Virus record (IMG/VR): IMGVR_UViG_3300036045_000010
Span: 1-61,342 of that record
Source: a virus
Taxonomy: Duplodnaviria; Caudoviricetes
Length of the DNA stretch: 61,342 bases
Reading direction: 5' to 3' (one strand)
Position numbers and translations under genes: made by a program. Positions 1-61,342 of this stretch are shown here, in pieces. Numbering within the stretch: the stretch's first letter is position 1; each line of letters opens with the position of its first letter. Under the pieces are notes generated by a model. The model did no database searches and was not told the DNA's origin. It was given only the letters and a program-made list of their open reading frames with translations.

Positions 1-2
1 TC

Positions 3-158
3 ATCCTGCTGTTCGCCGTCTTGGGCGGCTTCCTCTCCGCCGGACTCGATACATTCGGCTCCGGTGTCCTGCTGAACTACAGCCTCGGCTGCTTCTGCGC
101 AGGGGTCTTCGCCCTTGCCGGCTGGAGCATCTTCCTGTCCTACGAAGAGGAGACCTGA
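3..158 (+). CDS. 3' end of a small membrane protein (partial, runs off the window start)
   Basis: Open frame ILLFAVLGGFLSAGLDTFGSGVLLNYSLGCFCAGVFALAGWSIFLSYEEET* with two hydrophobic stretches. Confidence 0.55.
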   Translation: MLLFAVLGGFLSAGLDTFGSGVLLNYSLGCFCAGVFALAGWSIFLSYEEET

Positions 159-224
159 GAAGGGGGCGATAAACCCCTTCTCCCCTTCCCTCCTCTTCGT
201 TCTTCTCGCCCCAAGGAGTCACCC

Positions 225-1493
225 ATGCCCATGCAGCGCTTCACGCCTGCCGAATACCTGATGATCGACGTCGCCACCTCCTTCGGCCTGGGCAAAACCA
301 CTTGGGACGAACGTCTCGAATGGTTCGCCGCCAACGAACCCGAGCTCGCCCGGCTCGCCGCCATGGGCTCGCCCGGAACCCAGTCTCCGGCGTCCCATTC
401 GCTGATCAAAACGGCGAAGGAGCCGGCGCAGTTCTTCGCCGGCGTCAAGGCCTGGGACCGGGCCCGGCGCGGCGATCCCATCAGCCATCTCGTGCATCTC
501 GACGCCACGGCTTCGGGAGCGCAGCTCCTCTCGATCCTGATCGATTGCTTCAAGTCGGGATCGAACTGCAACCTCGTGGACACCGGCCGTCGAGAGAACC
601 TCTACGAGAACCTCTACCAAGCGATCAGCCAGCGCGCTGGCCAGGACCTCGACGTCAGCGCCGACGCCGCCAAGCTCTCAGTGATGAGCTCGCTCTACGG
701 CTCCAAGCGCCAGCCCCGGCTCGCCTTCGGAACCGGGATCGGGCTTGAAGCGTTCTACGACAGCATGACCGAGGAGCTGCCCGGCGCCTGGGCGCTCAAC
801 GAGGCGCTGATCGACCTTTGGCAGGCCGACGCGCTGAGCCACGACTGGGTACTGCCGGACAACTTCCACGTCCGGATCAAGGTCATGACCCCGATCGTCC
901 ATCCGATCGAGGTCCAGGGCCGCAAGCTCCACGTGACCTCCCTCGTCAACGAGGGCTCCAAGACCGGGCTCTCGCTCGCGGCCAACGTCACCCATGCGGT
1001 GGACGGCATGGTGGTGCGCGAGATGACCCGGCGCTGCTCCTACGATCCCGAGAAGCTCGGCGCGCTCCGCGCCACGCTTGACGAGATCGAACGCACAGGC
1101 ACTTACTCGACCTCGGGCGAACCCAGCCCCGACGCCAAGTTGGTCACCACCCTCTGGAGCCACTACCTGGAATCAGGCTTCCTCTCAGCCCGGATTCTGG
1201 AGCTGCTCGACACCGAAACGCTGCACCTCGTCAACGTCCATGCGATCGCGGCCCTGGTCGCGACGCTGCCGAAGACGCCCTTTCCGCTGCTCTCGATCCA
1301 CGACTCGTTCGCCTGCCACCCCAATTACGCCAACGAGGTGCGGCGACAATACAACCAGGTTCTCCACGACCTGGCCAAGAGCGAGATCCTCGCCTTCGTC
1401 GTCTCCCGGATCACGGGGCGCCCCACCGCCGTCGCCAAGTTCGGCGGCGATCTGGCGAGCCACATCCTGGAAGCCAACTACACGCTCTCCTGA
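225..1493 (+). CDS. N4-like RNA polymerase II subunit 2 (RNAP2, N4 gp16 homolog)
   Basis: T7-family motifs LDATASGAQ and SIHDSFACHP; 422 aa; AGGAG RBS; N4-like context. Confidence 0.92.
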   Translation: MPMQRFTPAEYLMIDVATSFGLGKTTWDERLEWFAANEPELARLAAMGSPGTQSPASHSLIKTAKEPAQFFAGVKAWDRARRGDPISHLVHLDATASGAQLLSILIDCFKSGSNCNLVDTGRRENLYENLYQAISQRAGQDLDVSADAAKLSVMSSLYGSKRQPRLAFGTGIGLEAFYDSMTEELPGAWALNEALIDLWQADALSHDWVLPDNFHVRIKVMTPIVHPIEVQGRKLHVTSLVNEGSKTGLSLAANVTHAVDGMVVREMTRRCSYDPEKLGALRATLDEIERTGTYSTSGEPSPDAKLVTTLWSHYLESGFLSARILELLDTETLHLVNVHAIAALVATLPKTPFPLLSIHDSFACHPNYANEVRRQYNQVLHDLAKSEILAFVVSRITGRPTAVAKFGGDLASHILEANYTLS

Positions 1494-1500
1494 GCTTAAT

Positions 1501-1541
1501 CTCCATATCCTTCGTAAGAGGGGTATGGGGATTTTTTATTT
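1501..1541 (+). terminator. Intrinsic terminator after RNAP2
   Basis: CTCCATATCCTTC-GTAA-GAGGGGTATGGGG stem (with G-U pairs) followed by ATTTTTTATTT. Confidence 0.75.
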
Positions 1542-1795
1542 ATTGAGAAAGAAAGCGAAAAACAATAATTTCTTTTTTCGGTCTATTCTCGTGTGATTTA
1601 ACCTTGCCTGGCCGCAAGAAGGCCCTCGGCGGCTTCCGAAAGTTTCCGCCCAGCGATGCAAGCAGCGATCACATCAGAAGCAACCCAAGGGGCCCTCAAT
1701 GCGAAGACCACGAACCTTCGTGAGGGTGGATAGAGGTCAAACCCTCCTCCTCAAACCCCAAGAGCCGCTGCTTTTTTTTTCAGGAGACTCTCGCC

Positions 1796-1996
1796 ATGCA
1801 CGCCGCCTTCACGCTCTCCGATCCCCCGGAGCTCAGCATCACCGAGACCGTGACGATATCACTCGAAGACGCCGAGCGGATCGTGCGCGCCTACGTGACT
1901 TACACGATGAACTGGGACCCCCAGAACGTCGGGATCGTCACCGACGCCCGCACCGACCAGTTCTTCGTCGTGAGCCACGTCCGGCACCTCGACTAA
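1796..1996 (+). CDS. hypothetical protein
   Basis: AGGAG RBS, phage-like codon usage. Confidence 0.7.
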   Translation: MHAAFTLSDPPELSITETVTISLEDAERIVRAYVTYTMNWDPQNVGIVTDARTDQFFVVSHVRHLD

Positions 1997-2035
1997 ATCG
2001 TATCGACCGCCTCGGTTCTCCAGAAGGAGCCACCC

Positions 2036-2266
2036 ATGGAACCCCTCGATAGGCGCGCCGCGGTCGCCGCCGGAGCCGCCCTGATCCAGGCGGAGCACGA
2101 GCCCCTGCAAGCGGTCCCGACCCTGATCGTCGCCGCGTTGATGCTCGCTCGCCTTCGTGGCGTAGGTTCCGAGGTGATCAAGACCATGATCGACGATCTT
2201 GAGGACGTAGCTGAACTAACCATTCTCGAAACGGTGACGCGGAAACGGCTGAACCATAAAGACTGA
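2036..2266 (+). CDS. hypothetical protein
   Basis: AAGGAG RBS, in tandem with neighbours. Confidence 0.7.
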   Translation: MEPLDRRAAVAAGAALIQAEHEPLQAVPTLIVAALMLARLRGVGSEVIKTMIDDLEDVAELTILETVTRKRLNHKD

Positions 2267-2362
2267 ACACCAAGGCAGTTTTTCTTTTTTGGTTCTTCTT
2301 TCCCCCGGGCGCATGCGCCCGGGTGACGGCCCGATCGCTTTCCAACCCAGGAGCTTCTTCTT

Positions 2363-3427
2363 ATGACCATGCTGACCATGACCCCCGCCGAAGTGCGTCA
2401 GGGCATCATCGACTGCTTTCAGGCCGGAGTGGTCCCCTTCGTCACCTCGAGCCCGGGCATGGGCAAGTCGGCGATCGTCGCCAAGCTCGCCCAGGATTTC
2501 GGCCTCGAGCTCATCGATCTGCGGCTGAGCCAATGCGCTCCCGAGGATCTGATGGGCCTGCCCATGCGCCTCGGCCAGGGCCGGGAGACCAAGGCGATCT
2601 TCGCCCCGTTCGAGACTTTTCCCACCGAGACCACCGAGATCCCCGCGAACAAGAACGGCTGGATCCTCTTTCTCGACGAGATGAACTCGGCGGCGAAAAG
2701 CGTGCAGGCGGCGGCCTACAAGCTCGTGCTCGACCGCATGGTGGGCCAGGCGAAGCTGCATCCCGAGGTCTTCGTGGTGGCCGCCGGCAACCTCACCACC
2801 GACCGAGCGATCGTCAACCCGATGTCGACGGCGATGCAGTCGCGGCTGATCCACATGGAGCTGGCGCTGAGCCACAAGGACTTCATGGACCACGCCGTCG
2901 CCGCCCGGTTCGATTCCCGGGTGCTCGCCTTCCTGGAGTTCCGTCCGGGGCTCCTGCACAAGTTCGACCCCGACCATGTGGACCGGACTTTCCCCTGCCC
3001 GCGGACCTGGGAGTTCGTCTCCAAGCTCATCGACGGCAAGCCCAGCAACAAGATCAACCGCACGCTCGTCGCCGGCGCCGTCGGCGAAGGCGCGGCCGTG
3101 GAATTCGCCACCTTCCTTGAGGTCTATGCGAGCCTGCCCTCCTACGAGGGCATCTGCGCCGATCCCAAGGGCGTCCCCGTGCCCACCAACCCCGGCACGC
3201 TTTACGCGGTCTCCCTGCTCATGGTCGATCGCTTCACCCGCACGAGCTTCCCCCAAGCCGCCATCTTCATCAAGCGCCTACCGCCGGAGCATCAGGTGGT
3301 CTACTGCCGCGGCATCCATCGGCGCGATCCCGAATTCCAACGCAATCCAGACTTCGTCGAGCTGCGCAAGACCTTGGTGCGCTACCTCACCGAAGACGAC
3401 GCCGAGACGAGCATCCTCGTGGCCTGA
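2363..3427 (+). CDS. MoxR-like AAA+ ATPase (N4 gp24 homolog)
   Basis: Walker A SSPGMGKS, Walker B LFLDE, VAAGN sensor, PCPRTW motif. Confidence 0.9.
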   Translation: MTMLTMTPAEVRQGIIDCFQAGVVPFVTSSPGMGKSAIVAKLAQDFGLELIDLRLSQCAPEDLMGLPMRLGQGRETKAIFAPFETFPTETTEIPANKNGWILFLDEMNSAAKSVQAAAYKLVLDRMVGQAKLHPEVFVVAAGNLTTDRAIVNPMSTAMQSRLIHMELALSHKDFMDHAVAARFDSRVLAFLEFRPGLLHKFDPDHVDRTFPCPRTWEFVSKLIDGKPSNKINRTLVAGAVGEGAAVEFATFLEVYASLPSYEGICADPKGVPVPTNPGTLYAVSLLMVDRFTRTSFPQAAIFIKRLPPEHQVVYCRGIHRRDPEFQRNPDFVELRKTLVRYLTEDDAETSILVA

Positions 3428-3501
3428 CGGCCGCGGGACCCCAAACTTAACCGAAGAACACGCTCAAAACGCCAGCGTTGAAGCCGAAGGGAGATAGGAA
3501 C

Positions 3502-3747
3502 ATGGCCGCAAAACTATGGGACTTAAGCGAGCCGCAGGAGCGCGTCGCGGTTGCCATGTGGCAAGCAGAAGCTGTTCGAATCGGACCGCCATCCGTAGCG
3601 CGCTGCCGAACTCGCGAAACGTTCCGAGATGAGAGCAATGACACGCGTCATCTTTGGCTCGAGCGTGCGGCGGTTGCAATCGATGCTCTCCTGTCCCCGG
3701 CCAAGATCGACGAGGGCGTCGACTCCGACGTCGCCGCGGGGGTGTGA
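3502..3747 (+). CDS. hypothetical protein
   Basis: ATG 3502 after a purine-rich RBS. Confidence 0.55.
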   Translation: MAAKLWDLSEPQERVAVAMWQAEAVRIGPPSVARCRTRETFRDESNDTRHLWLERAAVAIDALLSPAKIDEGVDSDVAAGV

Positions 3748-3946
3748 TCACGAAGGAAAAACGCTTCGCGAGCCGCGCCGACGTTTTACGTGATCTACGT
3801 TGACGGCGAGGAGCGCAACCTCGGCGCCCGGAGCTGGACCAGCTACACCCTCGCTAACGAGATCCAGAAATTCCTCACCGCAACATCGCCTAGTACGACT
3901 CAAGGGGATAACTCATGCTAGTCGACCGCGCAGGAGACTCAACGCC

Positions 3947-4168
3947 ATGAGCATCTACGACGACGTCTTGCAATTCTACTGGGAAGAGTTCCAGGGGTCC
4001 TACTGGACTCCTGTCGCCGCTCCCGATCGTCCCGCCGTCAAGAACGGCCGACTCCATTCTCAGAGCAACGGTGTCGGCTCCGAGATCCGCAACCTGCGAG
4101 AGATCGCCCCCGAGCACCGGAAATTTCCCCTGGACGCGCTCCAGGCCGTCTACGGAACGCGGCCGTGA
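3947..4168 (+). CDS. hypothetical protein
   Basis: AGGAG RBS before ATG 3947; GTGA overlap with the next gene. Confidence 0.65.
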   Translation: MSIYDDVLQFYWEEFQGSYWTPVAAPDRPAVKNGRLHSQSNGVGSEIRNLREIAPEHRKFPLDALQAVYGTRP

Positions 4169-4554
4169 GCTTCCAGAACGCTACCAACCGCGGTCGCGTC
4201 GAGAAGATGCTCGAGTTCCTCGACTTGATCGAGAAATCGGCCGTCGCCAACAAGACCCCGACCACCGACGTCCAGGACCTGCTTAGGCCCGTGCTGGACC
4301 GGCTCTACGGCTCCGAGCCCGCCGTCCTGGCGGCCCTGGCGCCCGTGGCCGTCCAGGACGCGCCTAGCGCCGCGCAGGCCCTGCCGAAGCCCGGCAGCCA
4401 CGCGCTGCGCAACACGATCCGCGAGCTCGCCGAGACAGCCGAGCTTCAGGAGCTCGGCGTCGCAATGGCGGTCTACGCCACCCGCATCGACACAGCGCTC
4501 GATGCGCTGCGCCGCCAGCCCCGATCCGCCCCTGATCCGAAGGAGCCCGAGTGA
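4165..4554 (+). CDS. hypothetical protein
   Basis: Start/stop overlaps with both neighbours. Confidence 0.7.
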   Translation: MSFQNATNRGRVEKMLEFLDLIEKSAVANKTPTTDVQDLLRPVLDRLYGSEPAVLAALAPVAVQDAPSAAQALPKPGSHALRNTIRELAETAELQELGVAMAVYATRIDTALDALRRQPRSAPDPKEPE

Positions 4555-4772
4555 TGCCCCGGTTCAAGATCCACGTCCGACAGTACGTCGAGGAGGTCGC
4601 CTACATCTACGTCGAGGCCGAGACGCCCGAGGCGGCGATCGCCAAGGCCTCCGAGGGCGACCTACGCGACCTCTGCGACGACGCCAACACCTGGGCAAAC
4701 GGCGGCGACGCCCTGGACGCCGAGATCTACTCTGTGCTCGACGCGGACGGAAACGAAGTGTGGGCGCGATGA
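4551..4772 (+). CDS. small acidic hypothetical protein (similar to 11253..11456)
   Basis: AAGGAG RBS; N-terminus MPRFKIHVRQYVEEVAYIYVEAET. Confidence 0.7.
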   Translation: MMPRFKIHVRQYVEEVAYIYVEAETPEAAIAKASEGDLRDLCDDANTWANGGDALDAEIYSVLDADGNEVWAR

Positions 4773-5041
4773 CCGTCCGCAAGTTCCTCGACATCTCCAC
4801 CACCCACGCCCCGAACGAAGCGGCCCTTGACGACGTGCTCGAGCGCTTCGGCAAGGGCCGCTACGACGACGTCGGCGGCTGGGTCTACGTGCGCGACCCG
4901 AACCAGCGGGGGTACTGGACCCAGTCCTATCCCGACTGGCTGAGCGTCATCTGCGCCAAAGCGCATGAGCTCGGCTGCGACTACATTCTCTTGAACCGCG
5001 ACGCCGACCAGCGCGCCGACCTGCCAACCTGGGAGTGGTGA
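4769..5041 (+). CDS. hypothetical protein (MTVRKFLDISTTH...LPTWEW)
   Basis: ATGA overlap with the upstream ORF. Confidence 0.7.
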   Translation: MTVRKFLDISTTHAPNEAALDDVLERFGKGRYDDVGGWVYVRDPNQRGYWTQSYPDWLSVICAKAHELGCDYILLNRDADQRADLPTWEW

Positions 5042-5192
5042 GGATGCCCACGTCGAGTGGTGCGCGGCGGTCAACGCCGAATGCCCCAAATACAGGGCCA
5101 CCTTCGGGCCCACCACCTGGGAGCATCTTTCATGACCGCCGCCTAGCGCGTCTATGTCCTCGACGAGCGCCTCCCATACAAGGACAGTTTTC

Positions 5193-6389
5193 ATGCCCAA
5201 CGCCCCTTGGGACGGCACGCCGGTCCCCGAACTTTCTGCGCTCGATCGCATGTTTTCCAAGACCAAGGGCCAGATCTTCCTGCACGGCAAGGCCTCGGGT
5301 TTTCTCGGCTCGCTGCTCTGCTCCCATCGTTTCGTCTGGGACGAGGAGCATTTCACCGTCTGGTGCAATGGCGAGACCATTGCTTTCAACCCGCGTTTCT
5401 TTCTCTGGCTGAAGCCGGAAAGCAGGCTCACCGTTTTGGCTCACGAGCTTCTACACACGGCTTTCGATCACATGGGCCGCCGCGGTGATCGCTGTCCGGA
5501 CTACTGGAACCAGGCGGTCGACCACGTGGTCAACAACCTCCTGGTCGACTGGGGCTTTGACTTTTCCCAGCTCATGGGGATCAACCCCTGCCTCGACCGC
5601 AAGTACGCCGACATGACCTCCGAAGAGGTTTACGCTCTGCTCGGCCCGCCGCCCGGCGGCGGCGGCTCGGGACAGGCTGGCGCTTCGGGTCCCGGCAGCC
5701 CTACCCTCGATCCGTCGAATCCGATGCACGGCGACGTGCGCAACCCCCCAAATTCCACCGCGGCCGCCGACGTCAAGGCCAAACAAGTCGCGGCGATCCA
5801 GGCCGCGCAGATGGCCAAGGAGGCCGGTGATCTTCCCGGCGAGATCGTCCTTCTCGTGGAGAAGTTCCTCAACCCGATCCTGCCCTGGGAGAAGCTGCTT
5901 GCGCGCTTCTACACGGATCTCTCTAAGAACGACTTCTCCTGGAAGCGACCCTCGCGGCGCTACGAGGACGAGTACCTGCCCTCCCTCGACGGGGACAACC
6001 GTCTCGAGCACCTGATCTACTACATGGACGTCTCGGGCTCGGTCTCGGACGACGAGATCCTGCGCTTCTTCTCGGAGGTGAAACACATCCACGCCGAGCA
6101 TCAGCCGCGCAAGATCACCCTCGTCACCTTCGATGAGATGATCCAGAACGAGCTGGAGCTCGCCTGGGACGATCCGTTCGACAAGATCGAGATCACGGGC
6201 CGGGGCGGCACGTCGCTCAACCCGGTCTACCAGCACATCCTGGACCATCGCCCGACGGCCGCGATCATCTTCTCCGATCTGATCTGTCACCCGATGAAAC
6301 GCGATCCACGCTCGCCGTTGCTCTGGGTCGTTGTCAACAACAAGGCTGCCAAGGTTTATCATGGACAGAAGATCCACATCAACGTGTGA
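5193..6389 (+). CDS. metallopeptidase-like/vWA domain protein (N4 gp25 homolog)
   Basis: HExxH (AHELLH), Gly-rich linker, MIDAS DVSGS and GRGGT; usual partner of the gp24 AAA ATPase. Confidence 0.88.
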   Translation: MPNAPWDGTPVPELSALDRMFSKTKGQIFLHGKASGFLGSLLCSHRFVWDEEHFTVWCNGETIAFNPRFFLWLKPESRLTVLAHELLHTAFDHMGRRGDRCPDYWNQAVDHVVNNLLVDWGFDFSQLMGINPCLDRKYADMTSEEVYALLGPPPGGGGSGQAGASGPGSPTLDPSNPMHGDVRNPPNSTAAADVKAKQVAAIQAAQMAKEAGDLPGEIVLLVEKFLNPILPWEKLLARFYTDLSKNDFSWKRPSRRYEDEYLPSLDGDNRLEHLIYYMDVSGSVSDDEILRFFSEVKHIHAEHQPRKITLVTFDEMIQNELELAWDDPFDKIEITGRGGTSLNPVYQHILDHRPTAAIIFSDLICHPMKRDPRSPLLWVVVNNKAAKVYHGQKIHINV

Positions 6390-6530
6390 CCGACCCTCCG
6401 CATCACCGCGTTACGCCGATTTCGGTTGGGAGCTGTTTTTGGACGCCCTGGCGCAGCGCAATCCCGACGCGCTGGATCAGGGCCTTCAAATCATGGCCCG
6501 TGCCACCCGACCTACGGAGGACGACCTGCG

Positions 6531-6734
6531 ATGAGCACGCACATGATCGGCGTCAACACCGCCAACGCGCTGGCCAAGCGCATCGGCGCCTATGCCCAGA
6601 TCCATGGCGACCGGCTGCGTATCATGAAAGACGGCGTCGAGCTCGGCAGCACCCTGCTCGACGACGACAGCTTCGTCTCGCGGCATGCGATCGAGATGAT
6701 CATTAACAACGCCGTCCAGGAACCACAGCGGTAA
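6531..6734 (+). CDS. hypothetical protein
   Basis: GGAGG RBS before ATG 6531. Confidence 0.6.
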   Translation: MSTHMIGVNTANALAKRIGAYAQIHGDRLRIMKDGVELGSTLLDDDSFVSRHAIEMIINNAVQEPQR

Positions 6735-6793
6735 CCGGCCCTTACGCCTGTATTTCCAAATACAGGTTTCGCCCCATCCCGGAGAAACTCGCC

Positions 6794-6982
6794 ATGTCCC
6801 CTGCCCCACACTTTTTTCGGACCCTGGCTCTCTTCTTCGTGACGTTGGTGATCGTCTGGCATCTCGGCGCCCTCGGCGCCGAGATGACCCATCTTGCCAA
6901 GTCCCACGCCAATGCGGTATGGAGCGAAAGGCAAACCGAACCACACCACAGCACTTCCAGCGATTGGGATGTCCGGCCATGA
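6794..6982 (+). CDS. small putative membrane protein
   Basis: GGAG RBS, hydrophobic N-terminus, ATGA overlap with dcd. Confidence 0.45.
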   Translation: MSPAPHFFRTLALFFVTLVIVWHLGALGAEMTHLAKSHANAVWSERQTEPHHSTSSDWDVRP

Positions 6983-7494
6983 TCGTCAACCGCCACGAGC
7001 TCGTTCTCAAGTCCCCGATCAAGGACATGAGCTTCACCAAGAACAAGGCCCACGGGGTTTCCTGGGGCCTCTCGGAGGCGGGCTACGACATCCGGATCCG
7101 GCAGAGCGTCACCTTCGATCGCTGGAATCCCCGCTCCAACGCCATGCACGTCAAGACCCAGCAGGGCGAAGACGACGTCGAAATCCGCCGCGGCCGCTTC
7201 GTGCTTGCCTCCTCCATGGAGGAGTTCGTCATGCCCCAGGACCTCGTCGGCGTCGTCCACGACAAGTCGACCTGGGCGCGGCAGGGGCTCTCGGTTTTCA
7301 ACACCGTGATCGAACCCGGCTGGTCGGGCGGACTCACCCTCGAGCTCGTCTATCACGGCCAGAGCCGGCTCCACGTCCCCGCCGGCGCCGGCATCGCCCA
7401 GGTCCTCTTCTCGCGGGTGCAGGTGCCCGCCGCCTATGCCGGCAAGTACCAGGACCAGTCCACCGACCCCGTCCCCGCCATTCTCGAGGTGTGA
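6979..7494 (+). CDS. dcd: dCTP deaminase (N4 gp26-like)
   Basis: GYDIR, HDKSTWARQG, IEPGWSG.LTLE, YAGKYQDQ motifs. Confidence 0.9.
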   Translation: MIVNRHELVLKSPIKDMSFTKNKAHGVSWGLSEAGYDIRIRQSVTFDRWNPRSNAMHVKTQQGEDDVEIRRGRFVLASSMEEFVMPQDLVGVVHDKSTWARQGLSVFNTVIEPGWSGGLTLELVYHGQSRLHVPAGAGIAQVLFSRVQVPAAYAGKYQDQSTDPVPAILEV

Positions 7495-7499
7495 TTCCC

Positions 7500-8006
7500 A
7501 TGGTCGACTTCGTCATCGACATCGACGGCACCTTGGCCGACGCCAGCCACCGCCTGCACTGGATTCAGGACCCCGCTTACTGGGACACCTCCAAAACGCC
7601 GCCGCGCCCCAATTGGAGCGAATTCCTCGACGAGGCTCGTGTCGGGCTCGACGCAGACAACACCGTCGTCTGGAAGGTGATGGCGGCGTTCTGGAAGAGC
7701 GTCTGGCCCAATGGACGGGGCATCTTCATCACGGGCCGCAACGAGAATCAGCGAAAGATGACGCGGACCTGGCTCCAGTACACCTCTCGGCCGTTCGGCC
7801 TACACGAGCAAGTATCGTGGGCACCTCTCTACATGCGCGCCGACGGCGACCGGCGTCCCTCCGACGTGGTCAAGGGCGAGCTGCTCGATCAGGCCCGAGC
7901 CGACGGCTACGACCCTATCCTCGCCTTCGAGGATCGCAAAACCGACGCCGCCATGTGGCGTGCCAAGGGCCTGACCTGCTTTCACGTCGCCGAAGGGGAT
8001 TACTGA
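7500..8006 (+). CDS. HAD-family phosphatase (PNK 3'-phosphatase-like)
   Basis: DIDGTLAD, ITGR, MR..GD.R...VK and FEDR motifs. Confidence 0.85.
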   Translation: MVDFVIDIDGTLADASHRLHWIQDPAYWDTSKTPPRPNWSEFLDEARVGLDADNTVVWKVMAAFWKSVWPNGRGIFITGRNENQRKMTRTWLQYTSRPFGLHEQVSWAPLYMRADGDRRPSDVVKGELLDQARADGYDPILAFEDRKTDAAMWRAKGLTCFHVAEGDY

Positions 8007-8044
8007 CTTTACAGGCAGCAATCCCAATTCAAGTAGATATCTAA

Positions 8045-8215
8045 ATGCCCGACCACGAACTCGCTCAGGCCATAAAAGAGGCGTGGGAAACTTTCGTTAA
8101 TCTCTCAAAGAACGCGAAAACTCAGCGCATTCAGGTGGAACTGAAAAGATTTTCTGTTTCAGCTCCGCTGGACGACCCGAACTACTTTGTCATGAGCGTC
8201 ACCAAAAGGTTCTGA
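8045..8215 (+). CDS. small hypothetical protein (56 aa, lower GC)
   Basis: ORF MPDHELAQAIKEAWETF... fills the gap before thyX. Confidence 0.45.
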   Translation: MPDHELAQAIKEAWETFVNLSKNAKTQRIQVELKRFSVSAPLDDPNYFVMSVTKRF

Positions 8216-8219
8216 ACCA

Positions 8220-9077
8220 ATGACCATTACCGCCAAGAGCATTCTCTCCTCCCGCAACCAGACCACCGGCGTGCGCATCGACACGATGTTGTTGCGCTAC
8301 CCGCGGTTCATCCATGCGGAGTTCATGACGCACCGGGTGTTCTCGCGCAACGCCAGCTCCTCGCGGGCGATTCCGGTCGAGCGCCTGATCCAAGACGTGA
8401 TCGACAACACGGCGATGCCGATCCACTGGGGTAAAAACCAGCCCGGGATGCAGGCGCGAGAGGAGCATGACGCGTCGGTGCGACTCTACATCGGAGACGA
8501 TGAAGATCGGACGCCCGTGGAGGACGAATTTGAACGGCACACGGCTTGGGACTTCGCCCGGGACAACGCCATCAACGTCGCCCGTGCTTTTGCCGCTGCC
8601 GGCTACCACAAGCAGATCGTCAACCGGCTGCTCGAGCCCTTCTCCCACATCAACGTCGTGGTCACCGCGACCGAATGGGAGAACTTCTTCAAGCTCCGCG
8701 ATCACGAGGACGCCCAGCCGGAAATCCGCGCGCTCGCCCAGGCAATGAAAGCGGCGATGAAAGCGGCGACAGTGCAGGCGCTCTCTCCTGGCGAATGGCA
8801 CATACCCTTCATCACGTCTCAGGACCAAATCGACGTTCCCGAGCGCGATCTGCGTCTCGTCTCTGCCGCTCGCGCAGCCCGGACGTCCTATCTCGCCCAC
8901 GACGGGCGCAAGCCCGTTCTCAAAGAGGATCTGGCTCTGGCCCGGAAGCTTCTCTCGGCCGTGCCCATGCACGCCTCCCCGTTCGAGCACCAAGCCATGG
9001 CCATGAAGGACTATCGTTACTGGGCCAACTTCCGCAGCTGGCGTCAGCAGCGCTGGGATCTGGAGAACCCGGCATGA
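8220..9077 (+). CDS. thyX: FAD-dependent thymidylate synthase ThyX
   Basis: EFMTHRVFSRNASSSRAIP, AQPEIR and HASPFEHQA motifs. Confidence 0.92.
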   Translation: MTITAKSILSSRNQTTGVRIDTMLLRYPRFIHAEFMTHRVFSRNASSSRAIPVERLIQDVIDNTAMPIHWGKNQPGMQAREEHDASVRLYIGDDEDRTPVEDEFERHTAWDFARDNAINVARAFAAAGYHKQIVNRLLEPFSHINVVVTATEWENFFKLRDHEDAQPEIRALAQAMKAAMKAATVQALSPGEWHIPFITSQDQIDVPERDLRLVSAARAARTSYLAHDGRKPVLKEDLALARKLLSAVPMHASPFEHQAMAMKDYRYWANFRSWRQQRWDLENPA

Positions 9078-9176
9078 ACCCTCTCATGTTGATCTTCCTC
9101 AACCCGTTGTTCTGGCAGAAGCTCTTCCAGGCAAGTCTTCCGATACGCGCAGCGGCTCCGCAGGAGGGACAGAGCG

Positions 9177-9452
9177 ATGGGTGAGTGGAAGCCGATCGAT
9201 ACCGCGCCAAGGGATGGGACCTGGATCGTCTTGGGCAAGGCCAACTGGCTCTTGTTCCCCAAGGCAAAATGGGGACCCTTCGGACCCGGAGAGGACGGTC
9301 CCTTTGATGGGTGGTTGTTCGCGGAAGAACACACCCCCTGCATTGTGCCCAATGTGGACGGCGAGCCGTTTCTCGGCTGGCAGGAAGACATCGACGACGC
9401 GAACATGCCGACGCATTGGATGCCTCTTCCTCCCGAGGACATCGCTCTATGA
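9177..9452 (+). CDS. DUF551-like phage protein
   Basis: WKPIDTAPRDGT ... PTHWMPLPP signature. Confidence 0.75.
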   Translation: MGEWKPIDTAPRDGTWIVLGKANWLLFPKAKWGPFGPGEDGPFDGWLFAEEHTPCIVPNVDGEPFLGWQEDIDDANMPTHWMPLPPEDIAL

Positions 9453-9658
9453 CCGCCATCTACACGATCCGCGTCGATGATGCGATCGAAGGCTCGATCG
9501 CCTACCCGACCTTGCGCGAGGCTCGTGAGGCGCAACGTGCCTTCGGAGTCGACGGTCCGATCTCGCGCATCCAAATCGGCAAGATCCCGCTCCGCCGGCT
9601 GCTCTGCGCCCTCTACAACCGCGAGGGCTTCGCCGCCAAGCAGGAGGAAGCGCCATAG
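9449..9658 (+). CDS. hypothetical protein
   Basis: ATGA overlap with the upstream gene. Confidence 0.65.
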   Translation: MTAIYTIRVDDAIEGSIAYPTLREAREAQRAFGVDGPISRIQIGKIPLRRLLCALYNREGFAAKQEEAP

Positions 9659-9768
9659 CATCTCCCAGCCGGCGGTGGTGCCATAACACCGGCAGCGATG
9701 GGGCGGCAGGATCGTCATACGCCTGGCTCCTTCCCGGCCCTTCTCACGGGTCCGCCTGACGTCGCAAC

Positions 9769-9805
9769 TATGATAGATCCGGGGGAGCGGGCCCCGGATC
9801 TATCA
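9769..9805. promoter_or_regulatory. Rep operator: inverted repeat of the iteron core upstream of rep
   Basis: TGATAGATCCGGGG-N7-CCCCGGATCTATCA; 9769-9784 is the exact reverse complement of the first 16 bp of iteron 1; overlaps a TATGAT -10-like hexamer. Confidence 0.8.
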
Positions 9806-9844
9806 CCCCCTCTGCCCCGGCGCCCTAGCGTAAGAACAAGATTC

Positions 9845-10738
9845 GTGACACGAACCAAGAAGATCCGGGTTCTCGAGCTGGCGCCGTCGGAGCACACGGC
9901 ATCGAAGCCTGCTGAGCTCATCCAGATCCGCGGACACGACGCGCTGTCGCTCACCGCCCGGCGCGCCATCACCGTGCTCTGGCACAACGCCCATCGCCAG
10001 GGCATCGAGGACGGCAAGACCTACCAGATCCAACTCAACCAGCTCACCACCGAGCGGCACAAAGGCCGGGAGAGCGTCGTCGAAACCATCGAGGCGCTGA
10101 TGACCACCCTGCTCGTCGTTCCACTTCCCGGTGGCAAGACCCGGCGCGTCCAGGTCCTCGGCGGCACCGACATGGACAGCCCGGACCGCCCAGGCGGCAC
10201 GCTCTCCTACAGCTTCGACTGGAGGCTCATCGAGATCCTGCGCGACAGCGGCATCTGGGGACGCATCTCCATCCCCACCTTGATGGCGCTCTCTTCGAAA
10301 TACTCGATCTCGCTCTACGAGGCCGTGGCGCAGTGGTTCGGGCTTCGCGGCAAGACCGCGAGCCTTTTCACCCTCGACGAGTTCCGCGCCCTCCTGGGCG
10401 TGCCGTCCGAGGCCTACGCCCTTTTCGGCGACCTCAACCGCATCGTGTTGAAACGGGCCGTGGCGGAGATCAACGCCCTCGCCCTCTTCAACATCGACAT
10501 CCAGCCGCAGAAGACCGGCAAGCAGGTGACGCATCTCCTGCTCAGCTGGTGGCCGAAGACTCCCGAGGAGCAATGGCAGGCCTCGGTCGAGGTCTCTCGT
10601 CCCAAGCCCGGTCGCCGGGCCCGCATCTCCGGCGCCGTCGACCGTCTGGTCGAGCCTGTGGATAACGGGGATAACTCCCCCGAGTCTTCGTCGTCCGTCC
10701 CCGGATCTATCATAAAAGGATCCCCGGATATGTCGTAG
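9845..10738 (+). CDS. repA: plasmid replication initiator (Rep_3 family, rhodobacteral RepA-like)
   Basis: KPAELIQI, LSLTARRAI..L, LSSKYSISLYE, TLDEFRALLGV, LKRAVAEIN, KTGKQV pattern of winged-helix initiators; flanked by iterons; GTG 9845 start inferred (ORF extends back to 9698). Confidence 0.88.
   Translation: MTRTKKIRVLELAPSEHTASKPAELIQIRGHDALSLTARRAITVLWHNAHRQGIEDGKTYQIQLNQLTTERHKGRESVVETIEALMTTLLVVPLPGGKTRRVQVLGGTDMDSPDRPGGTLSYSFDWRLIEILRDSGIWGRISIPTLMALSSKYSISLYEAVAQWFGLRGKTASLFTLDEFRALLGVPSEAYALFGDLNRIVLKRAVAEINALALFNIDIQPQKTGKQVTHLLLSWWPKTPEEQWQASVEVSRPKPGRRARISGAVDRLVEPVDNGDNSPESSSSVPGSIIKGSPDMS
10657..10674 (-). promoter_or_regulatory. DnaA boxes (one perfect, one degenerate)
   Basis: TGTGGATAA (=TTATCCACA) at 10657-10665 followed directly by CGGGGATAA. 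Confidence 0.75.
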
Positions 10739-10784
10739 CAGGCCCCAAATCTATCGCAGCAGCCCCCGAATCTATCATAGGATC
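10699..10784 (+). repeat. four iterons (plasmid oriV)
   Basis: CCCCGGATCTATCATA, CCCCGGATATGTCGTA, CCCCAAATCTATCGCA, CCCCGAATCTATCATA starting at 10699, 10722, 10743, 10764 (spacing 23/21/21 bp). Confidence 0.85.
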
Positions 10785-10861
10785 GGAGCTAGAGGTTCGG
10801 AGCCAAAGGAAAAATCCGCCTCGAATCTCTGAATCCTGAAAGAGAAAGAGAATCTCTCACC

Positions 10862-11200
10862 ATGCTCTCTCCGCTCTCTCTGGACGACCTCCACGATGAC
10901 GAGGTCATCGCCGACGACATCGCCGACGAGATCGAAGCGATCGCCTCGGACGTTTCACGCAAAACGGACGTCGTCGACCAGATCCGGGTACTCAATCGCA
11001 CCGTGAAGCCCCGAAGCCCCCTTACCGAAATTGAAGTGATCCTCTGCGCTGCAGACAAGAATCATTTTTGGATCCAGGCCTATGAAGACGCCGTCGTGAT
11101 CAAGCTCAATCGCTATGGCGTGCGCCTGGTCGAACGCAAACCGCGCAGCGTGATCCTCGAGATGAACGAGACCAAGGCCATCACCTACGATCTGGTCTGA
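10862..11200 (+). CDS. hypothetical protein
   Basis: 112-aa ORF downstream of oriV. Confidence 0.6.
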   Translation: MLSPLSLDDLHDDEVIADDIADEIEAIASDVSRKTDVVDQIRVLNRTVKPRSPLTEIEVILCAADKNHFWIQAYEDAVVIKLNRYGVRLVERKPRSVILEMNETKAITYDLV

Positions 11201-11252
11201 TCTGTCACACCACACCGAACCGAACCAACCAACCGAGAAGCGGAGACGCCTC

Positions 11253-11456
11253 ATGCCGAGATACCGCATCAAGCTGGAACAGTGGGTCCAGGAAGTCGCC
11301 GAAATCGAGATCGAAGCCGATACCTTGCTCGAGGCCCACCAGGCCGCGCTCGATCATCCCGATCTCGACTGGTCCGCCGGCTCCGAAGGAACCTCCGATC
11401 CGGAGGTCGTCTTCCACAAGACGGTCGCGCTCGACCCCGCGATCGAAGAACGCTGA
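11253..11456 (+). CDS. small acidic hypothetical protein (similar to 4551..4772)
   Basis: GGAG RBS; MPRYRIKLEQWVQEVAEIEIEADT. Confidence 0.7.
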   Translation: MPRYRIKLEQWVQEVAEIEIEADTLLEAHQAALDHPDLDWSAGSEGTSDPEVVFHKTVALDPAIEER

Positions 11457-11473
11457 CGCCCTATGGCGGAGAC

Positions 11474-11507
11474 GCAAGGAGGAGGGGCGAACGCCCCTCC
11501 TCCTTGC
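11474..11507. terminator. perfect 16-bp inverted repeat between convergent genes
   Basis: GCAAGGAGGAGGGGCG-AA-CGCCCCTCCTCCTTGC; no U-tract. Confidence 0.6.
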
Positions 11508-11525
11508 TCCCTTAGCTTCGCTCCC

Positions 11526-11891
11526 TCACCCTCCCAGCGGGGCCGCCTGACGCCCCCGCTTCACCGCCTCCCGACGCACTTTCTCGTAGACGTCGAGCAT
11601 CACCGAGAGCATGTCCCCGTTGGTTCGCCGCTCCCGCTGGCAGAGCTCCCGAAACCGCTCGTAGGTCTCCTCGGGCATGCGTACCGACATCTGCACCGTC
11701 GGGTTGGCCTCGTGCCGGCTGCGGCGCCAGGACTTGACCACAGGCTTCCGAAACGTTTCCGGGCCCGGGACGTCGGCGGCATCGGCGGCATCCTCCAGGA
11801 TCTCCGTCTCCGGCGCCTCGAGACCCTCTTCCCCTTCAGGCGCCTTGGGATTGACGGCCTCGGCCAGGGCCTTGAAGTCGAGCTTACGCAT
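11526..11891 (-). CDS. type Ib partition adaptor / centromere-binding protein (RHH-like)
   Basis: Overlaps the parA stop; disordered N-terminus plus C-terminal strand-helix-helix VQMSVRMPEETYERFRELC...GDMLSVML. Confidence 0.75.
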   Translation of the reverse strand: MRKLDFKALAEAVNPKAPEGEEGLEAPETEILEDAADAADVPGPETFRKPVVKSWRRSRHEANPTVQMSVRMPEETYERFRELCQRERRTNGDMLSVMLDVYEKVRREAVKRGRQAAPLGG

Positions 11892-12609
11892 GGCGAACCC
11901 CCTCGCGCTCCTTGGTTCGGGTCTTTCGCTCGGCGCTCCGCCGAGCGATCTTCAGCCATTCCAGCAGCTTCATCAGCTCCTCGGCGAAGAGCTCCGCATT
12001 GCTGATCGCCCGCGCCACGCCCGACACCTCGTTCGGATCCATGTCGTAGAGCGTGCCCCCGAGGTTGTGCAGGGAAGCGATCGCGGTCCGGGCATGCAGC
12101 TCGGTCTCGAACGCCCCCACCCGGTCTCGCACCTGGGCGTTCAACGAGCGCGCCAGGCGCGACTTCACCGCCGCCTGGGTCCGGGCGAACAGGATGCGCA
12201 CCGGAATCTCCCGGCGCGTCGCCTGGCTCTCCAGGCTCACCTGAGCCACGGTCTCGATCGCCGCTTCGGCGTCCTGCTGCTCGTCGCCCATGGGCACGAT
12301 CACCAGATCGCTGGCGCCGATCGCGAAAGCGTTGAGCCGGGTGGCCGCGCCTTCGAGATCGACGAGCACGAACGCCGCCTCTTCCGCCGCCTTCCGGAGC
12401 TCAGCCCGGATGAGCTTTTCTCCTTGGGTGGCCTGCACCTTGAGTCGCCCGGGCAGCCGGGCCTTCTCCGCCCAGGAGAGCAATCTCCCGGCCGGATCCG
12501 CATCGATCAGGATGACCTTGCGCTCGCGCGCAAGCGTGGTCGCCAAAATGATGGCAGACGTCGTTTTGCCCGCGCCCCCTTTCGAGGACGCGAAAGTAAT
12601 GATAGGCAT
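11884..12609 (-). CDS. parA: ParA partition ATPase (short, type Ib)
   Basis: Deviant Walker A SSKGGAGKTT, LIDADP, VLVDLEG, DLVIVP; start at 12609 inferred. Confidence 0.92.
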   Translation of the reverse strand: MPIITFASSKGGAGKTTSAIILATTLARERKVILIDADPAGRLLSWAEKARLPGRLKVQATQGEKLIRAELRKAAEEAAFVLVDLEGAATRLNAFAIGASDLVIVPMGDEQQDAEAAIETVAQVSLESQATRREIPVRILFARTQAAVKSRLARSLNAQVRDRVGAFETELHARTAIASLHNLGGTLYDMDPNEVSGVARAISNAELFAEELMKLLEWLKIARRSAERKTRTKEREGVRHA

Positions 12610-12637
12610 AACGCCATTCTCCAGTTTTCCCACGAAC

Positions 12638-12667
12638 ACGCTGCTTCAACCGCCCCCGGACTGTCAA
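12638..12667 (-). promoter_or_regulatory. putative host sigma70 promoter for parA
   Basis: Perfect TTGACA at 12667-12662 on the - strand; degenerate -10 (CAGCGT) after an 18-nt spacer. Confidence 0.45.
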
Positions 12668-12720
12668 CAAGAAAATCACACCGAACCCAAGCAAACCGAC
12701 CCGCCAGGAGCCTTTTTCCG

Positions 12721-14118
12721 ATGAGTGCTGCTTTTCCGATGCCTGCTGCGGCTTCTGCGAGTAAGCCACCATTCCGCCTGACCCGCGACCAGCAGACCGC
12801 CGTCGACGCCTTTTTCGACTTTCTGTTCACCCCAGCCCGGTGCTTCGGCATCTCCGGCACCGCGGGCACCGGCAAGACCTTCCTGATGGGTCACCTCGCC
12901 GACAAGGTGATGGACCAGTACCAGAAGTCCTGCGCCTTCATCGGCGCCAAGCCCGACTATGATGGCGTCGTCTTCACCGCCACCACCAACAAGGCGGCCG
13001 AGGTCCTGAGCCAGGTGCTCGGCAAGGACGTGCGCACCATTCACAGTTTTCTCAACCTCAAAGTCGAGGAGAATCACCTCACCGGCAAGACCAGACTCTC
13101 GCGCACTCGCCAGTGGAAAATCCGCAACAACCTCGTCGTCTTCATTGACGAGTGCTCGATGATCGACCAGGCGCTCTACGGCGAGATCGTCGCCGCCCTG
13201 CCCGAATGTAAGCTCGTCTTTGTCGGCGACCATGCGCAGATGGCGCCTGTCGGCGAGCACCGCTCCTGCCTCTACGATCATCTGGAGCCGACCGACTTCG
13301 TTACGCTTGTCGAGCCCGTGCGCAACGCCGGCCAGCCCGCCCTGGTGGCGTTGTGCGCTCAGCTTCGCGAGACCGTGGAGACCGGGGTGTTTCGCCCCAT
13401 CGAGCCCGTCGACGGCGCGATCTACTATCTCGACGCCGCGGAGATGAACGAAGGCCTCCACTACTTTTTCCGGGAGCTCGATCCCTCCTGCCGGGTGCTC
13501 TGCTTCACCAATTCCCGGGTCCAGGATTACAACCTCTACATCCGCGAGACCGTGCGCGGTCGTCCTCCCGAACCTGTTCCCGGCGACGTGATGGTGATGG
13601 CCCAGCCCTACGCCAACGGCGCATCCACCATCAGCGTCGAGAGCGAGCTCGAGATCCTCAAGATCGGGGACTCCTACCAGTTCAACGTCTCCCTCGACAA
13701 GAACGGCGTATACCCCATTCTCTGTCGGGACGTCGTCGTGCGTCGCTCCGGGGACCGCAGCGAGATCACGCTACGTCTTCCCGAAGATCCAAGACAGGTG
13801 ACCACGCTCACCAAGCATCTGGCACAGAAGAAAAACTGGAGCGCTTATTTCGACGTCAAGGGGTCCTTTGCGGATCTTCGTCACAAGTCCGCTTGCACGG
13901 TCTACAAGGCTCAGGGTTCGACCTACGACCAGGTCTTCGTAGATCTGAGCAACATCGGCACCTCCTATGACGCCGCCCAGGTGGCGCGCATGCTCTTCGT
14001 CGCCGTCTCCCGCGCCCGCTCCACCGTCTACTTCTACGGCCGGCTTCCCGGACGCTACCACGATTCCCAAGGAGAGGCTCTATGGGCCGCACCCGCGCCG
14101 CCAGCTCCCCCTGCCTGA
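12721..14118 (+). CDS. Dda/RecD-like SF1 DNA helicase (N4 gp37 homolog)
   Basis: GTAGTGKT, TATTNKAA, IDECSMI, VGDHAQ, TVYKAQGST, VAVSRA; AGGAG RBS before 12721. Confidence 0.92.
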   Translation: MSAAFPMPAAASASKPPFRLTRDQQTAVDAFFDFLFTPARCFGISGTAGTGKTFLMGHLADKVMDQYQKSCAFIGAKPDYDGVVFTATTNKAAEVLSQVLGKDVRTIHSFLNLKVEENHLTGKTRLSRTRQWKIRNNLVVFIDECSMIDQALYGEIVAALPECKLVFVGDHAQMAPVGEHRSCLYDHLEPTDFVTLVEPVRNAGQPALVALCAQLRETVETGVFRPIEPVDGAIYYLDAAEMNEGLHYFFRELDPSCRVLCFTNSRVQDYNLYIRETVRGRPPEPVPGDVMVMAQPYANGASTISVESELEILKIGDSYQFNVSLDKNGVYPILCRDVVVRRSGDRSEITLRLPEDPRQVTTLTKHLAQKKNWSAYFDVKGSFADLRHKSACTVYKAQGSTYDQVFVDLSNIGTSYDAAQVARMLFVAVSRARSTVYFYGRLPGRYHDSQGEALWAAPAPPAPPA

Positions 14119-14594
14119 TCTTCACCGAGCCGATCGCCCGTCAGCTGGTCGCTCCGGCCAAGCGCGCTCTTCTGGAGTGCAAGCGCACGCTCATCGAAGC
14201 GCACGCCCAGGCCACCGGCGACGTCAACGGCTTCCTCTACGGCGGCGTCTACCACACTGAACTGTCCCCGAAGCATATCCGCAGCGTCAAGAAGACGCTG
14301 ATCCACGTCTCCCTGCGCGCCCGGGCCCAGGCCTATAGCGACGCCTGCCGCGCTCAGGAGCGCGAAAAGATCCTGATCCTCAACGGGCTCTCCACAATCC
14401 TGCGCTACTGTTTCACGTTCCAGGACGCCCGGGACATGCTGCCGAGTTTTCTGATCCAAGGTGTGCCGGAGCTCGCCTCCCTGCCCCGCACCCGGCCCGA
14501 AGGCTTCCTCTACGAGGGCAAACCCCTAGCTCAGGAGCAGTTCCAGCACATCCTCCGGCTCCTCGAGCTCCACGCCTCCAATCGGATTCTGTGA
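14082..14594 (+). CDS. conserved N4-like hypothetical protein (gp38 position)
   Basis: Lies between helicase and polymerase; AAGGAG RBS. Confidence 0.65.
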   Translation: MGRTRAASSPCLIFTEPIARQLVAPAKRALLECKRTLIEAHAQATGDVNGFLYGGVYHTELSPKHIRSVKKTLIHVSLRARAQAYSDACRAQEREKILILNGLSTILRYCFTFQDARDMLPSFLIQGVPELASLPRTRPEGFLYEGKPLAQEQFQHILRLLELHASNRIL

Positions 14595-14600
14595 CCCCTC

Positions 14601-16514
14601 ATGCGCTACCAGACCTTTGACGACACCCCGCGGACGAGCTACGAGATCGCTGTTCTGACCCCCACCCTCGACGCGGCGGCCATCCGACGCGAATACATCG
14701 AGGCCCAGACGCTCGATCCGGCTGAGGTCATCGCTTACGAGCTCGTCAAGACTGGCAAGAAGACCTCGGCCGCAACCCAGCGCGCTTATCTCGACGAGCT
14801 CTTGCCGATCCTCGCCGAGCTCGGGGTGAAGTACCTCATCGTCGGCGACACCGAGTATTTCAAGACCCTGGCGGGCGTGCCCAAGGCCGAGGCCTATCTC
14901 GGCTACGCGCTCCCCTCGGTCTTTCCCGACGGGCTCCAGGGCGCCTTCCAGGTGCTCTACGCGCCCAACTTCCGCCAGGTCTTCCACAACCCCGGCCCCA
15001 CTAGGGCGAAGATCGCCCAGGCCTTCGACGCGCTCTGGAGCCACCGTCATGGCCGCTACCGGGATCCGGGCTGCGGCATCATCTCCCATGCCGCCTACCC
15101 CACCGAGCCCGCGGACATCGCCGCCTGGCTCCAGAAGCTCCTCGACATGGACGTGGACTTGACCGCGGACATCGAGACCTTCTCGCTCAAGCATCCGACG
15201 GCGGGGATCGGCACCATCGCCTTCGCCTGGTCCAAGCACGAGGGGGTCGCCTTTCCGGTCGATCTCGGATCCAACCCGCCGGCGGTGCGCAAGCTCCTTC
15301 TGAAGTTCTTTCGGGAGTTCCAGCGCAAGCTCGTCTGGCACAACATCAGCTTCGACGTCTATGTGCTGGTCTACCAGCTCTTCATGAAGGACCTCTGCGA
15401 CACCGAGAGCCTCCTGGACGGGCTGGAGGTCCTGCTCAGGAACTGGGACGACACCCGGCTCATCGCCTATCTCGCCACCAACTCCTGCGCCGGCAACGAG
15501 CTGGGTCTCAAGGCGCAGGCCCAGGAGTTCTCCGGGAACTACGTCCAGGACGAGATCAAGGACATCGCTCGGATTCCCTTGCCCGAGCTCTTGCAATACA
15601 ATCTCGTCGACGCGCTTTCCACCTGGTTCGTCTACGAGAAGCGCTGGCCCCAGCTCGTCGCCGACGAGCAGCTCGAGATCTACGAGACGATCTTCAAGCC
15701 GGCGATCTGGGACATCATCCAGATGCAGCTCACCGGGCTGCCGCTCGACATGGACCGAGTGCGCGAGGTCAAGACTGTTCTCAACAAGGACGCCGCCAAG
15801 GCTCTCGACGCCATCCAGACGCACCCGCTCGTCGAGGAGATGACTCACATCCTCAACGTCGAGCACGTCGAGGCGCGCAACGCCGAGCTCAAGAAGAAGC
15901 GCATCAAGCTCGGCGACGAGCCCCAGACGTTCAACCCCAACTCCGGACCGCAGATGCAGCGGCTGCTCTACGAGCTCGCCGGCCTGCCCGTGATCGAACG
16001 TACCGAGACCGGCCAGCCCGGGACCGGCAAGGAGATCCTCGAGAAGCTGAAGGCCCACACCCAGAGCCAGAAGCTCCGGGATCTGCTCGACGCTCTGCTC
16101 GACCACGCGGCGGTCGACAAGATCCTCACCGCCTTTATCCCGGCCATGGAGGAGGCCACGCTCGGGCCCGACGGGGTCTACTACCTCTTCGGCAAGTTCA
16201 ACCTCGGTGGCACGGTGAGCGGAAGGCTTTGTGTGGCGGGAGACACCCAGGTGATGACCGAAGACGGGCCGATCACCATCTCGCAGCTTGTCTTGGAGGA
16301 ACGATCCTGTAAAGTGTTGACACACGAAGGACGGTTCCAGCCAATCATCGGGCACTACCGCAAGGGACGCGAGGAGATGTTCGAGGTTGAGCTGGAATCG
16401 GGGAAACGCATCACCTGCACCCTGGGACATAGATTCCTGACCACCGTGGGCTGGATGTCGCTCAAAGACATCATGAACTCTCCGACGGAGATCGAGATCT
16501 ATGAAGCTGGCTAA
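14601..16514 (+). CDS. DNA polymerase A fragment 1 (exonuclease/thumb) fused to a split-intein N-half
   Basis: Exo motifs DIET, HNISFD, YNLVD; FNPNS; ends GGTVSGRL then CVAGDTQV. Confidence 0.9.
   Translation: MRYQTFDDTPRTSYEIAVLTPTLDAAAIRREYIEAQTLDPAEVIAYELVKTGKKTSAATQRAYLDELLPILAELGVKYLIVGDTEYFKTLAGVPKAEAYLGYALPSVFPDGLQGAFQVLYAPNFRQVFHNPGPTRAKIAQAFDALWSHRHGRYRDPGCGIISHAAYPTEPADIAAWLQKLLDMDVDLTADIETFSLKHPTAGIGTIAFAWSKHEGVAFPVDLGSNPPAVRKLLLKFFREFQRKLVWHNISFDVYVLVYQLFMKDLCDTESLLDGLEVLLRNWDDTRLIAYLATNSCAGNELGLKAQAQEFSGNYVQDEIKDIARIPLPELLQYNLVDALSTWFVYEKRWPQLVADEQLEIYETIFKPAIWDIIQMQLTGLPLDMDRVREVKTVLNKDAAKALDAIQTHPLVEEMTHILNVEHVEARNAELKKKRIKLGDEPQTFNPNSGPQMQRLLYELAGLPVIERTETGQPGTGKEILEKLKAHTQSQKLRDLLDALLDHAAVDKILTAFIPAMEEATLGPDGVYYLFGKFNLGGTVSGRLCVAGDTQVMTEDGPITISQLVLEERSCKVLTHEGRFQPIIGHYRKGREEMFEVELESGKRITCTLGHRFLTTVGWMSLKDIMNSPTEIEIYEAG
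16230..16514 (+). mobile_element. intein N-part (94 aa)
   Basis: Cys1 block A CVAGDTQVMTEDG; block B ITCTLGHRFLT..GW; TAA at 16512. Confidence 0.88.
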
Positions 16515-16941
16515 ATAAACTGAGGACGGCGAGGGGAGTATCATTCCCCTCGCCCAGGCCCCCAAGCCACAATGTGCGAAGGCGTTCATATCCAAGGAGG
16601 ATTTTGACCGCCTCTACCACCAGAAAGGCGGACACCGCGAGTCGCTTCAGAAGCTGGGCGTCGGCTCGAAGTGCTTTCAGAACAGCCTGCATCGGTGGTA
16701 TCCCGACCCGGCGGAGCGGGAGCGTATCCGCGCAGGCAAGCTACGAGCGACCGACGCTGCGAAGGACGCCATCGCCCAAGCCGCCGGCTACACCCTCATA
16801 CGATTAGATTGCGCGAAGTGGAAAAACAAGAAGGCCATCTACGGGCGAGTCGAATCCGCGCTGTCCGAAATGTTGGGGTTCATGAAGTCTGGGACATCGG
16901 AGTCGCCGGCGATCATTCCTATGTCGGCAACGGGATCGTGA
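16501..16941 (+). pseudogene. degenerate Vsr/DUF559-like homing endonuclease between the intein halves
   Basis: Frame MKLAK*TEDG...TDAAKDAIAQAAGYTLIRLD...; TAA at codon 6; keeps the C-terminal D..KD....GY.LIR motif but lacks the catalytic core; overlaps both halves. Confidence 0.6.
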
Positions 16942-17267
16942 ACCACAACAGCTCGTCGGATCCCAATCTTCAGACGATTCCGGCAAACTCCAAATACGCG
17001 AAGCTGATCAAGAGCTGCTTCGTGGCCCCAAAGGGATGGCTTTTTTGCGGGTTGGACTTTAATTCGCTGGAAGACATGATCTCGGCGCTGACGACGAAAG
17101 ACCCCAACAAGCTTCTTGTTTATATTGGCTCCATTGTGTATGGTGTGAGGGTCGATGGAGCGTTGAAGTGGATCAATGAAACCGATCGCGTTCACTATCA
17201 GGGATCTGTATATACAGGCTCTGAGTTCGCAACCATGCTCCGAACCAGTGGCAGGGTTTGCGGGTAA
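16818..17267 (+). CDS. DNA polymerase A fragment 2: intein C-part + motif A region + non-polymerase tail
   Basis: VWDIGV...IVNHN|SSSDPNLQ (intein ends 16949); motif A GLDFNSLE; start (GTG 16818 or TTG 16809) uncertain. Confidence 0.8.
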   Translation: MEKQEGHLRASRIRAVRNVGVHEVWDIGVAGDHSYVGNGIVNHNSSSDPNLQTIPANSKYAKLIKSCFVAPKGWLFCGLDFNSLEDMISALTTKDPNKLLVYIGSIVYGVRVDGALKWINETDRVHYQGSVYTGSEFATMLRTSGRVCG

Positions 17268-17949
17268 ATACGAAGTCTTCCCCGATGGGCGTATCTGGAA
17301 TGTCCATCGGGAAAAATGGCAAAGTCAGTCAGATGCGGGGCCATATCTGAAGGTTCACTTGCATGACGGCCGGGCGGAGCACCAACTCTTGGTGCATCGA
17401 CTGGTCGCTATGCACTTTCTACCGAACCCGGCGAGCGCCCCGATCGTCAATCACCAGGATGGCGATAAGCACCACAATGCCGTCGGCAATCTGGAGTGGG
17501 TCTCTGAAGAGCGCAACGCGCAGCATGCGCTGGAGCTGGGACTTCGCGGAGGCTACATACCTGTCCCTCAGAAACGCGCCTTGTTGCACGCCGTCCTGAC
17601 CGAGAGCGCAACAGTTCTGGATCTCGCCCGACACACCGGGAGGCGGATGGAAACCCTCCACAGAATGCTGAGAGTCCAAGCCGATAAAGACGGCCTCACA
17701 GAGCAGTGGCAAGCCAATGCCTGGAAAACGCGCCGCAAAGCTTCAATGCGCAACCTGGCTCCCTTAAACGTCAACGCTTTGTCGCCGGATGACGTCGCCA
17801 GATTGTTTGCGCGCGCGCTGCAAGGTGAGCGCCTCATCGACCTAGCGAAGGAAGTCGATCGACATCCAGGCACAATAGGTCCTTTGCTCAAAGCCTACGG
17901 AAAGGCCAACAACATCCCGACAGATTTCCGCCGAAAGAGGGCAGCGTAA
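17176..17949 (+). CDS. NUMOD4-HNH homing endonuclease with C-terminal HTH repeats
   Basis: GFAGKYEV..DGRIWN, VHRLVA.HF, VNHQDGDKHHNAVGNLEWVS...N..H. Confidence 0.9.
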   Translation: MKPIAFTIRDLYIQALSSQPCSEPVAGFAGKYEVFPDGRIWNVHREKWQSQSDAGPYLKVHLHDGRAEHQLLVHRLVAMHFLPNPASAPIVNHQDGDKHHNAVGNLEWVSEERNAQHALELGLRGGYIPVPQKRALLHAVLTESATVLDLARHTGRRMETLHRMLRVQADKDGLTEQWQANAWKTRRKASMRNLAPLNVNALSPDDVARLFARALQGERLIDLAKEVDRHPGTIGPLLKAYGKANNIPTDFRRKRAA

Positions 17950-18224
17950 TGGTAGACATCGTCATTCCAGATGACGCGACCCTCTGCCTGGAAAGTGAGA
18001 CGAAAGTTCCCGGCTACGACGGGCATAGCCTGCGAGCGTTCAGCTACTTCCCCGAGAAGATGCCCGACATCGAAGAAGCCCCCGAAGGATCTCGCTGCTT
18101 CGAGGTCCAGATCGGTGGCAAGAAGCTCTGGCTCCACGAGACGGAGCTGGTCACCTATCTCGGCCAGGAGATGACCGGGCTCGAGTTCTGGGAGCGCTTG
18201 CATGGCGTCCGTGCTTTGGTGTAA
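17949..18224 (+). CDS. DNA polymerase A fragment 3 (only ~20 core residues, flanked by a leader and a tail)
   Basis: GYDGHSLRAFSYFPEKMPDI continues the N4-type Pol after KDPNKLxVY; TAATG coupling to the HNH gene. Confidence 0.85.
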   Translation: MVDIVIPDDATLCLESETKVPGYDGHSLRAFSYFPEKMPDIEEAPEGSRCFEVQIGGKKLWLHETELVTYLGQEMTGLEFWERLHGVRALV

Positions 18225-18250
18225 CATCAACCCAGATCACGAATGAAGAG

Positions 18251-18420
18251 ATCCCCGCCGGGGGATGGGCGCTCTCGTAGCGCCGAAGCCGGGATCGGGC
18301 CTGCGGATCAAACAGCGGCGCACTTGTAGGTTCATGCCGTGAACCTTCAGAGGAACCCGGACGGGGACCGCAGCAGGTGAGAACCCTGCACGAAATGTCC
18401 TCCATACCAGGAGGACGGTC
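18251..18420 (+). ncRNA. candidate structured RNA (five hairpins incl. a T-loop-like arm)
   Basis: ATCCCC/GGGGAT, GGCGCT/AGCGCC, AGGTTCA/TGAACCT, GCAGG-TGAGAAC-CCTGC, GTCCTCC/GGAGGAC; no convincing ORF. Confidence 0.35.
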
Positions 18421-18459
18421 ATCATCACACCCACCCACACCAAACCAAAGAGGCAGTTC

Positions 18460-18663
18460 GTGCTTTACGCCGTCTTCTCCCTCTGCCTGGTCGCCACCGG
18501 CGAATGCCGCAACGTCGAGCTGCCTCTGCCCGATCGAAACGTCACGCCCTACGCCTGCGCCCGCCAGGTACAGGCCTCGATCGCCACCTACCTCGCCACC
18601 CTGCCCCATTCCAGGGGCTACCGGATCGAACGCTTCGGCTGCGTTCGTGGCATGGGAGCCTGA
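18460..18663 (+). CDS. small Cys-rich hypothetical protein
   Basis: GAGG RBS with GTG start; 4 Cys. Confidence 0.6.
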   Translation: MLYAVFSLCLVATGECRNVELPLPDRNVTPYACARQVQASIATYLATLPHSRGYRIERFGCVRGMGA

Positions 18664-18666
18664 ACC

Positions 18667-19233
18667 ATGCTCAACGATCCCCGCAGCCGCATGCCCCGCG
18701 AGACCGAGGTCGCCACCGAGCGCGGCTACTACGACTTCATGGATCCCGATCCCGCCACCCTCTACACCATGGAGGAGGCAGGCGTCGTCCTCTCGCGGAT
18801 TTGCCGCTTCGGCGGCCGGGGGCCGCGCTTCTACAGCGTCGCCGAGCATACCGTGCTCTGCGACAATATCGCGATCCGCCTCAACTACACCCTCGAACAA
18901 CGCCGATCGGTGTTTCTGCACGACGTGCCCGAAGCGATCGTCGGCGATGTCACGACGCCGTTGAAACGTCAGCTCCGGGACTTCGCGCCCATCGAAGAGA
19001 TCACCGCGGCTGCCTACCGCGCGCGCTACGATGTGCTCGACATCCCGGCGCTGGTGAAGAAGGTCGACCTGCTCGCTTTCTCGGTCGAGGCGCGGGATTT
19101 CTTCCCGTCTCATGGCTTCGTGCGCGACCTTCCCGCACCGCCTGTCCTGGCGGTACTGAAACCGCCTCGCTGGAGCATGGAGAAGGCGGCTCGCCAATTC
19201 GCTGCCCGAGCCCTGCGCATAAGGCTTTCCTGA
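18667..19233 (+). CDS. HD-domain phosphohydrolase (YfbR/YfdR-like)
   Basis: CRFGG..FYSVAEH, LHDVPEAIVGD..TPLK, VKKVD motifs. Confidence 0.85.
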   Translation: MLNDPRSRMPRETEVATERGYYDFMDPDPATLYTMEEAGVVLSRICRFGGRGPRFYSVAEHTVLCDNIAIRLNYTLEQRRSVFLHDVPEAIVGDVTTPLKRQLRDFAPIEEITAAAYRARYDVLDIPALVKKVDLLAFSVEARDFFPSHGFVRDLPAPPVLAVLKPPRWSMEKAARQFAARALRIRLS

Positions 19234-19236
19234 TCC

Positions 19237-19989
19237 ATGTTGGTCATCGACGAGATGGTCGACGGAATCCGAGAGATATCCGTGGCCGAGCACAACGTGC
19301 GGCGGATCAACTCGCTCGCCGAGAAGGCCTCTCCGCACGCCGCCCATCGCCAGGCCTCGAAGGTGCCCACTTTCTCGCTGACCTATCAGGGCACCTACTT
19401 CACCCTCATGGCCAAATGCGGCTTCACCAAGGAAGTGGCCCGACAAATCGAGACGCGCTACCACGAGCTCTACAAGGTTTCCGACGCCTGGGTGGCGGCG
19501 AAGCTCGACGAGGCCTCGCGGGTCGGTTACGTCACCGCCGCGTTCGGGCTCCGGGTCCGCACGCCTCTGCTCCACCAGGTGATCCGTGGCAATTCCCGCA
19601 CCCCCCACGAGGCCCAGCAGGAAGGCCGCACCGCCGGCAACGCCCTCGGGCAGTCCTGGTGCCTGCTCAACACCCGCTCGGGCACGGCTTTCATGCAGGA
19701 GGTCCGCTCCGGCCCCCACCGGCTCGACATTCGGTCCTGCGCCCAGATCCACGACGCGCAGTATTATCTCATCCGCGACGACATCGAGACCGTGGAGTAC
19801 GTCAACCAACGCCTAGTCGAAGCCGTGCGCTGGCAGGATCATCCCGACATCGCCCATGACGTGGTCAAGCTCGGCGGCGAGCTCTCGATCTTTCACCCGA
19901 GCTGGGCCCAGGAGTTCACCATTCCGAATGGTGCCTCCACCGAAGCGGTTTTCTCTGCGGTGAGGAAGCACATGGAGAAGTTCTCCTGA
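19237..19989 (+). CDS. DNA polymerase A fragment 4 (fingers/palm, motifs B and C)
   Basis: RQASKVPTFSLTYQG, RTAGNALGQS, QIHDAQY. Confidence 0.92.
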   Translation: MLVIDEMVDGIREISVAEHNVRRINSLAEKASPHAAHRQASKVPTFSLTYQGTYFTLMAKCGFTKEVARQIETRYHELYKVSDAWVAAKLDEASRVGYVTAAFGLRVRTPLLHQVIRGNSRTPHEAQQEGRTAGNALGQSWCLLNTRSGTAFMQEVRSGPHRLDIRSCAQIHDAQYYLIRDDIETVEYVNQRLVEAVRWQDHPDIAHDVVKLGGELSIFHPSWAQEFTIPNGASTEAVFSAVRKHMEKFS

Positions 19990-20049
19990 ATTCCGCCGAG
20001 CTTTGCCCAAACCACATCACTTCATTCCCACCCACATAGGATCATCTCC

Positions 20050-20394
20050 ATGGACTCCGAGACCGCCCTGCCTCCGACCCCGAGCCATTACTGGCTCGGG
20101 GTCTGCACCGTCATCTTTCGCCGCGGCTCGGAGAGCGCCGATCCTCACGCCAAGAAGGTGAACGTCCTGCTCGACACCCCCACCGCCAACTTCGACCGCA
20201 CCTGCCTCGCCGAGCTCCAGCGCGCGGCGGCCCGAACCGCGGTCGCCAAGCACCAGCTGCCGACGGCGAAGCTGCGAGAGGTGCTGATCGACAACATCAT
20301 CCCGCTGGGAATGATGACCCGAGAGCAGTTCGTCGTCGAGCCAGAGGCTTTCTCTGAGGCTCCCTCCGACCCCGCTCCCCAGCCGGAGGCCTGA
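20050..20394 (+). CDS. N4-like hypothetical protein (gp40 position)
   Basis: Directly follows the polymerase; AGGA RBS. Confidence 0.7.
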   Translation: MDSETALPPTPSHYWLGVCTVIFRRGSESADPHAKKVNVLLDTPTANFDRTCLAELQRAAARTAVAKHQLPTAKLREVLIDNIIPLGMMTREQFVVEPEAFSEAPSDPAPQPEA

Positions 20395-20397
20395 GCC

Positions 20398-20583
20398 ATG
20401 ATCGGCGAATGGATGCTCATTCTCATCCTGGTCGGCAGGGACGGTCCTGGCGTCGAGGTCGTTCCCATGAACACCGAGGCCGCCTGCAACACTGTCGTGA
20501 ACGCGTTCAGCAAGAACCCGGAGAGCATGATCGCGGCGATCTGCATCTACGATCCCATCCCTGTGAAAGGAGAGCCCACGTGA
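20398..20583 (+). CDS. small hypothetical protein
   Basis: GGAGG RBS; GTGA overlap with the next gene. Confidence 0.6.
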   Translation: MIGEWMLILILVGRDGPGVEVVPMNTEAACNTVVNAFSKNPESMIAAICIYDPIPVKGEPT

Positions 20584-21092
20584 CCGTCGAAGCCCCCGAG
20601 ACATTCGAAATCATCAACGTCCACGGGACGCCCGACTATCCCTACAACGGTCATCCGCTGCTCCAGGCGACCCTCGCCTGGCTGCAGGCGCACGATCCTG
20701 CGCCCACCGACGATGATCGGCCGCGACCGAACGTCGAGCGCCTTCCCATGTACATCTCGAAGTTCGGCGCAACAATGACTTTCTCCATGGCGAACTGGAG
20801 GTTTGACGACCCGCACTGCGGCACGACCTGCTGCATGGGGGGCTTCATTCAGGAGCTGGCGTTTTCAGGTGCAATGACGACGAGCATATACGACGTTGCC
20901 GAAGCCGCCGGCCTGACTGAAGACGAGGCCTATACCCTCTTCTACCCGGACGACGATAACTACTACGACCCACCGATCAACCTTAACCGGGTCACGCCCG
21001 CGATTGCGGCCGACGTGCTGGAGCTGTTCATGAAAACCGGCGAGATCTACTTTCCGCCGGAACTGGCATTCTACTATGACGACGAGTTCTGA
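20580..21092 (+). CDS. hypothetical protein with CGTTCCMGG motif
   Basis: AGGAG RBS before GTG 20580. Confidence 0.65.
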   Translation: MTVEAPETFEIINVHGTPDYPYNGHPLLQATLAWLQAHDPAPTDDDRPRPNVERLPMYISKFGATMTFSMANWRFDDPHCGTTCCMGGFIQELAFSGAMTTSIYDVAEAAGLTEDEAYTLFYPDDDNYYDPPINLNRVTPAIAADVLELFMKTGEIYFPPELAFYYDDEF

Positions 21093-21208
21093 GCCAACCC
21101 CCTCATTCTTGAACGTCAGCCCCAAACCCCTTTTTGGGGCTGGCGCTCCTGCGGTGTGATGGGGTATCACACCGATTCGCACCATCATTCGCCATTTATG
21201 GGGAACAC

Positions 21209-22186
21209 ATGGCTTTCAGCAACGTCACCAACATCCCGCTGCCGCTCGCGGTCTGGCTCGCCACCGACGGTTACGACTTCCGCCGCGGCGAGCGCAAGGC
21301 GATCTCCGCCACGGCGCTGCTCCAAAGCCCCCGGCGCATCCTCCTCGGCGAGCGCCTCGACGCCGGGAGCCGCATGCAGATCGACGTGGCCGATCTCATC
21401 GCCTCCCGGCTCGGTCACTCGATCCATGACGGGATCGAACGCGCCTGGCGGGAGAACCATCGGTCCGCCATGAAGGCGCTGGGATATCCGGAGAACCTGA
21501 TCAACCGGGTGACGATCAACCCCGACCCGGGTCAGCTCTCCCCCGACGCGATCCCGGTCTATCTCGAGCAGCGCGTCGAACGCGAGCTGCTCGGCTACAC
21601 CATCACCGGCAAGTTCGACATGATCCTCGAAGGGGTGGTGAACGACTTCAAATCCACCTCGGTCTACTCCTACATCTCAGGATCCAAGGACAAGCTCTAC
21701 CAGCTCCAGGGATCCATCTATCGCTGGCTCAACCCCGACAAGGCCACCGCCGACCATATGGCGATCAACTTCGTCTTCACCGACTGGGCGAAAGCGGAAG
21801 CCCGGCGCAACCCGAACTATCCCCAGAGCCGGGTCCAGGCCCGGCGGATCGAGCTTCTTTCCTTGGTCGAGACCGAGGCCTGGATCCGACGCCGGCTGCG
21901 CTTGCTCGAGGCCCATGCGGAGCTGCCCGAACCCCAGCTTCCGCGCTGCACCGACGAAGAGCTCTGGCGCTCCGACCCGGTCTGGAAGTTCTACCTCGAT
22001 CCCGCCAAGGCCCAGGATCCCAAGGCCCGCAGTAGCCGTAATTTTGACAACGCCGTCGAGGCCTTCGCCCATCGCGCCGAGAAGGGCAGGGGGGTCGTCG
22101 TCGAGGTTCCTGGCCAGCCCAGGGCCTGTCAATACTGTGCCGCTTTTCCCATCTGTAGTCAAAAAGATGAGTATGATCTTGGCTAG
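21209..22186 (+). CDS. PD-(D/E)xK Cas4-like exonuclease (N4 gp42 homolog)
   Basis: LAVWLATDGYD, GKFD....NDFKST, QGSIY, C-terminal C..C.....C cluster. Confidence 0.85.
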   Translation: MAFSNVTNIPLPLAVWLATDGYDFRRGERKAISATALLQSPRRILLGERLDAGSRMQIDVADLIASRLGHSIHDGIERAWRENHRSAMKALGYPENLINRVTINPDPGQLSPDAIPVYLEQRVERELLGYTITGKFDMILEGVVNDFKSTSVYSYISGSKDKLYQLQGSIYRWLNPDKATADHMAINFVFTDWAKAEARRNPNYPQSRVQARRIELLSLVETEAWIRRRLRLLEAHAELPEPQLPRCTDEELWRSDPVWKFYLDPAKAQDPKARSSRNFDNAVEAFAHRAEKGRGVVVEVPGQPRACQYCAAFPICSQKDEYDLG

Positions 22187-22292
22187 TCTCACTCAAGCTC
22201 TGATACAAGAATACCTGCACTACGGTCCTGTTACAGGGGAGCTGACTTGGAAGAAACCAACTTCCAACTGCATCAAGGTTGGCAGTCTATGA
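22167..22292 (+). pseudogene. truncated HNH(-AP2)-type homing endonuclease N-terminus
   Basis: LTQALIQEYLHYGPVTGELTWKK....KVGS* matches the LTQE.LKE.L.YDPETG.F.WK start typical of phage HNH genes; low GC. Confidence 0.65.
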
Positions 22293-22406
22293 GCCCGGTC
22301 TTCCAGCTCTGCACCCAGAAGGACGAGTACGGCTTCTCCTGAAGACGGCTCGTCCCAACGCACCCCGACCCAAATCACATCACACGAAGACACGAAGGAC
22401 GCAGCC

Positions 22407-24560
22407 GTGATCGACCTGTCGACCATTCCGCATCACCATGCGATCGAGGACCTGACCAGGCTGATCTGCGACCGCTCGCAGAACATGGACGCGGCCTATT
22501 TCCGTCCCATCGTAGCCTACCACCTGATGGTCGCGGCCGCCACGATGCGCGCCAAGCTCCTCACCCTCGATCGCGGCGAGATCCCGGTGAACGGCTACGT
22601 CATCGCGCTTTCCACCTCGGGATCGGGCAAGGGTCTCTCTTCGAACATCCTCGAGAACGAGATCTTCGGCGACTTCCGCAAGACTTTCACCACCTACACG
22701 CTGCCCCATCTGGCGGACGCTTCGCTCTGGAAGCTCGCCAGTCTGCGCTCCGCCCAGAAGGGCACCGAGGAGCAGACCGAATACGACAAGCTCGTGAGGG
22801 AATACGATAGCACCGGCGAATACATCTTCGCCTTCGACGAAGGGCACCCGGCCTCGATCAAGCAGGTGCGCGACAAGCTTCTGATGGCCGGCGTCGGCTC
22901 GATCAACTTCGTGGTCGACGAGATCGGCTCGAACCTCACCAAGATCGATCCGGCGATGCCGGTGTTCCTGGAGCTCTACGACCAGGGCCTGGCCAAGCAG
23001 AAGCTCTACATGAACAGCGCCGACCGCAAGCGCGTCGCCCAGATCGAGGGCAAGACGCCGGCGAACATGCTCCTGTTCGGCGAGCCCCACCGGCTCTTCG
23101 ACGGCGGCGCCACCGAGAGCCTGTTCTACTCGCTCCTCGGCACCGGACTCGCCCGGCGCACCATCTTCTCTCTCGGCCATCCGATCCCTGCGCACCGCAC
23201 CACCGACGACGCTACGATCTTCGACAACCTTTGCGATCCAGGCCGAGCCAAGCAGATGCAGCAATGGGCCGACCACTTCGCCGGCCTCGCCGATCCCACC
23301 AAGTTCGGCTGGACCATCGACGTGCCGCGGGACGTCGGCATCGAGCTGCTCGGCTACCGCCACCTCTGCGAGGACAAGGCCCGGCAGCTGCCGGAGAACG
23401 ACGACCTCCGCAAGGCCGAGCTGGCGCATCGCTACTACAAGACCCTGAAGCTCGCCGGCGCCTTCGCCTTCGTGGAGGAGGCGCTCACCATGACCAAGGC
23501 GCATCTGCACGCGGCGATGAAGCTCGTGGAGGAATCCGGCCTCGCGTTCCAGAAGATCCTGAACCGCGAAAAGCCCTACATGAAGCTCGCGCGCTACATC
23601 GCCACCTGCGGCAACGAGGTCACCCACGCCGACCTCACCGAAGCGCTGCCCTTCTACAAGTCCGGCGCCGCGGCCCGGACCGAGATGCTCGCCGACGCCC
23701 GGGCCTGGGGCTACAAGCAGCATATCATCATCAAGCGCCGCTTCGTCGACGAGGTGGAGTTCTTCTCCGGGGAATCCCTGGAGAAGACCCGGCTCGACGC
23801 CGTGAGCTTCGCCCATTCCGAGCACTGGGCCGAGGGTTACACACCCGAGAAGGCGCCCTTCAACCAGCTCGATCGGCTGGTCACCCAGCCCGACTACAAC
23901 TTCACCGCCCATGCCTTCCAGAACGAGCACCGGCTCCAGGACAACCTGATCCCGGGCTTCGACCTGGCGATCTTCGACGTGGACGGGGGCGTCGCGCTCG
24001 ACCTGGTCCACGAGCTCTTCGAGGATCTGGCCTTCATGACCTACACCACCAAGCGGCACACCCCCGAAGAGCACCGCTTCCGTCTCATTCTGCCCATGAG
24101 CTACGTGCTGAAGCTGAGCGCGGAGGACTACCGGGAGTTCATGCAGAACCTGACGGCCTGGCTGCCGTTCCCGGTGGACCGGTCCGCCGCGATCGACTGC
24201 GCCCGCAAATGGGCCACCAACCCCAACGCCCTCGTGCATCAGAACGAGGGCGAGATTCTGGACGTGCTTCCCTTCATCCCGCGCACGAAGCGCAACGAAG
24301 ACCGGGCCAAGACGCACAAGCGCCTGGGCAGCCTCGACGCGCTCGAGCGCTGGTTCGTCCAGAAAATCTCCGACGACGGCAACCGCAACAACCATCTGCT
24401 GCGCTACGCCATGAGCCTGGTGGATCAGGGCATGCAGTTCGCCGCCGTGGAGACCAAGCTCATGGCGCTCGACGCCCGGCTGCCCGACCCGCTCGGGCCC
24501 GAGGAGATCCGGCGCACGGTGCTCGTCACCGTCGCCCGAAAGCTCCAGAACGCCGCCTGA
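22407..24560 (+). CDS. DNA primase (N4 dns/gp43 homolog)
   Basis: STSGSGKG, DEIGSNL, DVDGG, YTTKRH, RFR, GNRNN motifs; 717 aa. Confidence 0.88.
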   Translation: MIDLSTIPHHHAIEDLTRLICDRSQNMDAAYFRPIVAYHLMVAAATMRAKLLTLDRGEIPVNGYVIALSTSGSGKGLSSNILENEIFGDFRKTFTTYTLPHLADASLWKLASLRSAQKGTEEQTEYDKLVREYDSTGEYIFAFDEGHPASIKQVRDKLLMAGVGSINFVVDEIGSNLTKIDPAMPVFLELYDQGLAKQKLYMNSADRKRVAQIEGKTPANMLLFGEPHRLFDGGATESLFYSLLGTGLARRTIFSLGHPIPAHRTTDDATIFDNLCDPGRAKQMQQWADHFAGLADPTKFGWTIDVPRDVGIELLGYRHLCEDKARQLPENDDLRKAELAHRYYKTLKLAGAFAFVEEALTMTKAHLHAAMKLVEESGLAFQKILNREKPYMKLARYIATCGNEVTHADLTEALPFYKSGAAARTEMLADARAWGYKQHIIIKRRFVDEVEFFSGESLEKTRLDAVSFAHSEHWAEGYTPEKAPFNQLDRLVTQPDYNFTAHAFQNEHRLQDNLIPGFDLAIFDVDGGVALDLVHELFEDLAFMTYTTKRHTPEEHRFRLILPMSYVLKLSAEDYREFMQNLTAWLPFPVDRSAAIDCARKWATNPNALVHQNEGEILDVLPFIPRTKRNEDRAKTHKRLGSLDALERWFVQKISDDGNRNNHLLRYAMSLVDQGMQFAAVETKLMALDARLPDPLGPEEIRRTVLVTVARKLQNAA

Positions 24561-24566
24561 GCCCTT

Positions 24567-24611
24567 GCTCGTCCACAACTCGCAAGAGACGGGGACGAGC
24601 CTTTTTTTTTT
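24567..24611 (+). terminator. intrinsic terminator
   Basis: GCTCGTCC...CTC-GCAA-GAG...GGACGAGC followed by a T10 tract. Confidence 0.7.
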
Positions 24612-24665
24612 CGGGGTGGCTGCCCCCGCCCGAGTCAAGTCCCCAACCAAGCGCGAAAGGCCTCC

Positions 24666-25400
24666 ATGTCCTCCGACATTTCCATCAACGACCAGCTGGT
24701 GCTCATCTCCGGCGAGAGCGCCACCGGCAAGTCCGCGAGCCTGATGAACATTCCGAACCAGGAGCGCTGGATCTACCTCAACTGCGAGGCCGGCAAGCGG
24801 CTGCCGTTCCGCAACCGCTTCAAGTCCCACACGGTGACCGACCCCTACCAGGTTTACGAGGCCTTCGAGCACGTGCAGGAGAATCCCGACTTCGACGGGG
24901 TGATCATCGACACCCTGACTTTCCTGATGGACATGCAGGAATCGGTCCATGTCATCGGCGCGAACGACACCCAGGCCGCCTGGGGAGAGTACGGTCAGTT
25001 CTTCAAGCGCTTCATGCAGCAGTACGTCGCTTCGTCCGACAAGGCGGTTCTCGTACTCGCCCACACCAAATCCGTCTACAACGACAAGACGCTTTCCTAC
25101 GAGGTCAGCGTTCCGGTCAAAGGCGCGCTGAAGAACAACGGCGTCGAGGCCTACTTCTCCACCGTGGTCTCCACCAAGAAGGTCAACTTACCAGCTCTCG
25201 CTGGCCAGGACCCGTCGCTTCTGCATGTCACGCCCGAGGATGAGGCCCTCGGCTACAAGCATGTCTTCCAGACCCGCCTCACAAAGGAGACCATCGGAGA
25301 GCGCATCCGCTCGCCGATGGGCATGTTCGCGCCGAACCAGACCTACATCGACAACGACGCCTACGCGCTGCTCCGGCATCTGCACACGTTCTACGCCTGA
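24666..25400 (+). CDS. Sak4-like AAA ATPase (N4 gp44 homolog)
   Basis: GESATGKS, IIDTLT, RIRSPMGMF. Confidence 0.88.
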   Translation: MSSDISINDQLVLISGESATGKSASLMNIPNQERWIYLNCEAGKRLPFRNRFKSHTVTDPYQVYEAFEHVQENPDFDGVIIDTLTFLMDMQESVHVIGANDTQAAWGEYGQFFKRFMQQYVASSDKAVLVLAHTKSVYNDKTLSYEVSVPVKGALKNNGVEAYFSTVVSTKKVNLPALAGQDPSLLHVTPEDEALGYKHVFQTRLTKETIGERIRSPMGMFAPNQTYIDNDAYALLRHLHTFYA

Positions 25401-25443
25401 TTCCACATTGAACCACCCCAAACCACAGAAGGCTACGCCTACC

Positions 25444-26190
25444 ATGTCCAAGTTGTTCTCTCACCTCTCGGCCGATGGGCACGAACCCACCGTCGACCGT
25501 CTCGGAGGTTCCGAAGCCCTGCCCTCGGGCGTCTACGAGGCGCTGATCAAGCTCGCCTACGCCGGCCAGTCGGCGTCGGGCGCGCACAACGTCACGCTCG
25601 TCCTCGACGTCGACGGGAGAGAGCTGCGCGAAACGATCTATTTCACCTCGCGCACCGGCGACACTTTCTTCCTCAACAAGCGCGACCCGAGCAAGAAGGA
25701 ATCGCTGCCTGGCTTCGTCACCCTCAACGACATCTGTCTCTGCCTCACCGAAAAGGGCTTGCTCGAGCAGGATTCGGAGGAGAAGACCGTCAAGGTCTAC
25801 AACTCCGATCAGCGCAAGGAAGTCCCGACCCCGGTTCCGGTCCTCAAAGATCTGGTCGGCAAGAAGATCCTGCTCGGCATCCTGCGCGAGATCGTCGATC
25901 GCGAGAAGAAGAACGATTCGGGCGTCTACGTGCCGACCGGCGAGACCCGAACGCAGAACACGATCGACCGCGTGTTTCATCCGCAGACGCGGCAGACCGT
26001 GGTCGAAGCGAGGCAGGGCGTCACCGAACCGGCCTTCCATGATCTCTGGAAGTCGCACAACGACGGCAAGGATCGCAATCGCTCAAACACGACCAAACAG
26101 ACCGCGGGTCAGTCGGGCGTCGGTCGCCCGGGCATGCCGGGAGCGGCAGGAGCCGTCCCGGGTCAGCCGAAGCGCAAGCTTTTCGGCTGA
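25444..26190 (+). CDS. N4-type single-stranded DNA-binding protein (gp45)
   Basis: SASGA, LPGF and C-terminal KRKLFG tail typical of N4 SSB; synteny. Confidence 0.85.
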   Translation: MSKLFSHLSADGHEPTVDRLGGSEALPSGVYEALIKLAYAGQSASGAHNVTLVLDVDGRELRETIYFTSRTGDTFFLNKRDPSKKESLPGFVTLNDICLCLTEKGLLEQDSEEKTVKVYNSDQRKEVPTPVPVLKDLVGKKILLGILREIVDREKKNDSGVYVPTGETRTQNTIDRVFHPQTRQTVVEARQGVTEPAFHDLWKSHNDGKDRNRSNTTKQTAGQSGVGRPGMPGAAGAVPGQPKRKLFG

Positions 26191-26203
26191 TCGGCGGCGG
26201 CAG

Positions 26204-26677
26204 ATGCTGATCTGCGGCATAGACCCGGGGTTCAAGGGCGCCATCGCGTTCCTTGACCCCGGGTCGCGGGAGCTCCGAATCGAGGACATGCCCCTCGCGG
26301 CCAACGCGGCGGGCAAAGAAGAGCTCGATCTCTACCGGCTTGGGCAGATCCTTACCCCGCCGGTAGGGGAGAAGCGGCTCGTGTCCCTCCTCGAACTCGT
26401 GGCTCCCATGCCAAAGCAGGGAATCGCCAGCGCCTTTCGCTTTGGCGACGGCTACGGCTCCATCAAGATGGCCCTCGTCGGCCATGGCTGGGAACGCCAC
26501 CGCGTCACCCCGGCCAAATGGAAACGTCACTTCCGGATCTCCTCCGAGAAGGCCGTCTCCCGATCACTGGCCGCTGCGCGGTTCCCTGCTCAGGCGGGCC
26601 TCTTCGCCCGCGTCAAGGATGATGGCCGGGCGGAAGCCGCCCTACTCGCGCTCTACGCACTCGAGACCAACCTCTGA
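26204..26677 (+). CDS. RuvC-like Holliday junction resolvase
   Basis: ICGIDPG..GAIA, F.FG..YG, VTPAKWK, DGRAEAALLA. Confidence 0.85.
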   Translation: MLICGIDPGFKGAIAFLDPGSRELRIEDMPLAANAAGKEELDLYRLGQILTPPVGEKRLVSLLELVAPMPKQGIASAFRFGDGYGSIKMALVGHGWERHRVTPAKWKRHFRISSEKAVSRSLAAARFPAQAGLFARVKDDGRAEAALLALYALETNL

Positions 26678-26715
26678 ACTCTCACCCCGATTTCCAAACC
26701 AAGAAAGAACCACCG

Positions 26716-27165
26716 ATGAAGATCACCCTCGACCAGGTCGAAATCACCGAGGCGGTCAAGACCTATGTCCGCAGCATGATCGCGCTCTCCGCCGATTCCG
26801 AGATCAAGATCGACTTCACCATGGGCCGCAACGAAAACGGTCTCTCGGCCACGCTCGACATCACGCCGCCCCGGCTCCCGGCGCCGAAGCCGGAGCCCGT
26901 CTACCGCAACACGCCCTCGATCGAGAACGACCCCGTCTCGGCCCCGGGAATGGGCGCCAGCGCCGAGAACCTCTCCGTGAGCACGCCCAAGATCGGCGCC
27001 GCAAAGGTCACGTCCACCAAGGACGAGACGCCGCTCGAGACCTCCGTCGAGGCCAAGCCCGAAGAGGGCCCCGAGGAGAAGGTCGAGGAGCCCACGATTG
27101 CGGAGAGGTCGACCCTCGTCGTCCCGCCCCGCGGCCGCTCGATCTTCTCGAACGCCGCCGGCTGA
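26716..27165 (+). CDS. N4 gp46-like hypothetical protein
   Basis: MKITLDQVEITEAVKTYV N-terminus; acidic tail ending SIF. Confidence 0.7.
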   Translation: MKITLDQVEITEAVKTYVRSMIALSADSEIKIDFTMGRNENGLSATLDITPPRLPAPKPEPVYRNTPSIENDPVSAPGMGASAENLSVSTPKIGAAKVTSTKDETPLETSVEAKPEEGPEEKVEEPTIAERSTLVVPPRGRSIFSNAAG

Positions 27166-27192
27166 CCCCCCCCCCGTTGACGGGAGACGCGC

Positions 27193-27363
27193 ATGCGCGT
27201 CCTCGCCGGCCTGGGCCTCGTTCTCGCGATCCTGGCCCTGGCCGGCGGCATTCTCGGCACGCTCGTCCATCTCGTCTATCAGTTGATTTCCCTCGGTCTC
27301 GTCATCGGGGTGCTGATGATCGTATGGCGAACGTTCCTCCGGGATCCTCACGATCCCTTCTGA
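27193..27363 (+). CDS. small two-TM membrane protein
   Basis: MRVLAGLGLVLAILALAGG...; GGAG RBS. Confidence 0.65.
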   Translation: MRVLAGLGLVLAILALAGGILGTLVHLVYQLISLGLVIGVLMIVWRTFLRDPHDPF

Positions 27364-27403
27364 GCTCGGAATCTCTCCGGCTCGCATGGCTCACGAAGAA
27401 AGA

Positions 27404-27428
27404 GACCCCGCCAGTTCATGGCGGGGTC
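27404..27428 (-). terminator. hairpin terminator at the convergence point (late, - strand)
   Basis: GACCCCGCCA-GTTCA-TGGCGGGGTC with a pyrimidine run on the - strand side. Confidence 0.55.
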
Positions 27429-27550
27429 CCGAGCGAGGGAGCAACCAAGGGGGAAAACTGGCTGGTCGTGTGACTATCATAAGTCTCCCTCCAGTGGAAT
27501 GGAACCCCCAAAGTGCGCTGATTGCGCAACACCTTCGGGATTTTTCCCAC

Positions 27551-27593
27551 CCCATGGCCGGTTTTCGGCTCAACTGGCCATGGGGTCTTTTTT
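27551..27593 (+). terminator. intrinsic terminator for + strand middle genes
   Basis: CCCATGGCCGGTT...AACTGGCCATGGG followed by TCTTTTTT. Confidence 0.65.
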
Positions 27594-27609
27594 AGACTTT
27601 TGTCCTTAC

Positions 27610-30600
27610 TTAGAGAACCAACGCGCCCACCGGATGCAGGGTCGGCGAGTTGAGGCCCATTTCCGGGCCGAACGCATAGCCGAGCCGGCCGTCCAACGCG
27701 CTTCCGAGCGCCGAGCCGTCCCAGATGGTCTGCACTCCGAGAAGCGCGTCCCCGCCGGCGAACATGGTCATCGCCGACAAAGGCCGCTCGCGCAGCGTGC
27801 GCGCCACCACCGGCAGGATCCGCAGCTTGTAGTTCAGGAACCACGCGAGACCCATGGATTCCAGGAGATCCCGCGACCGTCCCGCCAGGCGGTTGTAGGG
27901 CACGAACTCTTCCATAATCCTGTCGAGCGCGGCTTCCCGACTCATTCCTCGCGTTTTCGTGAGATGGTCGTAAAGCACGGCTTTGGCGATGAAGTCGCCG
28001 TACTGCACCCCCTTGATCAATCCCTGATACAACGCCGTGTCCTTGGTGATCGCCAGGTTCTTGGCCACGGTCTTCGCTGTTTCCGGCAGACGATCGGCCG
28101 CCCAAGAAAAAAACTCTCCGAGCTTGCCGTTGCGGATCGCGATGTCGGCCTCGTCGAGTCCTTCGGCGATGGTGTTGAGCTCTCCCGCTTCCAAGAGCGG
28201 CTGGATCGACAGCTTGCTATTGGCCGCCTCCAGGAGCTCCACCCGGGTCTCGAGCCGCCGCATCGCCGCTGGATTCTTCAGAACTCCGGCCATCTGCACT
28301 TGGAGCTTCTGGATCTCCTCGCGGTTCTGAACGTAGGTCGTCACCTCCGCGAACTTGTTCCGCGATCCAGAAAGCACGTCGGAGATCGGCACTCCCACCA
28401 CCAGAAGGTGCGCCACGTTAGAGAGCACGTTCTGCACCGTGACCACCAGCGAGCGCACGATGATCGTCTCCTTGGCCCAGGCCACGCCCTCGCGCAGGAT
28501 CCGATCGCCCTGGCGCAGCCGCTTGAAGGCGTCGTTGCCGGCGATGAGCTCGGCCACCTTGCGCATCTTGGCTTGAGTCTCCGGCGACCAGCGGCTCACG
28601 CCGGTCCAGGGATCGGTCACGGTCGCCTGGCGAAAGCCGATCGCGTCGTCGACCATGTCCTGACGCACCCAGAACTCGCCCTGGCCGAAGGCGTCTTCGA
28701 TGTCACGCCGCATCCGCCACCCCATGGTGGCGAATGCGTCGCGCACCACCGGATCCTTTTGCTTCGGATCGGCCACGTTCACGAAGCCTCTCAGCTCACC
28801 GTTCTTTCGGGCCTGGTCGTAGATCCCTTTTAAGGTCTCGACCAACTCCTGGTTCACCTTGTCCGCGAGCTCCTCCTCCAGGATGCGGCCGACCCAGACC
28901 CCGAGCATTCGGCCCAGATGATCGTCCTTTTCCACCAGCGCGGTCTTCTCGGGATCCATGGTTCTCTCGTAGGCCGCGACGTTCCCCCCTTCGTCGAAGA
29001 TCGGCCGCAGATACTCTCCGGGCTTCAGACCGTCCAGGGAGCCCGGAGACGCCCGTCGCAGCTTTTGGGCGATGCGGGATACGCCGGCGCCAAGCAGCGT
29101 CCCTGCGGACGTCCCATCGAGCGTCAGGCCCGATCGGGCGTCCACGCCTTGCCAGGTGTCGTTCACCGTCTGGGCGACGCCCTGACGGAAAGCCCCACGC
29201 CCAGTCACCGTGCTCTGATAGTAGGCGAGGGGTTCACGAGCCATGTCGTTCCCGTCGCCTCGGTAGACGCCGATCTGCACATAGCCCCGGCTCAAGAGAT
29301 CGTCGTGGTCCTTGACCGGACGCACGACGACGGCATGCCCTTCTTTGGGCGTCGCCGGCGCATAGCCTTTCCAGCCGTTGTGCAGCGCCACCCGGTTGAT
29401 CCCGCCATGCCGATCTCGGCGCGTGATCTCCGAAGCCCGGGCGACGCGCAAAAAGCCGGTGACCGCCTGCAGGCCTTCGGGCTCGACCGCAGCCAGCTTT
29501 CCCAGCTGATCCCTGGTCGCCTGATCCGTCTCCATCCAGGCATAGAGGCTGGTCAGCCGATCGATCATGCTCACGACATCGTCGCTTGGAGTGAGCGCCT
29601 TGCCTTTCGACAGAGCTTCTCCGAGCAGATGCGCGATCGCATAAGCGTTAGCCAACAGGTTCTGCGACGTGTTTCGTCCAGTCGTCATGTAGACGGCCAG
29701 CGCCTTCGCTTTGCTCATGTACCGACCGGCGAGCCCGCTTCCCACTTCCTTGTCGAGCTGGGCCTCGAGCTTGCGAATCTCGCGCTGAGCCCAGCGCGGA
29801 TCGCCCAGGAGCGCCAGCGTCGCTTCGTGCCCAAGCGCCAGCAGATCCGTTTTGGCGAGGCCTCGATGCATCGCGCTCCAGATCTCGGGCTCGAGGCGTT
29901 TCGTGAAAGCCGCGGCGAGATGCCGCGGGATGCCTTCGCGGCTGTCCTGGCGCATGCTGTCGATCTTGGCCTTGGCCGGATTGATCAGCCGCCACAGCGG
30001 CGCGTTGTCGTCGTTCATGCCGCGCACGTCGGTGTAGAGGCTGCGCAGGGTGTGCCAGCCTTCGGCGTCGTTGAGCATCTTCGACAGCGCCGCTCCGGTG
30101 GCGTTCGCGGTTTCGCTCGAACCAAGGGATGCGGCGTACTGGAGCGTCTGAATCAGCCCCCGCACCGGCTTGGAGGCGTCCCGCCGCTCCGCCGCCTGGC
30201 CCATTTCGTTCAGAGCTTCGGTCGCCTTCTTGGCTCCCGTGGAGATCTTCTCGGCCACGTAAGCGTTAGCCGCTTCGACACCTTGACCAAAAAATCCCGA
30301 CATTTCCTGGAGTTGAGCAAGCCCAAACCGCGACCGCTCCACCGCGGTCAGCGCGCCAGAGAGCGCGTCGAGCTCGGCCCCCATGTTTTCCTTGGTCAAC
30401 CGCGGCGACAGCGACAAACGGGTGATGAGGTTGACCAACGCCCGGCCAAGGCTCTGCATCCAGGCGTCCACCGAGTTCCAGCGCAGCTCCACGGTCCGCG
30501 GCGGCTTCATCGAACCAAGGATCGCCCGCATCAGCGGACTGGTCTGGGACAGTCCCAGAAACGCCGCCAGCTGATCGCCCCCTTGTTTCCCGCTTTCAGC

Positions 30601-33600
30601 GAAAAACGCCGTCACCTGTTTCGCTCGAAGCTGTTGCGCCGGCGTCGCTTCGTTCGGCGTCTCCACTCCCATGGCGCGCAACACCGTCTCGGGACTCAGC
30701 ATCGTCGCCACGTGATTCAGCGCTTCCTCGATATGGCGCCGCACCGGCTTGCCGACCGCCAGACCCGACGAAGCCGCGGCGTAAACCGCCTCGAACGCCG
30801 AGAGCTCTCGAAAATTCAACTCCAGTCCGTACGCTGCCGCACGCGCAGCCATCTGCCGCGCTTCGAGGATCTTAGCGCTGATCCGTCCCCGAGCCGCTTC
30901 CGGGGTCGTCTCGGAGATCATGCCCCGCAAGAGGTTGGCGAGCCTTCCCAGATAGAGATTCTCCACTACGTTGAGCCGAGAATCCTCGCCGTAGACTTGC
31001 TCGAGCGCCCGCGTCGCCTCGTCCCGGATGAGAGCCGCATCCCACGCAGGCTCCTGCGCCAGCAGGAGCCGCGCGTTGAACCGGACGTTGGAATAGAGCG
31101 TCGCTCCCGGCGCGCCCTTGATCCCCAGAAGCCGCTTGATCCACCGCATCGCCTGGGACACCACGCTGGTGAGCCCCTGGTAGCTCGGTGTCGTCTTTGT
31201 CTTGGCGATCAGTCCGGGATTGGACAGAACGTAGGAGACGAATTCTCCAATCTGGCTTGCTCGATCCCCTTCATAACCGCGCACGATGCTTTGCAACACG
31301 CGCAACGCTTTGGCGTCCGGCGCGTTCAGGCCGAACGTGGTGAGCTCCATCGCGTCCGCCATCAGCTTCTCCAGTTGAGACACCGCATGTCTCACGTGGG
31401 GAGCGGAACTCTCAGGAGCCTGGTAATGATCGACGAGGATCCGGTCGGTGTAGAGATGCAGCAGCTCGTGCAACGCCGTCTCAGGCGCCATGTTCGCCAC
31501 GTAGACGAGATCCGACGGGCCGCCCATGATCGATTGACCGAGTTGGAGCGCGCCTCCGGCGTAAGCCTCGCCCTGGGAGTCCCGATGTGGGACCAGAGCT
31601 TCGGTGGAACCAAAAAAGACTCGAGCCGTCGCAGGCAGCTCCCCAAGCGTCGCAAGCTCCTTCGCGAGACTTTGCTGCTCGACCGTGGCGCCGGTGGCCG
31701 CGACGGGGCCTTGCAGGAGCCGCATCAGCTCCCGCGCCGAGACCTCGATCAGTTCGGGATGCCCGTCCACCGCCTGGCCGATCTGGCGCAGAGACGCCTC
31801 GAGCTCCGCAGTCGGCGCCTGCGCATAGCCCGACGCGGTCTCGCGGGGAGAAGACCCGGCCGCCGCCGACGCCTCGATCTGGGTGAGCTCCTCGACGTAG
31901 AGCCCGTTCAGCATGGCGGCGACGCCGCCGAAGTCGGTGGGGTCTCCGGAGAGCAGAGCCTTGCCTTCCTGGAAGCTTGGCTCCTGGGCCCCGGCCATGT
32001 GGTCGGCGGAGATCCCGGCCCGCTTCATCACGGCGACCCGAGCGGCGCGCTCCTGCGCCGCCAGCTCCAGCGTCTGATCGAAGCTCTGGAGCACGTCACG
32101 CAGATCGCCAACGACCTTGTACCGCTTGCCCAGCATCGCAATGCGCTTCTGGACCGAGACGGGTAGCGTCGCAATCCGTGCGTCCGAGAGCTGGGCCAGC
32201 ATCGTCGCGAAGCCCTTGCGCACGTCCCGATAGGGATTCGCCGCCTGCCAGGCGGCGAAGGTCTGGGCGTTGATTTGCCGCGAGGCCTCCCCGATCACGT
32301 CGAGTCCCATCTCCACGCCGTCGAAGACCGGGAGACTGGTCTCGAAGACGTCGGTCCCTTTGGTGTAGATGTTGAGGATCATCCGGCCGTCGCCGTTGCC
32401 GATGGTCAGGTACGGCGAGACCTTCACGCTGGCGTCCGCCGGCGCCACATAGGTGGCCACGGCCTTCAGCCGTCCGGTGAAGCTCGTGGCTACCGTCACG
32501 TTCGGGTCGTTCGTCTTTTCCGGCGCCGAGATGTGGAACTCCTGCACGTCGTTGCCGTAGATCGGCGCGAGCTTCATGGTCTCGGCGAAGACGTCGCGCA
32601 CCTCCTGCTCGGAGAGCAACGCTTTGGCGATCTTGCGCGGCTTGCGGCCTTCGGCCGCCGCCGCTTGCTTTTCCGCCTCCCGCATCGGCTCCAGCGTCGC
32701 GTCTTTCGCCGCCTGGGCCGTGGCGACCTTCTCCTGGAACGTGGCCTGGAAGACCAGAGTCTGGATCTCCGCGGCCGCCTGGAGGAACTTCATCTTGCCC
32801 TGGAGCCCGCCGGTGGTCGCGTCGATCGCCTCCACCATCGGCTCCACGAACTCCGCGAGGATCCGCTCCCGAAGCGCCGTCTGCATCTTGGGAGTGAACA
32901 CCGCTTCCTGGGGCTTCTTCAGCCAGGTCTCGAGCTGACTCATGTTTCCCGAAAAGAGCACCTCCGCCAGATCCCCCAGGAGTTCCGGGTTCTCCAAGAG
33001 CAGCGGATGCTCACGGATCCGCAGGCCCTTCTTGTCGTTCGCGATCAGCTCGGAGAGGAACTCCCCGATGCTTTCCTCGACCTGGCGCGCCACCTTGCCC
33101 GCAATGCCCGCGTCGCCCGAACCATAGAGGAAGACCGTCAGCGGGTTCTTGATGACGTTGCGTCCGACCAGCGCCTCTTTGGTTTTCGTCCCCTTGGCGG
33201 CGTCCTTCAGCTCGAAGGCAGGTAGGAACGCGTCGAGCACGCCGAGCGTCCCCAGCGACCCAGACGACCCAGACGAGGTCTTGGCTGCGATCGCCGCATT
33301 CAGCCCCAGCTCGAACCGAGCCGCGGCCATGTGGTAGATGTCTTCGCCGCCCTTGCCTTCGAGCGCGATGTAATCCGCCAGCGAGGTCGGCCGGTCACGG
33401 AAGAAGAGCCCGCCCTTGGCGAACAGCTCCAGCTCCTCGGGACGGAATTCCCCCATCCCCATGTGGATCATCGCGTTCACCGGGCCGTCGGTCTTGCCGT
33501 CGGCCTCCAGCGCCAACGCCGTCTCGAAACGCTCGGCTCCATCCCCACGAGCCACATTGAAGCGCGCCACGGTCAGGAGCGCATGCAATCCTTTCGTGGA

Positions 33601-36600
33601 GATCGCTCCGCCGACGCTCGCCGCGAAGGCCTTCGGATCGAGCCTTCCCGCCCGCTCGAACCCCTCGAGCAGCTTCACCGCCTCGCCGTAGCTCTCGTAT
33701 ACGTGGCGCTGCGCCTTGACCGGGATGTCGTCCCGGGACATGCGCTCGATCTTCAGATCCAGGGCCTGGGCCACCGCCGCCCAGAGCGCCCATTCGTGAC
33801 GGTCGGCGTTCGGCCCCGTCAGCTCCAGCGTCGCGTTGGTGCTCGAGATCAGCTCGCGGGCGATCTTGGAGCCCTGCGGCGTCACCGGGCCCTGCTGCTG
33901 CAAGCGCCCGACCGAGCTCACTCCCCAGGCAAAGCGGATCGGCACGCCGGCGGCGCCGGTTTCCGGCGACGCCAGGCGCTCGACCTCCTCCACATAGGCC
34001 AGCGTCTCGTCCAGGTCGTGCTCGATGGTCTGGTTCCGACCCTCGATCGATAGCAGGTGCATCGGGTTGTGGTTTGCCCGCGTCTCTTCCGTCAACGGCA
34101 CGTAGCCCTGGAGCGCCTTGTAGGCGTCGAGCCCCAGCGCTCGAACCAAGGCCACCATGGGGACGTTGACGAACGCCGGCATGGCCTGAAGCCGCTCCAC
34201 CGCCTGGATTTCCTGGCGGGAAAGCCGAGCCAGCCGGTTGTGCATCCGGGTCTGGCTCGGCGCTCCGGGCAGCACGCCTTCGCCGATGAAACGGTCACGC
34301 ACGCGCCCTTCGGTCAGCCGCTCGGTAAAGGGGGCGCGCAGCTTCACCAAAACCTGGAAGTCCGGGTTCTCGGCAAACTCTGGGCGCACCTGGAGCACCA
34401 TGGCCTGATGCGGCGCGCCGTCCTTCACGTAGCGCGCCATAGTCCAGGCGAGAATGCGCGGCTCCGTCACCGCGCCGTTCTCACCTTGCACGTCCATCAG
34501 GAGCTCGAGCGCGTTGACCGCCACCGAACGCAGAAGGCCTTGGCTCAACCGAATGTCGGCGCCGCGCTTGGGCTGGAGATCAAGAAGCCGCAGCATCGAG
34601 GCGGCGATCGCCTCCTGGGCCCCCATCTGGAGATGCCCTCCCAGAAGCGCCGCTTCGAGCTCGCGCGAGATTGCGTCGCCCCGCGACAGGCCGAGCATGG
34701 CGTTCATGTCCTCGGCATCGAGCGCTCGGGGCTTCTTCGCGTGCTGGGCGAGCCATTCGAAGGTGGCGAGGAACGCCGCCGCCATCACCTTCGGCTCCAG
34801 ATGCGGCGCGGTCACTCCGTCGTCCACCACCAGGTTGAGAGGCAGGCTCTCGGGAAAGCTCAAAGCCCGGGTCAGCTTCTCGGGCGCGCCCTCGAGACCT
34901 TTTGCCGCCATATGCGCGGCGATCGCCGCCTCCATCTTCTCGACGAACTCAGGGAACCCCCTTCGCAAGATGGCCTGCAGGCTGCGGATCTGTTCGCTAG
35001 GCAGGCCGCTCATTTCCAAGTCTTGATCGAGCCACTCGATCGGATCGGAGGCCTCCACCAGACGCGAGCCGTTACCCGCCGATCGAAAAGCCCCCAAAAG
35101 CGCCTGCTTGCCCTCCCAGTTCCGCGGCAAGCCCTTCTTCAACCGTTCAAACCAAACGTCTCCGGCGGAAGCGTCTTCGGTTTCCGTCGCCGGCGCATCG
35201 GTCTCGGCGTTTTCAGTTTCGACGGCTTCCCGAGCTTCTTTGGGACGCGGGGCGTCTTCGACTTCGGGGACGACTTCGAGAGAGGCTTCGGGAAAAACTT
35301 CGGAGACGGCATCGGGTTTTTCGACCTCCTCGGCCGTCGCCTCCGGCGCGGCCTCGTCGCTGGATTCGGGCTTGGATTTCGCTCGGGGCTTCGTGACCGG
35401 CACCTCACCGCCGAGATCGCGGATCTCGTCGTCGAGCCGTTGCAGCGTCGCTTCCCGCTCAAGCGCCTCACGCTCGGCCTCAGCGTAGTCCGGGCTTTCT
35501 GGATCCACGCCCTTCAGCGCCTTCTCGGCCTTGTTGCGTGCGGCGCGGGCTTTGCGATAAGCGGTGCGCAGCGCTTCGACGCGCAGCTCCCGCCGGCGCT
35601 TTTCGAGCTGGGAGGCAAGCTTTCGCTCGGTCGCCTCCGACACCGGTTTCGGTGCGGGGCGGGGCGTTCTTTTCCGCTGGATCATCCGCTTCGTACGCGG
35701 AGCAGGCTTTTCCGCCGGCTTCGGGCCGCCGATCGCTTTGGCGAGCGCCGGCACCTCTACCGGCGCCACCTCCATGCCAAACTGTTCGGCGAGCACGTTC
35801 ACCAGCTTCGCCGCGGCGGTAGCGTCCGCATGAGCGGCTCGGGCGAGCCCCAGGCTCTTCTCGGACTTGAGGTTCACGAAGACCGCGTCATTGGAGAAGA
35901 ACTGGCCATAGGGCCCGAAGGCCTCGTAACCCACCCGCTTACCGAAGCTCTCCCCCGGGGCGGCCGAGACGTTCATCGCCCCCACCTTATTGGCCAGCGT
36001 CTGGGCGAAGTCGCGCAGGTCCTGAAGCGCGTCCATGGCCTCTTCGTTGCGCCCGCTCAACGCCGCCACCACCACGTTGCCCCGGTGTTCGCGCAGCGAC
36101 GGCAGGTTGTTGCGGCTGTTGCCCCGCACCCGGATCTCTTCGGAGACGATGTCCTGCTGGGAGACGAGATCTCCGGCCCGATACCCAGGGTTCTCTTCTT
36201 CGATCGCCGATTTGGCTTCGGCCGCTTCTTCGAAGATTCGCGCTGCGTCCCGCGCGCCGATCAGCGCCTTCAGCACCGCTTCCGGAATCGCAGCCCCGTT
36301 TTCGCCGTCTTCCTGGTTCAGGACACGCTCGTAGTCTCGAGCGCCAAGAACGGTGGGATTGACCGCGAGCACGGTCTGAAGCAGTCCCGCGACCGCCGCC
36401 TGCATTTCAGGATCGGCTTCCGGATCGGCGATGAGCTCGATGGGCAGAAAAGCGTTCAGATCTTCGGCCGTCAGCTCCTCGATCGTTTCGATCGCCGCCC
36501 TCACTCTCGGCGAGGCCTCGAGCGTCGCGAGGCTCGTCCGCATCGCTTCGAAGCCGTTCCGCACCGGGCTTTCTGCGGGCAGCGCCTCCACATAGGCGAC

Positions 36601-38529
36601 GATCTCCGAAGCGCCGATCCGGCGCATCGCCTCCAACTGCTGGAGCACGCCCAACGCCATCATGGCCTTGCTCGAGCTCTCGCCCGCAGCCTCGGCCGCG
36701 TCCATCATGTCGGCGGTGAACTCCAACGCCTGGGCCCGGGTCAGCCGGGTATCGGGATTGGTGGCGAGCAATGCGGCCGCGCCTTCATGAACCTGAGACA
36801 GCCCGCTGACGTCGGCCTCGGACGCGTAGAGCCCTTCGTCGATCTTCGACACGATCGCCGTCACGGCCGCGGCGTCAGCCGCGGAGGGGGCGGCGGAGGG
36901 GGTTTCGTTTGGTGCGCCTTGGTTTGGTGTGGCGTCCTCGTTGGAAGGGGCGGTCAAGACAGGTTCGCTCAGAGTCGCCATCAGAGCTTCGCCTGAGGTT
37001 TGGAGCGTGGATCCCGCTTCCGTCCGGGCCTGCGCGCCCACCGGGCTCGAGGCTTCCCGCTCGGCCGCAAGCCGAGCTTCGCGTCGCGTGATCAGATCCG
37101 TGGCCGCTCGACGCCCGGCGCCCAAGGTAGCCGATCCCGCCTGGACCAGACCGTTCATCACGGCTCCCGGCGCTTGCAGCGTCACTCCCGCCGCCACGCC
37201 GCCCAGCATGCCCTGCGCGGCCGCTTCAGCCACGCCTTTGTCGAGATCCCGTTCCAGCCCGATCGCTTGGGCGCCCACATTCGTGGCCAGCTGGGCGTTG
37301 GCTTCCTGGAGCGTCTCCTCGAGACCTTCCCGACCGACGTTGAGCGCGGCTCCGGCCAGGGGAATTCGTCCGCCCACCCGCATCGGATAGGCCACCATGC
37401 CGCCGGCGAGCCGACCGGCCGCCAGAGCGCCCGGAGCCGCGGCGACACCCGCCACGGATCCCGCTTCCCTGGCCAGACGCATCTGCGCTTCCTCGTGGCT
37501 CAGACCGTCGGTCCGCAGCGCCTGGTAGGCCGGGCTCTGCCCCAGGCTCGTCTCGTCCTGGCCAAGAATGTCGAGTTGCGCCTGGTTGACCGCGCCGCCG
37601 GTCTCGGCCACGCCGGCCACCACCGGCGCCACCCGCAGCGTCGAGGCCTCCAGAAGCGCCCGACCCTCCGCGGTCTGCAGGCTCGCCTCCGCCGCCTGGT
37701 CCGTCAGTCCCCGACGCCGCAGCTCTTTCAGCGCCGCAGCCTTGCCCAGAGCTCGAGCGCCGACCGCCATCGGGATCATCGAGCCGATCGCCTCGGGCGC
37801 CAGCGAGCCTAGCATGATCGGATCGTCGGCGTAGTTTTCCACCGTTTCGGCGAACCCTTCACCCCAATTCACCAACGTCGGGCGGATCGCCCGATCCCAG
37901 GCGGAAGGTTCATTTTTCACGGCTTCGCGTCGAGCCGCGTCCCGCGCTTCCCGATCCTGGGAGTCGAGCTCGGCTTCCAGCCCGTGCTGCGCCCGACGTT
38001 CCTGCATCAACGGGCTCTGACGGCTCCCGAGCGCTTCTCCGGCCGCATCCAGCGCCTCCGAGGCTCGGGGCGACAGCGTGGTCCCGCTCACCTCGTCAAG
38101 GATGTTGAACCCCAACACCCCGACGCCGCCGGCGGTGTTCACCCCCATACGGACCGCGTCCAGAGCCGCATCCCCCGCCGTTTCGGCGGTCGTGCGTCGC
38201 CGAGCTTTGAGCCCTTCCAGCTCCATCATCGAGCGCGCGTACTCGGCCCGCAACCGCTCGGCCTCGTGCCCATACTTCGCGGCGAAGCTCACCGGATCCA
38301 GTTCGCGAATGTCCTGGATCTCGGGCGCATCGGCGAGCGCATTGCCCTGCAGCTCAGCGGTCGCGATGGTCCGGCGCTCCTCCTCCGTCCCGAGCAGCGC
38401 CATCTTCTGGAGCGCGCGTTCCTGGACCAGCGCTTTTTTGGTCTCCGTCACCGACCCGTCGCCAGCCGGAGCCTTCGTCGGAAGCGGAAGACCCATCCAA
38501 CGGGAGCCCGGAACGATCTGGTCAGCCAT
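27610..38529 (-). CDS. virion-encapsidated RNA polymerase (N4 vRNAP, gp50)
   Basis: 3639 aa; SSVGRLQ, LEADGKTDG (A), RNVIKNPLTVFLYGSG (B), LPVFDG (C); no Cys noticed by eye, as for N4 vRNAP. Confidence 0.96.
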   Translation of the reverse strand: MADQIVPGSRWMGLPLPTKAPAGDGSVTETKKALVQERALQKMALLGTEEERRTIATAELQGNALADAPEIQDIRELDPVSFAAKYGHEAERLRAEYARSMMELEGLKARRRTTAETAGDAALDAVRMGVNTAGGVGVLGFNILDEVSGTTLSPRASEALDAAGEALGSRQSPLMQERRAQHGLEAELDSQDREARDAARREAVKNEPSAWDRAIRPTLVNWGEGFAETVENYADDPIMLGSLAPEAIGSMIPMAVGARALGKAAALKELRRRGLTDQAAEASLQTAEGRALLEASTLRVAPVVAGVAETGGAVNQAQLDILGQDETSLGQSPAYQALRTDGLSHEEAQMRLAREAGSVAGVAAAPGALAAGRLAGGMVAYPMRVGGRIPLAGAALNVGREGLEETLQEANAQLATNVGAQAIGLERDLDKGVAEAAAQGMLGGVAAGVTLQAPGAVMNGLVQAGSATLGAGRRAATDLITRREARLAAEREASSPVGAQARTEAGSTLQTSGEALMATLSEPVLTAPSNEDATPNQGAPNETPSAAPSAADAAAVTAIVSKIDEGLYASEADVSGLSQVHEGAAALLATNPDTRLTRAQALEFTADMMDAAEAAGESSSKAMMALGVLQQLEAMRRIGASEIVAYVEALPAESPVRNGFEAMRTSLATLEASPRVRAAIETIEELTAEDLNAFLPIELIADPEADPEMQAAVAGLLQTVLAVNPTVLGARDYERVLNQEDGENGAAIPEAVLKALIGARDAARIFEEAAEAKSAIEEENPGYRAGDLVSQQDIVSEEIRVRGNSRNNLPSLREHRGNVVVAALSGRNEEAMDALQDLRDFAQTLANKVGAMNVSAAPGESFGKRVGYEAFGPYGQFFSNDAVFVNLKSEKSLGLARAAHADATAAAKLVNVLAEQFGMEVAPVEVPALAKAIGGPKPAEKPAPRTKRMIQRKRTPRPAPKPVSEATERKLASQLEKRRRELRVEALRTAYRKARAARNKAEKALKGVDPESPDYAEAEREALEREATLQRLDDEIRDLGGEVPVTKPRAKSKPESSDEAAPEATAEEVEKPDAVSEVFPEASLEVVPEVEDAPRPKEAREAVETENAETDAPATETEDASAGDVWFERLKKGLPRNWEGKQALLGAFRSAGNGSRLVEASDPIEWLDQDLEMSGLPSEQIRSLQAILRRGFPEFVEKMEAAIAAHMAAKGLEGAPEKLTRALSFPESLPLNLVVDDGVTAPHLEPKVMAAAFLATFEWLAQHAKKPRALDAEDMNAMLGLSRGDAISRELEAALLGGHLQMGAQEAIAASMLRLLDLQPKRGADIRLSQGLLRSVAVNALELLMDVQGENGAVTEPRILAWTMARYVKDGAPHQAMVLQVRPEFAENPDFQVLVKLRAPFTERLTEGRVRDRFIGEGVLPGAPSQTRMHNRLARLSRQEIQAVERLQAMPAFVNVPMVALVRALGLDAYKALQGYVPLTEETRANHNPMHLLSIEGRNQTIEHDLDETLAYVEEVERLASPETGAAGVPIRFAWGVSSVGRLQQQGPVTPQGSKIARELISSTNATLELTGPNADRHEWALWAAVAQALDLKIERMSRDDIPVKAQRHVYESYGEAVKLLEGFERAGRLDPKAFAASVGGAISTKGLHALLTVARFNVARGDGAERFETALALEADGKTDGPVNAMIHMGMGEFRPEELELFAKGGLFFRDRPTSLADYIALEGKGGEDIYHMAAARFELGLNAAIAAKTSSGSSGSLGTLGVLDAFLPAFELKDAAKGTKTKEALVGRNVIKNPLTVFLYGSGDAGIAGKVARQVEESIGEFLSELIANDKKGLRIREHPLLLENPELLGDLAEVLFSGNMSQLETWLKKPQEAVFTPKMQTALRERILAEFVEPMVEAIDATTGGLQGKMKFLQAAAEIQTLVFQATFQEKVATAQAAKDATLEPMREAEKQAAAAEGRKPRKIAKALLSEQEVRDVFAETMKLAPIYGNDVQEFHISAPEKTNDPNVTVATSFTGRLKAVATYVAPADASVKVSPYLTIGNGDGRMILNIYTKGTDVFETSLPVFDGVEMGLDVIGEASRQINAQTFAAWQAANPYRDVRKGFATMLAQLSDARIATLPVSVQKRIAMLGKRYKVVGDLRDVLQSFDQTLELAAQERAARVAVMKRAGISADHMAGAQEPSFQEGKALLSGDPTDFGGVAAMLNGLYVEELTQIEASAAAGSSPRETASGYAQAPTAELEASLRQIGQAVDGHPELIEVSARELMRLLQGPVAATGATVEQQSLAKELATLGELPATARVFFGSTEALVPHRDSQGEAYAGGALQLGQSIMGGPSDLVYVANMAPETALHELLHLYTDRILVDHYQAPESSAPHVRHAVSQLEKLMADAMELTTFGLNAPDAKALRVLQSIVRGYEGDRASQIGEFVSYVLSNPGLIAKTKTTPSYQGLTSVVSQAMRWIKRLLGIKGAPGATLYSNVRFNARLLLAQEPAWDAALIRDEATRALEQVYGEDSRLNVVENLYLGRLANLLRGMISETTPEAARGRISAKILEARQMAARAAAYGLELNFRELSAFEAVYAAASSGLAVGKPVRRHIEEALNHVATMLSPETVLRAMGVETPNEATPAQQLRAKQVTAFFAESGKQGGDQLAAFLGLSQTSPLMRAILGSMKPPRTVELRWNSVDAWMQSLGRALVNLITRLSLSPRLTKENMGAELDALSGALTAVERSRFGLAQLQEMSGFFGQGVEAANAYVAEKISTGAKKATEALNEMGQAAERRDASKPVRGLIQTLQYAASLGSSETANATGAALSKMLNDAEGWHTLRSLYTDVRGMNDDNAPLWRLINPAKAKIDSMRQDSREGIPRHLAAAFTKRLEPEIWSAMHRGLAKTDLLALGHEATLALLGDPRWAQREIRKLEAQLDKEVGSGLAGRYMSKAKALAVYMTTGRNTSQNLLANAYAIAHLLGEALSKGKALTPSDDVVSMIDRLTSLYAWMETDQATRDQLGKLAAVEPEGLQAVTGFLRVARASEITRRDRHGGINRVALHNGWKGYAPATPKEGHAVVVRPVKDHDDLLSRGYVQIGVYRGDGNDMAREPLAYYQSTVTGRGAFRQGVAQTVNDTWQGVDARSGLTLDGTSAGTLLGAGVSRIAQKLRRASPGSLDGLKPGEYLRPIFDEGGNVAAYERTMDPEKTALVEKDDHLGRMLGVWVGRILEEELADKVNQELVETLKGIYDQARKNGELRGFVNVADPKQKDPVVRDAFATMGWRMRRDIEDAFGQGEFWVRQDMVDDAIGFRQATVTDPWTGVSRWSPETQAKMRKVAELIAGNDAFKRLRQGDRILREGVAWAKETIIVRSLVVTVQNVLSNVAHLLVVGVPISDVLSGSRNKFAEVTTYVQNREEIQKLQVQMAGVLKNPAAMRRLETRVELLEAANSKLSIQPLLEAGELNTIAEGLDEADIAIRNGKLGEFFSWAADRLPETAKTVAKNLAITKDTALYQGLIKGVQYGDFIAKAVLYDHLTKTRGMSREAALDRIMEEFVPYNRLAGRSRDLLESMGLAWFLNYKLRILPVVARTLRERPLSAMTMFAGGDALLGVQTIWDGSALGSALDGRLGYAFGPEMGLNSPTLHPVGALVL

Positions 38530-38608
38530 GGAACGAAGCCTCCGAGGAAAATGGGTCAGTAGTTCTGACCATTATTCCCCATCAGAGGCGTCCCGTCCAT
38601 TCAGGAAA

Positions 38609-40588
38609 TCACTCCAACCCCAACCAAGCCTCCGGGCTGGTCAGAAGTTCGATCTCCGAGTCGCTGAGGTTCTCGCCGCCACGCCGGCGTACCTGATCCA
38701 TGAACTTCAGCACGACCCGCTGCGCCTGCTTGCGTTTGGCGATTCCCGCTTCGGAGTCGTTCATCACGGTGATGGCCTCCATCACCGCGGTCGCCTCCTT
38801 GGCCTCGATCCCCCCGGCGCGAGCCAGCGCGGTGACCGCTTGTCGAGAAGCCTCCGGCGCCGCTTGGGCGAGAGGCGTGTCCGCCACAGGAACCGGAACC
38901 ACGGGTTCGACAGGTTCCACAGGAACTGCGGGAGTCGCCGCTGGGCCTCCGCCGAACATGTTGCCGAGGAAACCCACCACGCCCTGTTCGCGCACGCCCT
39001 CGATGTCCTGAAGCCAGCGATCCATGCTGCGCACGCCCGTGGCGCCCAGGTCGGGCGAGACCACTGTTCCCACCGCCTGGCTTCCCAGCCGACCGATCTC
39101 CCCGATCCAGGTCGCCGGCGCGGTCAGCGCCCAGGCGGCGGCCCGGTCATAGGTTCCCGCGGCGTCGCCCACGGCGCTGCGGAAATTCGCGTTCTTCCTA
39201 GCAAAAGCCACTTCGAGAGGCTCCGCCGGGCCAGGCGTTTCCGTTGCCGCCGCGGCCATGGCGCGAGCCGGGCCTTGAGCCGGGCCTTGAACCGGACCTT
39301 GAACCGAGCCCATGGACGCGCGTTCGGTTTGTGTCGGTCGACGCTCCGCATTGCGCGTCGGATTCTGGTCCAGCCCCCGGAACAGTTCCTGGATCCGCCC
39401 CTGTCGCTTGGCGATCTCTGCGTCCCGAGTCGCCGAAGCCGGGCGATCCTGAAGAATACCGATCTCGCTCGTCAGCTGGACGAGCTCGTTCCTCAACCCC
39501 GCGATGGTCTCCTGCCGTCTCGCGTAGTTCGTGGAGACCATCGCCAGATCGTTACGACCTTCGGGCGTGCTGAGCTTATCGAGCTGCAAGCGGATGTCGC
39601 GATCGTCGAAGGTGACGTTGTTGCCGTCCCTGATCCAGCCGTCTCCTCGAAGCGTGTTCTCCATGACCGCGGCGATCATGCCCGGCGGGATCTCCGGATA
39701 GGCCTCCGTCAAGCGGTTGAACGCTCCTGCGACGCCGCCCTTCTTTTTGCCGAACGCCTCTTGGTTCTCGTCTCCCACTTCGGCGCCCAGACGTTCGATC
39801 ATGCCGGTCAGCGGCGAGTCGTAGCCCTGGTAGCGCGACTGACTGTCCTGCCAAAGCGCCGCCAGCGGAGTCGCTCCAAACTCGAAAGCAAGGTCCCGCT
39901 CTTCCTTGTCGAGCCTGGCCTCGATCGTTCCAAGCGCCTGGTTCGTCGCAGGATCGGCGATCCCGGCTCCCGAGTTCGTCCAGTAAGCGCCGCCGAGCTT
40001 CGGCAAAATCTCCTGCGCCGCCACCTGCACCCGAGGATCGCTGGCTCGGTCCCGGATCATCCGGGCGGCCTCGTCAGGGCTGAGGCTGTCCCGCGCCGCC
40101 TGGTCGGCCAGGATCAGCGCCTGGTCGTTCACGCTCTGCATCAGATCCGAGCGAGCGTCGGCCGCTCTGGTTCGTCCGAAGGCGTACGCGTCTCGGCTCT
40201 GATCGAAAACGTCCCGACCGTAGTTGAACACGTCCTGGACATGCGCTTGATCCGTGGAGCGGTCGCCTTCGAGACGGTCGCGCCAGCTGAGCGCAAGCCG
40301 CATCACGTTCTCCGAGACATCTTCCTGAGGGACGCCGAGCGCGTTGAAGATGCCGCCGTTGGCTGCGACCCGATCGAAATCCGAGACCGACTGGATGCCC
40401 AGCAATTGGGCTACCGCCGCCTGATCGGCGGTCCGCATGGCCTCGGCGCGTCTGCGTCCGGCCACGGACTGAAACAGCTCGCCGATGCTGTCCATGCCCG
40501 CCCCGAAATTCGCGGCGGCGGCGCTGCGAGCTGCGGCGCCAGCCAACAGGTTCGGCGCGTCGACGTTCTGCCAGGTTATGCGAGCCAT
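38609..40588 (-). CDS. internal virion/ejection protein (N4 gp51 homolog)
   Basis: MARITWQNVDAP N-terminus; synteny. Confidence 0.75.
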   Translation of the reverse strand: MARITWQNVDAPNLLAGAAARSAAAANFGAGMDSIGELFQSVAGRRRAEAMRTADQAAVAQLLGIQSVSDFDRVAANGGIFNALGVPQEDVSENVMRLALSWRDRLEGDRSTDQAHVQDVFNYGRDVFDQSRDAYAFGRTRAADARSDLMQSVNDQALILADQAARDSLSPDEAARMIRDRASDPRVQVAAQEILPKLGGAYWTNSGAGIADPATNQALGTIEARLDKEERDLAFEFGATPLAALWQDSQSRYQGYDSPLTGMIERLGAEVGDENQEAFGKKKGGVAGAFNRLTEAYPEIPPGMIAAVMENTLRGDGWIRDGNNVTFDDRDIRLQLDKLSTPEGRNDLAMVSTNYARRQETIAGLRNELVQLTSEIGILQDRPASATRDAEIAKRQGRIQELFRGLDQNPTRNAERRPTQTERASMGSVQGPVQGPAQGPARAMAAAATETPGPAEPLEVAFARKNANFRSAVGDAAGTYDRAAAWALTAPATWIGEIGRLGSQAVGTVVSPDLGATGVRSMDRWLQDIEGVREQGVVGFLGNMFGGGPAATPAVPVEPVEPVVPVPVADTPLAQAAPEASRQAVTALARAGGIEAKEATAVMEAITVMNDSEAGIAKRKQAQRVVLKFMDQVRRRGGENLSDSEIELLTSPEAWLGLE

Positions 40589-40591
40589 GGA

Positions 40592-41155
40592 TCAGCGCCC
40601 CAGCTTGTGCTTGCGGATATAGGCGTCGGTTTCGGCCTCGCTGTCGCCCTGCTGCGCTCCACGCGCCCGGATACGATCTTCGAGCGCGAGATTGTAGCTA
40701 TCGATCGAGTTCGCGAGATTGGTCTTGTAGGCGCGCTTCTGAAACGCGAGCGCATCTGCGGCCTGGGCGTTCGCTTTCATTCCCAAGTAGAGCGATCCGA
40801 ACGCACCGATTCCTTTCGCGAGATCCCCCATGGCCGGCAGATTCCAGCTGCCGTTCTCGTTCAGGAACGTGTCTCGCATCCCGCCAAGCCAGCCGCCGCC
40901 TCCCGGCATCGCCGGCCCCTGACCCGGGATGGCGCCTTCGAGCCCCATCACGCCGGAATAGGGCGCTAGTCCCATGGGTCCCATGGGAGCTCCCGGTGCT
41001 CCCGAGAGACCCGGAACTGCGGGAACTGCGGGAACTGCGGGTCCGGGTAGGGGCGGCGTCAGCGACTGGCCGTAGCCGGCCAGCGTCATAAAGTTCGTGG
41101 TGGGCGCCGTCGCCGCCGTCGGCACCGGGGCTCCGAAAGTCAGATTGGGGAACAT
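40592..41155 (-). CDS. structural/ejection protein (N4 gp52 homolog)
   Basis: FQKRAYKTNLANSIDSYNLALEDRIRAR; start at 41155 inferred. Confidence 0.8.
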   Translation of the reverse strand: MFPNLTFGAPVPTAATAPTTNFMTLAGYGQSLTPPLPGPAVPAVPAVPGLSGAPGAPMGPMGLAPYSGVMGLEGAIPGQGPAMPGGGGWLGGMRDTFLNENGSWNLPAMGDLAKGIGAFGSLYLGMKANAQAADALAFQKRAYKTNLANSIDSYNLALEDRIRARGAQQGDSEAETDAYIRKHKLGR

Positions 41156-41189
41156 GGAGCCTCCAGGCCGCCAGAGCAAGATCAACGGG

Positions 41190-43481
41190 TCAAGGGAGCC
41201 GGCCAGGAAGTTCGAGCGAGAGATCCGCGAAGCTTTCGATGAGCAGCGCGCTCATCTCGGCCAGATCCCCCCCGACCATCAACGTCCGGGTCAGGAAGGC
41301 GTCGCGTGTCTCGCCGAAGTGTTCTGCGGCGTCAGTGAGCAGCATAGCGTCAAATGCGACCGGTGTCGAACCAAGAATCTCAGCGGTCTTGGCTTCGACC
41401 TCCGCTATCCGGTCGGCGTAGGTCTCGCTTGCCGACGCCAGAGCTTGCTGAATCTCCAGCGTCTCGTTCTGAAGCCAGGTCCCGGCGCCGCTGGTCACCG
41501 CTTCGGTGAGCTTCATGAGGTTGTCGATGCGCAGCATCGCGCCCCAATCAGGCAGGTTTCCGGCGTTCACGATCGAGGTCGCCATCTGCAAGGTCACCAC
41601 CGCGATGACCTGCGCGAGGATCGCACCCCACTTGTCGCCGAGGACCTCCGTCGAAGCCTTCGCGACCCCGGTCATCAAAAGCACTCCCGCGACGCCGTTC
41701 ACCACGGCGCCGACCACTGCGCTCATGGCGCCAGTGACGCCGACCATCGCGCCGACTGCGGCGTTCGTCCCTAGAAGCCCCACGCCGGCGCCGAGGCCTG
41801 CGCCGGCGGTCAACACCGAAAACGCGATCGTCATCACCACCAGGACGATCTTGAAGACGCCCTTCTGATACCAGCGCGTCGTCACGACCTTGTAGCTGTT
41901 GACCATGACATGGCACGAATGCCCCGCCAGCTCGGCGGCTTTCGCCGCTCCGAGCTGGCGTAGCGTCGGGATGTGCAGGGGCAGGATGAAACCTGAGAGC
42001 TCCCCGTCCTCCAGCGCTTCCCGGGCCCCGATCTCCACGGCCTCCTGCTTGAACACCGTGTTTACGTGCTTGAACTCGGTGATCTCGAGCAGGCGGTAAC
42101 GCCGGGCCTCGAACTGGTGCAGCGCCACCATGCGCCGCTGGGAGCGCGGCCGGGTCCAACCGGCCAAGAGACCTGGTGCGTTCGGCATCTGAAGCTCCAG
42201 ATCCGAGCGCACCGTGAACCAGTATTCCCCCTTCTTCATCAGCGGCCTCGACACGCCGTCGAACCGGGCGGCGTTTCCGCTGCGCACCTCTTCAGCGATC
42301 ACACCCCATTTCAGGCGCAGATCGAAATCTTTGAGCCCAGGCATGTGCACCCGCAGCACGTTCTTCGCGTCCTCGGTGTCACGCGCCAGCAACGAGGAGG
42401 GTGGGGCAGGGGTCGCGCCGGCGCCGATCTGAGCCAGCCAGGCTTCCCACGACGCCCGCGCCTTACCGTTCTTGCCTCGGTTGGCGTAGAAGATCGCCGA
42501 GTTGGTCTGCACCGGCTGAAGCGCCATCAGGTTCTTCAGGAACTGGTAGATATATGCCTGACCCGCTCTGCTTTTAGTGTTGAGCGGTATTCCCTGAACC
42601 ACGAAGACAAAGTCCATGTCGTCAATTTTGTTGTGGTCCTCCAGCTCGTCGAGCACGTCATCGATCTTCCCGCCAGTCAGTTTTTTGAAGGCGATGGTGA
42701 CGTTCTCAAACTCGGCGTGATCCCGGATCGACTGGTTTTTCAGCCGCAGCGGAATCGCTGGCACGAACTCCTCGAGCTCGGTCGCGCTCGGGGTCAACGC
42801 GTCGAAGGCCGCGGTGCCCGATCCCATCCGGTAGGTGAAGAGCTCGTTCGGTCCGGTCGACCAAGCCCCGCTCACCGGATTTCGAGTCTGGATCCGATAA
42901 GCCACATAGAGCAGCCGCCGGGCCGCGGGACCCTCTGTTTCTTCCAGCGCCCAGAGCAAATCGGCCGGCGCCGGTAACTCCTGGGTCTCTCCCGGCAGTT
43001 GGATCACCAACGTCTCGCTGGTCGCATCGAACGCCACGTCCCAGCCGCCCTGATCCACCCCGAGATCGAGAGTGATCCCCGGTCGGTTGCGGCGAACCCA
43101 GTCCTCGGCCCAGTGCCCCAGATAGAGCTCCTCCACCTGGGCCGAGAGGATCTCCAGCTCCTGGTCACTCCCGAGCCCCAGCGCCGTCTTCAGAGCCGGA
43201 CCGATCTCATGGGCGGCCACCGAAAAGTCGGCTCCGAGACTGCCCGTGGGCATGCCAAAGACGTAATCGTCCTGAGCCCAGCGGAAAAACCGCCGGCTGC
43301 GCTGGAAGGCGCCGCTGCGCAAGCTGCTCGACAACGCCTGTCCGAGCCCCTCCCGAGATCCCGACAGAGCCGCCGAAAGCGCCACCGAAGGCAGCACCCG
43401 CGGGATCTTGTCGGGATCGCCCGCGAGATTCCACAAGGACGAGGCGACGTAGACCTTCCGCTCGGAGGAGAACAGGCCCAC
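41190..43481 (-). CDS. structural protein (N4 gp53 homolog)
   Basis: MGLFSS..KVYVASS.WNLAGD, RWYQKGVFK, hydrophobic C-terminus. Confidence 0.8.
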   Translation of the reverse strand: MGLFSSERKVYVASSLWNLAGDPDKIPRVLPSVALSAALSGSREGLGQALSSSLRSGAFQRSRRFFRWAQDDYVFGMPTGSLGADFSVAAHEIGPALKTALGLGSDQELEILSAQVEELYLGHWAEDWVRRNRPGITLDLGVDQGGWDVAFDATSETLVIQLPGETQELPAPADLLWALEETEGPAARRLLYVAYRIQTRNPVSGAWSTGPNELFTYRMGSGTAAFDALTPSATELEEFVPAIPLRLKNQSIRDHAEFENVTIAFKKLTGGKIDDVLDELEDHNKIDDMDFVFVVQGIPLNTKSRAGQAYIYQFLKNLMALQPVQTNSAIFYANRGKNGKARASWEAWLAQIGAGATPAPPSSLLARDTEDAKNVLRVHMPGLKDFDLRLKWGVIAEEVRSGNAARFDGVSRPLMKKGEYWFTVRSDLELQMPNAPGLLAGWTRPRSQRRMVALHQFEARRYRLLEITEFKHVNTVFKQEAVEIGAREALEDGELSGFILPLHIPTLRQLGAAKAAELAGHSCHVMVNSYKVVTTRWYQKGVFKIVLVVMTIAFSVLTAGAGLGAGVGLLGTNAAVGAMVGVTGAMSAVVGAVVNGVAGVLLMTGVAKASTEVLGDKWGAILAQVIAVVTLQMATSIVNAGNLPDWGAMLRIDNLMKLTEAVTSGAGTWLQNETLEIQQALASASETYADRIAEVEAKTAEILGSTPVAFDAMLLTDAAEHFGETRDAFLTRTLMVGGDLAEMSALLIESFADLSLELPGRLP

Positions 43482-43512
43482 GTCGTTCGATCCCCCTGAT
43501 CCGGTTCAGGCG

Positions 43513-44673
43513 TCAGATGTCGAGGTTGCCGCGGAGCCCCGTCAGCATCGAGTTGATCGCCGCGTCCTGGATCGAGGTTGGCGGCGTCAGGCCTTCGTCC
43601 ATGGTCTTCTGGGTGATCCAGGTGTCGATCAGCATCTTCGCCACCTTGGTCTCCGCGTCCCGCTGGTAGCTGGTGATCTGCTGCTGGTAGAGCTCCTTCT
43701 GGATGCCCATGCCGCCGGCCACCGTCGCTCCGTCCGATCGGGTGTCGAGCGTCTTCGCCCGGTGGCTTTCGGTCTGCTCTCGGGTGTTCTGGAGCTGGGC
43801 CGGCAGCAGGAAATCGTTGGTGTAGCTCTTCCCCGCGGTGTCGGCCGTCACTCCCGCCACTTGCGCCGGCAGCACTTCCTCAAGCTGGTACTCCGAAAGC
43901 GCCCGCTCGCTTACGAGTTTCGCGACCTGGGCGGGCAGCACCGAGGCGGTCTCGTAGAGCACCTGGCTTTCCTGGGCGGCCTTGATCGAAGTGGCGGCCA
44001 CCAGGTCCAGTCGCTGGGCCGGAAGGATCTGCGTGGTCTGATAGGTAAGCTGCGCCACCTGGGCGGGCAGGAGGTGTTCGAGCTGGTACTCGGCCTGGTG
44101 CGCCTGCACATGCGCGAGATCGAAGTTCATCGCCTCCGTTGCGAGCTTCATTTTCGAAAGCGCGTAGTCGGCCTTGCCCGTCTCTGCCTGGGTTTTAGCC
44201 AGGGCGTAACGCACCTTGGCTTCCTCCACCGCGACCCGAGCGCCCACCACGGCGATCCGTGCCGCCTCCGCCTGGGACTGGGTCAGCATGGCTTGCCAGC
44301 GGGCCTGATCTCGGTTGAGCAGGTACTGCACCGCGGCGTTCATCACGTTCGCCGTCGAGGCGATGTAGGCCTCGGCGTACTGGGCTCCGGTGATGCGGCC
44401 CTTCTCGAACTCTTGGGCGAGATGGGCGGAGACAGCCTCCATCAACCCGTCGAAGAGACCTGAGCCCTCCACCTCTCGCGAAGTGAGGTCCGCCTCGGTC
44501 AGCGCCTCGATTTCGATGTCGGTCGGCGTGGGGATCTGAAACAACGCATCGTCGAAATCGACGATCGGAATGTCGACGACCACGTCGGCCGTCAGCGTCG
44601 CGAATAGCTCCTGAGCCTCGGCGCCGCCGGGGTTCGGGGCTTCGGGATCGAGGTCGCCGTGCAGCGTGGCCAT
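43513..44673 (-). CDS. structural/tail protein (N4 gp54 homolog)
   Basis: GSGLFD.LM..V..HL..EF..GRITG..YA; WITQKT.DEG; five LPAQ repeats. Confidence 0.82.
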   Translation of the reverse strand: MATLHGDLDPEAPNPGGAEAQELFATLTADVVVDIPIVDFDDALFQIPTPTDIEIEALTEADLTSREVEGSGLFDGLMEAVSAHLAQEFEKGRITGAQYAEAYIASTANVMNAAVQYLLNRDQARWQAMLTQSQAEAARIAVVGARVAVEEAKVRYALAKTQAETGKADYALSKMKLATEAMNFDLAHVQAHQAEYQLEHLLPAQVAQLTYQTTQILPAQRLDLVAATSIKAAQESQVLYETASVLPAQVAKLVSERALSEYQLEEVLPAQVAGVTADTAGKSYTNDFLLPAQLQNTREQTESHRAKTLDTRSDGATVAGGMGIQKELYQQQITSYQRDAETKVAKMLIDTWITQKTMDEGLTPPTSIQDAAINSMLTGLRGNLDI

Positions 44674-44721
44674 CGGGGCGTCTCTTTCGTTAGAGGCTCA
44701 AAAGGGGTAGTCGCAGGTCCA

Positions 44722-44754
44722 AGAGCAAGGCCCCCGAACCGGGGGCCTTGCTCT
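44722..44754 (-). terminator. 15-bp perfect hairpin
   Basis: AGAGCAAGGCCCCCG-AAC-CGGGGGCCTTGCTCT. Confidence 0.55.
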
Positions 44755-44760
44755 GTCTCT

Positions 44761-45051
44761 TCAGCGCAGGATCGAGTTCTGCAGATCCGGTCCCGGCCTT
44801 TCTTTCGTCACCCATTTGCGGGTTTTGATCGCGTAGCCCTCGAGCTCCCAGATCTTGTTCCGGGCGTTCGTATATGCTGCGTTCTCTCCCAGCCCTCGAT
44901 CGTAGTTCGCCGGATCGATCACGTTCGACTGGCCGGTCACCACCGCTCCGTTCGTCAGCGTCAAGACGCAGATCGTCAGCGTTCCCACATAGAGGTAGCT
45001 GGCTTCGGCGATCAGATCGTCGATGACTTCGGGGGTGAGCTTCATGGTCAT
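44761..45051 (-). CDS. Gp49-family phage protein
   Basis: LTICVLTL.NG..VTG.S...DP.NYD..LG...A..NA..KIWELEGY. Confidence 0.8.
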   Translation of the reverse strand: MTMKLTPEVIDDLIAEASYLYVGTLTICVLTLTNGAVVTGQSNVIDPANYDRGLGENAAYTNARNKIWELEGYAIKTRKWVTKERPGPDLQNSILR

Positions 45052-45767
45052 TCTCCCATCCCCCGAGCCGCGGCCTGCTGTCGGGCGAGCTGAGCCAGCT
45101 CGGCCGGCGTCAGAGGCGGCAGCACTTCGAGGTTGAACTCCGGGACCCAGCGCTGATCCACGATGATGTGGCCCACCTTTTTGGGGTCCTTCCGGGTCTT
45201 GATCTGGAGGAACTTGCGGTTCCGCAGCTCCTCGTAGAGCACGTAGGGGATGTGATATCCCTCGTCGGTGGCTTCACCGTAGGGGATGAACTTCTTTACG
45301 ATCCCCAGATACCGGTTGGCCACCGTGAAGATCTCGCCCTGCAGGTCGCGCTTCGCGGGATTCATGTTGGCGATCCGCACCCGCACCAGGCGGAGCTGCT
45401 CCGCGCGCTGCTGGCCGCGCAGCTCGATCTCGCGTTCCTGCGCCGTCATCGCCCGGACCTTGCGAGCGCCGGCGGGCGCCACCGACACGGGCGCCTCTTC
45501 GTCTTCGTCGGCGTCCATTTCATCGATCTCCGTCTCGTCGGCCTCGTCGGCCTCGTCGGCCTCGTCGAGCTCACTGAGATCCTCGGTGTCGCCGACTCCC
45601 AGTCGTGCGTTCACCCGGTTCCTCAGCGTCTCGAGACCGATGTTGTTCGAGAAGGTCAACCCGAGCTGGGTTGCCCGGCGCTTAAGATGATCAAGCTCGC
45701 TCACCGGCGTCTCGTCGTCTTCGTCGTTCGTGGTCTGGTTGGCCATCTGGTCGGGCATCTGGATCAA
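45048..45767 (-). CDS. N4 gp55 homolog
   Basis: LKRRA..LG..FS.NIG.ETLR, LVRVRI.NMNP.K, EVLPPLT..EL..LA. Confidence 0.82.
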   Translation of the reverse strand: MIQMPDQMANQTTNDEDDETPVSELDHLKRRATQLGLTFSNNIGLETLRNRVNARLGVGDTEDLSELDEADEADEADETEIDEMDADEDEEAPVSVAPAGARKVRAMTAQEREIELRGQQRAEQLRLVRVRIANMNPAKRDLQGEIFTVANRYLGIVKKFIPYGEATDEGYHIPYVLYEELRNRKFLQIKTRKDPKKVGHIIVDQRWVPEFNLEVLPPLTPAELAQLARQQAAARGMGE

Positions 45768-45828
45768 GTCTCGCTAGTTGTGGAGGTGCTTGGAGAGGTG
45801 TTTGAAGCGGTTAGGTGTGGTGTAAGGC

Positions 45829-45858
45829 CGGAAGCCGGGGGTCATCCCCCGGCTTCCG
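45829..45858 (-). terminator. hairpin after the major capsid gene
   Basis: CGGAAGCCGGGGG-TCAT-CCCCCGGCTTCCG. Confidence 0.6.
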
Positions 45859-45870
45859 TCAGCGTCCGGA

Positions 45871-47310
45871 TCAGATCCGGGCGATGGTCTTCAGCAGCGC
45901 CAGACGCTCGGGCCGCAGGATCATGATCCCGTAGTACCACTTGATCGAGCTGAACCCGGTTTCGCCGTAGGGATCGTTCCGATCGGCGGTCTCCTTGCCC
46001 GGCATCTTGGTGGTGATGACGAACTTCAGCATCTTGCCGCCGGTCTGGAAACCGATCGTGGTGAAAGACCCTTCGCCCACGACCAGCATCGGGAACACGT
46101 CGTAGCGCCCGTTGGTGGCCATGTAGCCCGGGTTGGAGCCCTCCGCTGCGCCCGCGCCGGCCCAGTGCAGCATCTCCGGAACCACGACGAAGCGGAACTG
46201 GTCGACCGAGCCGATCTCCCCGTTCAGGACCGTGCCGCCCGCGCCGTACTGGTGCGCCGGCACGAAGGCGGGGTTGTTGAACGGGTCGACCATCGCCTTC
46301 ACGATCGACTCCAGCTCCGACCCGATGAAGATCACCCGACCGGAGTTGATGGTCTTGGTGTCGATCATCCGCGACCCGGAGATGACCTTGGTGTTCTTCG
46401 GGGTGCGGTTGTCGTTGAGGATCCGGCTCAGCCGGGCCAGGTCGTCGTAGTCCACCTTCGAGGGGGTCGCGCCCTCGCCGGTGACGGTCGCCGCCGAGGT
46501 GGCCGCGCCCGCATAGACCACGACGCCGGCGCCGGCGACGAGGTCCTTCTGCAGCACCGCCTCGGAGAGCTGCACCGCGCCGGTGACCATCTCCCGCGAG
46601 ATGTGGCTGTAGAGCTCCTCGTCCGAGTCGAAGTCGAGCGACTCCTGGGTGAACTCGGTGAAGAAGCCGAACTTGTGGATCGAGCCCTCGCGCAGCACGC
46701 GGGTGAAGCCCACGCGGTTGACGCGCCCGCCGGTCTCGGTCAGCGTCGGCAGCTTGCCGGCGATGGTGCCGAAGTCCTTGGACGAACCGTAGAGATTGCC
46801 CGCGGCCGGTTCGGCCGAAACGCCGAGATTGAGCGCGACGACGGCGTTCTTCTTGGTGGTGGTGTTGTAACGCACCGAGAGCGGCCCCACCAGGGTGAGG
46901 GTCGCGAGCCCGGTGCCGGCCGAACCATCCGCCCCGGCGGTGGCCACGAGGCGCGAGCCGACGTTGTCGTTGATCGCGGTGGCGGCCGCGGCCTTCGAGG
47001 CGTTCGCGATGGCCAGGGTTGCCGAGGGGAAGGTTACCGACCACTCAGTGGCGGCGATGGTCACGCCGGCCGCGTCGATACCCTGGTCGTTGACGTTGCG
47101 GTCGTCGAGCAGGGGGATGTAGTGGTAGGCCTTGATGGTCTTGCCGTAGTGCTTCGGCATCGCCGTCACGTCGGCGAGCGACGTGAAATACATCTCCTTC
47201 TGGGCCTCGATCAGCGCTTTGCGCTGATAGACCATGATGTTCATCTGGGCGGAGCCGTCGCCCTCGATGGACGACGGCACGCCGCCGGCCGGGTTGTTGT
47301 AGGTCAGCAT
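45871..47310 (-). CDS. major capsid protein (N4 gp56)
   Basis: [59 protein letters not shown]. Confidence 0.95.
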
Positions 47311-47363
47311 CGAACTGGTTTCCTGTCTTCAGGGAGACGCGCCGGACGCTCGGTCTCGGGGCC

Positions 47364-48587
47364 TCAGAATGCGGTCTTGATCGCCATGATCTCTTCGTCG
47401 CTCATGCTGAGCGGATCGAAGCTACGGTTGACGACCGTGCTTTTGGTGGAGCCAGGGGCCATGGCGAGGGCCTTGGCTGCGGCTCCGGCGGGGGCCTGCA
47501 CACGGGCTCGGGTGGATCGCGTTCCCAACTCGCGAGCGGGCTGTGCAGCGGCGAGGGACGGCGCAGTTGAGACGACCGTCGTCGTCTTCGTGGCCGGATC
47601 CGGTTCGCGGGGCGGCGTCAGCTTGCCTGCGGCGTGGAGTTCGTCCCCGACGCTCTTGTAGGCCTGAATGAACGGAACGTTCCCGAACTCGCCGAGAACC
47701 TTGCGGCGTTCGAGTTCGGCGCTGATCTTGGCGTAGATGCCATTGGATCGCTGGCGATCGATGATTTCGAGGAGCGCCGGCTCTTCGAAGATCGCGTTCT
47801 TGCTCTCGGGGTCCCAGTCGGCGTTGATGACCTTGACCGTCTCCTTGCCCGTGGGCGTCTGCAAGACGTTCTCCAGGGCGTCGTGGAAGGCCATGTCCGC
47901 ATCGCTGACAACGTGATTGCCCGGGCGGTAGGTGGACTCGGCAGCGACGTCCAGGTCGAGCGGATCGACCTTGCCGTCCTGAAGCAGCTTCTGGATCGCG
48001 CCCTTGTCTCCTTTCGAGAGATCGATGAGATGCGCGATCCGGTCTTCTTGCAGGAGCCCGTTGTTCTCCAGCATGCGCAGCAGCTTCAGATTGGGCTTCA
48101 GTCCCTGCATCTTCTTGGTGTAGTTCACGCCCATCTGCATCAGACGAATAGCCTCCTCCGGGGAGGCCGGCGTGAAATCCCGCCCGTTCGCCTTGAACGG
48201 AGCCATCACCTGCTTGTAGAGCGCCTCGAAGTCCGGGGCCGCCGCTGCGGCAGGAGTCCCCGCCGGGGGCTGGGCGGCCGTTCCATCGTCTGCCGGCTGC
48301 TGTGGTGTGGTGTGACCCGAGGCCTCGGCGGACGGGGTCTTTCCGTCCGCGGCGTCGTGCTCGGATTCGTCCTCGGCGTCCGCTTCCGCGTCCGCTTCGG
48401 TCGAACCTTGCGTTTCCGTCACGCTTTCGGTTCCGGCCCCAGCGACAAACGTGTCCGCATCCGCCGCTTCGACGGAGTCCGTCTCCCGGGAGACCGGGAT
48501 CGGCGCCGTCGGCGCATAGCTCTCAGCCGCGTTGAGGAACTCCTCGTCGGACATGGTCTCGAAGTCGGGAACCGAGGGCGTGGTCAT
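47364..48587 (-). CDS. scaffold/tape-measure-like protein (N4 gp57)
   Basis: MSDEEF, PFKANG, LMQMG.NYTKKMQ, PLSMSDEE. Confidence 0.85.
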   Translation of the reverse strand: MTTPSVPDFETMSDEEFLNAAESYAPTAPIPVSRETDSVEAADADTFVAGAGTESVTETQGSTEADAEADAEDESEHDAADGKTPSAEASGHTTPQQPADDGTAAQPPAGTPAAAAAPDFEALYKQVMAPFKANGRDFTPASPEEAIRLMQMGVNYTKKMQGLKPNLKLLRMLENNGLLQEDRIAHLIDLSKGDKGAIQKLLQDGKVDPLDLDVAAESTYRPGNHVVSDADMAFHDALENVLQTPTGKETVKVINADWDPESKNAIFEEPALLEIIDRQRSNGIYAKISAELERRKVLGEFGNVPFIQAYKSVGDELHAAGKLTPPREPDPATKTTTVVSTAPSLAAAQPARELGTRSTRARVQAPAGAAAKALAMAPGSTKSTVVNRSFDPLSMSDEEIMAIKTAF

Positions 48588-48594
48588 CGAGAGA

Positions 48595-48942
48595 TCACTC
48601 CGCTTCGAACTCGACGCCGTGTTCGGCGTGAATGTCGGCGATCGTTTCCCGGCCCTCGGCGATCTCGCGCGCCGCGGCGTTGCCCATCTGGAAGATGGCG
48701 CTCAGATACTGCCGGAACCGACTGATCGCCTCCAGCGCCGTCATCACTTCCGACTTGTGCGCGGCCATCGCCGGTTCGGCGAGCAGACTCACCAGGCGCA
48801 CGGCTTCTTCCTTCAGGTAGCCCTCGTCGAAGACCGCGATGAAGTCCGGATTCTTCCTCAGCCGGTTCAGCATGTCCCGACGGGCCACCAGCTTCTCGGC
48901 TTCGGCGATGGAGATCTCGATCTGCTCGACGTCGTCCTGCAT
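48595..48942 (-). CDS. N4 gp58 homolog
   Basis: NPDF..V..EGYLKEEAVRLV; synteny. Confidence 0.8.
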   Translation of the reverse strand: MQDDVEQIEISIAEAEKLVARRDMLNRLRKNPDFIAVFDEGYLKEEAVRLVSLLAEPAMAAHKSEVMTALEAISRFRQYLSAIFQMGNAAAREIAEGRETIADIHAEHGVEFEAE

Positions 48943-49044
48943 CAGGGTTTTTCCTCTGTGTGTCGTCGCCGCGATCCTGCTGGCGACCTGTTCATTATAA
49001 CCGAGATACCAGCAGTTAGGTCAATACCACTGACCTATTTAATT

Positions 49045-51234
49045 TTACGCTCCGGTTCTCGAAGGGTTGTAGCGCGCTTTGGCCGCTTCCTTGATCACTG
49101 CCGAACGCGCTTGGGATTCCGCCTGAGCGCCTTGCTTGTCGAGATCGCGCAGGTGTTTGGTGCCGGTTTCCTGCTCGACGAAGTCGAGATCGCTCTGATC
49201 CGCTTGAGCCAAGGACAGCCGGGCTTTGGCGCGGGCTTCTTCGGCCTTGGCGTCGGAAAGTGCGATTTGCGCTCGCGTTTCGGCGATCTCTGCTTCGAGC
49301 TTCACGAGCTCTAGCTCGGTCCGCTTCACCTCGAGCGGATTCGGCTGAGGCTTGAAACTGCGGATGTCGTGGGCCAGCTCCGGCATGCGCTTGAGCTCGG
49401 AGATGCTGGCGAGGATCTTCTGCGTGATCTCCCAGGGCGCGGTGTTACCCAAGGTCTGCAGCAGAAAGTTCAGATCCTGCGCTTTCCTTTCCTCGATCTC
49501 GTTGGTGGCCACGCTGACCTTGAGGTCCACGTCGCCCTGGATTTCCTCCTTGGATACGGAAACGAACTCCTCGTCCGTGACCTTCACCACTTCCGCCTCG
49601 GTGAGGAAGATCTGGTTCATGGCCACGATCTTGCGACCGATCTGCACGACGCCTTCGGCCATGCGCCGCAGAATGCCCATCTCTCGTTTGGCCGCGGCGT
49701 CGAGCATGCCCCGCATGCCCGCGGCCACCTCGCCAAAGGCCTCGCCTGAAAGCCCGCCTGAGAACGCCTTCACGCCGGTGAGCGCTTCGGCCTCTTGGTT
49801 CTGGAGCTGGAGCATCACCAGCGCCGACTGGGGCAGTTCGGGGAACTTGTGGGCGTAGATGCCCGTCTCCGGGGGCAGGTTGGGATTGAACTCGTAGTCC
49901 TCGCCCTGGTCGTAGCGGCGCCGGTTCACCGCATCGAGCATGTTCTTGGCGAAGCCGGTCTGCCCGTTGGCCGATCGACCCAAGAGGTCGATCATACCCC
50001 GCGTCAGGGCGCCGAGAATCGCCTGGTTGTCCTCCAGCAGCTCCGCATCCGCTTCGCCGGCGATGGACTTGCGAACCGGCATGTAGTTGGCTACGACCAG
50101 GGGAATCTTTTGATCGGGAAAGGGATTGCGCTCCATCCGGATCATCGTCTCGTTGATCCAGGTGGCGACGATGGGCGTCAGTCTCCCGCTGCCGTCGATG
50201 TCACGGAAACCCCAGTATTCGTAGGCCACCACTCGCTTGCGCAAGAGATCCTTAAAACCGAGATGGGAGAGGTCCGAGGTTGCGTGATTGGGTTGGTGCA
50301 GCGGCGAGGCCGCTTCCCAATTCACGGAATCGAGATTCTTGTAGCGTCTGTCTTTTCTCAGTTCGGCCTGAGAAGTCTCGAAGCTGATGATCGTAAAGTT
50401 GGCCTTCTCGACGTCGCCGTTGCAGGACGGATCGAAGTAGACGTTACGAATGTCGAGGATGTCGAGGGTCGGGTGATTCTTCACCACCTTCTCTTCTTCT
50501 TCCTGATGCGTGCCGATCAGCTCGGCCATGACCGGCATCTGCAGCTCCGCGCTCTGCTCCACGGAGACCCTCAACTGCTCTTCCATTCGAGCGAAAGCGA
50601 TGGGATCCTGCTCTCGCAGCGCCAGCCCTTGCTGGAGCATCTGCTGCTCTTCGGGCGCTCCCGCCGGCCGAAACACCCAGTCGTTGACGTCGACCGTCTC
50701 GATGCGGGTTTCCCGCACCCAGCCCGGGCGCACCACCACGGTGCCTTCGTCCACCGCCGTGCGGACATACTCGTCGATAAACGCCACGCGGGAGATCTTG
50801 TGCGAAACCTGCCAGTTGAGCAGGAGCTCGTTCTGGCGGGCGGCCTGAACGTCGAGCCGCGTTCGGGGCTCGACCTGGAACAGCTTCTCCGCGCTGAGGA
50901 ACGGCTCGGACAACGCGGCGTAGCGCCATTCAGCCTGGCGACGCACCAGCTTTGGCTGCACCTGCGATCGGTTGACCACCCGGGTCTTCGACCGCGACTT
51001 GACCTTTGCCGCCTCGCGCAAGGCGATCCATCGATCGACGCGCGCCACCTGCGCGTCGTGGCCCGGCTGAGCCATCTGAAGATCTTCCTTCAGCATCGCC
51101 ACCGTGGGTTCCTGCTCCCATTCGGTGAGCTTCAGCGCCTCTGTCAGCCGATGCTGGTTCTGCTCCTCGAAGGATCCGCGCGCAGGGACCATCATCGTCC
51201 GCGTGGAAGGAGCGTTCGTCGTCATCACCGCCAT
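49045..51234 (-). CDS. portal protein (N4 gp59)
   Basis: KLTEW..EP, VQPKLVRRQAEWRY.ALSEPFL, ALTGVKAFSGG; start at 51234 inferred. Confidence 0.93.
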   Translation of the reverse strand: MAVMTTNAPSTRTMMVPARGSFEEQNQHRLTEALKLTEWEQEPTVAMLKEDLQMAQPGHDAQVARVDRWIALREAAKVKSRSKTRVVNRSQVQPKLVRRQAEWRYAALSEPFLSAEKLFQVEPRTRLDVQAARQNELLLNWQVSHKISRVAFIDEYVRTAVDEGTVVVRPGWVRETRIETVDVNDWVFRPAGAPEEQQMLQQGLALREQDPIAFARMEEQLRVSVEQSAELQMPVMAELIGTHQEEEEKVVKNHPTLDILDIRNVYFDPSCNGDVEKANFTIISFETSQAELRKDRRYKNLDSVNWEAASPLHQPNHATSDLSHLGFKDLLRKRVVAYEYWGFRDIDGSGRLTPIVATWINETMIRMERNPFPDQKIPLVVANYMPVRKSIAGEADAELLEDNQAILGALTRGMIDLLGRSANGQTGFAKNMLDAVNRRRYDQGEDYEFNPNLPPETGIYAHKFPELPQSALVMLQLQNQEAEALTGVKAFSGGLSGEAFGEVAAGMRGMLDAAAKREMGILRRMAEGVVQIGRKIVAMNQIFLTEAEVVKVTDEEFVSVSKEEIQGDVDLKVSVATNEIEERKAQDLNFLLQTLGNTAPWEITQKILASISELKRMPELAHDIRSFKPQPNPLEVKRTELELVKLEAEIAETRAQIALSDAKAEEARAKARLSLAQADQSDLDFVEQETGTKHLRDLDKQGAQAESQARSAVIKEAAKARYNPSRTGA

Positions 51235-51241
51235 GGGAGGG

Positions 51242-51955
51242 TCAGCCTTTCGCCTGCGGATGCGCGCCGGGACGTCCGTCCGCCCAGCCGAAGATGTGGT
51301 TGCCGAGAGTGCGCCAGTCGCCACCGGCTCTGGCCTGACCCCAGGCCGGGTTGGCGACGCTGGGGTTGTAGTAGTGGGTGGCGCCGCTCGTGGGATCGAC
51401 GTAGCCGCCACTGAGAACCGCGTCCGCGGCCCGGTAGGCCTCGGGCGTGACCCGAATGCTGCTGGGATCGATCGCGCCCTCTCCGCCGGCGTAACCCGTC
51501 ACCCCGTTCCACATGGAGAATTGCCCGGGCGCCATGATGACGTCTTCGAGCGAGTATCCGCCATATCGCCCCGATCGCACGCGATTGCCGATGACCGATC
51601 CCACGGCCAGCATCCCCTCGAATCCTTCCCCCCCGGCTTCGCCTTGAATCGTCCGAGCCAGGAGCTCACGGCCCTCAAGCCCTCCTCCTGACGTTCCGCT
51701 CCAGGCGCCGATGCCCTGAGCCAAGGCGCCTCTGGTCGCCTGGGGCTTCTGGCCGCCATTCTCCCCATAGGTTGCGATTCCGAGATGTCCTGCCGACGGC
51801 GTCTGCATCGCCGTCGAAACCAGCGGCCGGGATCCCTGGCCGATCTTCCCCATGCCGGCCCAGGCCGCGGCCATCAGCTCGCGGGCCCGCGCCTGAGCGC
51901 TGGAGATCGTCCCACGCATGTCGGGAAAATCGGCGACGGGGGAAGGGAGCGCCAT
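51242..51955 (-). CDS. SleB/Hydrolase_2 cell wall hydrolase with a low-complexity N-terminus
   Basis: LARTIQGEAGGEG..GM.AVG.VI.NR, QFS.WN, GATHYY, LGNHIF. Confidence 0.88.
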   Translation of the reverse strand: MALPSPVADFPDMRGTISSAQARARELMAAAWAGMGKIGQGSRPLVSTAMQTPSAGHLGIATYGENGGQKPQATRGALAQGIGAWSGTSGGGLEGRELLARTIQGEAGGEGFEGMLAVGSVIGNRVRSGRYGGYSLEDVIMAPGQFSMWNGVTGYAGGEGAIDPSSIRVTPEAYRAADAVLSGGYVDPTSGATHYYNPSVANPAWGQARAGGDWRTLGNHIFGWADGRPGAHPQAKG

Positions 51956-51958
51956 GGC

Positions 51959-52225
51959 TCAGACGACTCCTGCAAAAGGAAGCCGGGCGACCAGGTCTCC
52001 GGCGTGCTGTCGCTCGTACTCGTAAGCCGATATCTTGGCGCAGTGCCGCCAGTCCCAGCGCAGCACCAAGAGGCGGGACGCGAACATCACGGCGTCGATC
52101 GCCACGCACCAGTACGAGCCTTCGCGCCACAATTCGGCGCAGAGCATGAGATGCGGATCTCCCCCGCGCAGTCCGTTCGCGTACCGCGACATCCGAACAT
52201 GCCAGGGGGAGACCTGCATAGGCAT
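51959..52225 (-). CDS. hypothetical protein
   Basis: Fills the operon gap in tandem with neighbours. Confidence 0.5.
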   Translation of the reverse strand: MPMQVSPWHVRMSRYANGLRGGDPHLMLCAELWREGSYWCVAIDAVMFASRLLVLRWDWRHCAKISAYEYERQHAGDLVARLPFAGVV

Positions 52226-52232
52226 GGCGGGA

Positions 52233-52550
52233 TCAACCCGCCGGGATGGCGCAGACGACGGCGCGCAGATCCGTCACCATCCGCATGGCGTCGCCGTTGG
52301 TCATGCCGGCCACGTCGATCTGGTCCTTGCCGAGGGCCGCCGCGGCCATGTTGCCGAGCGCGACATACTCTCCCGCCGCAGCGTAGTTCCGGGTCCGCAG
52401 CTCTTCGTCGCAGAAGGCGGCGACCTTCTCGGCGATCGCCGTATTGGCCAAGAGCTTTCCTGGGGTCGAGAGGCGGAACGCGACGCCGTCGAGACCGGCG
52501 CAGGCGGCCAGACCGGTGAACATGACGAACATCAGTGCGAAAACGCGCAT
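52233..52550 (-). CDS. putative lipoprotein (spanin-like)
   Basis: Signal peptide with lipobox LAAC; next to the holin. Confidence 0.6.
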   Translation of the reverse strand: MRVFALMFVMFTGLAACAGLDGVAFRLSTPGKLLANTAIAEKVAAFCDEELRTRNYAAAGEYVALGNMAAAALGKDQIDVAGMTNGDAMRMVTDLRAVVCAIPAG

Positions 52551-52553
52551 GGA

Positions 52554-52922
52554 TCAGAATCCTTCCGGGTGAGCGGGGGCGGTCAGCGCCTCTTCCAGCT
52601 TCGCGAGCGCGATCTGGGTCAGCACCTCGACGCCGGGCTTGAGCGCGGCGATGGCGTCGGGCACTGAGGCCCGCGCGTAGGCCACGGCCTCTTTCGCCAC
52701 GACGTCCGTGGGCACGCCGTCGCCGAGACGCGTGACGGCGGAGCGAACGCCGGTCATGATCGCCGAATGCAGCGCATTGCGCCGCGACTCCTCGATCTTC
52801 AGCTTGGTCATCCGCTCGAACTGCAGAATGGCCCAGGTCAGCGCCGTCATGAGCAGCGAGCTCAGAACGGTGATGATCACGGGTTCGATGCCCACGATCA
52901 CTTCGGTGACGATGCCGTTCAT
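52554..52922 (-). CDS. putative holin
   Basis: N-terminal TM helix; R.ALHSAI.TGV...A..Y...SVPDAI..L. Confidence 0.65.
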   Translation of the reverse strand: MNGIVTEVIVGIEPVIITVLSSLLMTALTWAILQFERMTKLKIEESRRNALHSAIMTGVRSAVTRLGDGVPTDVVAKEAVAYARASVPDAIAALKPGVEVLTQIALAKLEEALTAPAHPEGF

Positions 52923-53026
52923 TTGGTCTCTCCGGTGATCAGCGTTTCCAGCCGCGTCATCAGATCAGGATGCACCCCGGCCAAGTTGGTCAGGCTTCGT
53001 TTCGAAAACGTGCGGGAAGCGCTCAT
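52919..53026 (-). pseudogene. 35-aa relic of an M15-family peptidase endolysin
   Basis: MSASRTFSKRSLTNLAGVHPDLMTRLETLITGETK*; FS.RS..NL.GVHPDL is the usual N-terminus of L-Ala-D-Glu peptidase endolysins; ATGA overlap with the holin. Confidence 0.65.
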
Positions 53027-53096
53027 CCGTCAGCCTCGTTCTGTGCGGTCGCCTTGCATTAGAGCACATCATCCCACATCACACCATACCTAATGG

Positions 53097-53717
53097 TCAG
53101 GGATCGAGCTGGAAGAATACGGCCTGGGTCTCTTCGTAGACGTCGATGTAGTCCTCGACGGCGCCGAACGGGCAGGCGAACTTCAGGCCGAGACTAAGCG
53201 CCGTCCGGCCCGGCTCCAGCCCCAACGGCTGCTCGAGCTCAAGCTGAAACCGTCGCGGCTCGAGCTGCAGCTGCGCCACCGGCGGCAGCGTCTTTCCTGC
53301 GAGGGGGATCACCCGTTCGTCGGTGTAGATCGGGGTGATCTCGAGCAGGTTGCAGGCAAGGCCCTTGTGGGTCTTGCCGATCACCAGCGTCAGTTGAACC
53401 CGTGCGCCTTGGCGCACGGGTTCTCGCACGAAGGAGTGCCCTGAGGGCATGCGGATCAGTCGGTCTTCGCCGGTGACTTGATTGAGCTGCTGTTCGAGCC
53501 GCATCAGATCCTCGCGGGTCACCACGTTGAGGTCTTCAGCCAGTCGGTCGATGAAGATCGGCCAGAGCATCTTCATCGCGAAAGCGCCGAGGAACATCGA
53601 AATGGAGACGACCAGCGAGGCGAGGAACATTGCGTCTCTGGTCACCGAAGCGAAATGACGCAGCGTCGACATCGTCGACGACAAGGGGGCGGGAGTCGGG
53701 GTATCGGAGCCAGCCAT
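53097..53717 (-). CDS. hypothetical membrane-anchored protein
   Basis: One N-terminal TM segment; GAGG RBS before 53717. Confidence 0.65.
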   Translation of the reverse strand: MAGSDTPTPAPLSSTMSTLRHFASVTRDAMFLASLVVSISMFLGAFAMKMLWPIFIDRLAEDLNVVTREDLMRLEQQLNQVTGEDRLIRMPSGHSFVREPVRQGARVQLTLVIGKTHKGLACNLLEITPIYTDERVIPLAGKTLPPVAQLQLEPRRFQLELEQPLGLEPGRTALSLGLKFACPFGAVEDYIDVYEETQAVFFQLDP

Positions 53718-53849
53718 GGCGAACCTCTTCTGCAAGGGGAAGGAGAGGAACACGCCGCTGGTGCTCACCACCATGCCGCCGGCTTCCGTGTTTTCTAGAA
53801 TACGCGGATCCACGACACTCGTCGAGCGTTACTCGCGGCCCGAGAGCTC

Positions 53850-54176
53850 TTAGATGCGTCGCAACGCACCGTAGATCAGCGACACCGCCACGACGCCTAG
53901 AAGTCCCCAGGACCCGCCCCATACTCCCCAGCAGAGACCCGCCGCTACAAAAAACGAATCCGCCGCTCCGTCTCTCCAGCGTCCGCCCTGGCAGAGCTGC
54001 CACGCTTCCAGACCGAGGTAACCCACGAACCCCAGCCAGACGGGGACGCCCAATCCATTCAGCGCCCAGGTCACGAACAACCCCAACACGAAATGCCCCA
54101 GCTGGTTGGTCACCCAACCATAGGCGTCGTTCGAGAAGTCGTCCGGCATCAGGAAGTTATACAGGAATGATCTCAT
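53850..54176 (-). CDS. small membrane protein
   Basis: Multiple hydrophobic segments; NQLGH motif. Confidence 0.7.
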   Translation of the reverse strand: MRSFLYNFLMPDDFSNDAYGWVTNQLGHFVLGLFVTWALNGLGVPVWLGFVGYLGLEAWQLCQGGRWRDGAADSFFVAAGLCWGVWGGSWGLLGVVAVSLIYGALRRI

Positions 54177-54364
54177 TCCGCCTCTTCTTCCCGGGACGGC
54201 GTTTCCTGCGACACCACCGAAATCACTTCGCTCATGTCGTTAAACGCAGCGACCAGTTCCCCTTCTTCGTCGAAGAACCGATACCCCAGCCCGTCCAGCA
54301 GACAGCGTTTTGCCGTAATTTCACGAACAGGTTCTTGGCGAAACGTCACCACATAACGATTCAT
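54173..54364 (-). CDS. small hypothetical protein
   Basis: MNRYVVTFRQEPV...; overlaps both neighbours; GAGGA RBS. Confidence 0.6.
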   Translation of the reverse strand: MNRYVVTFRQEPVREITAKRCLLDGLGYRFFDEEGELVAAFNDMSEVISVVSQETPSREEEAE

Positions 54365-54879
54365 TATTCGTTCCTCGAATAGGTGCGGAAGAACGCGTCC
54401 ACGTCTTCGTCCGACAGGTTCTGCGTACCGCGCAGGAGGTCCACCAGCGGGCTGGTTCGTTCCACCACCGTGTGCTTTGCCAGCGTGATTCGTGCGCGCA
54501 TGCGCGCCTCCGCCGTCGGCAGTTGCTGGATCGTCGCTTCGATGAAGCCGGGAATCGTCCCGCCGCTCGCCAGCGCCACGCCTTCGGCCTCGGTCAGCCA
54601 GCCCTCTTGAACGAAGCCTACGATGGCGTCGATCGAGCTCATGCGCATCCGCGCCCGTTCTTCCGGAAGCGGGCTCGGCGGGCTCAGCTCGCCCAACATC
54701 CCATCGGCGCGCACCATATGGGCCCGGGGATCCGCGACGCCTTCCCGCAGCAGCAGTCCGCGTTGCGTCGCTTGGAACTGCATAGCCAGGAACGACGCCG
54801 GCGAGCACACCCCCGTCTCAATGATCCGAAACCCCCCGTCCACCGGATCGTTCGGATCGTAAGCCACATATTCGATCAC
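54364..54879 (-). CDS. putative tail fibre assembly/chaperone protein
   Basis: Directly downstream of the fibre gene; C-terminal R.SPLV..L....LSDEDVDAFF. Confidence 0.65.
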   Translation of the reverse strand: MIEYVAYDPNDPVDGGFRIIETGVCSPASFLAMQFQATQRGLLLREGVADPRAHMVRADGMLGELSPPSPLPEERARMRMSSIDAIVGFVQEGWLTEAEGVALASGGTIPGFIEATIQQLPTAEARMRARITLAKHTVVERTSPLVDLLRGTQNLSDEDVDAFFRTYSRNE

Positions 54880-57800
54880 TTTCCCATCTCCTCCGCGGAC
54901 AAGTACCTATCCAGGATCCGAAACCCCCCGCCATGCGAATTCTGGACGAACACCTCTAATTGGAACGTCGTCGTGCCCGAATAATTGCCGACATCGTCCC
55001 AGATGAAACTCGTGAAGCCGCCCGTGCTATCGCGCGGCACATTAGGAAAGGTGTTGAGAATTACGTCAGGAAGCCCGCTCCGTCGACGAACCAACCTGAA
55101 CTGAATCGGGTTGTTCAGGTTCATATTTTCCCAGCCGCCCAGAGCCCGCAACTTCACCCGGGAATTTGCGTTACGCACCAAGACCACCGAACAAACCTGC
55201 GACCACACGCCACGTGGAGGATCAATCGGCGACACTCCGGAGACCCGGGCGTAGTCGCTGACCCCGTTGTCGGCGATCTGAAGCCGTCCGACGGTCAGAT
55301 TTGCGATTTTCGCAGCGTTGACCTGGAGGTTTCCGATCTTCGCGTTGTTGATCGCACCGTTCTCGATCATCGCGTTGACGATCCAGCCGTTCAACGCCTG
55401 GAGCGTGTCGATCTTGATCTTGTCTACGGTGACCGCTTCGGCGACCAGCAGCGGCGTGGTGATGCTGTCAGGCAACAGCAGCGTCGCCGCGTCCTGCTTG
55501 CGGATCACCTTCGGCGCCCAGAGCCGCATACCGGCATCGGTATCGTCGGCTAATATTCGCCAGCGCCAACGCGCTGTGCCTGAGTACGGCGCAACGACCT
55601 CGGTTTGTCGAAAGGCGGGTACGGTCGTCGTCGACACCAAGTCCGAAAGCGGTATATTCTCCGCCAGACCGGAATTGTTCTCGGTGAAATCAAGGTACGG
55701 TATGCACCGCGCTTGCGTGCCGCCAATGCGCGACCCCCAAAAACTACACACCAGCCGCTCGTTGGCGCGCACCGGAAACTCGAGCCCGCTCGACGACTTT
55801 ACCCCGGTCGCACCACCGGCGTTGGTCCAGCGCATCTCCCCGATCGACGGCGCGCCGACGCGCAACGAGTTTGGCACGATCCCAAAGCCTGAGTTCACGC
55901 CGCCCCAGCACGCCTGCGACTGCAGCTGGTCATCCGGCACCAGGTTTTCGCCGAGATCCATCACTAGCATTTGAGCGGTCGACAGCGAACGGGGCGCGAT
56001 CACCTCGCCATGCAAAAGCACGGTGTTGCGCGTCACTTCTCCGTCGACCGCGATCGATACCGCTTCGATACCGGCTCCCGTGCCAGGCCCCGCCTGCGCG
56101 ATCCATTGAAAGCCCGCCATGGCTCCTTGGGTCGTGGCGAGCGCGGCGGAGGTCTGCGTCACCGTCGCCTCGAGCTCGACCAAGTCGGTGACGTCTTCGA
56201 GCCAGATCCCGTCGCAGGCCGACCACAGCGTAGGAAAGGCCTGTTGGTAGTTCAGCCAGGCGCGCAATCGGATCCCCGAAGCGTCCGCCATAACCGCTTG
56301 CACGTCCGCAAGCGTGAACGGCTCGGAGGTGAAGTCTCGCCACCCTTCGGCATAGGTCAGCGCCGCATTGGCGACGGCGGGCCAGCGGGTCGTTCCAAAC
56401 GCCCCGGCGGCGTTCCGGGCTTGCCAACCGGCGTAGACCCGCACCGTCCCTTCGGTCGCGCCAGTGGCGTAAGCCACGAAGCTCGCTCGAATCCGGTAGC
56501 GCCGCGCCGGGATCAGATCGTAGTGCCGCTGGGTGCAGAACCCGCCGGTGACCGGCCCATGCAACGCGGTGGCGCGACCGCGTTGCGGACCGACCGACCA
56601 GGACGCCGGCGAAAGCGCCAACCCGGTGTCGGGACTCACCCAGCCTTCCAGCCCCAATTCGAATCCCGTGGCTCCGCTGATCATCGCCGCTTCCGACCGA
56701 GCGGTGGCGCTGACCACGGCGCTGGCGTTGGCGGCGACCGCCGCGCCTTCGGCGCTGATCCGCGAGACCGAGGCCTGGGAGGCGCTGGTCGAGGCCTGGC
56801 CGGCGCTCGTCGACGCGTTGGTGGCGCTGGCGAGCGCGGACTGAGCCAAGGCCTCCGTGTCGGTACGATAGGTCGCGGCGGTCGAGGCCGAGCCCGCGGC
56901 TGCGGTGGCCGAATCCTGGGCGTCGCTGGCGTTCGACGCGGCGGTCACCGCATGAGACGAAGCAGCGCTGGCGGCCGCCTCCGCGGCCGTCTGGGAGACC
57001 AGCGCTTCCTCGGCGCTGGTCACCGCCGCCTCGGCGTACCCTTCCAGCGTCAGCATTTGGGTGACGTCTTCGAGGATGATCGCCTGAATGTCGACGTCGT
57101 TCGTCCCGGCGATCGAATCGATCGTCCGCGCCCCGATGCGAAAGAACCGCGTCGAGGGGTTTCCAGTGACCGGGATCGTGTAGTCGAAGCTCACCAGTCG
57201 CCAGGCTCCGCCTTCCAGCGTCCCCATGTTTGGGTACGTCGCGTCCACGACCTCCAGGTCGTCGTTGAGCTCCGCCACCATTCCCGAGATGACCCCGGCC
57301 AGCGTCACAGGCGCACGCGCCATGACCGTGACTCGGTAGGTCATGCCCGGGACCCACTGCAGCACGATCTGGGTCATGAACCGGACGTTCGTCGTCACGC
57401 TCGCCGGAACCGTCACAAAGCCGACATTCTCGATCACCTCGGGATGCATGCCCGAGTCGCCGGCGACCCCCTCGGGATCATGTCGCCAGGCGACATCAGT
57501 CACCTCGGAGGAGACCATCTTGGTCGATCCAGTCGAGGCGCGGGTCACCGAGGCCGCGGCGGCGATGGCGCTCAGAGACGCTTCGGTCGCCTTGGTCGTG
57601 GCGGTCGTAGCGGACCCCGCAGCGCTGTTGGCCGACGTGCTGGCCGCCACGGCCGCGGCTTCGGCCAGGTCCTTGGCGCCTTCCGCAGTGTCCGCCGCCG
57701 CGAAGCTCGCGGCGATCCCCTCCATCGCCGTGGGATAGGTGAAGCCCTCGAAGATCGAGTCGAGCACCGCACGGTTGTTGTCGGCGGCGAGCTGCGCCGC

Positions 57801-58286
57801 TTCCGCGGCTGCGCGGGTCACCGGCAGGTCATCGTCGAGGATGGCGTCGGTCGTTCCGAACAACAGGTCGAGCGCCGTCTGAGCCTCGGCGTACTGGCTG
57901 CGCATCTCCGTCGCGGCCGCTTCGGAGGCCTGAACCGCTTCGGTGATCTGCTGCTCGATCTCCTGAGCCAGTTGTTGACCCAGGACGTCACTCGCTTCAC
58001 CGACCTGTTGCGCGATCTCTCCACGCAGCTCGTCGCGCAACCGCTGGATCGCGGCGTCGGTGTAGACCTGAGCCGCGAGACCCACCTCGTAGATCCGGCC
58101 ATGGGCCCCGTCGGCTCGGGTTTGAGCGGCGTCGGCGTCGCCCTGAGCCACGGCGATCCGCACCGAGTGCTCCGCGTCGGCGTCTTCACGGGTCTGGATC
58201 TCTTCGGCGAGCCGGGTCTCCAGATCCGGCAGCCGGTAGAGCTCGAGCGTGTCGGCCCAGAGCTGAATGTCGACGACGGCGGGCAT
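54876..58286 (-). CDS. tail fibre / receptor-binding protein
   Basis: Coiled-coil N-terminus, Ala/Ser/Thr-rich repeats, beta-rich CBM-like domains, I.NA.I repeats. Confidence 0.8.
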   Translation of the reverse strand: MPAVVDIQLWADTLELYRLPDLETRLAEEIQTREDADAEHSVRIAVAQGDADAAQTRADGAHGRIYEVGLAAQVYTDAAIQRLRDELRGEIAQQVGEASDVLGQQLAQEIEQQITEAVQASEAAATEMRSQYAEAQTALDLLFGTTDAILDDDLPVTRAAAEAAQLAADNNRAVLDSIFEGFTYPTAMEGIAASFAAADTAEGAKDLAEAAAVAASTSANSAAGSATTATTKATEASLSAIAAAASVTRASTGSTKMVSSEVTDVAWRHDPEGVAGDSGMHPEVIENVGFVTVPASVTTNVRFMTQIVLQWVPGMTYRVTVMARAPVTLAGVISGMVAELNDDLEVVDATYPNMGTLEGGAWRLVSFDYTIPVTGNPSTRFFRIGARTIDSIAGTNDVDIQAIILEDVTQMLTLEGYAEAAVTSAEEALVSQTAAEAAASAASSHAVTAASNASDAQDSATAAAGSASTAATYRTDTEALAQSALASATNASTSAGQASTSASQASVSRISAEGAAVAANASAVVSATARSEAAMISGATGFELGLEGWVSPDTGLALSPASWSVGPQRGRATALHGPVTGGFCTQRHYDLIPARRYRIRASFVAYATGATEGTVRVYAGWQARNAAGAFGTTRWPAVANAALTYAEGWRDFTSEPFTLADVQAVMADASGIRLRAWLNYQQAFPTLWSACDGIWLEDVTDLVELEATVTQTSAALATTQGAMAGFQWIAQAGPGTGAGIEAVSIAVDGEVTRNTVLLHGEVIAPRSLSTAQMLVMDLGENLVPDDQLQSQACWGGVNSGFGIVPNSLRVGAPSIGEMRWTNAGGATGVKSSSGLEFPVRANERLVCSFWGSRIGGTQARCIPYLDFTENNSGLAENIPLSDLVSTTTVPAFRQTEVVAPYSGTARWRWRILADDTDAGMRLWAPKVIRKQDAATLLLPDSITTPLLVAEAVTVDKIKIDTLQALNGWIVNAMIENGAINNAKIGNLQVNAAKIANLTVGRLQIADNGVSDYARVSGVSPIDPPRGVWSQVCSVVLVRNANSRVKLRALGGWENMNLNNPIQFRLVRRRSGLPDVILNTFPNVPRDSTGGFTSFIWDDVGNYSGTTTFQLEVFVQNSHGGGFRILDRYLSAEEMGK

Positions 58287-59017
58287 CAGACGAAACCCTT
58301 GTCCCGCAGCTTGTCGAACGCGTTGGAGCTCGATTCCTGACTCATGTCGTTGAGTTTCGCCTCCGCGCAGAGCTGCTCGTAGCGGGCGAGCAACTCTTTC
58401 GAGCGCGCCACATGCGCCTCTCCCGACATGCCGGCGAAGATCGCCGCGGCGGTGCGCGCCTGCAGCGCTTCTTCGAGCGCCGGCATGATCTGAATCGACC
58501 CGCTGAGGGTCAGAGGCGGGTGGTTGGCCTGGTACTCGATTTCGAATTGCTCGCCGGGCAGGGCGGTCAGAAGCCGAATTTCGTTGTAGGCCAGGGTCTT
58601 GACCGCATTCGTTGCGTTCTCTCGGCTGTTGACCAGGAAATCAAGACTCTCGTCCAATCCGATGGTCGCGGCGACGTCGAGCCGCCGCACTCCAAGGATT
58701 CGAATGACGTCGTCGGCGAAAGGCCTCGGCATCGCCGTCACGTCTTTGATGTAGTGCGGTATGGTGGGGTGCGCCAACAGGTTGCTCTCGGCATGCTCAG
58801 AGCTCAGCACGTAGGAGTCCACCTCGCTCATGGCCTCGAGCGTGAGAAAGGCGATCCGAAGTTGAAAGCGGGTGTAGAGGGCGGTCAGCGCAGTCGTCAC
58901 GGCTGCGAGCGCTTGGGCCTCCCTGTTCACATCGATCGAGCCCGCGCCTTCCATGCCAATGGCGAGGTTGGAAAGCTCGCCGTAGCTGAGCCGGGTGAAC
59001 AGATCTTGAACGAGCAT
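58286..59017 (-). CDS. head-tail adaptor (N4 gp67 homolog)
   Basis: LSYGELSNL, LY.RF, YQANH, ends KGFV. Confidence 0.85.
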   Translation of the reverse strand: MLVQDLFTRLSYGELSNLAIGMEGAGSIDVNREAQALAAVTTALTALYTRFQLRIAFLTLEAMSEVDSYVLSSEHAESNLLAHPTIPHYIKDVTAMPRPFADDVIRILGVRRLDVAATIGLDESLDFLVNSRENATNAVKTLAYNEIRLLTALPGEQFEIEYQANHPPLTLSGSIQIMPALEEALQARTAAAIFAGMSGEAHVARSKELLARYEQLCAEAKLNDMSQESSSNAFDKLRDKGFV

Positions 59018-59050
59018 GAGGAAGGACCACTCCCTGGGAGTTCGAAAACG

Positions 59051-61342
59051 TCAGACGACGTAGGAGGACAGCGAGGAGTGGCCCACATCCTCGGGATCGC
59101 TCATGTCCCAGACCCCGTCGTCGTTTTGGGTCTGCGGCGCGTCTTCGGAGGGCTTCCAGGGCTTAAGGTACATGAGCATGGAGACCGTGTCGATCATGTC
59201 GTCGTTTTTCGACTTCAATCCGCCGACGGTGGCGAGCTGAAGCTCCTGCACCAACTCGCCGATCACCTGGCTGGTCTTGAGCTCGGTGGGCAGATAGATC
59301 TTGCCGGCCTTGAACAGCGGCACCGCCAGGTTGAAGCGCGAGAGCTTGTCGAGCTCGGGACGGATCCCCGGCTCGCCGTTCGGACCTTGGGCGAAGCTGA
59401 ACCAGATGTTTCGGCTCATCATCTCGTTCTGAAGCCAGTGAATGAACGCCCCCTGCTGTCCGGAGGTCTCCACGCCCACCATCTGGGGACGGTACTCCGA
59501 GACCAGCCGGAAGAGATCGTTCACGCTCTTGTCCATGGTCTGCTTGGCGCAGACCCCATCCACCCAGAACCAATCGCCGTTGGCGTTGTAGGCCCAGACG
59601 GAGATCGCCGAAAAATCGTTGTGCTGCTTCGCTTTCGTCGCGAAGTCGGTGGTGATGTAGAAGTTGAACCGGCTTTTGTTCTGCAAGAGCGCCTGGCGGG
59701 AGTACCAGCGCAGCTCGGCGTCCTGAATCAAGCGTTCGGTCTCGGAGGAGATGCGCAACATAAGCTCCTGGTTGAAGCTGGCGAGCCGACCCTCGAGCAC
59801 GGCTTTTTCGTACTGGGCCTGCACGAAATCGTAGGTGAAGCGGTCCTCCCAGGCGCCGCGAAACTCCGCACGCGAGCAAGGGAAACGCTCGCAGACCGGC
59901 CAGACGTTGACGTGCCAGGCGCCCGATTCCACCGCCTCGTAGAGCACGTCGCTCTTGGAGAAAGGGGTGCCGTTGAAGATGGTCTTGCGCCTCGTCGGGT
60001 GCAGCGCGTAGTCGACGCCTTTTGAGACCGTGTCGCGGATCGCGTCCATCGAAGCCTTCGACTTGGCGTCGTCATCCGAGACCAGATCGTCGAGCACGCA
60101 CAGCGTCGGACGCTTGCCGAAAATCTTGGTGCCTCGCAACCCAGTGTTGTGGGTGCGGAAGAAATCCGCCGCCACGAACTGGCGCTCGCCATTATCGACT
60201 GCGATGCACTGACTCGGCTCGTCGGCAATACGCTCGATCGAGATGATAGCCATCTTATCATTGCGGGGCGGGCGTTGCCGCTCCAGCTTGCGAGGGTTAC
60301 GAAACAGCGGCTGACTGATGCGGACCGAACACCGGAAGGCCCGGACATTGCCCTTGTCGATCCAGCGGGCCTCGCCTCCCAGAGAGCGGGCCAGCCACAT
60401 GACATCTTCGACCAGCCCGCAGCTGGCAGAACAGAAGGACGATTTGCCGTCGGTGGTGCAGGTCCCGTCGGTATCCATCAAGCCCTGGAGGATCGCAAGA
60501 CGCTGCGCGATGGAGCCATAGAGGAACTCGGTCGGGACACGCTTCTTGCTTCCATGGGTGTCCAGCCCGTGCATCGAGACGTACTGGCTGATCCCCTGCA
60601 CAGTCCTTGAGAAGGTGGCTGGGTGGCGTTTGTCGCGCCAGATTTTGCCCAGATTGTAGGGGACCCCCCGCTCGAAAATTGGCCAGTCATCCTCATGCGC
60701 AGTCAGGACCACAGGCACGTTGCCTGCAGCCTTTCCGTTCATGGAGCCATCGCCGATCAGAACGCCGACCGTGTAAGGATCAATCAGAATGTCCTGGTTT
60801 TCCGGCCACTCCATAGGTTTGGGGTTCTCTACCCAGATCAGCGGCCGTTGACTGCCCTGAGGATCCACGGCGAAGAGCGGCAACGCCAGCAGCTCCTGTG
60901 TGGTCAAGGTCTGCTCGATCAGCTCATATTTCGAGAAGGTGCGCTCCGAGAGGAACCGTTTCACATGCACCTGGTTCAAGTGATCTTCGCTGACCTTGAG
61001 ACGGCGCCCATCCTGAAGCGTCAGCGCGTACATAGGCTTGTGAAAGATCGCACTCTTGTGCGTGATCCTTGTAGGCTTTCCGTCGGCGCCCATGATCCGG
61101 TCGCCCACCTGACAATCGCCGATCGTGGTTGTGCCGCCGGTCGCCAGAAACAGCGGCGTGTCCAGACTGAGCGCCTTAGCGCCGAACATTTTGACGCCGA
61201 GTAAGTTGTTGGTCTTTGACCTAAACTCCAGGTAGTTGTCAGTGAATTTTACCTGTTCTCGTGGAAGCCAATCTTGAAGAAACTCAGAGTTGTTGTAACG
61301 AAACTCTATGTTTTTTCGTGCCGATTTTACGCCGTTGTCCAT
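59051..61342 (-). CDS. terL: terminase large subunit (N4 gp68), 5'-partial, contains an intein
   Basis: KMFGAK|intein|TGLRGTK, VLDDL, NGTPF, WPVCE.FP, TTDFAT, DD.IDT. Confidence 0.93.
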   Translation of the reverse strand: MDNGVKSARKNIEFRYNNSEFLQDWLPREQVKFTDNYLEFRSKTNNLLGVKMFGAKALSLDTPLFLATGGTTTIGDCQVGDRIMGADGKPTRITHKSAIFHKPMYALTLQDGRRLKVSEDHLNQVHVKRFLSERTFSKYELIEQTLTTQELLALPLFAVDPQGSQRPLIWVENPKPMEWPENQDILIDPYTVGVLIGDGSMNGKAAGNVPVVLTAHEDDWPIFERGVPYNLGKIWRDKRHPATFSRTVQGISQYVSMHGLDTHGSKKRVPTEFLYGSIAQRLAILQGLMDTDGTCTTDGKSSFCSASCGLVEDVMWLARSLGGEARWIDKGNVRAFRCSVRISQPLFRNPRKLERQRPPRNDKMAIISIERIADEPSQCIAVDNGERQFVAADFFRTHNTGLRGTKIFGKRPTLCVLDDLVSDDDAKSKASMDAIRDTVSKGVDYALHPTRRKTIFNGTPFSKSDVLYEAVESGAWHVNVWPVCERFPCSRAEFRGAWEDRFTYDFVQAQYEKAVLEGRLASFNQELMLRISSETERLIQDAELRWYSRQALLQNKSRFNFYITTDFATKAKQHNDFSAISVWAYNANGDWFWVDGVCAKQTMDKSVNDLFRLVSEYRPQMVGVETSGQQGAFIHWLQNEMMSRNIWFSFAQGPNGEPGIRPELDKLSRFNLAVPLFKAGKIYLPTELKTSQVIGELVQELQLATVGGLKSKNDDMIDTVSMLMYLKPWKPSEDAPQTQNDDGVWDMSDPEDVGHSSLSSYVV
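60146..61174 (-). mobile_element. 343-aa LAGLIDADG intein with Ala1 (class 3-like)
   Basis: ALSLDTP...SEDHLN...VGVLIGDGS...LQGLMDTDG...QCIAVD...RTHN|T. Confidence 0.9.

Follow-up and report, generated by a model that had tools for sequence, protein, structure and literature searches.

Organization of the locus

The window, i.e., the whole stretch of 61,342 nucleotides analyzed here, derives from an N4-like phage and carries, at 9.77–12.71 kb between a thymidylate synthase gene and the N4-type helicase gene, a set of plasmid-type replication and partition genes. The features of this region, together with the virion RNA polymerase gene that marks the genome as N4-like, are the following.

8220–9077, plus strand: thyX-like thymidylate synthase (Pfam Thy1, 9.5e-14), left flank of the slot, with homologues in related loci
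9771–9805: predicted operator, two inverted 14-nt iteron copies with a 7-nt spacer, 40–74 nt upstream of the likely rep start
9845–10738, plus strand: rep, Rep_3 (WH1+WH2) iteron-binding initiator, 297 aa from GTG 9845; reading frame open from 9698
10657–10674, minus strand: DnaA boxes within the 3' end of rep, a perfect TTATCCACA at 10657–10665 and then a 7-of-9 box at 10666–10674
10699–10779, plus strand: four direct iterons starting at 10699, 10722, 10743 and 10764, overlapping the rep stop codon
10780–10861: A+T-richer spacer with TGAATC repeats and the motif AAAGAGAA, candidate DNA-unwinding element
10862–11200, plus strand: orf112, directly after the origin
11203–11240: repeat cluster A (CACACC / AACC), candidate binding site of the RHH-like protein, centromere-like
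11253–11456, plus strand: orf67, small phage gene
11474–11507: hairpin with perfect 16-nt arms, between the convergent rep and par units
11526–11891, minus strand: small RHH-like partner of ParA, 121 aa, modelled as a disordered N-terminal tail plus a beta-alpha-alpha core
11884–12609, minus strand: parA, small ParF-like deviant Walker-A ATPase, 241 aa from ATG 12609
12655–12712: region upstream of parA with repeat cluster B (CACACC / AACC), candidate par operator or centromere
12721–14118, plus strand: N4-type Dda/RecD-like DNA helicase (Pfam AAA_30, AAA_19, UvrD_C_2), right flank of the slot
27610–38529, minus strand: virion RNA polymerase, 3639 aa, full-length match (E value 0) to phrog_2206 'virion RNA polymerase', an N4-like hallmark

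The replication module

The product of the rep reading frame (9698–10738, plus strand) matches Pfam Rep3_C (2.9e-13; 50.3 bits, cut-off 21.1) and Rep3_N (3e-6; 28.1 bits, cut-off 22.4), and has 556 homologues at E ≤ 1e-30. The start had been placed at ATG 9770 in a preliminary description of this DNA. Because the homologues begin 4–5 residues ahead of a common KKIRVLEL, GTG 9845 is the most likely start instead, and the operator therefore lies upstream of the gene. The arms of the operator (9771–9784 and 9792–9805) form a perfect inverted repeat in which each arm is an exact match to the iteron, and the element is presumed, from its sequence and position, to be the site of Rep autorepression. 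An inverted iteron copy also precedes rep in L005, L006 and L009 and, by eye, in L008 and L015, and thus in at least five of the seven lineages.

The direct iterons adjoin rep with a spacing of 23, 21 and 21 nt, or about two helical turns. The exact 14-mer occurs three times in the 61 kb, every time in the cassette locus. When up to three mismatches are allowed, six of the nine matches in the window fall in this locus; since the total of nine is no excess over the shuffle mean of 6.2, the signal lies in the clustering and in the exact copies. Four phased iterons were found at the equivalent place in all seven lineages examined, with a sequence that differs by lineage. Conservation of number and phase combined with lineage-specific sequence is what co-evolution of Rep and its sites would be expected to produce. 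The TTATCCACA at 10657–10665 is the sole perfect DnaA box of the window, and perfect boxes occupy the equivalent position in L028, L006 and L007. The spacer at 10780–10861 has a GC content of 48.8%, compared with 63.7% for the window, and the 60-mer of lowest GC content within 9–13 kb starts at 10804; the AAAGAGAA motif again follows the iterons in L005, L006, L008, L009 and L028. The complete set of iteron-replicon elements is found together at one locus, and Pfam, repeat and motif searches recovered the initiator, operator, iterons and DnaA boxes at or near the places first proposed for them. The cumulative GC skew has no inflection at 10.7 kb. An iteron initiator alone is no proof of a plasmid phase; the O protein of phage lambda uses iterons for lytic replication.

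Two small genes follow the origin. The product of orf112 has no Pfam or PHROG match and the ESM Atlas gave no usable lead, while an ORF at the equivalent place in the nearest relative, L028, shares 45% identity with it over 56 aa. The second, orf67, probably lies outside the cassette proper: its homologue in the complete relative G005:C1 sits elsewhere (69977–70165), and no match was found in the other related loci.

The partition module

ParA has matches to Pfam VirC1 (2.9e-19), CbiA (1.5e-12) and AAA_31 and to the ParA-like PHROG (1.6e-32), and its best PDB matches are ParF of TP228 (4dzz; 3.6e-16) and ParA (5u1g). The motif KGGAGKT is invariant in seven of seven sequences, and there is no N-terminal DNA-binding domain. 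ATG 12609, which is preceded by GGAG, is the most likely start. The start of the partner gene overlaps the parA stop by 8 nt and the two genes are translationally coupled; both are on the minus strand and convergent with rep, as had been noted before.

The partner has Pfam matches to RHH_10 (7.1e-5; 23.4 bits against a cut-off of 27) and RHH_5 (2.1e-4), both sub-threshold, and its core is conserved in ten homologues. In the AF2 model, pLDDT is 85–93 over residues 71–110, with helices at 74–87 and 91–115. The topology of the model fits an RHH fold and the top Foldseek rows are McdB, ParG, CopG and Arc, all at E > 1; a profile search against the PDB gave McdB at 0.017 and Arc at 0.15. Thus, the RHH gene of the preliminary description is present as a small gene whose product we describe as RHH-like, on the strength of sub-threshold Pfam matches and the model. 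A close parallel is the type Ib ParF–ParG system of TP228. Like ParG, the modelled partner is small, with a flexible tail at its N terminus and a core that resembles an RHH fold, but the two have no significant sequence or fold match (E > 1), and the centromere of the window is a candidate.

The exact 11-mer CACACCGAACC occurs in the window at 11211 and 12677 only, i.e., on both sides of the par operon. With up to one mismatch there are six matches where 1.27 are expected, a number reached in none of 100 shuffles. Upstream of parA, a -35-like hexamer TTGACA is located at 12661–12666 on the minus strand; it had been called a promoter, but a scan for sigma-70 promoters gave no complete match at this site. 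The relatives have ATCACACC-type repeats and a TGACA hexamer at the equivalent place. The hairpin at 11474–11507 has a folding energy of -41.7 kcal/mol (z -4.99), and none of 200 shuffles folded equally well. It lacks a canonical T-run and is absent from the terminator-scan output; from its structure and its place between converging units it is likely to be a bidirectional terminator or insulator.

The N4-like genome and the rII slot

N4-like phages belong to a family regarded as strictly lytic, and early transcription in the Schitoviridae relies on the injected virion RNA polymerase. The window encodes this polymerase as well as Pol, primase, helicase, capsid, portal and terminase in N4 gene order. 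With N4 and the rhizobial Schitoviridae (e.g., Rhizobium phage RHph_X3_15) it shares, in the same order, the vRNAP, RNAP, helicase, gp38-like gene and DNA polymerase, and likewise the exonuclease, primase, Sak4, SSB, capsid, portal and terminase. The helicase has 44% identity to those of the nearest isolates, which are rhizobial Schitoviridae. The genome is therefore genuinely N4-like, with the Pol, primase and helicase reported earlier, but it is not whole as had been supposed: CheckV completeness is 83% and the window is ~11 kb short of the nearest complete relative. The phage has kept its own complete set of lytic replication genes. It also encodes an exonuclease, a Sak4-like annealing protein and a Holliday-junction resolvase, which together could circularize a terminally redundant genome.

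In N4 and the nearest isolate, rIIA and rIIB stand before the helicase, in the slot that holds the plasmid cassette in the window clade; a search of the window and of two complete relatives found no rII homologue. The earlier statement that the replicon occupies the rII slot was accordingly upheld by comparison with N4, the nearest isolate and both complete relatives.

Integrity, conservation and ancestry

Metagenome contigs can be chimeric and the nearest database relatives of the cassette are plasmid genes, so that a chimeric assembly, or the recent and accidental insertion of a cassette that is now decaying, was among the explanations considered. However, Logan contigs of separate runs span both junctions (X1 record 1, 6000–16000; X2 record 11, 8461–9805; X3 record 21, 11772–16000), with a depth that is flat across the junctions within each run. 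These runs represent two samples from two studies, and some of them may be the source of the window. In ten of ten IMG/VR loci with enough upstream flank to be testable, the cassette immediately precedes the N4-like helicase gene (two further close loci, with a flank of <470 nt, were excluded). The same arrangement recurs in a MAG contig of 74,951 b that is collinear with the window and in two metagenome contigs. Among the carriers is a record of 70,741 b that has terminal repeats and a CheckV completeness of 100%. The GC and GC3 of the cassette agree with those of its flanks and, with dN/dS at 0.02–0.2, its genes are not decaying. A chimeric join at ~9.7 or ~12.7 kb, raised in the preliminary description, is thus contradicted by independent assemblies and by the relatives, and we reject this explanation, to which we give almost no probability.

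Protein identity among the cassette-bearing loci is only 51–73%. ParA, the most conserved gene of the region, is 64–73% identical across the clade, whereas the helicases are 45–61% identical. For the pair L008–L015, dN/dS is 0.041 for Rep, 0.024 for ParA and 0.066 for the helicase (dS 0.41–0.72); for the window and L028 the values are 0.20, 0.13 and 0.31. Purifying selection on Rep and ParA is stronger than on the helicase. Judged from these sequences, the cassette is fixed across the whole uncultured N4-like clade and is under purifying selection.

In a quick tree, the eight N4-like ParAs group as one clade (SH-aLRT 98) that falls within the ParAs of alphaproteobacterial plasmids, and seven N4-like Reps stand together on one side of a branch opposite nine known plasmid Reps (support 74/98). 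The same three genes are found in Rep_3 plasmids of Rhodobacterales and Hyphomicrobiales (Thioclava sp. p5, Paracoccus sanguinis pPspOM44, Pukyongiella litopenaei p4), with Rep 54–59% and ParA up to 60% identical to the window and a small CopG/RHH gene right after parA. There they are annotated as the replication and partition modules of 41–45-kb plasmids of cultured Paracoccus, Pukyongiella and Thioclava; ParA homologues are also present on Roseivivax and Acuticoccus plasmids. Replicons of this type carry the label 'RepB' in the roseobacter plasmid literature. In the plasmids, parA, partner and rep follow each other in this order on one strand, or parA–partner is divergent from rep in pPspOM44, whereas the N4-like clade has the par operon turned round so that it converges on rep, the origin lying between the two, and the carrier is a virulent-type phage genome of ~70–75 kb rather than a plasmid. 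The comparison supports the view that a complete replicon of plasmid type and a partition operon, both of alphaproteobacterial plasmid ancestry, make up the cassette.

The similarity to resident plasmids of likely host groups (54–60% for Rep and ParA) would also suit a different role, in which Rep, iterons and ParA act not on phage replication but on resident RepB-type plasmids, host DnaA or the nucleoid, through incompatibility, titration or exclusion of competing elements. The cassette stands in place of rIIA/rIIB, which are exclusion-related genes in T4-type phages. Each lineage nevertheless pairs its own Rep with a full set of matching origin elements (four phased iterons, operator, DnaA box and A+T-richer stretch), which is how a working origin is built and not a decoy, and since the iteron sequences differ among lineages there is no single common plasmid target. 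We regard such interference as quite improbable.

Lysogeny functions, depth and plasmid-state carriers

No integrase or resolvase was found in the records searched, and therefore any persistence would be extrachromosomal. The repressor families HTH_3 (XRE) and Peptidase_S24 had no match in these records. Searches with Pfam (E ≤ 0.01) and PHROGs (E ≤ 0.001) likewise assigned none of 28 small or early ORFs from the nearest complete relative to a repressor, antirepressor or integrase family. The reported absence of integrase and repressor from the window thus extends, by Pfam and PHROGs, to the relatives searched, and no toxin-antitoxin or multimer-resolution gene was seen. Novel lysis-lysogeny regulators are possible. 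None of 72,556 PLSDB plasmids carries the N4-like helicase (best match 28.6% identical), and a pattern scan of ~185,000 species-representative genomes retrieved one clade member, the MAG contig, which is not from an isolate. The absence of isolate or plasmid carriers is weak evidence because the hosts are probably uncultured.

In X2, a sediment run of 2,086 M letters, word depth, which is not equivalent to copy number, is ~720–1100, or roughly 900x. The phage makes up ~2.7% of the run over 61 kb; a host chromosome of at least 2.3 Mb at equal copy would exceed the run, and most copies there are therefore not plasmids of one or two copies. This depth fits productive growth. The preliminary description had inferred that the phage persists as a low-copy extrachromosomal prophage, which the data do not show: no repressor, integrase or resolvase was found, no PLSDB plasmid and only one MAG contig were retrieved, and the one quantitative field observation, a depth of ~900x, fits productive infection better than a plasmid of one or two copies.

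These observations would also fit a purely lytic role, in which Rep and the iterons provide an early theta-type origin that brings in the host replisome when productive infection begins, in the manner of the lambda O protein, ParA and its partner position replicating genomes or foci, and no heritable episome exists. Depth in the sediment run, the lack of repressor, integrase, resolvase and toxin-antitoxin genes and the lack of a PLSDB carrier all agree with it. Furthermore, an unrelated, virulent-looking phage fragment (L003, with ligase, primase, DnaB and PhoH) bears a related cassette, which may thus serve phages generally. However, other N4-like phages replicate without such an initiator, and the same Pol, primase, helicase and SSB are retained here. 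Iteron systems limit copy number, and a ParF-type ATPase with an RHH-like partner and flanking repeats constitutes a segregation device, for which we know of no need in a cell close to lysis; no gene of the region is better conserved than ParA. A purely lytic role is accordingly unlikely, though it deserves more weight than interference.

Comparison with phage-plasmids

The P1, N15 and SSU5 phage-plasmids resemble the window clade in combining a plasmid initiator, its own origin and ParA-type partition with separate lytic replication functions, as described for P1 in PMC10983915. These groups are temperate, with repressors, and occur as plasmids in isolates, whereas the window clade has a Schitoviridae backbone and neither feature was found. 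In the window and its relatives, single contigs bear the virion genes of a phage alongside genes for plasmid replication and partition. Prototypic crAssphage (Carjivirus communis) is a proposed phage-plasmid with RepL genes and toxin-antitoxin (PMC10983915). As described there, it is likewise a podovirus lineage long thought non-temperate, without integrase and with proposed extrachromosomal persistence; it differs from the Rep_3, iterons and ParF/RHH of the window clade in its maintenance genes, and its case includes culture and expression data, whereas the N4-like clade is known from sequence alone. The Rhizobium siphophages B1VFA and V1VFA-S, described as 'with phage-plasmid-like features' (~118 kb; parA, parB, repC; PMC12509600), are alphaproteobacterial phages that likewise bear plasmid-type maintenance genes common in their hosts. 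Neither matches the window Rep, and neither is among the ParA matches listed. A literature search retrieved no report of an N4-like phage-plasmid, and the arrangement, which is real and conserved, is probably new.

Proposed function of the cassette

We favor, at somewhat better than even confidence, the explanation that an intact plasmid maintenance cassette was acquired by the ancestor of the clade and inherited vertically, its most likely purpose being a low-copy episome. The ancestor of one uncultured N4-like (Schitoviridae) clade would have gained the cassette in the slot that elsewhere holds rIIA/rIIB. In the proposed pathway, rep would be expressed by host RNA polymerase and Rep would bind the 3' end of its own gene at the four iterons, phased at 21–23 nt. 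Rep and host DnaA, the latter on the adjacent box, would jointly open the A+T-richer stretch, whereupon the host replisome would be recruited for theta replication. Rep, by repressing its own gene at the inverted-iteron operator, and handcuffing of the iterons would keep the copy number low, and the ParF-like ATPase with its RHH-like partner, acting on the CACACC-type repeats that flank the par operon, would segregate the copies. The phage genome may in this manner be kept as a low-copy episome in dividing cells, as a phage-plasmid or in a long carrier state, and this phase would alternate with productive growth by means of the phage polymerase, primase and helicase.

Iteron control restrains copy number, and partition benefits only DNA that has to survive cell division. 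The presence of a plasmid replication and partition cassette throughout an N4-like clade suggests that these phages may persist as plasmids in dividing cells.

The cassette lies in the rII position of an N4-like genome

The whole window corresponds to one IMG/VR virus record of 61,342 b, classed as linear. By its gene content the genome is N4-like (Schitoviridae): it includes the giant virion RNA polymerase gene (3639 aa; phrog_2206, full length), together with the N4-type DNA polymerase, primase, exonuclease, major head protein, portal and large terminase. Also encoded are an N4-type RNA polymerase subunit, an ATPase, a Sak4-like annealing protein, SSB and a Holliday-junction resolvase. Based on the helicase, the nearest cultured relatives are rhizobial and agrobacterial Schitoviridae (44% identity). 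A preliminary description had spoken of an intact N4-like genome; the N4-like character stands, while the CheckV completeness of 83% does not allow it to be called intact.

In N4, rIIA (gp33) and rIIB (gp34) come first, then two small genes, the gp37 helicase, gp38 and DNA polymerase; the nearest isolate has thymidylate synthase ahead of rIIA and rIIB, then three small genes and the helicase. In the window, by comparison, thyX is followed by two small ORFs, the cassette (rep and origin plus the parA operon, 9.77-12.71 kb) and the helicase. When rIIA and rIIB from Rhizobium phage RHph_X3_15 were used as tblastn queries, no rII homologue was found in the window, in the complete relatives G001 and G005:C1 (a MAG contig), or in the related loci L005, L006 and L016 (best E value 3.4), which rules out that the rII genes have moved elsewhere in the genome. 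Gene order and these negative searches bear out the proposal that the replicon occupies the rIIA/rIIB slot and that the rII genes are absent.

Several other features of the genome were recorded. The DNA polymerase is split into three or more pieces (14601-16514, 16671-17267 and 19237-19989), between which are an HNH endonuclease (17176-17949), small ORFs and a dNMP phosphatase gene; the C-terminal residues of the first piece look intein-like by eye, and GC falls to 0.575 at 16-18 kb. The G001 polymerase is likewise split, into two ORFs. The large-terminase ORF (59051-61342) has at least 763 aa and runs past the window end, the nearest relative having 554 aa; its halves are matched separately by PHROG terminase profiles, pointing to an insertion that may be an intein. 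Positions 1491-1600, which directly follow the RNA polymerase gene, are sharply A+T-rich (60-mers fall to 23% GC, the genome being 64% GC); a promoter cluster or a further origin-like site could lie there. In G001, a 1293-aa ORF (5527-9408) running against its neighbours has no counterpart in the window, nor have several ORFs adjoining it.

Components of the replicon and the partition operon

Features of the cassette
9771-9805: putative operator, perfect inverted repeat with 14-nt arms and a 7-nt gap
9845 (likely GTG start) to 10738, rightward: rep, Pfam Rep3_C and Rep3_N above cut-offs
34 nt before iteron 1: the only perfect DnaA box in the window, adjoined by a 7-of-9 box
10699, 10722, 10743 and 10764: four direct iterons
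11474-11507: perfect hairpin with 16-nt arms (z -5.0), between the rightward rep unit and the leftward par operon
leftward: ParA, 241 aa, VirC1/CbiA and PHROG ParA-like, best PDB match TP228 ParF (3.6e-16)
leftward: ParA partner, 121 aa, its ATG overlapping the parA stop

GTG 9845 is the likely start of rep because the Rep homologues begin 4-5 residues ahead of a shared KKIRVLEL motif, and this placement leaves the inverted repeat upstream of the gene, in the position of an operator. Both operator arms are identical to the first of the four iterons, and three exact copies of the iteron 14-mer exist in the 61 kb, each of them within the rep locus. The lowest-GC stretch of the region lies past the iterons (48.8% GC vs 63.7% for the window). 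The elements of a Rep_3 replicon, i.e., both Rep3 domains, phased iterons, an inverted operator copy, a DnaA box and an A+T-richer region, are therefore all present. Sequence comparison of Rep with solved structures gave no significant match, and the cumulative GC skew has no inflection at the origin, a point against the episomal persistence considered below. The ORF next to the origin, orf112 (10862-11200), belongs to no Pfam or PHROG family, and Atlas matches gave no lead to its function (scores at most 0.87, TM ~0.5).

This architecture is conserved among relatives. Four iterons in 21-23-nt phase are located directly 3' of rep in all seven lineages examined, with lineage-specific sequences; those of L008 and L028 were read by eye, the script having chosen other seeds there. 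An inverted iteron copy is found 5' of rep in at least five of the seven, perfect DnaA boxes occur also in L028 and L006/L007, and a TGAATC...AAAGAGAA motif lies past the iterons in every lineage examined.

The Walker A motif of ParA, KGGAGKT, is invariant. Its partner is a putative ribbon-helix-helix protein, supported at the sub-threshold level: Pfam RHH_10 scores 23.4 bits, below the cut-off of 27, and a profile of 10 homologues gave no significant PDB match (McdB 0.017, Arc 0.15). The AlphaFold model predicts a disordered tail and a confident strand-helix-helix core, for which Foldseek returned no row with E value at or below 0.001, the top rows being McdB, ParG, CopG and Arc, each above 1. 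Of the convergent parA/RHH operon first described, parA and the convergent arrangement are thus confirmed, and the partner is a candidate RHH protein, its matches in the Pfam, profile and model searches all lying below threshold. The TTGACA promoter ascribed to it is reduced to a -35-like hexamer, the consensus scan having found no full sigma-70 promoter at either rep or parA.

The exact 11-mer CACACCGAACC is found only at 11211 and 12677, flanking the par operon on both sides. Allowing one mismatch, there are six occurrences vs 1.27 expected, a number reached in none of 100 shuffles. Relatives have ATCACACC-type repeats 5' of parA. The repeats flanking the operon are candidate centromere or operator sites. 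The one-mismatch copies outside the cassette (6932, 18436, 36921 and 45809) may be due to chance or may be further sites for the RHH protein.

Distribution and conservation of the cassette

A helicase-based scan of IMG/VR gave 16 loci, 12 at 49-53% helicase identity and four distant ones at 24-27%. In all 10 close loci with usable upstream sequence, Rep, the RHH gene and ParA are directly 5' of the helicase, the par operon running on the other strand; the other two have less than 470 nt of upstream flank and are outside this count. No cassette was found in the four distant loci, two of which have upstream flank. Searching one genome per species identified one close relative, the 74,951-b contig G005:C1 (which holds locus L028) from a MAG labelled uncultured Luteolibacter. 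It is collinear with the window at 66-79% nucleotide identity, and shares 64% (Rep), 73% (ParA), 49% (RHH) and 58% (helicase) protein identity. Two metagenome contigs are further carriers, and among the 80 loci listed in a metagenome scan by ParA alignment at least five are closer than 45% identity. With near-identical contigs counted once, eight lineages have the cassette. The longest contigs of three Rep homologues are also N4-sized: P0019 (75,254 b), P0079 (73,791 b; Sulfitobacter pontiacus per its source's naming) and P0090 (68,247 b). G001 (70,741 b, CheckV 100%) has a 118-b terminal overlap and G005:C1 one of 32 b; an overlap of this sort can arise from a circle as well as from collapsed terminal repeats and is therefore uninformative on physical form.

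Between L008 and L015, Rep has a dN/dS of 0.041, ParA of 0.024 and the helicase of 0.066 (dS 0.41-0.72); other pairs agree, some being saturated. ParA identity is 64-73% across lineages whose helicases share 45-61%.

The stretch is present in four sediment-metagenome runs (two samples, two studies), some of which are possibly the contig's own source. Separately built Logan contigs span the left junction (run X1, record 1; run X2, record 11, 8461-9805) and the right junction (X1, record 1; run X3, record 21, 11772-16000), with zero differences from the window and flat depth within each run. The chimeric joint at ~9.7 or ~12.7 kb that the preliminary description had named as decisive against it was accordingly not seen. 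Overall and third-position GC of the cassette are the same as those of its flanks. Chimera or recent insertion is ruled out by the bridging contigs, the conserved relatives and dN/dS.

Origin of the cassette and the host

Rep has no match among 50,697 GenBank phage records and matches 627 plasmids in PLSDB, the best (54-59%) from Paracoccus, Pukyongiella, Acuticoccus, Thioclava and Acidibrevibacterium. Among plasmid ParAs, the closest come from Roseivivax (60%), Acuticoccus (59% and 56%) and Thioclava p5 (54%). In pPspOM44, Pukyongiella p4 and Thioclava p5, the same trio of genes is the annotated replication/partition module. In a quick ParA tree (20 rows), eight N4-like ParAs form one clade (SH-aLRT 98), sister to those of L003 and L049, from another phage type, and both groups are nested among plasmid ParAs. 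The Rep tree comprised 30 rows, 12 from the loci and 18 of 120 listed homologues, those with a documented genomic context, the other 102 being left out; a branch places seven N4-like Reps opposite nine known plasmid Reps with support of 74/98, short of a strongly supported separation. The simplest reading would be a single ancient capture followed by vertical descent, which the ParA data support well and the Rep data do not reject.

The different phage type is represented by L003, an 11.6-kb IMG/VR contig with a related ParA/RHH/Rep cassette in plasmid-like order (1-2200) and four to five iterons upstream of rep. It encodes DNA ligase, primase, PhoH and a PNKP phosphatase, as well as a DnaB-like helicase whose counterparts in ~112-120-kb Pseudomonas and Rhizobium siphophages share 40-44% identity with it.

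As host, Alphaproteobacteria are suggested by the plasmids to which the cassette is related, and Verrucomicrobiota by the single MAG label (Luteolibacter). No tRNAs were found that could help to infer the host.

Persistence or a lytic role

A partition system is useful only to DNA that must pass through cell division, iteron replicons keep copy number low, and the phage retains its own complete lytic replication apparatus alongside the cassette. For these reasons we lean towards episomal persistence, as a phage-plasmid or in a prolonged carrier state. The main rival, a purely lytic role in which the cassette would supply an extra origin and ParA would organise replication, seems somewhat unlikely to us, as the lytic replication set is already complete and partition would benefit only inherited DNA. 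It does gain from the searches of the window and relatives, which found no integrase and no repressor (XRE-type or S24-type), as first described for the window, and no serine recombinase or resolvase. The 28 early ORFs of the complete G005:C1 include no repressor-like gene: Pfam gave only DUF4326, a Ribosomal_L12-like match and four weak matches, and PHROGs gave RNAP and nucleotide-metabolism families. The DUF4326 (2.1e-13) and Ribosomal_L12 C-terminal (1.4e-6) domains are in one ORF each (L039/L040).

The rival also gains from PLSDB, which holds no N4-like helicase (best match 28.6%); the scan of one genome per species supplied a single MAG contig, G005:C1. Word depth in X2 is likewise in its favour, being ~720-1100 over 6000-16000, where Logan word depth is not copy number; 61 kb at that depth is ~2.7% of the 2.09-G-letter run, too high for any host chromosome of at least 2.3 Mb to match at equal copy. 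The phage is a large share of this sediment sample. The depth fits productive growth, and is compatible with a latent phase in other cells. No RNA datasets are listed among the holders of the stretch.

Beyond episomal persistence as such, we speculate that this Schitoviridae clade practises latency without a repressor, a proposal we regard as unlikely. To our knowledge, N4-type early promoters are read only by the virion-delivered polymerase, so that stalling of the cascade, e.g., when the cell starves, would by default leave the genome transcriptionally silent. Host polymerase would then drive the plasmid replicon and the ParF/RHH partition system, and the silent genome would be inherited until the cascade restarts.

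Significance

A phage carrying a plasmid replicon is of a known kind; the nearest precedents in concept are the crAssphage phage-plasmid proposal (PMC10983915) and Rhizobium siphophages with parA, parB and repC (PMC12509600). In full-text literature outside subscription journals, no description was found of a phage-plasmid among N4-like phages or Schitoviridae, nor of an iteron replicon or ParA/Rep cassette in them; papers that at first seemed pertinent proved not to be. What is probably new is the N4-like backbone, the lack of a recognisable switch and the fixation across a clade; all functional statements made here are predictions from sequence.

N4-like phages are held to be obligately lytic and hence are favoured for phage therapy and biocontrol, and marine and sediment ecology counts them as pure predators. 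Retention of a complete plasmid cassette throughout a clade, under strong selection and in the rII slot, would point to a persistent phase so far hidden and, if so, to a new group of phage-plasmids whose backbone has never been associated with lysogeny. Such a phase would also bear on genome-based lifestyle prediction, neither integrase nor repressor having been found, and on the exchange of genes between virulent phages and the plasmids of Alphaproteobacteria. Latency without a repressor, if true, would be a new mode of latency and the first temperate-like lifestyle among N4-like phages.
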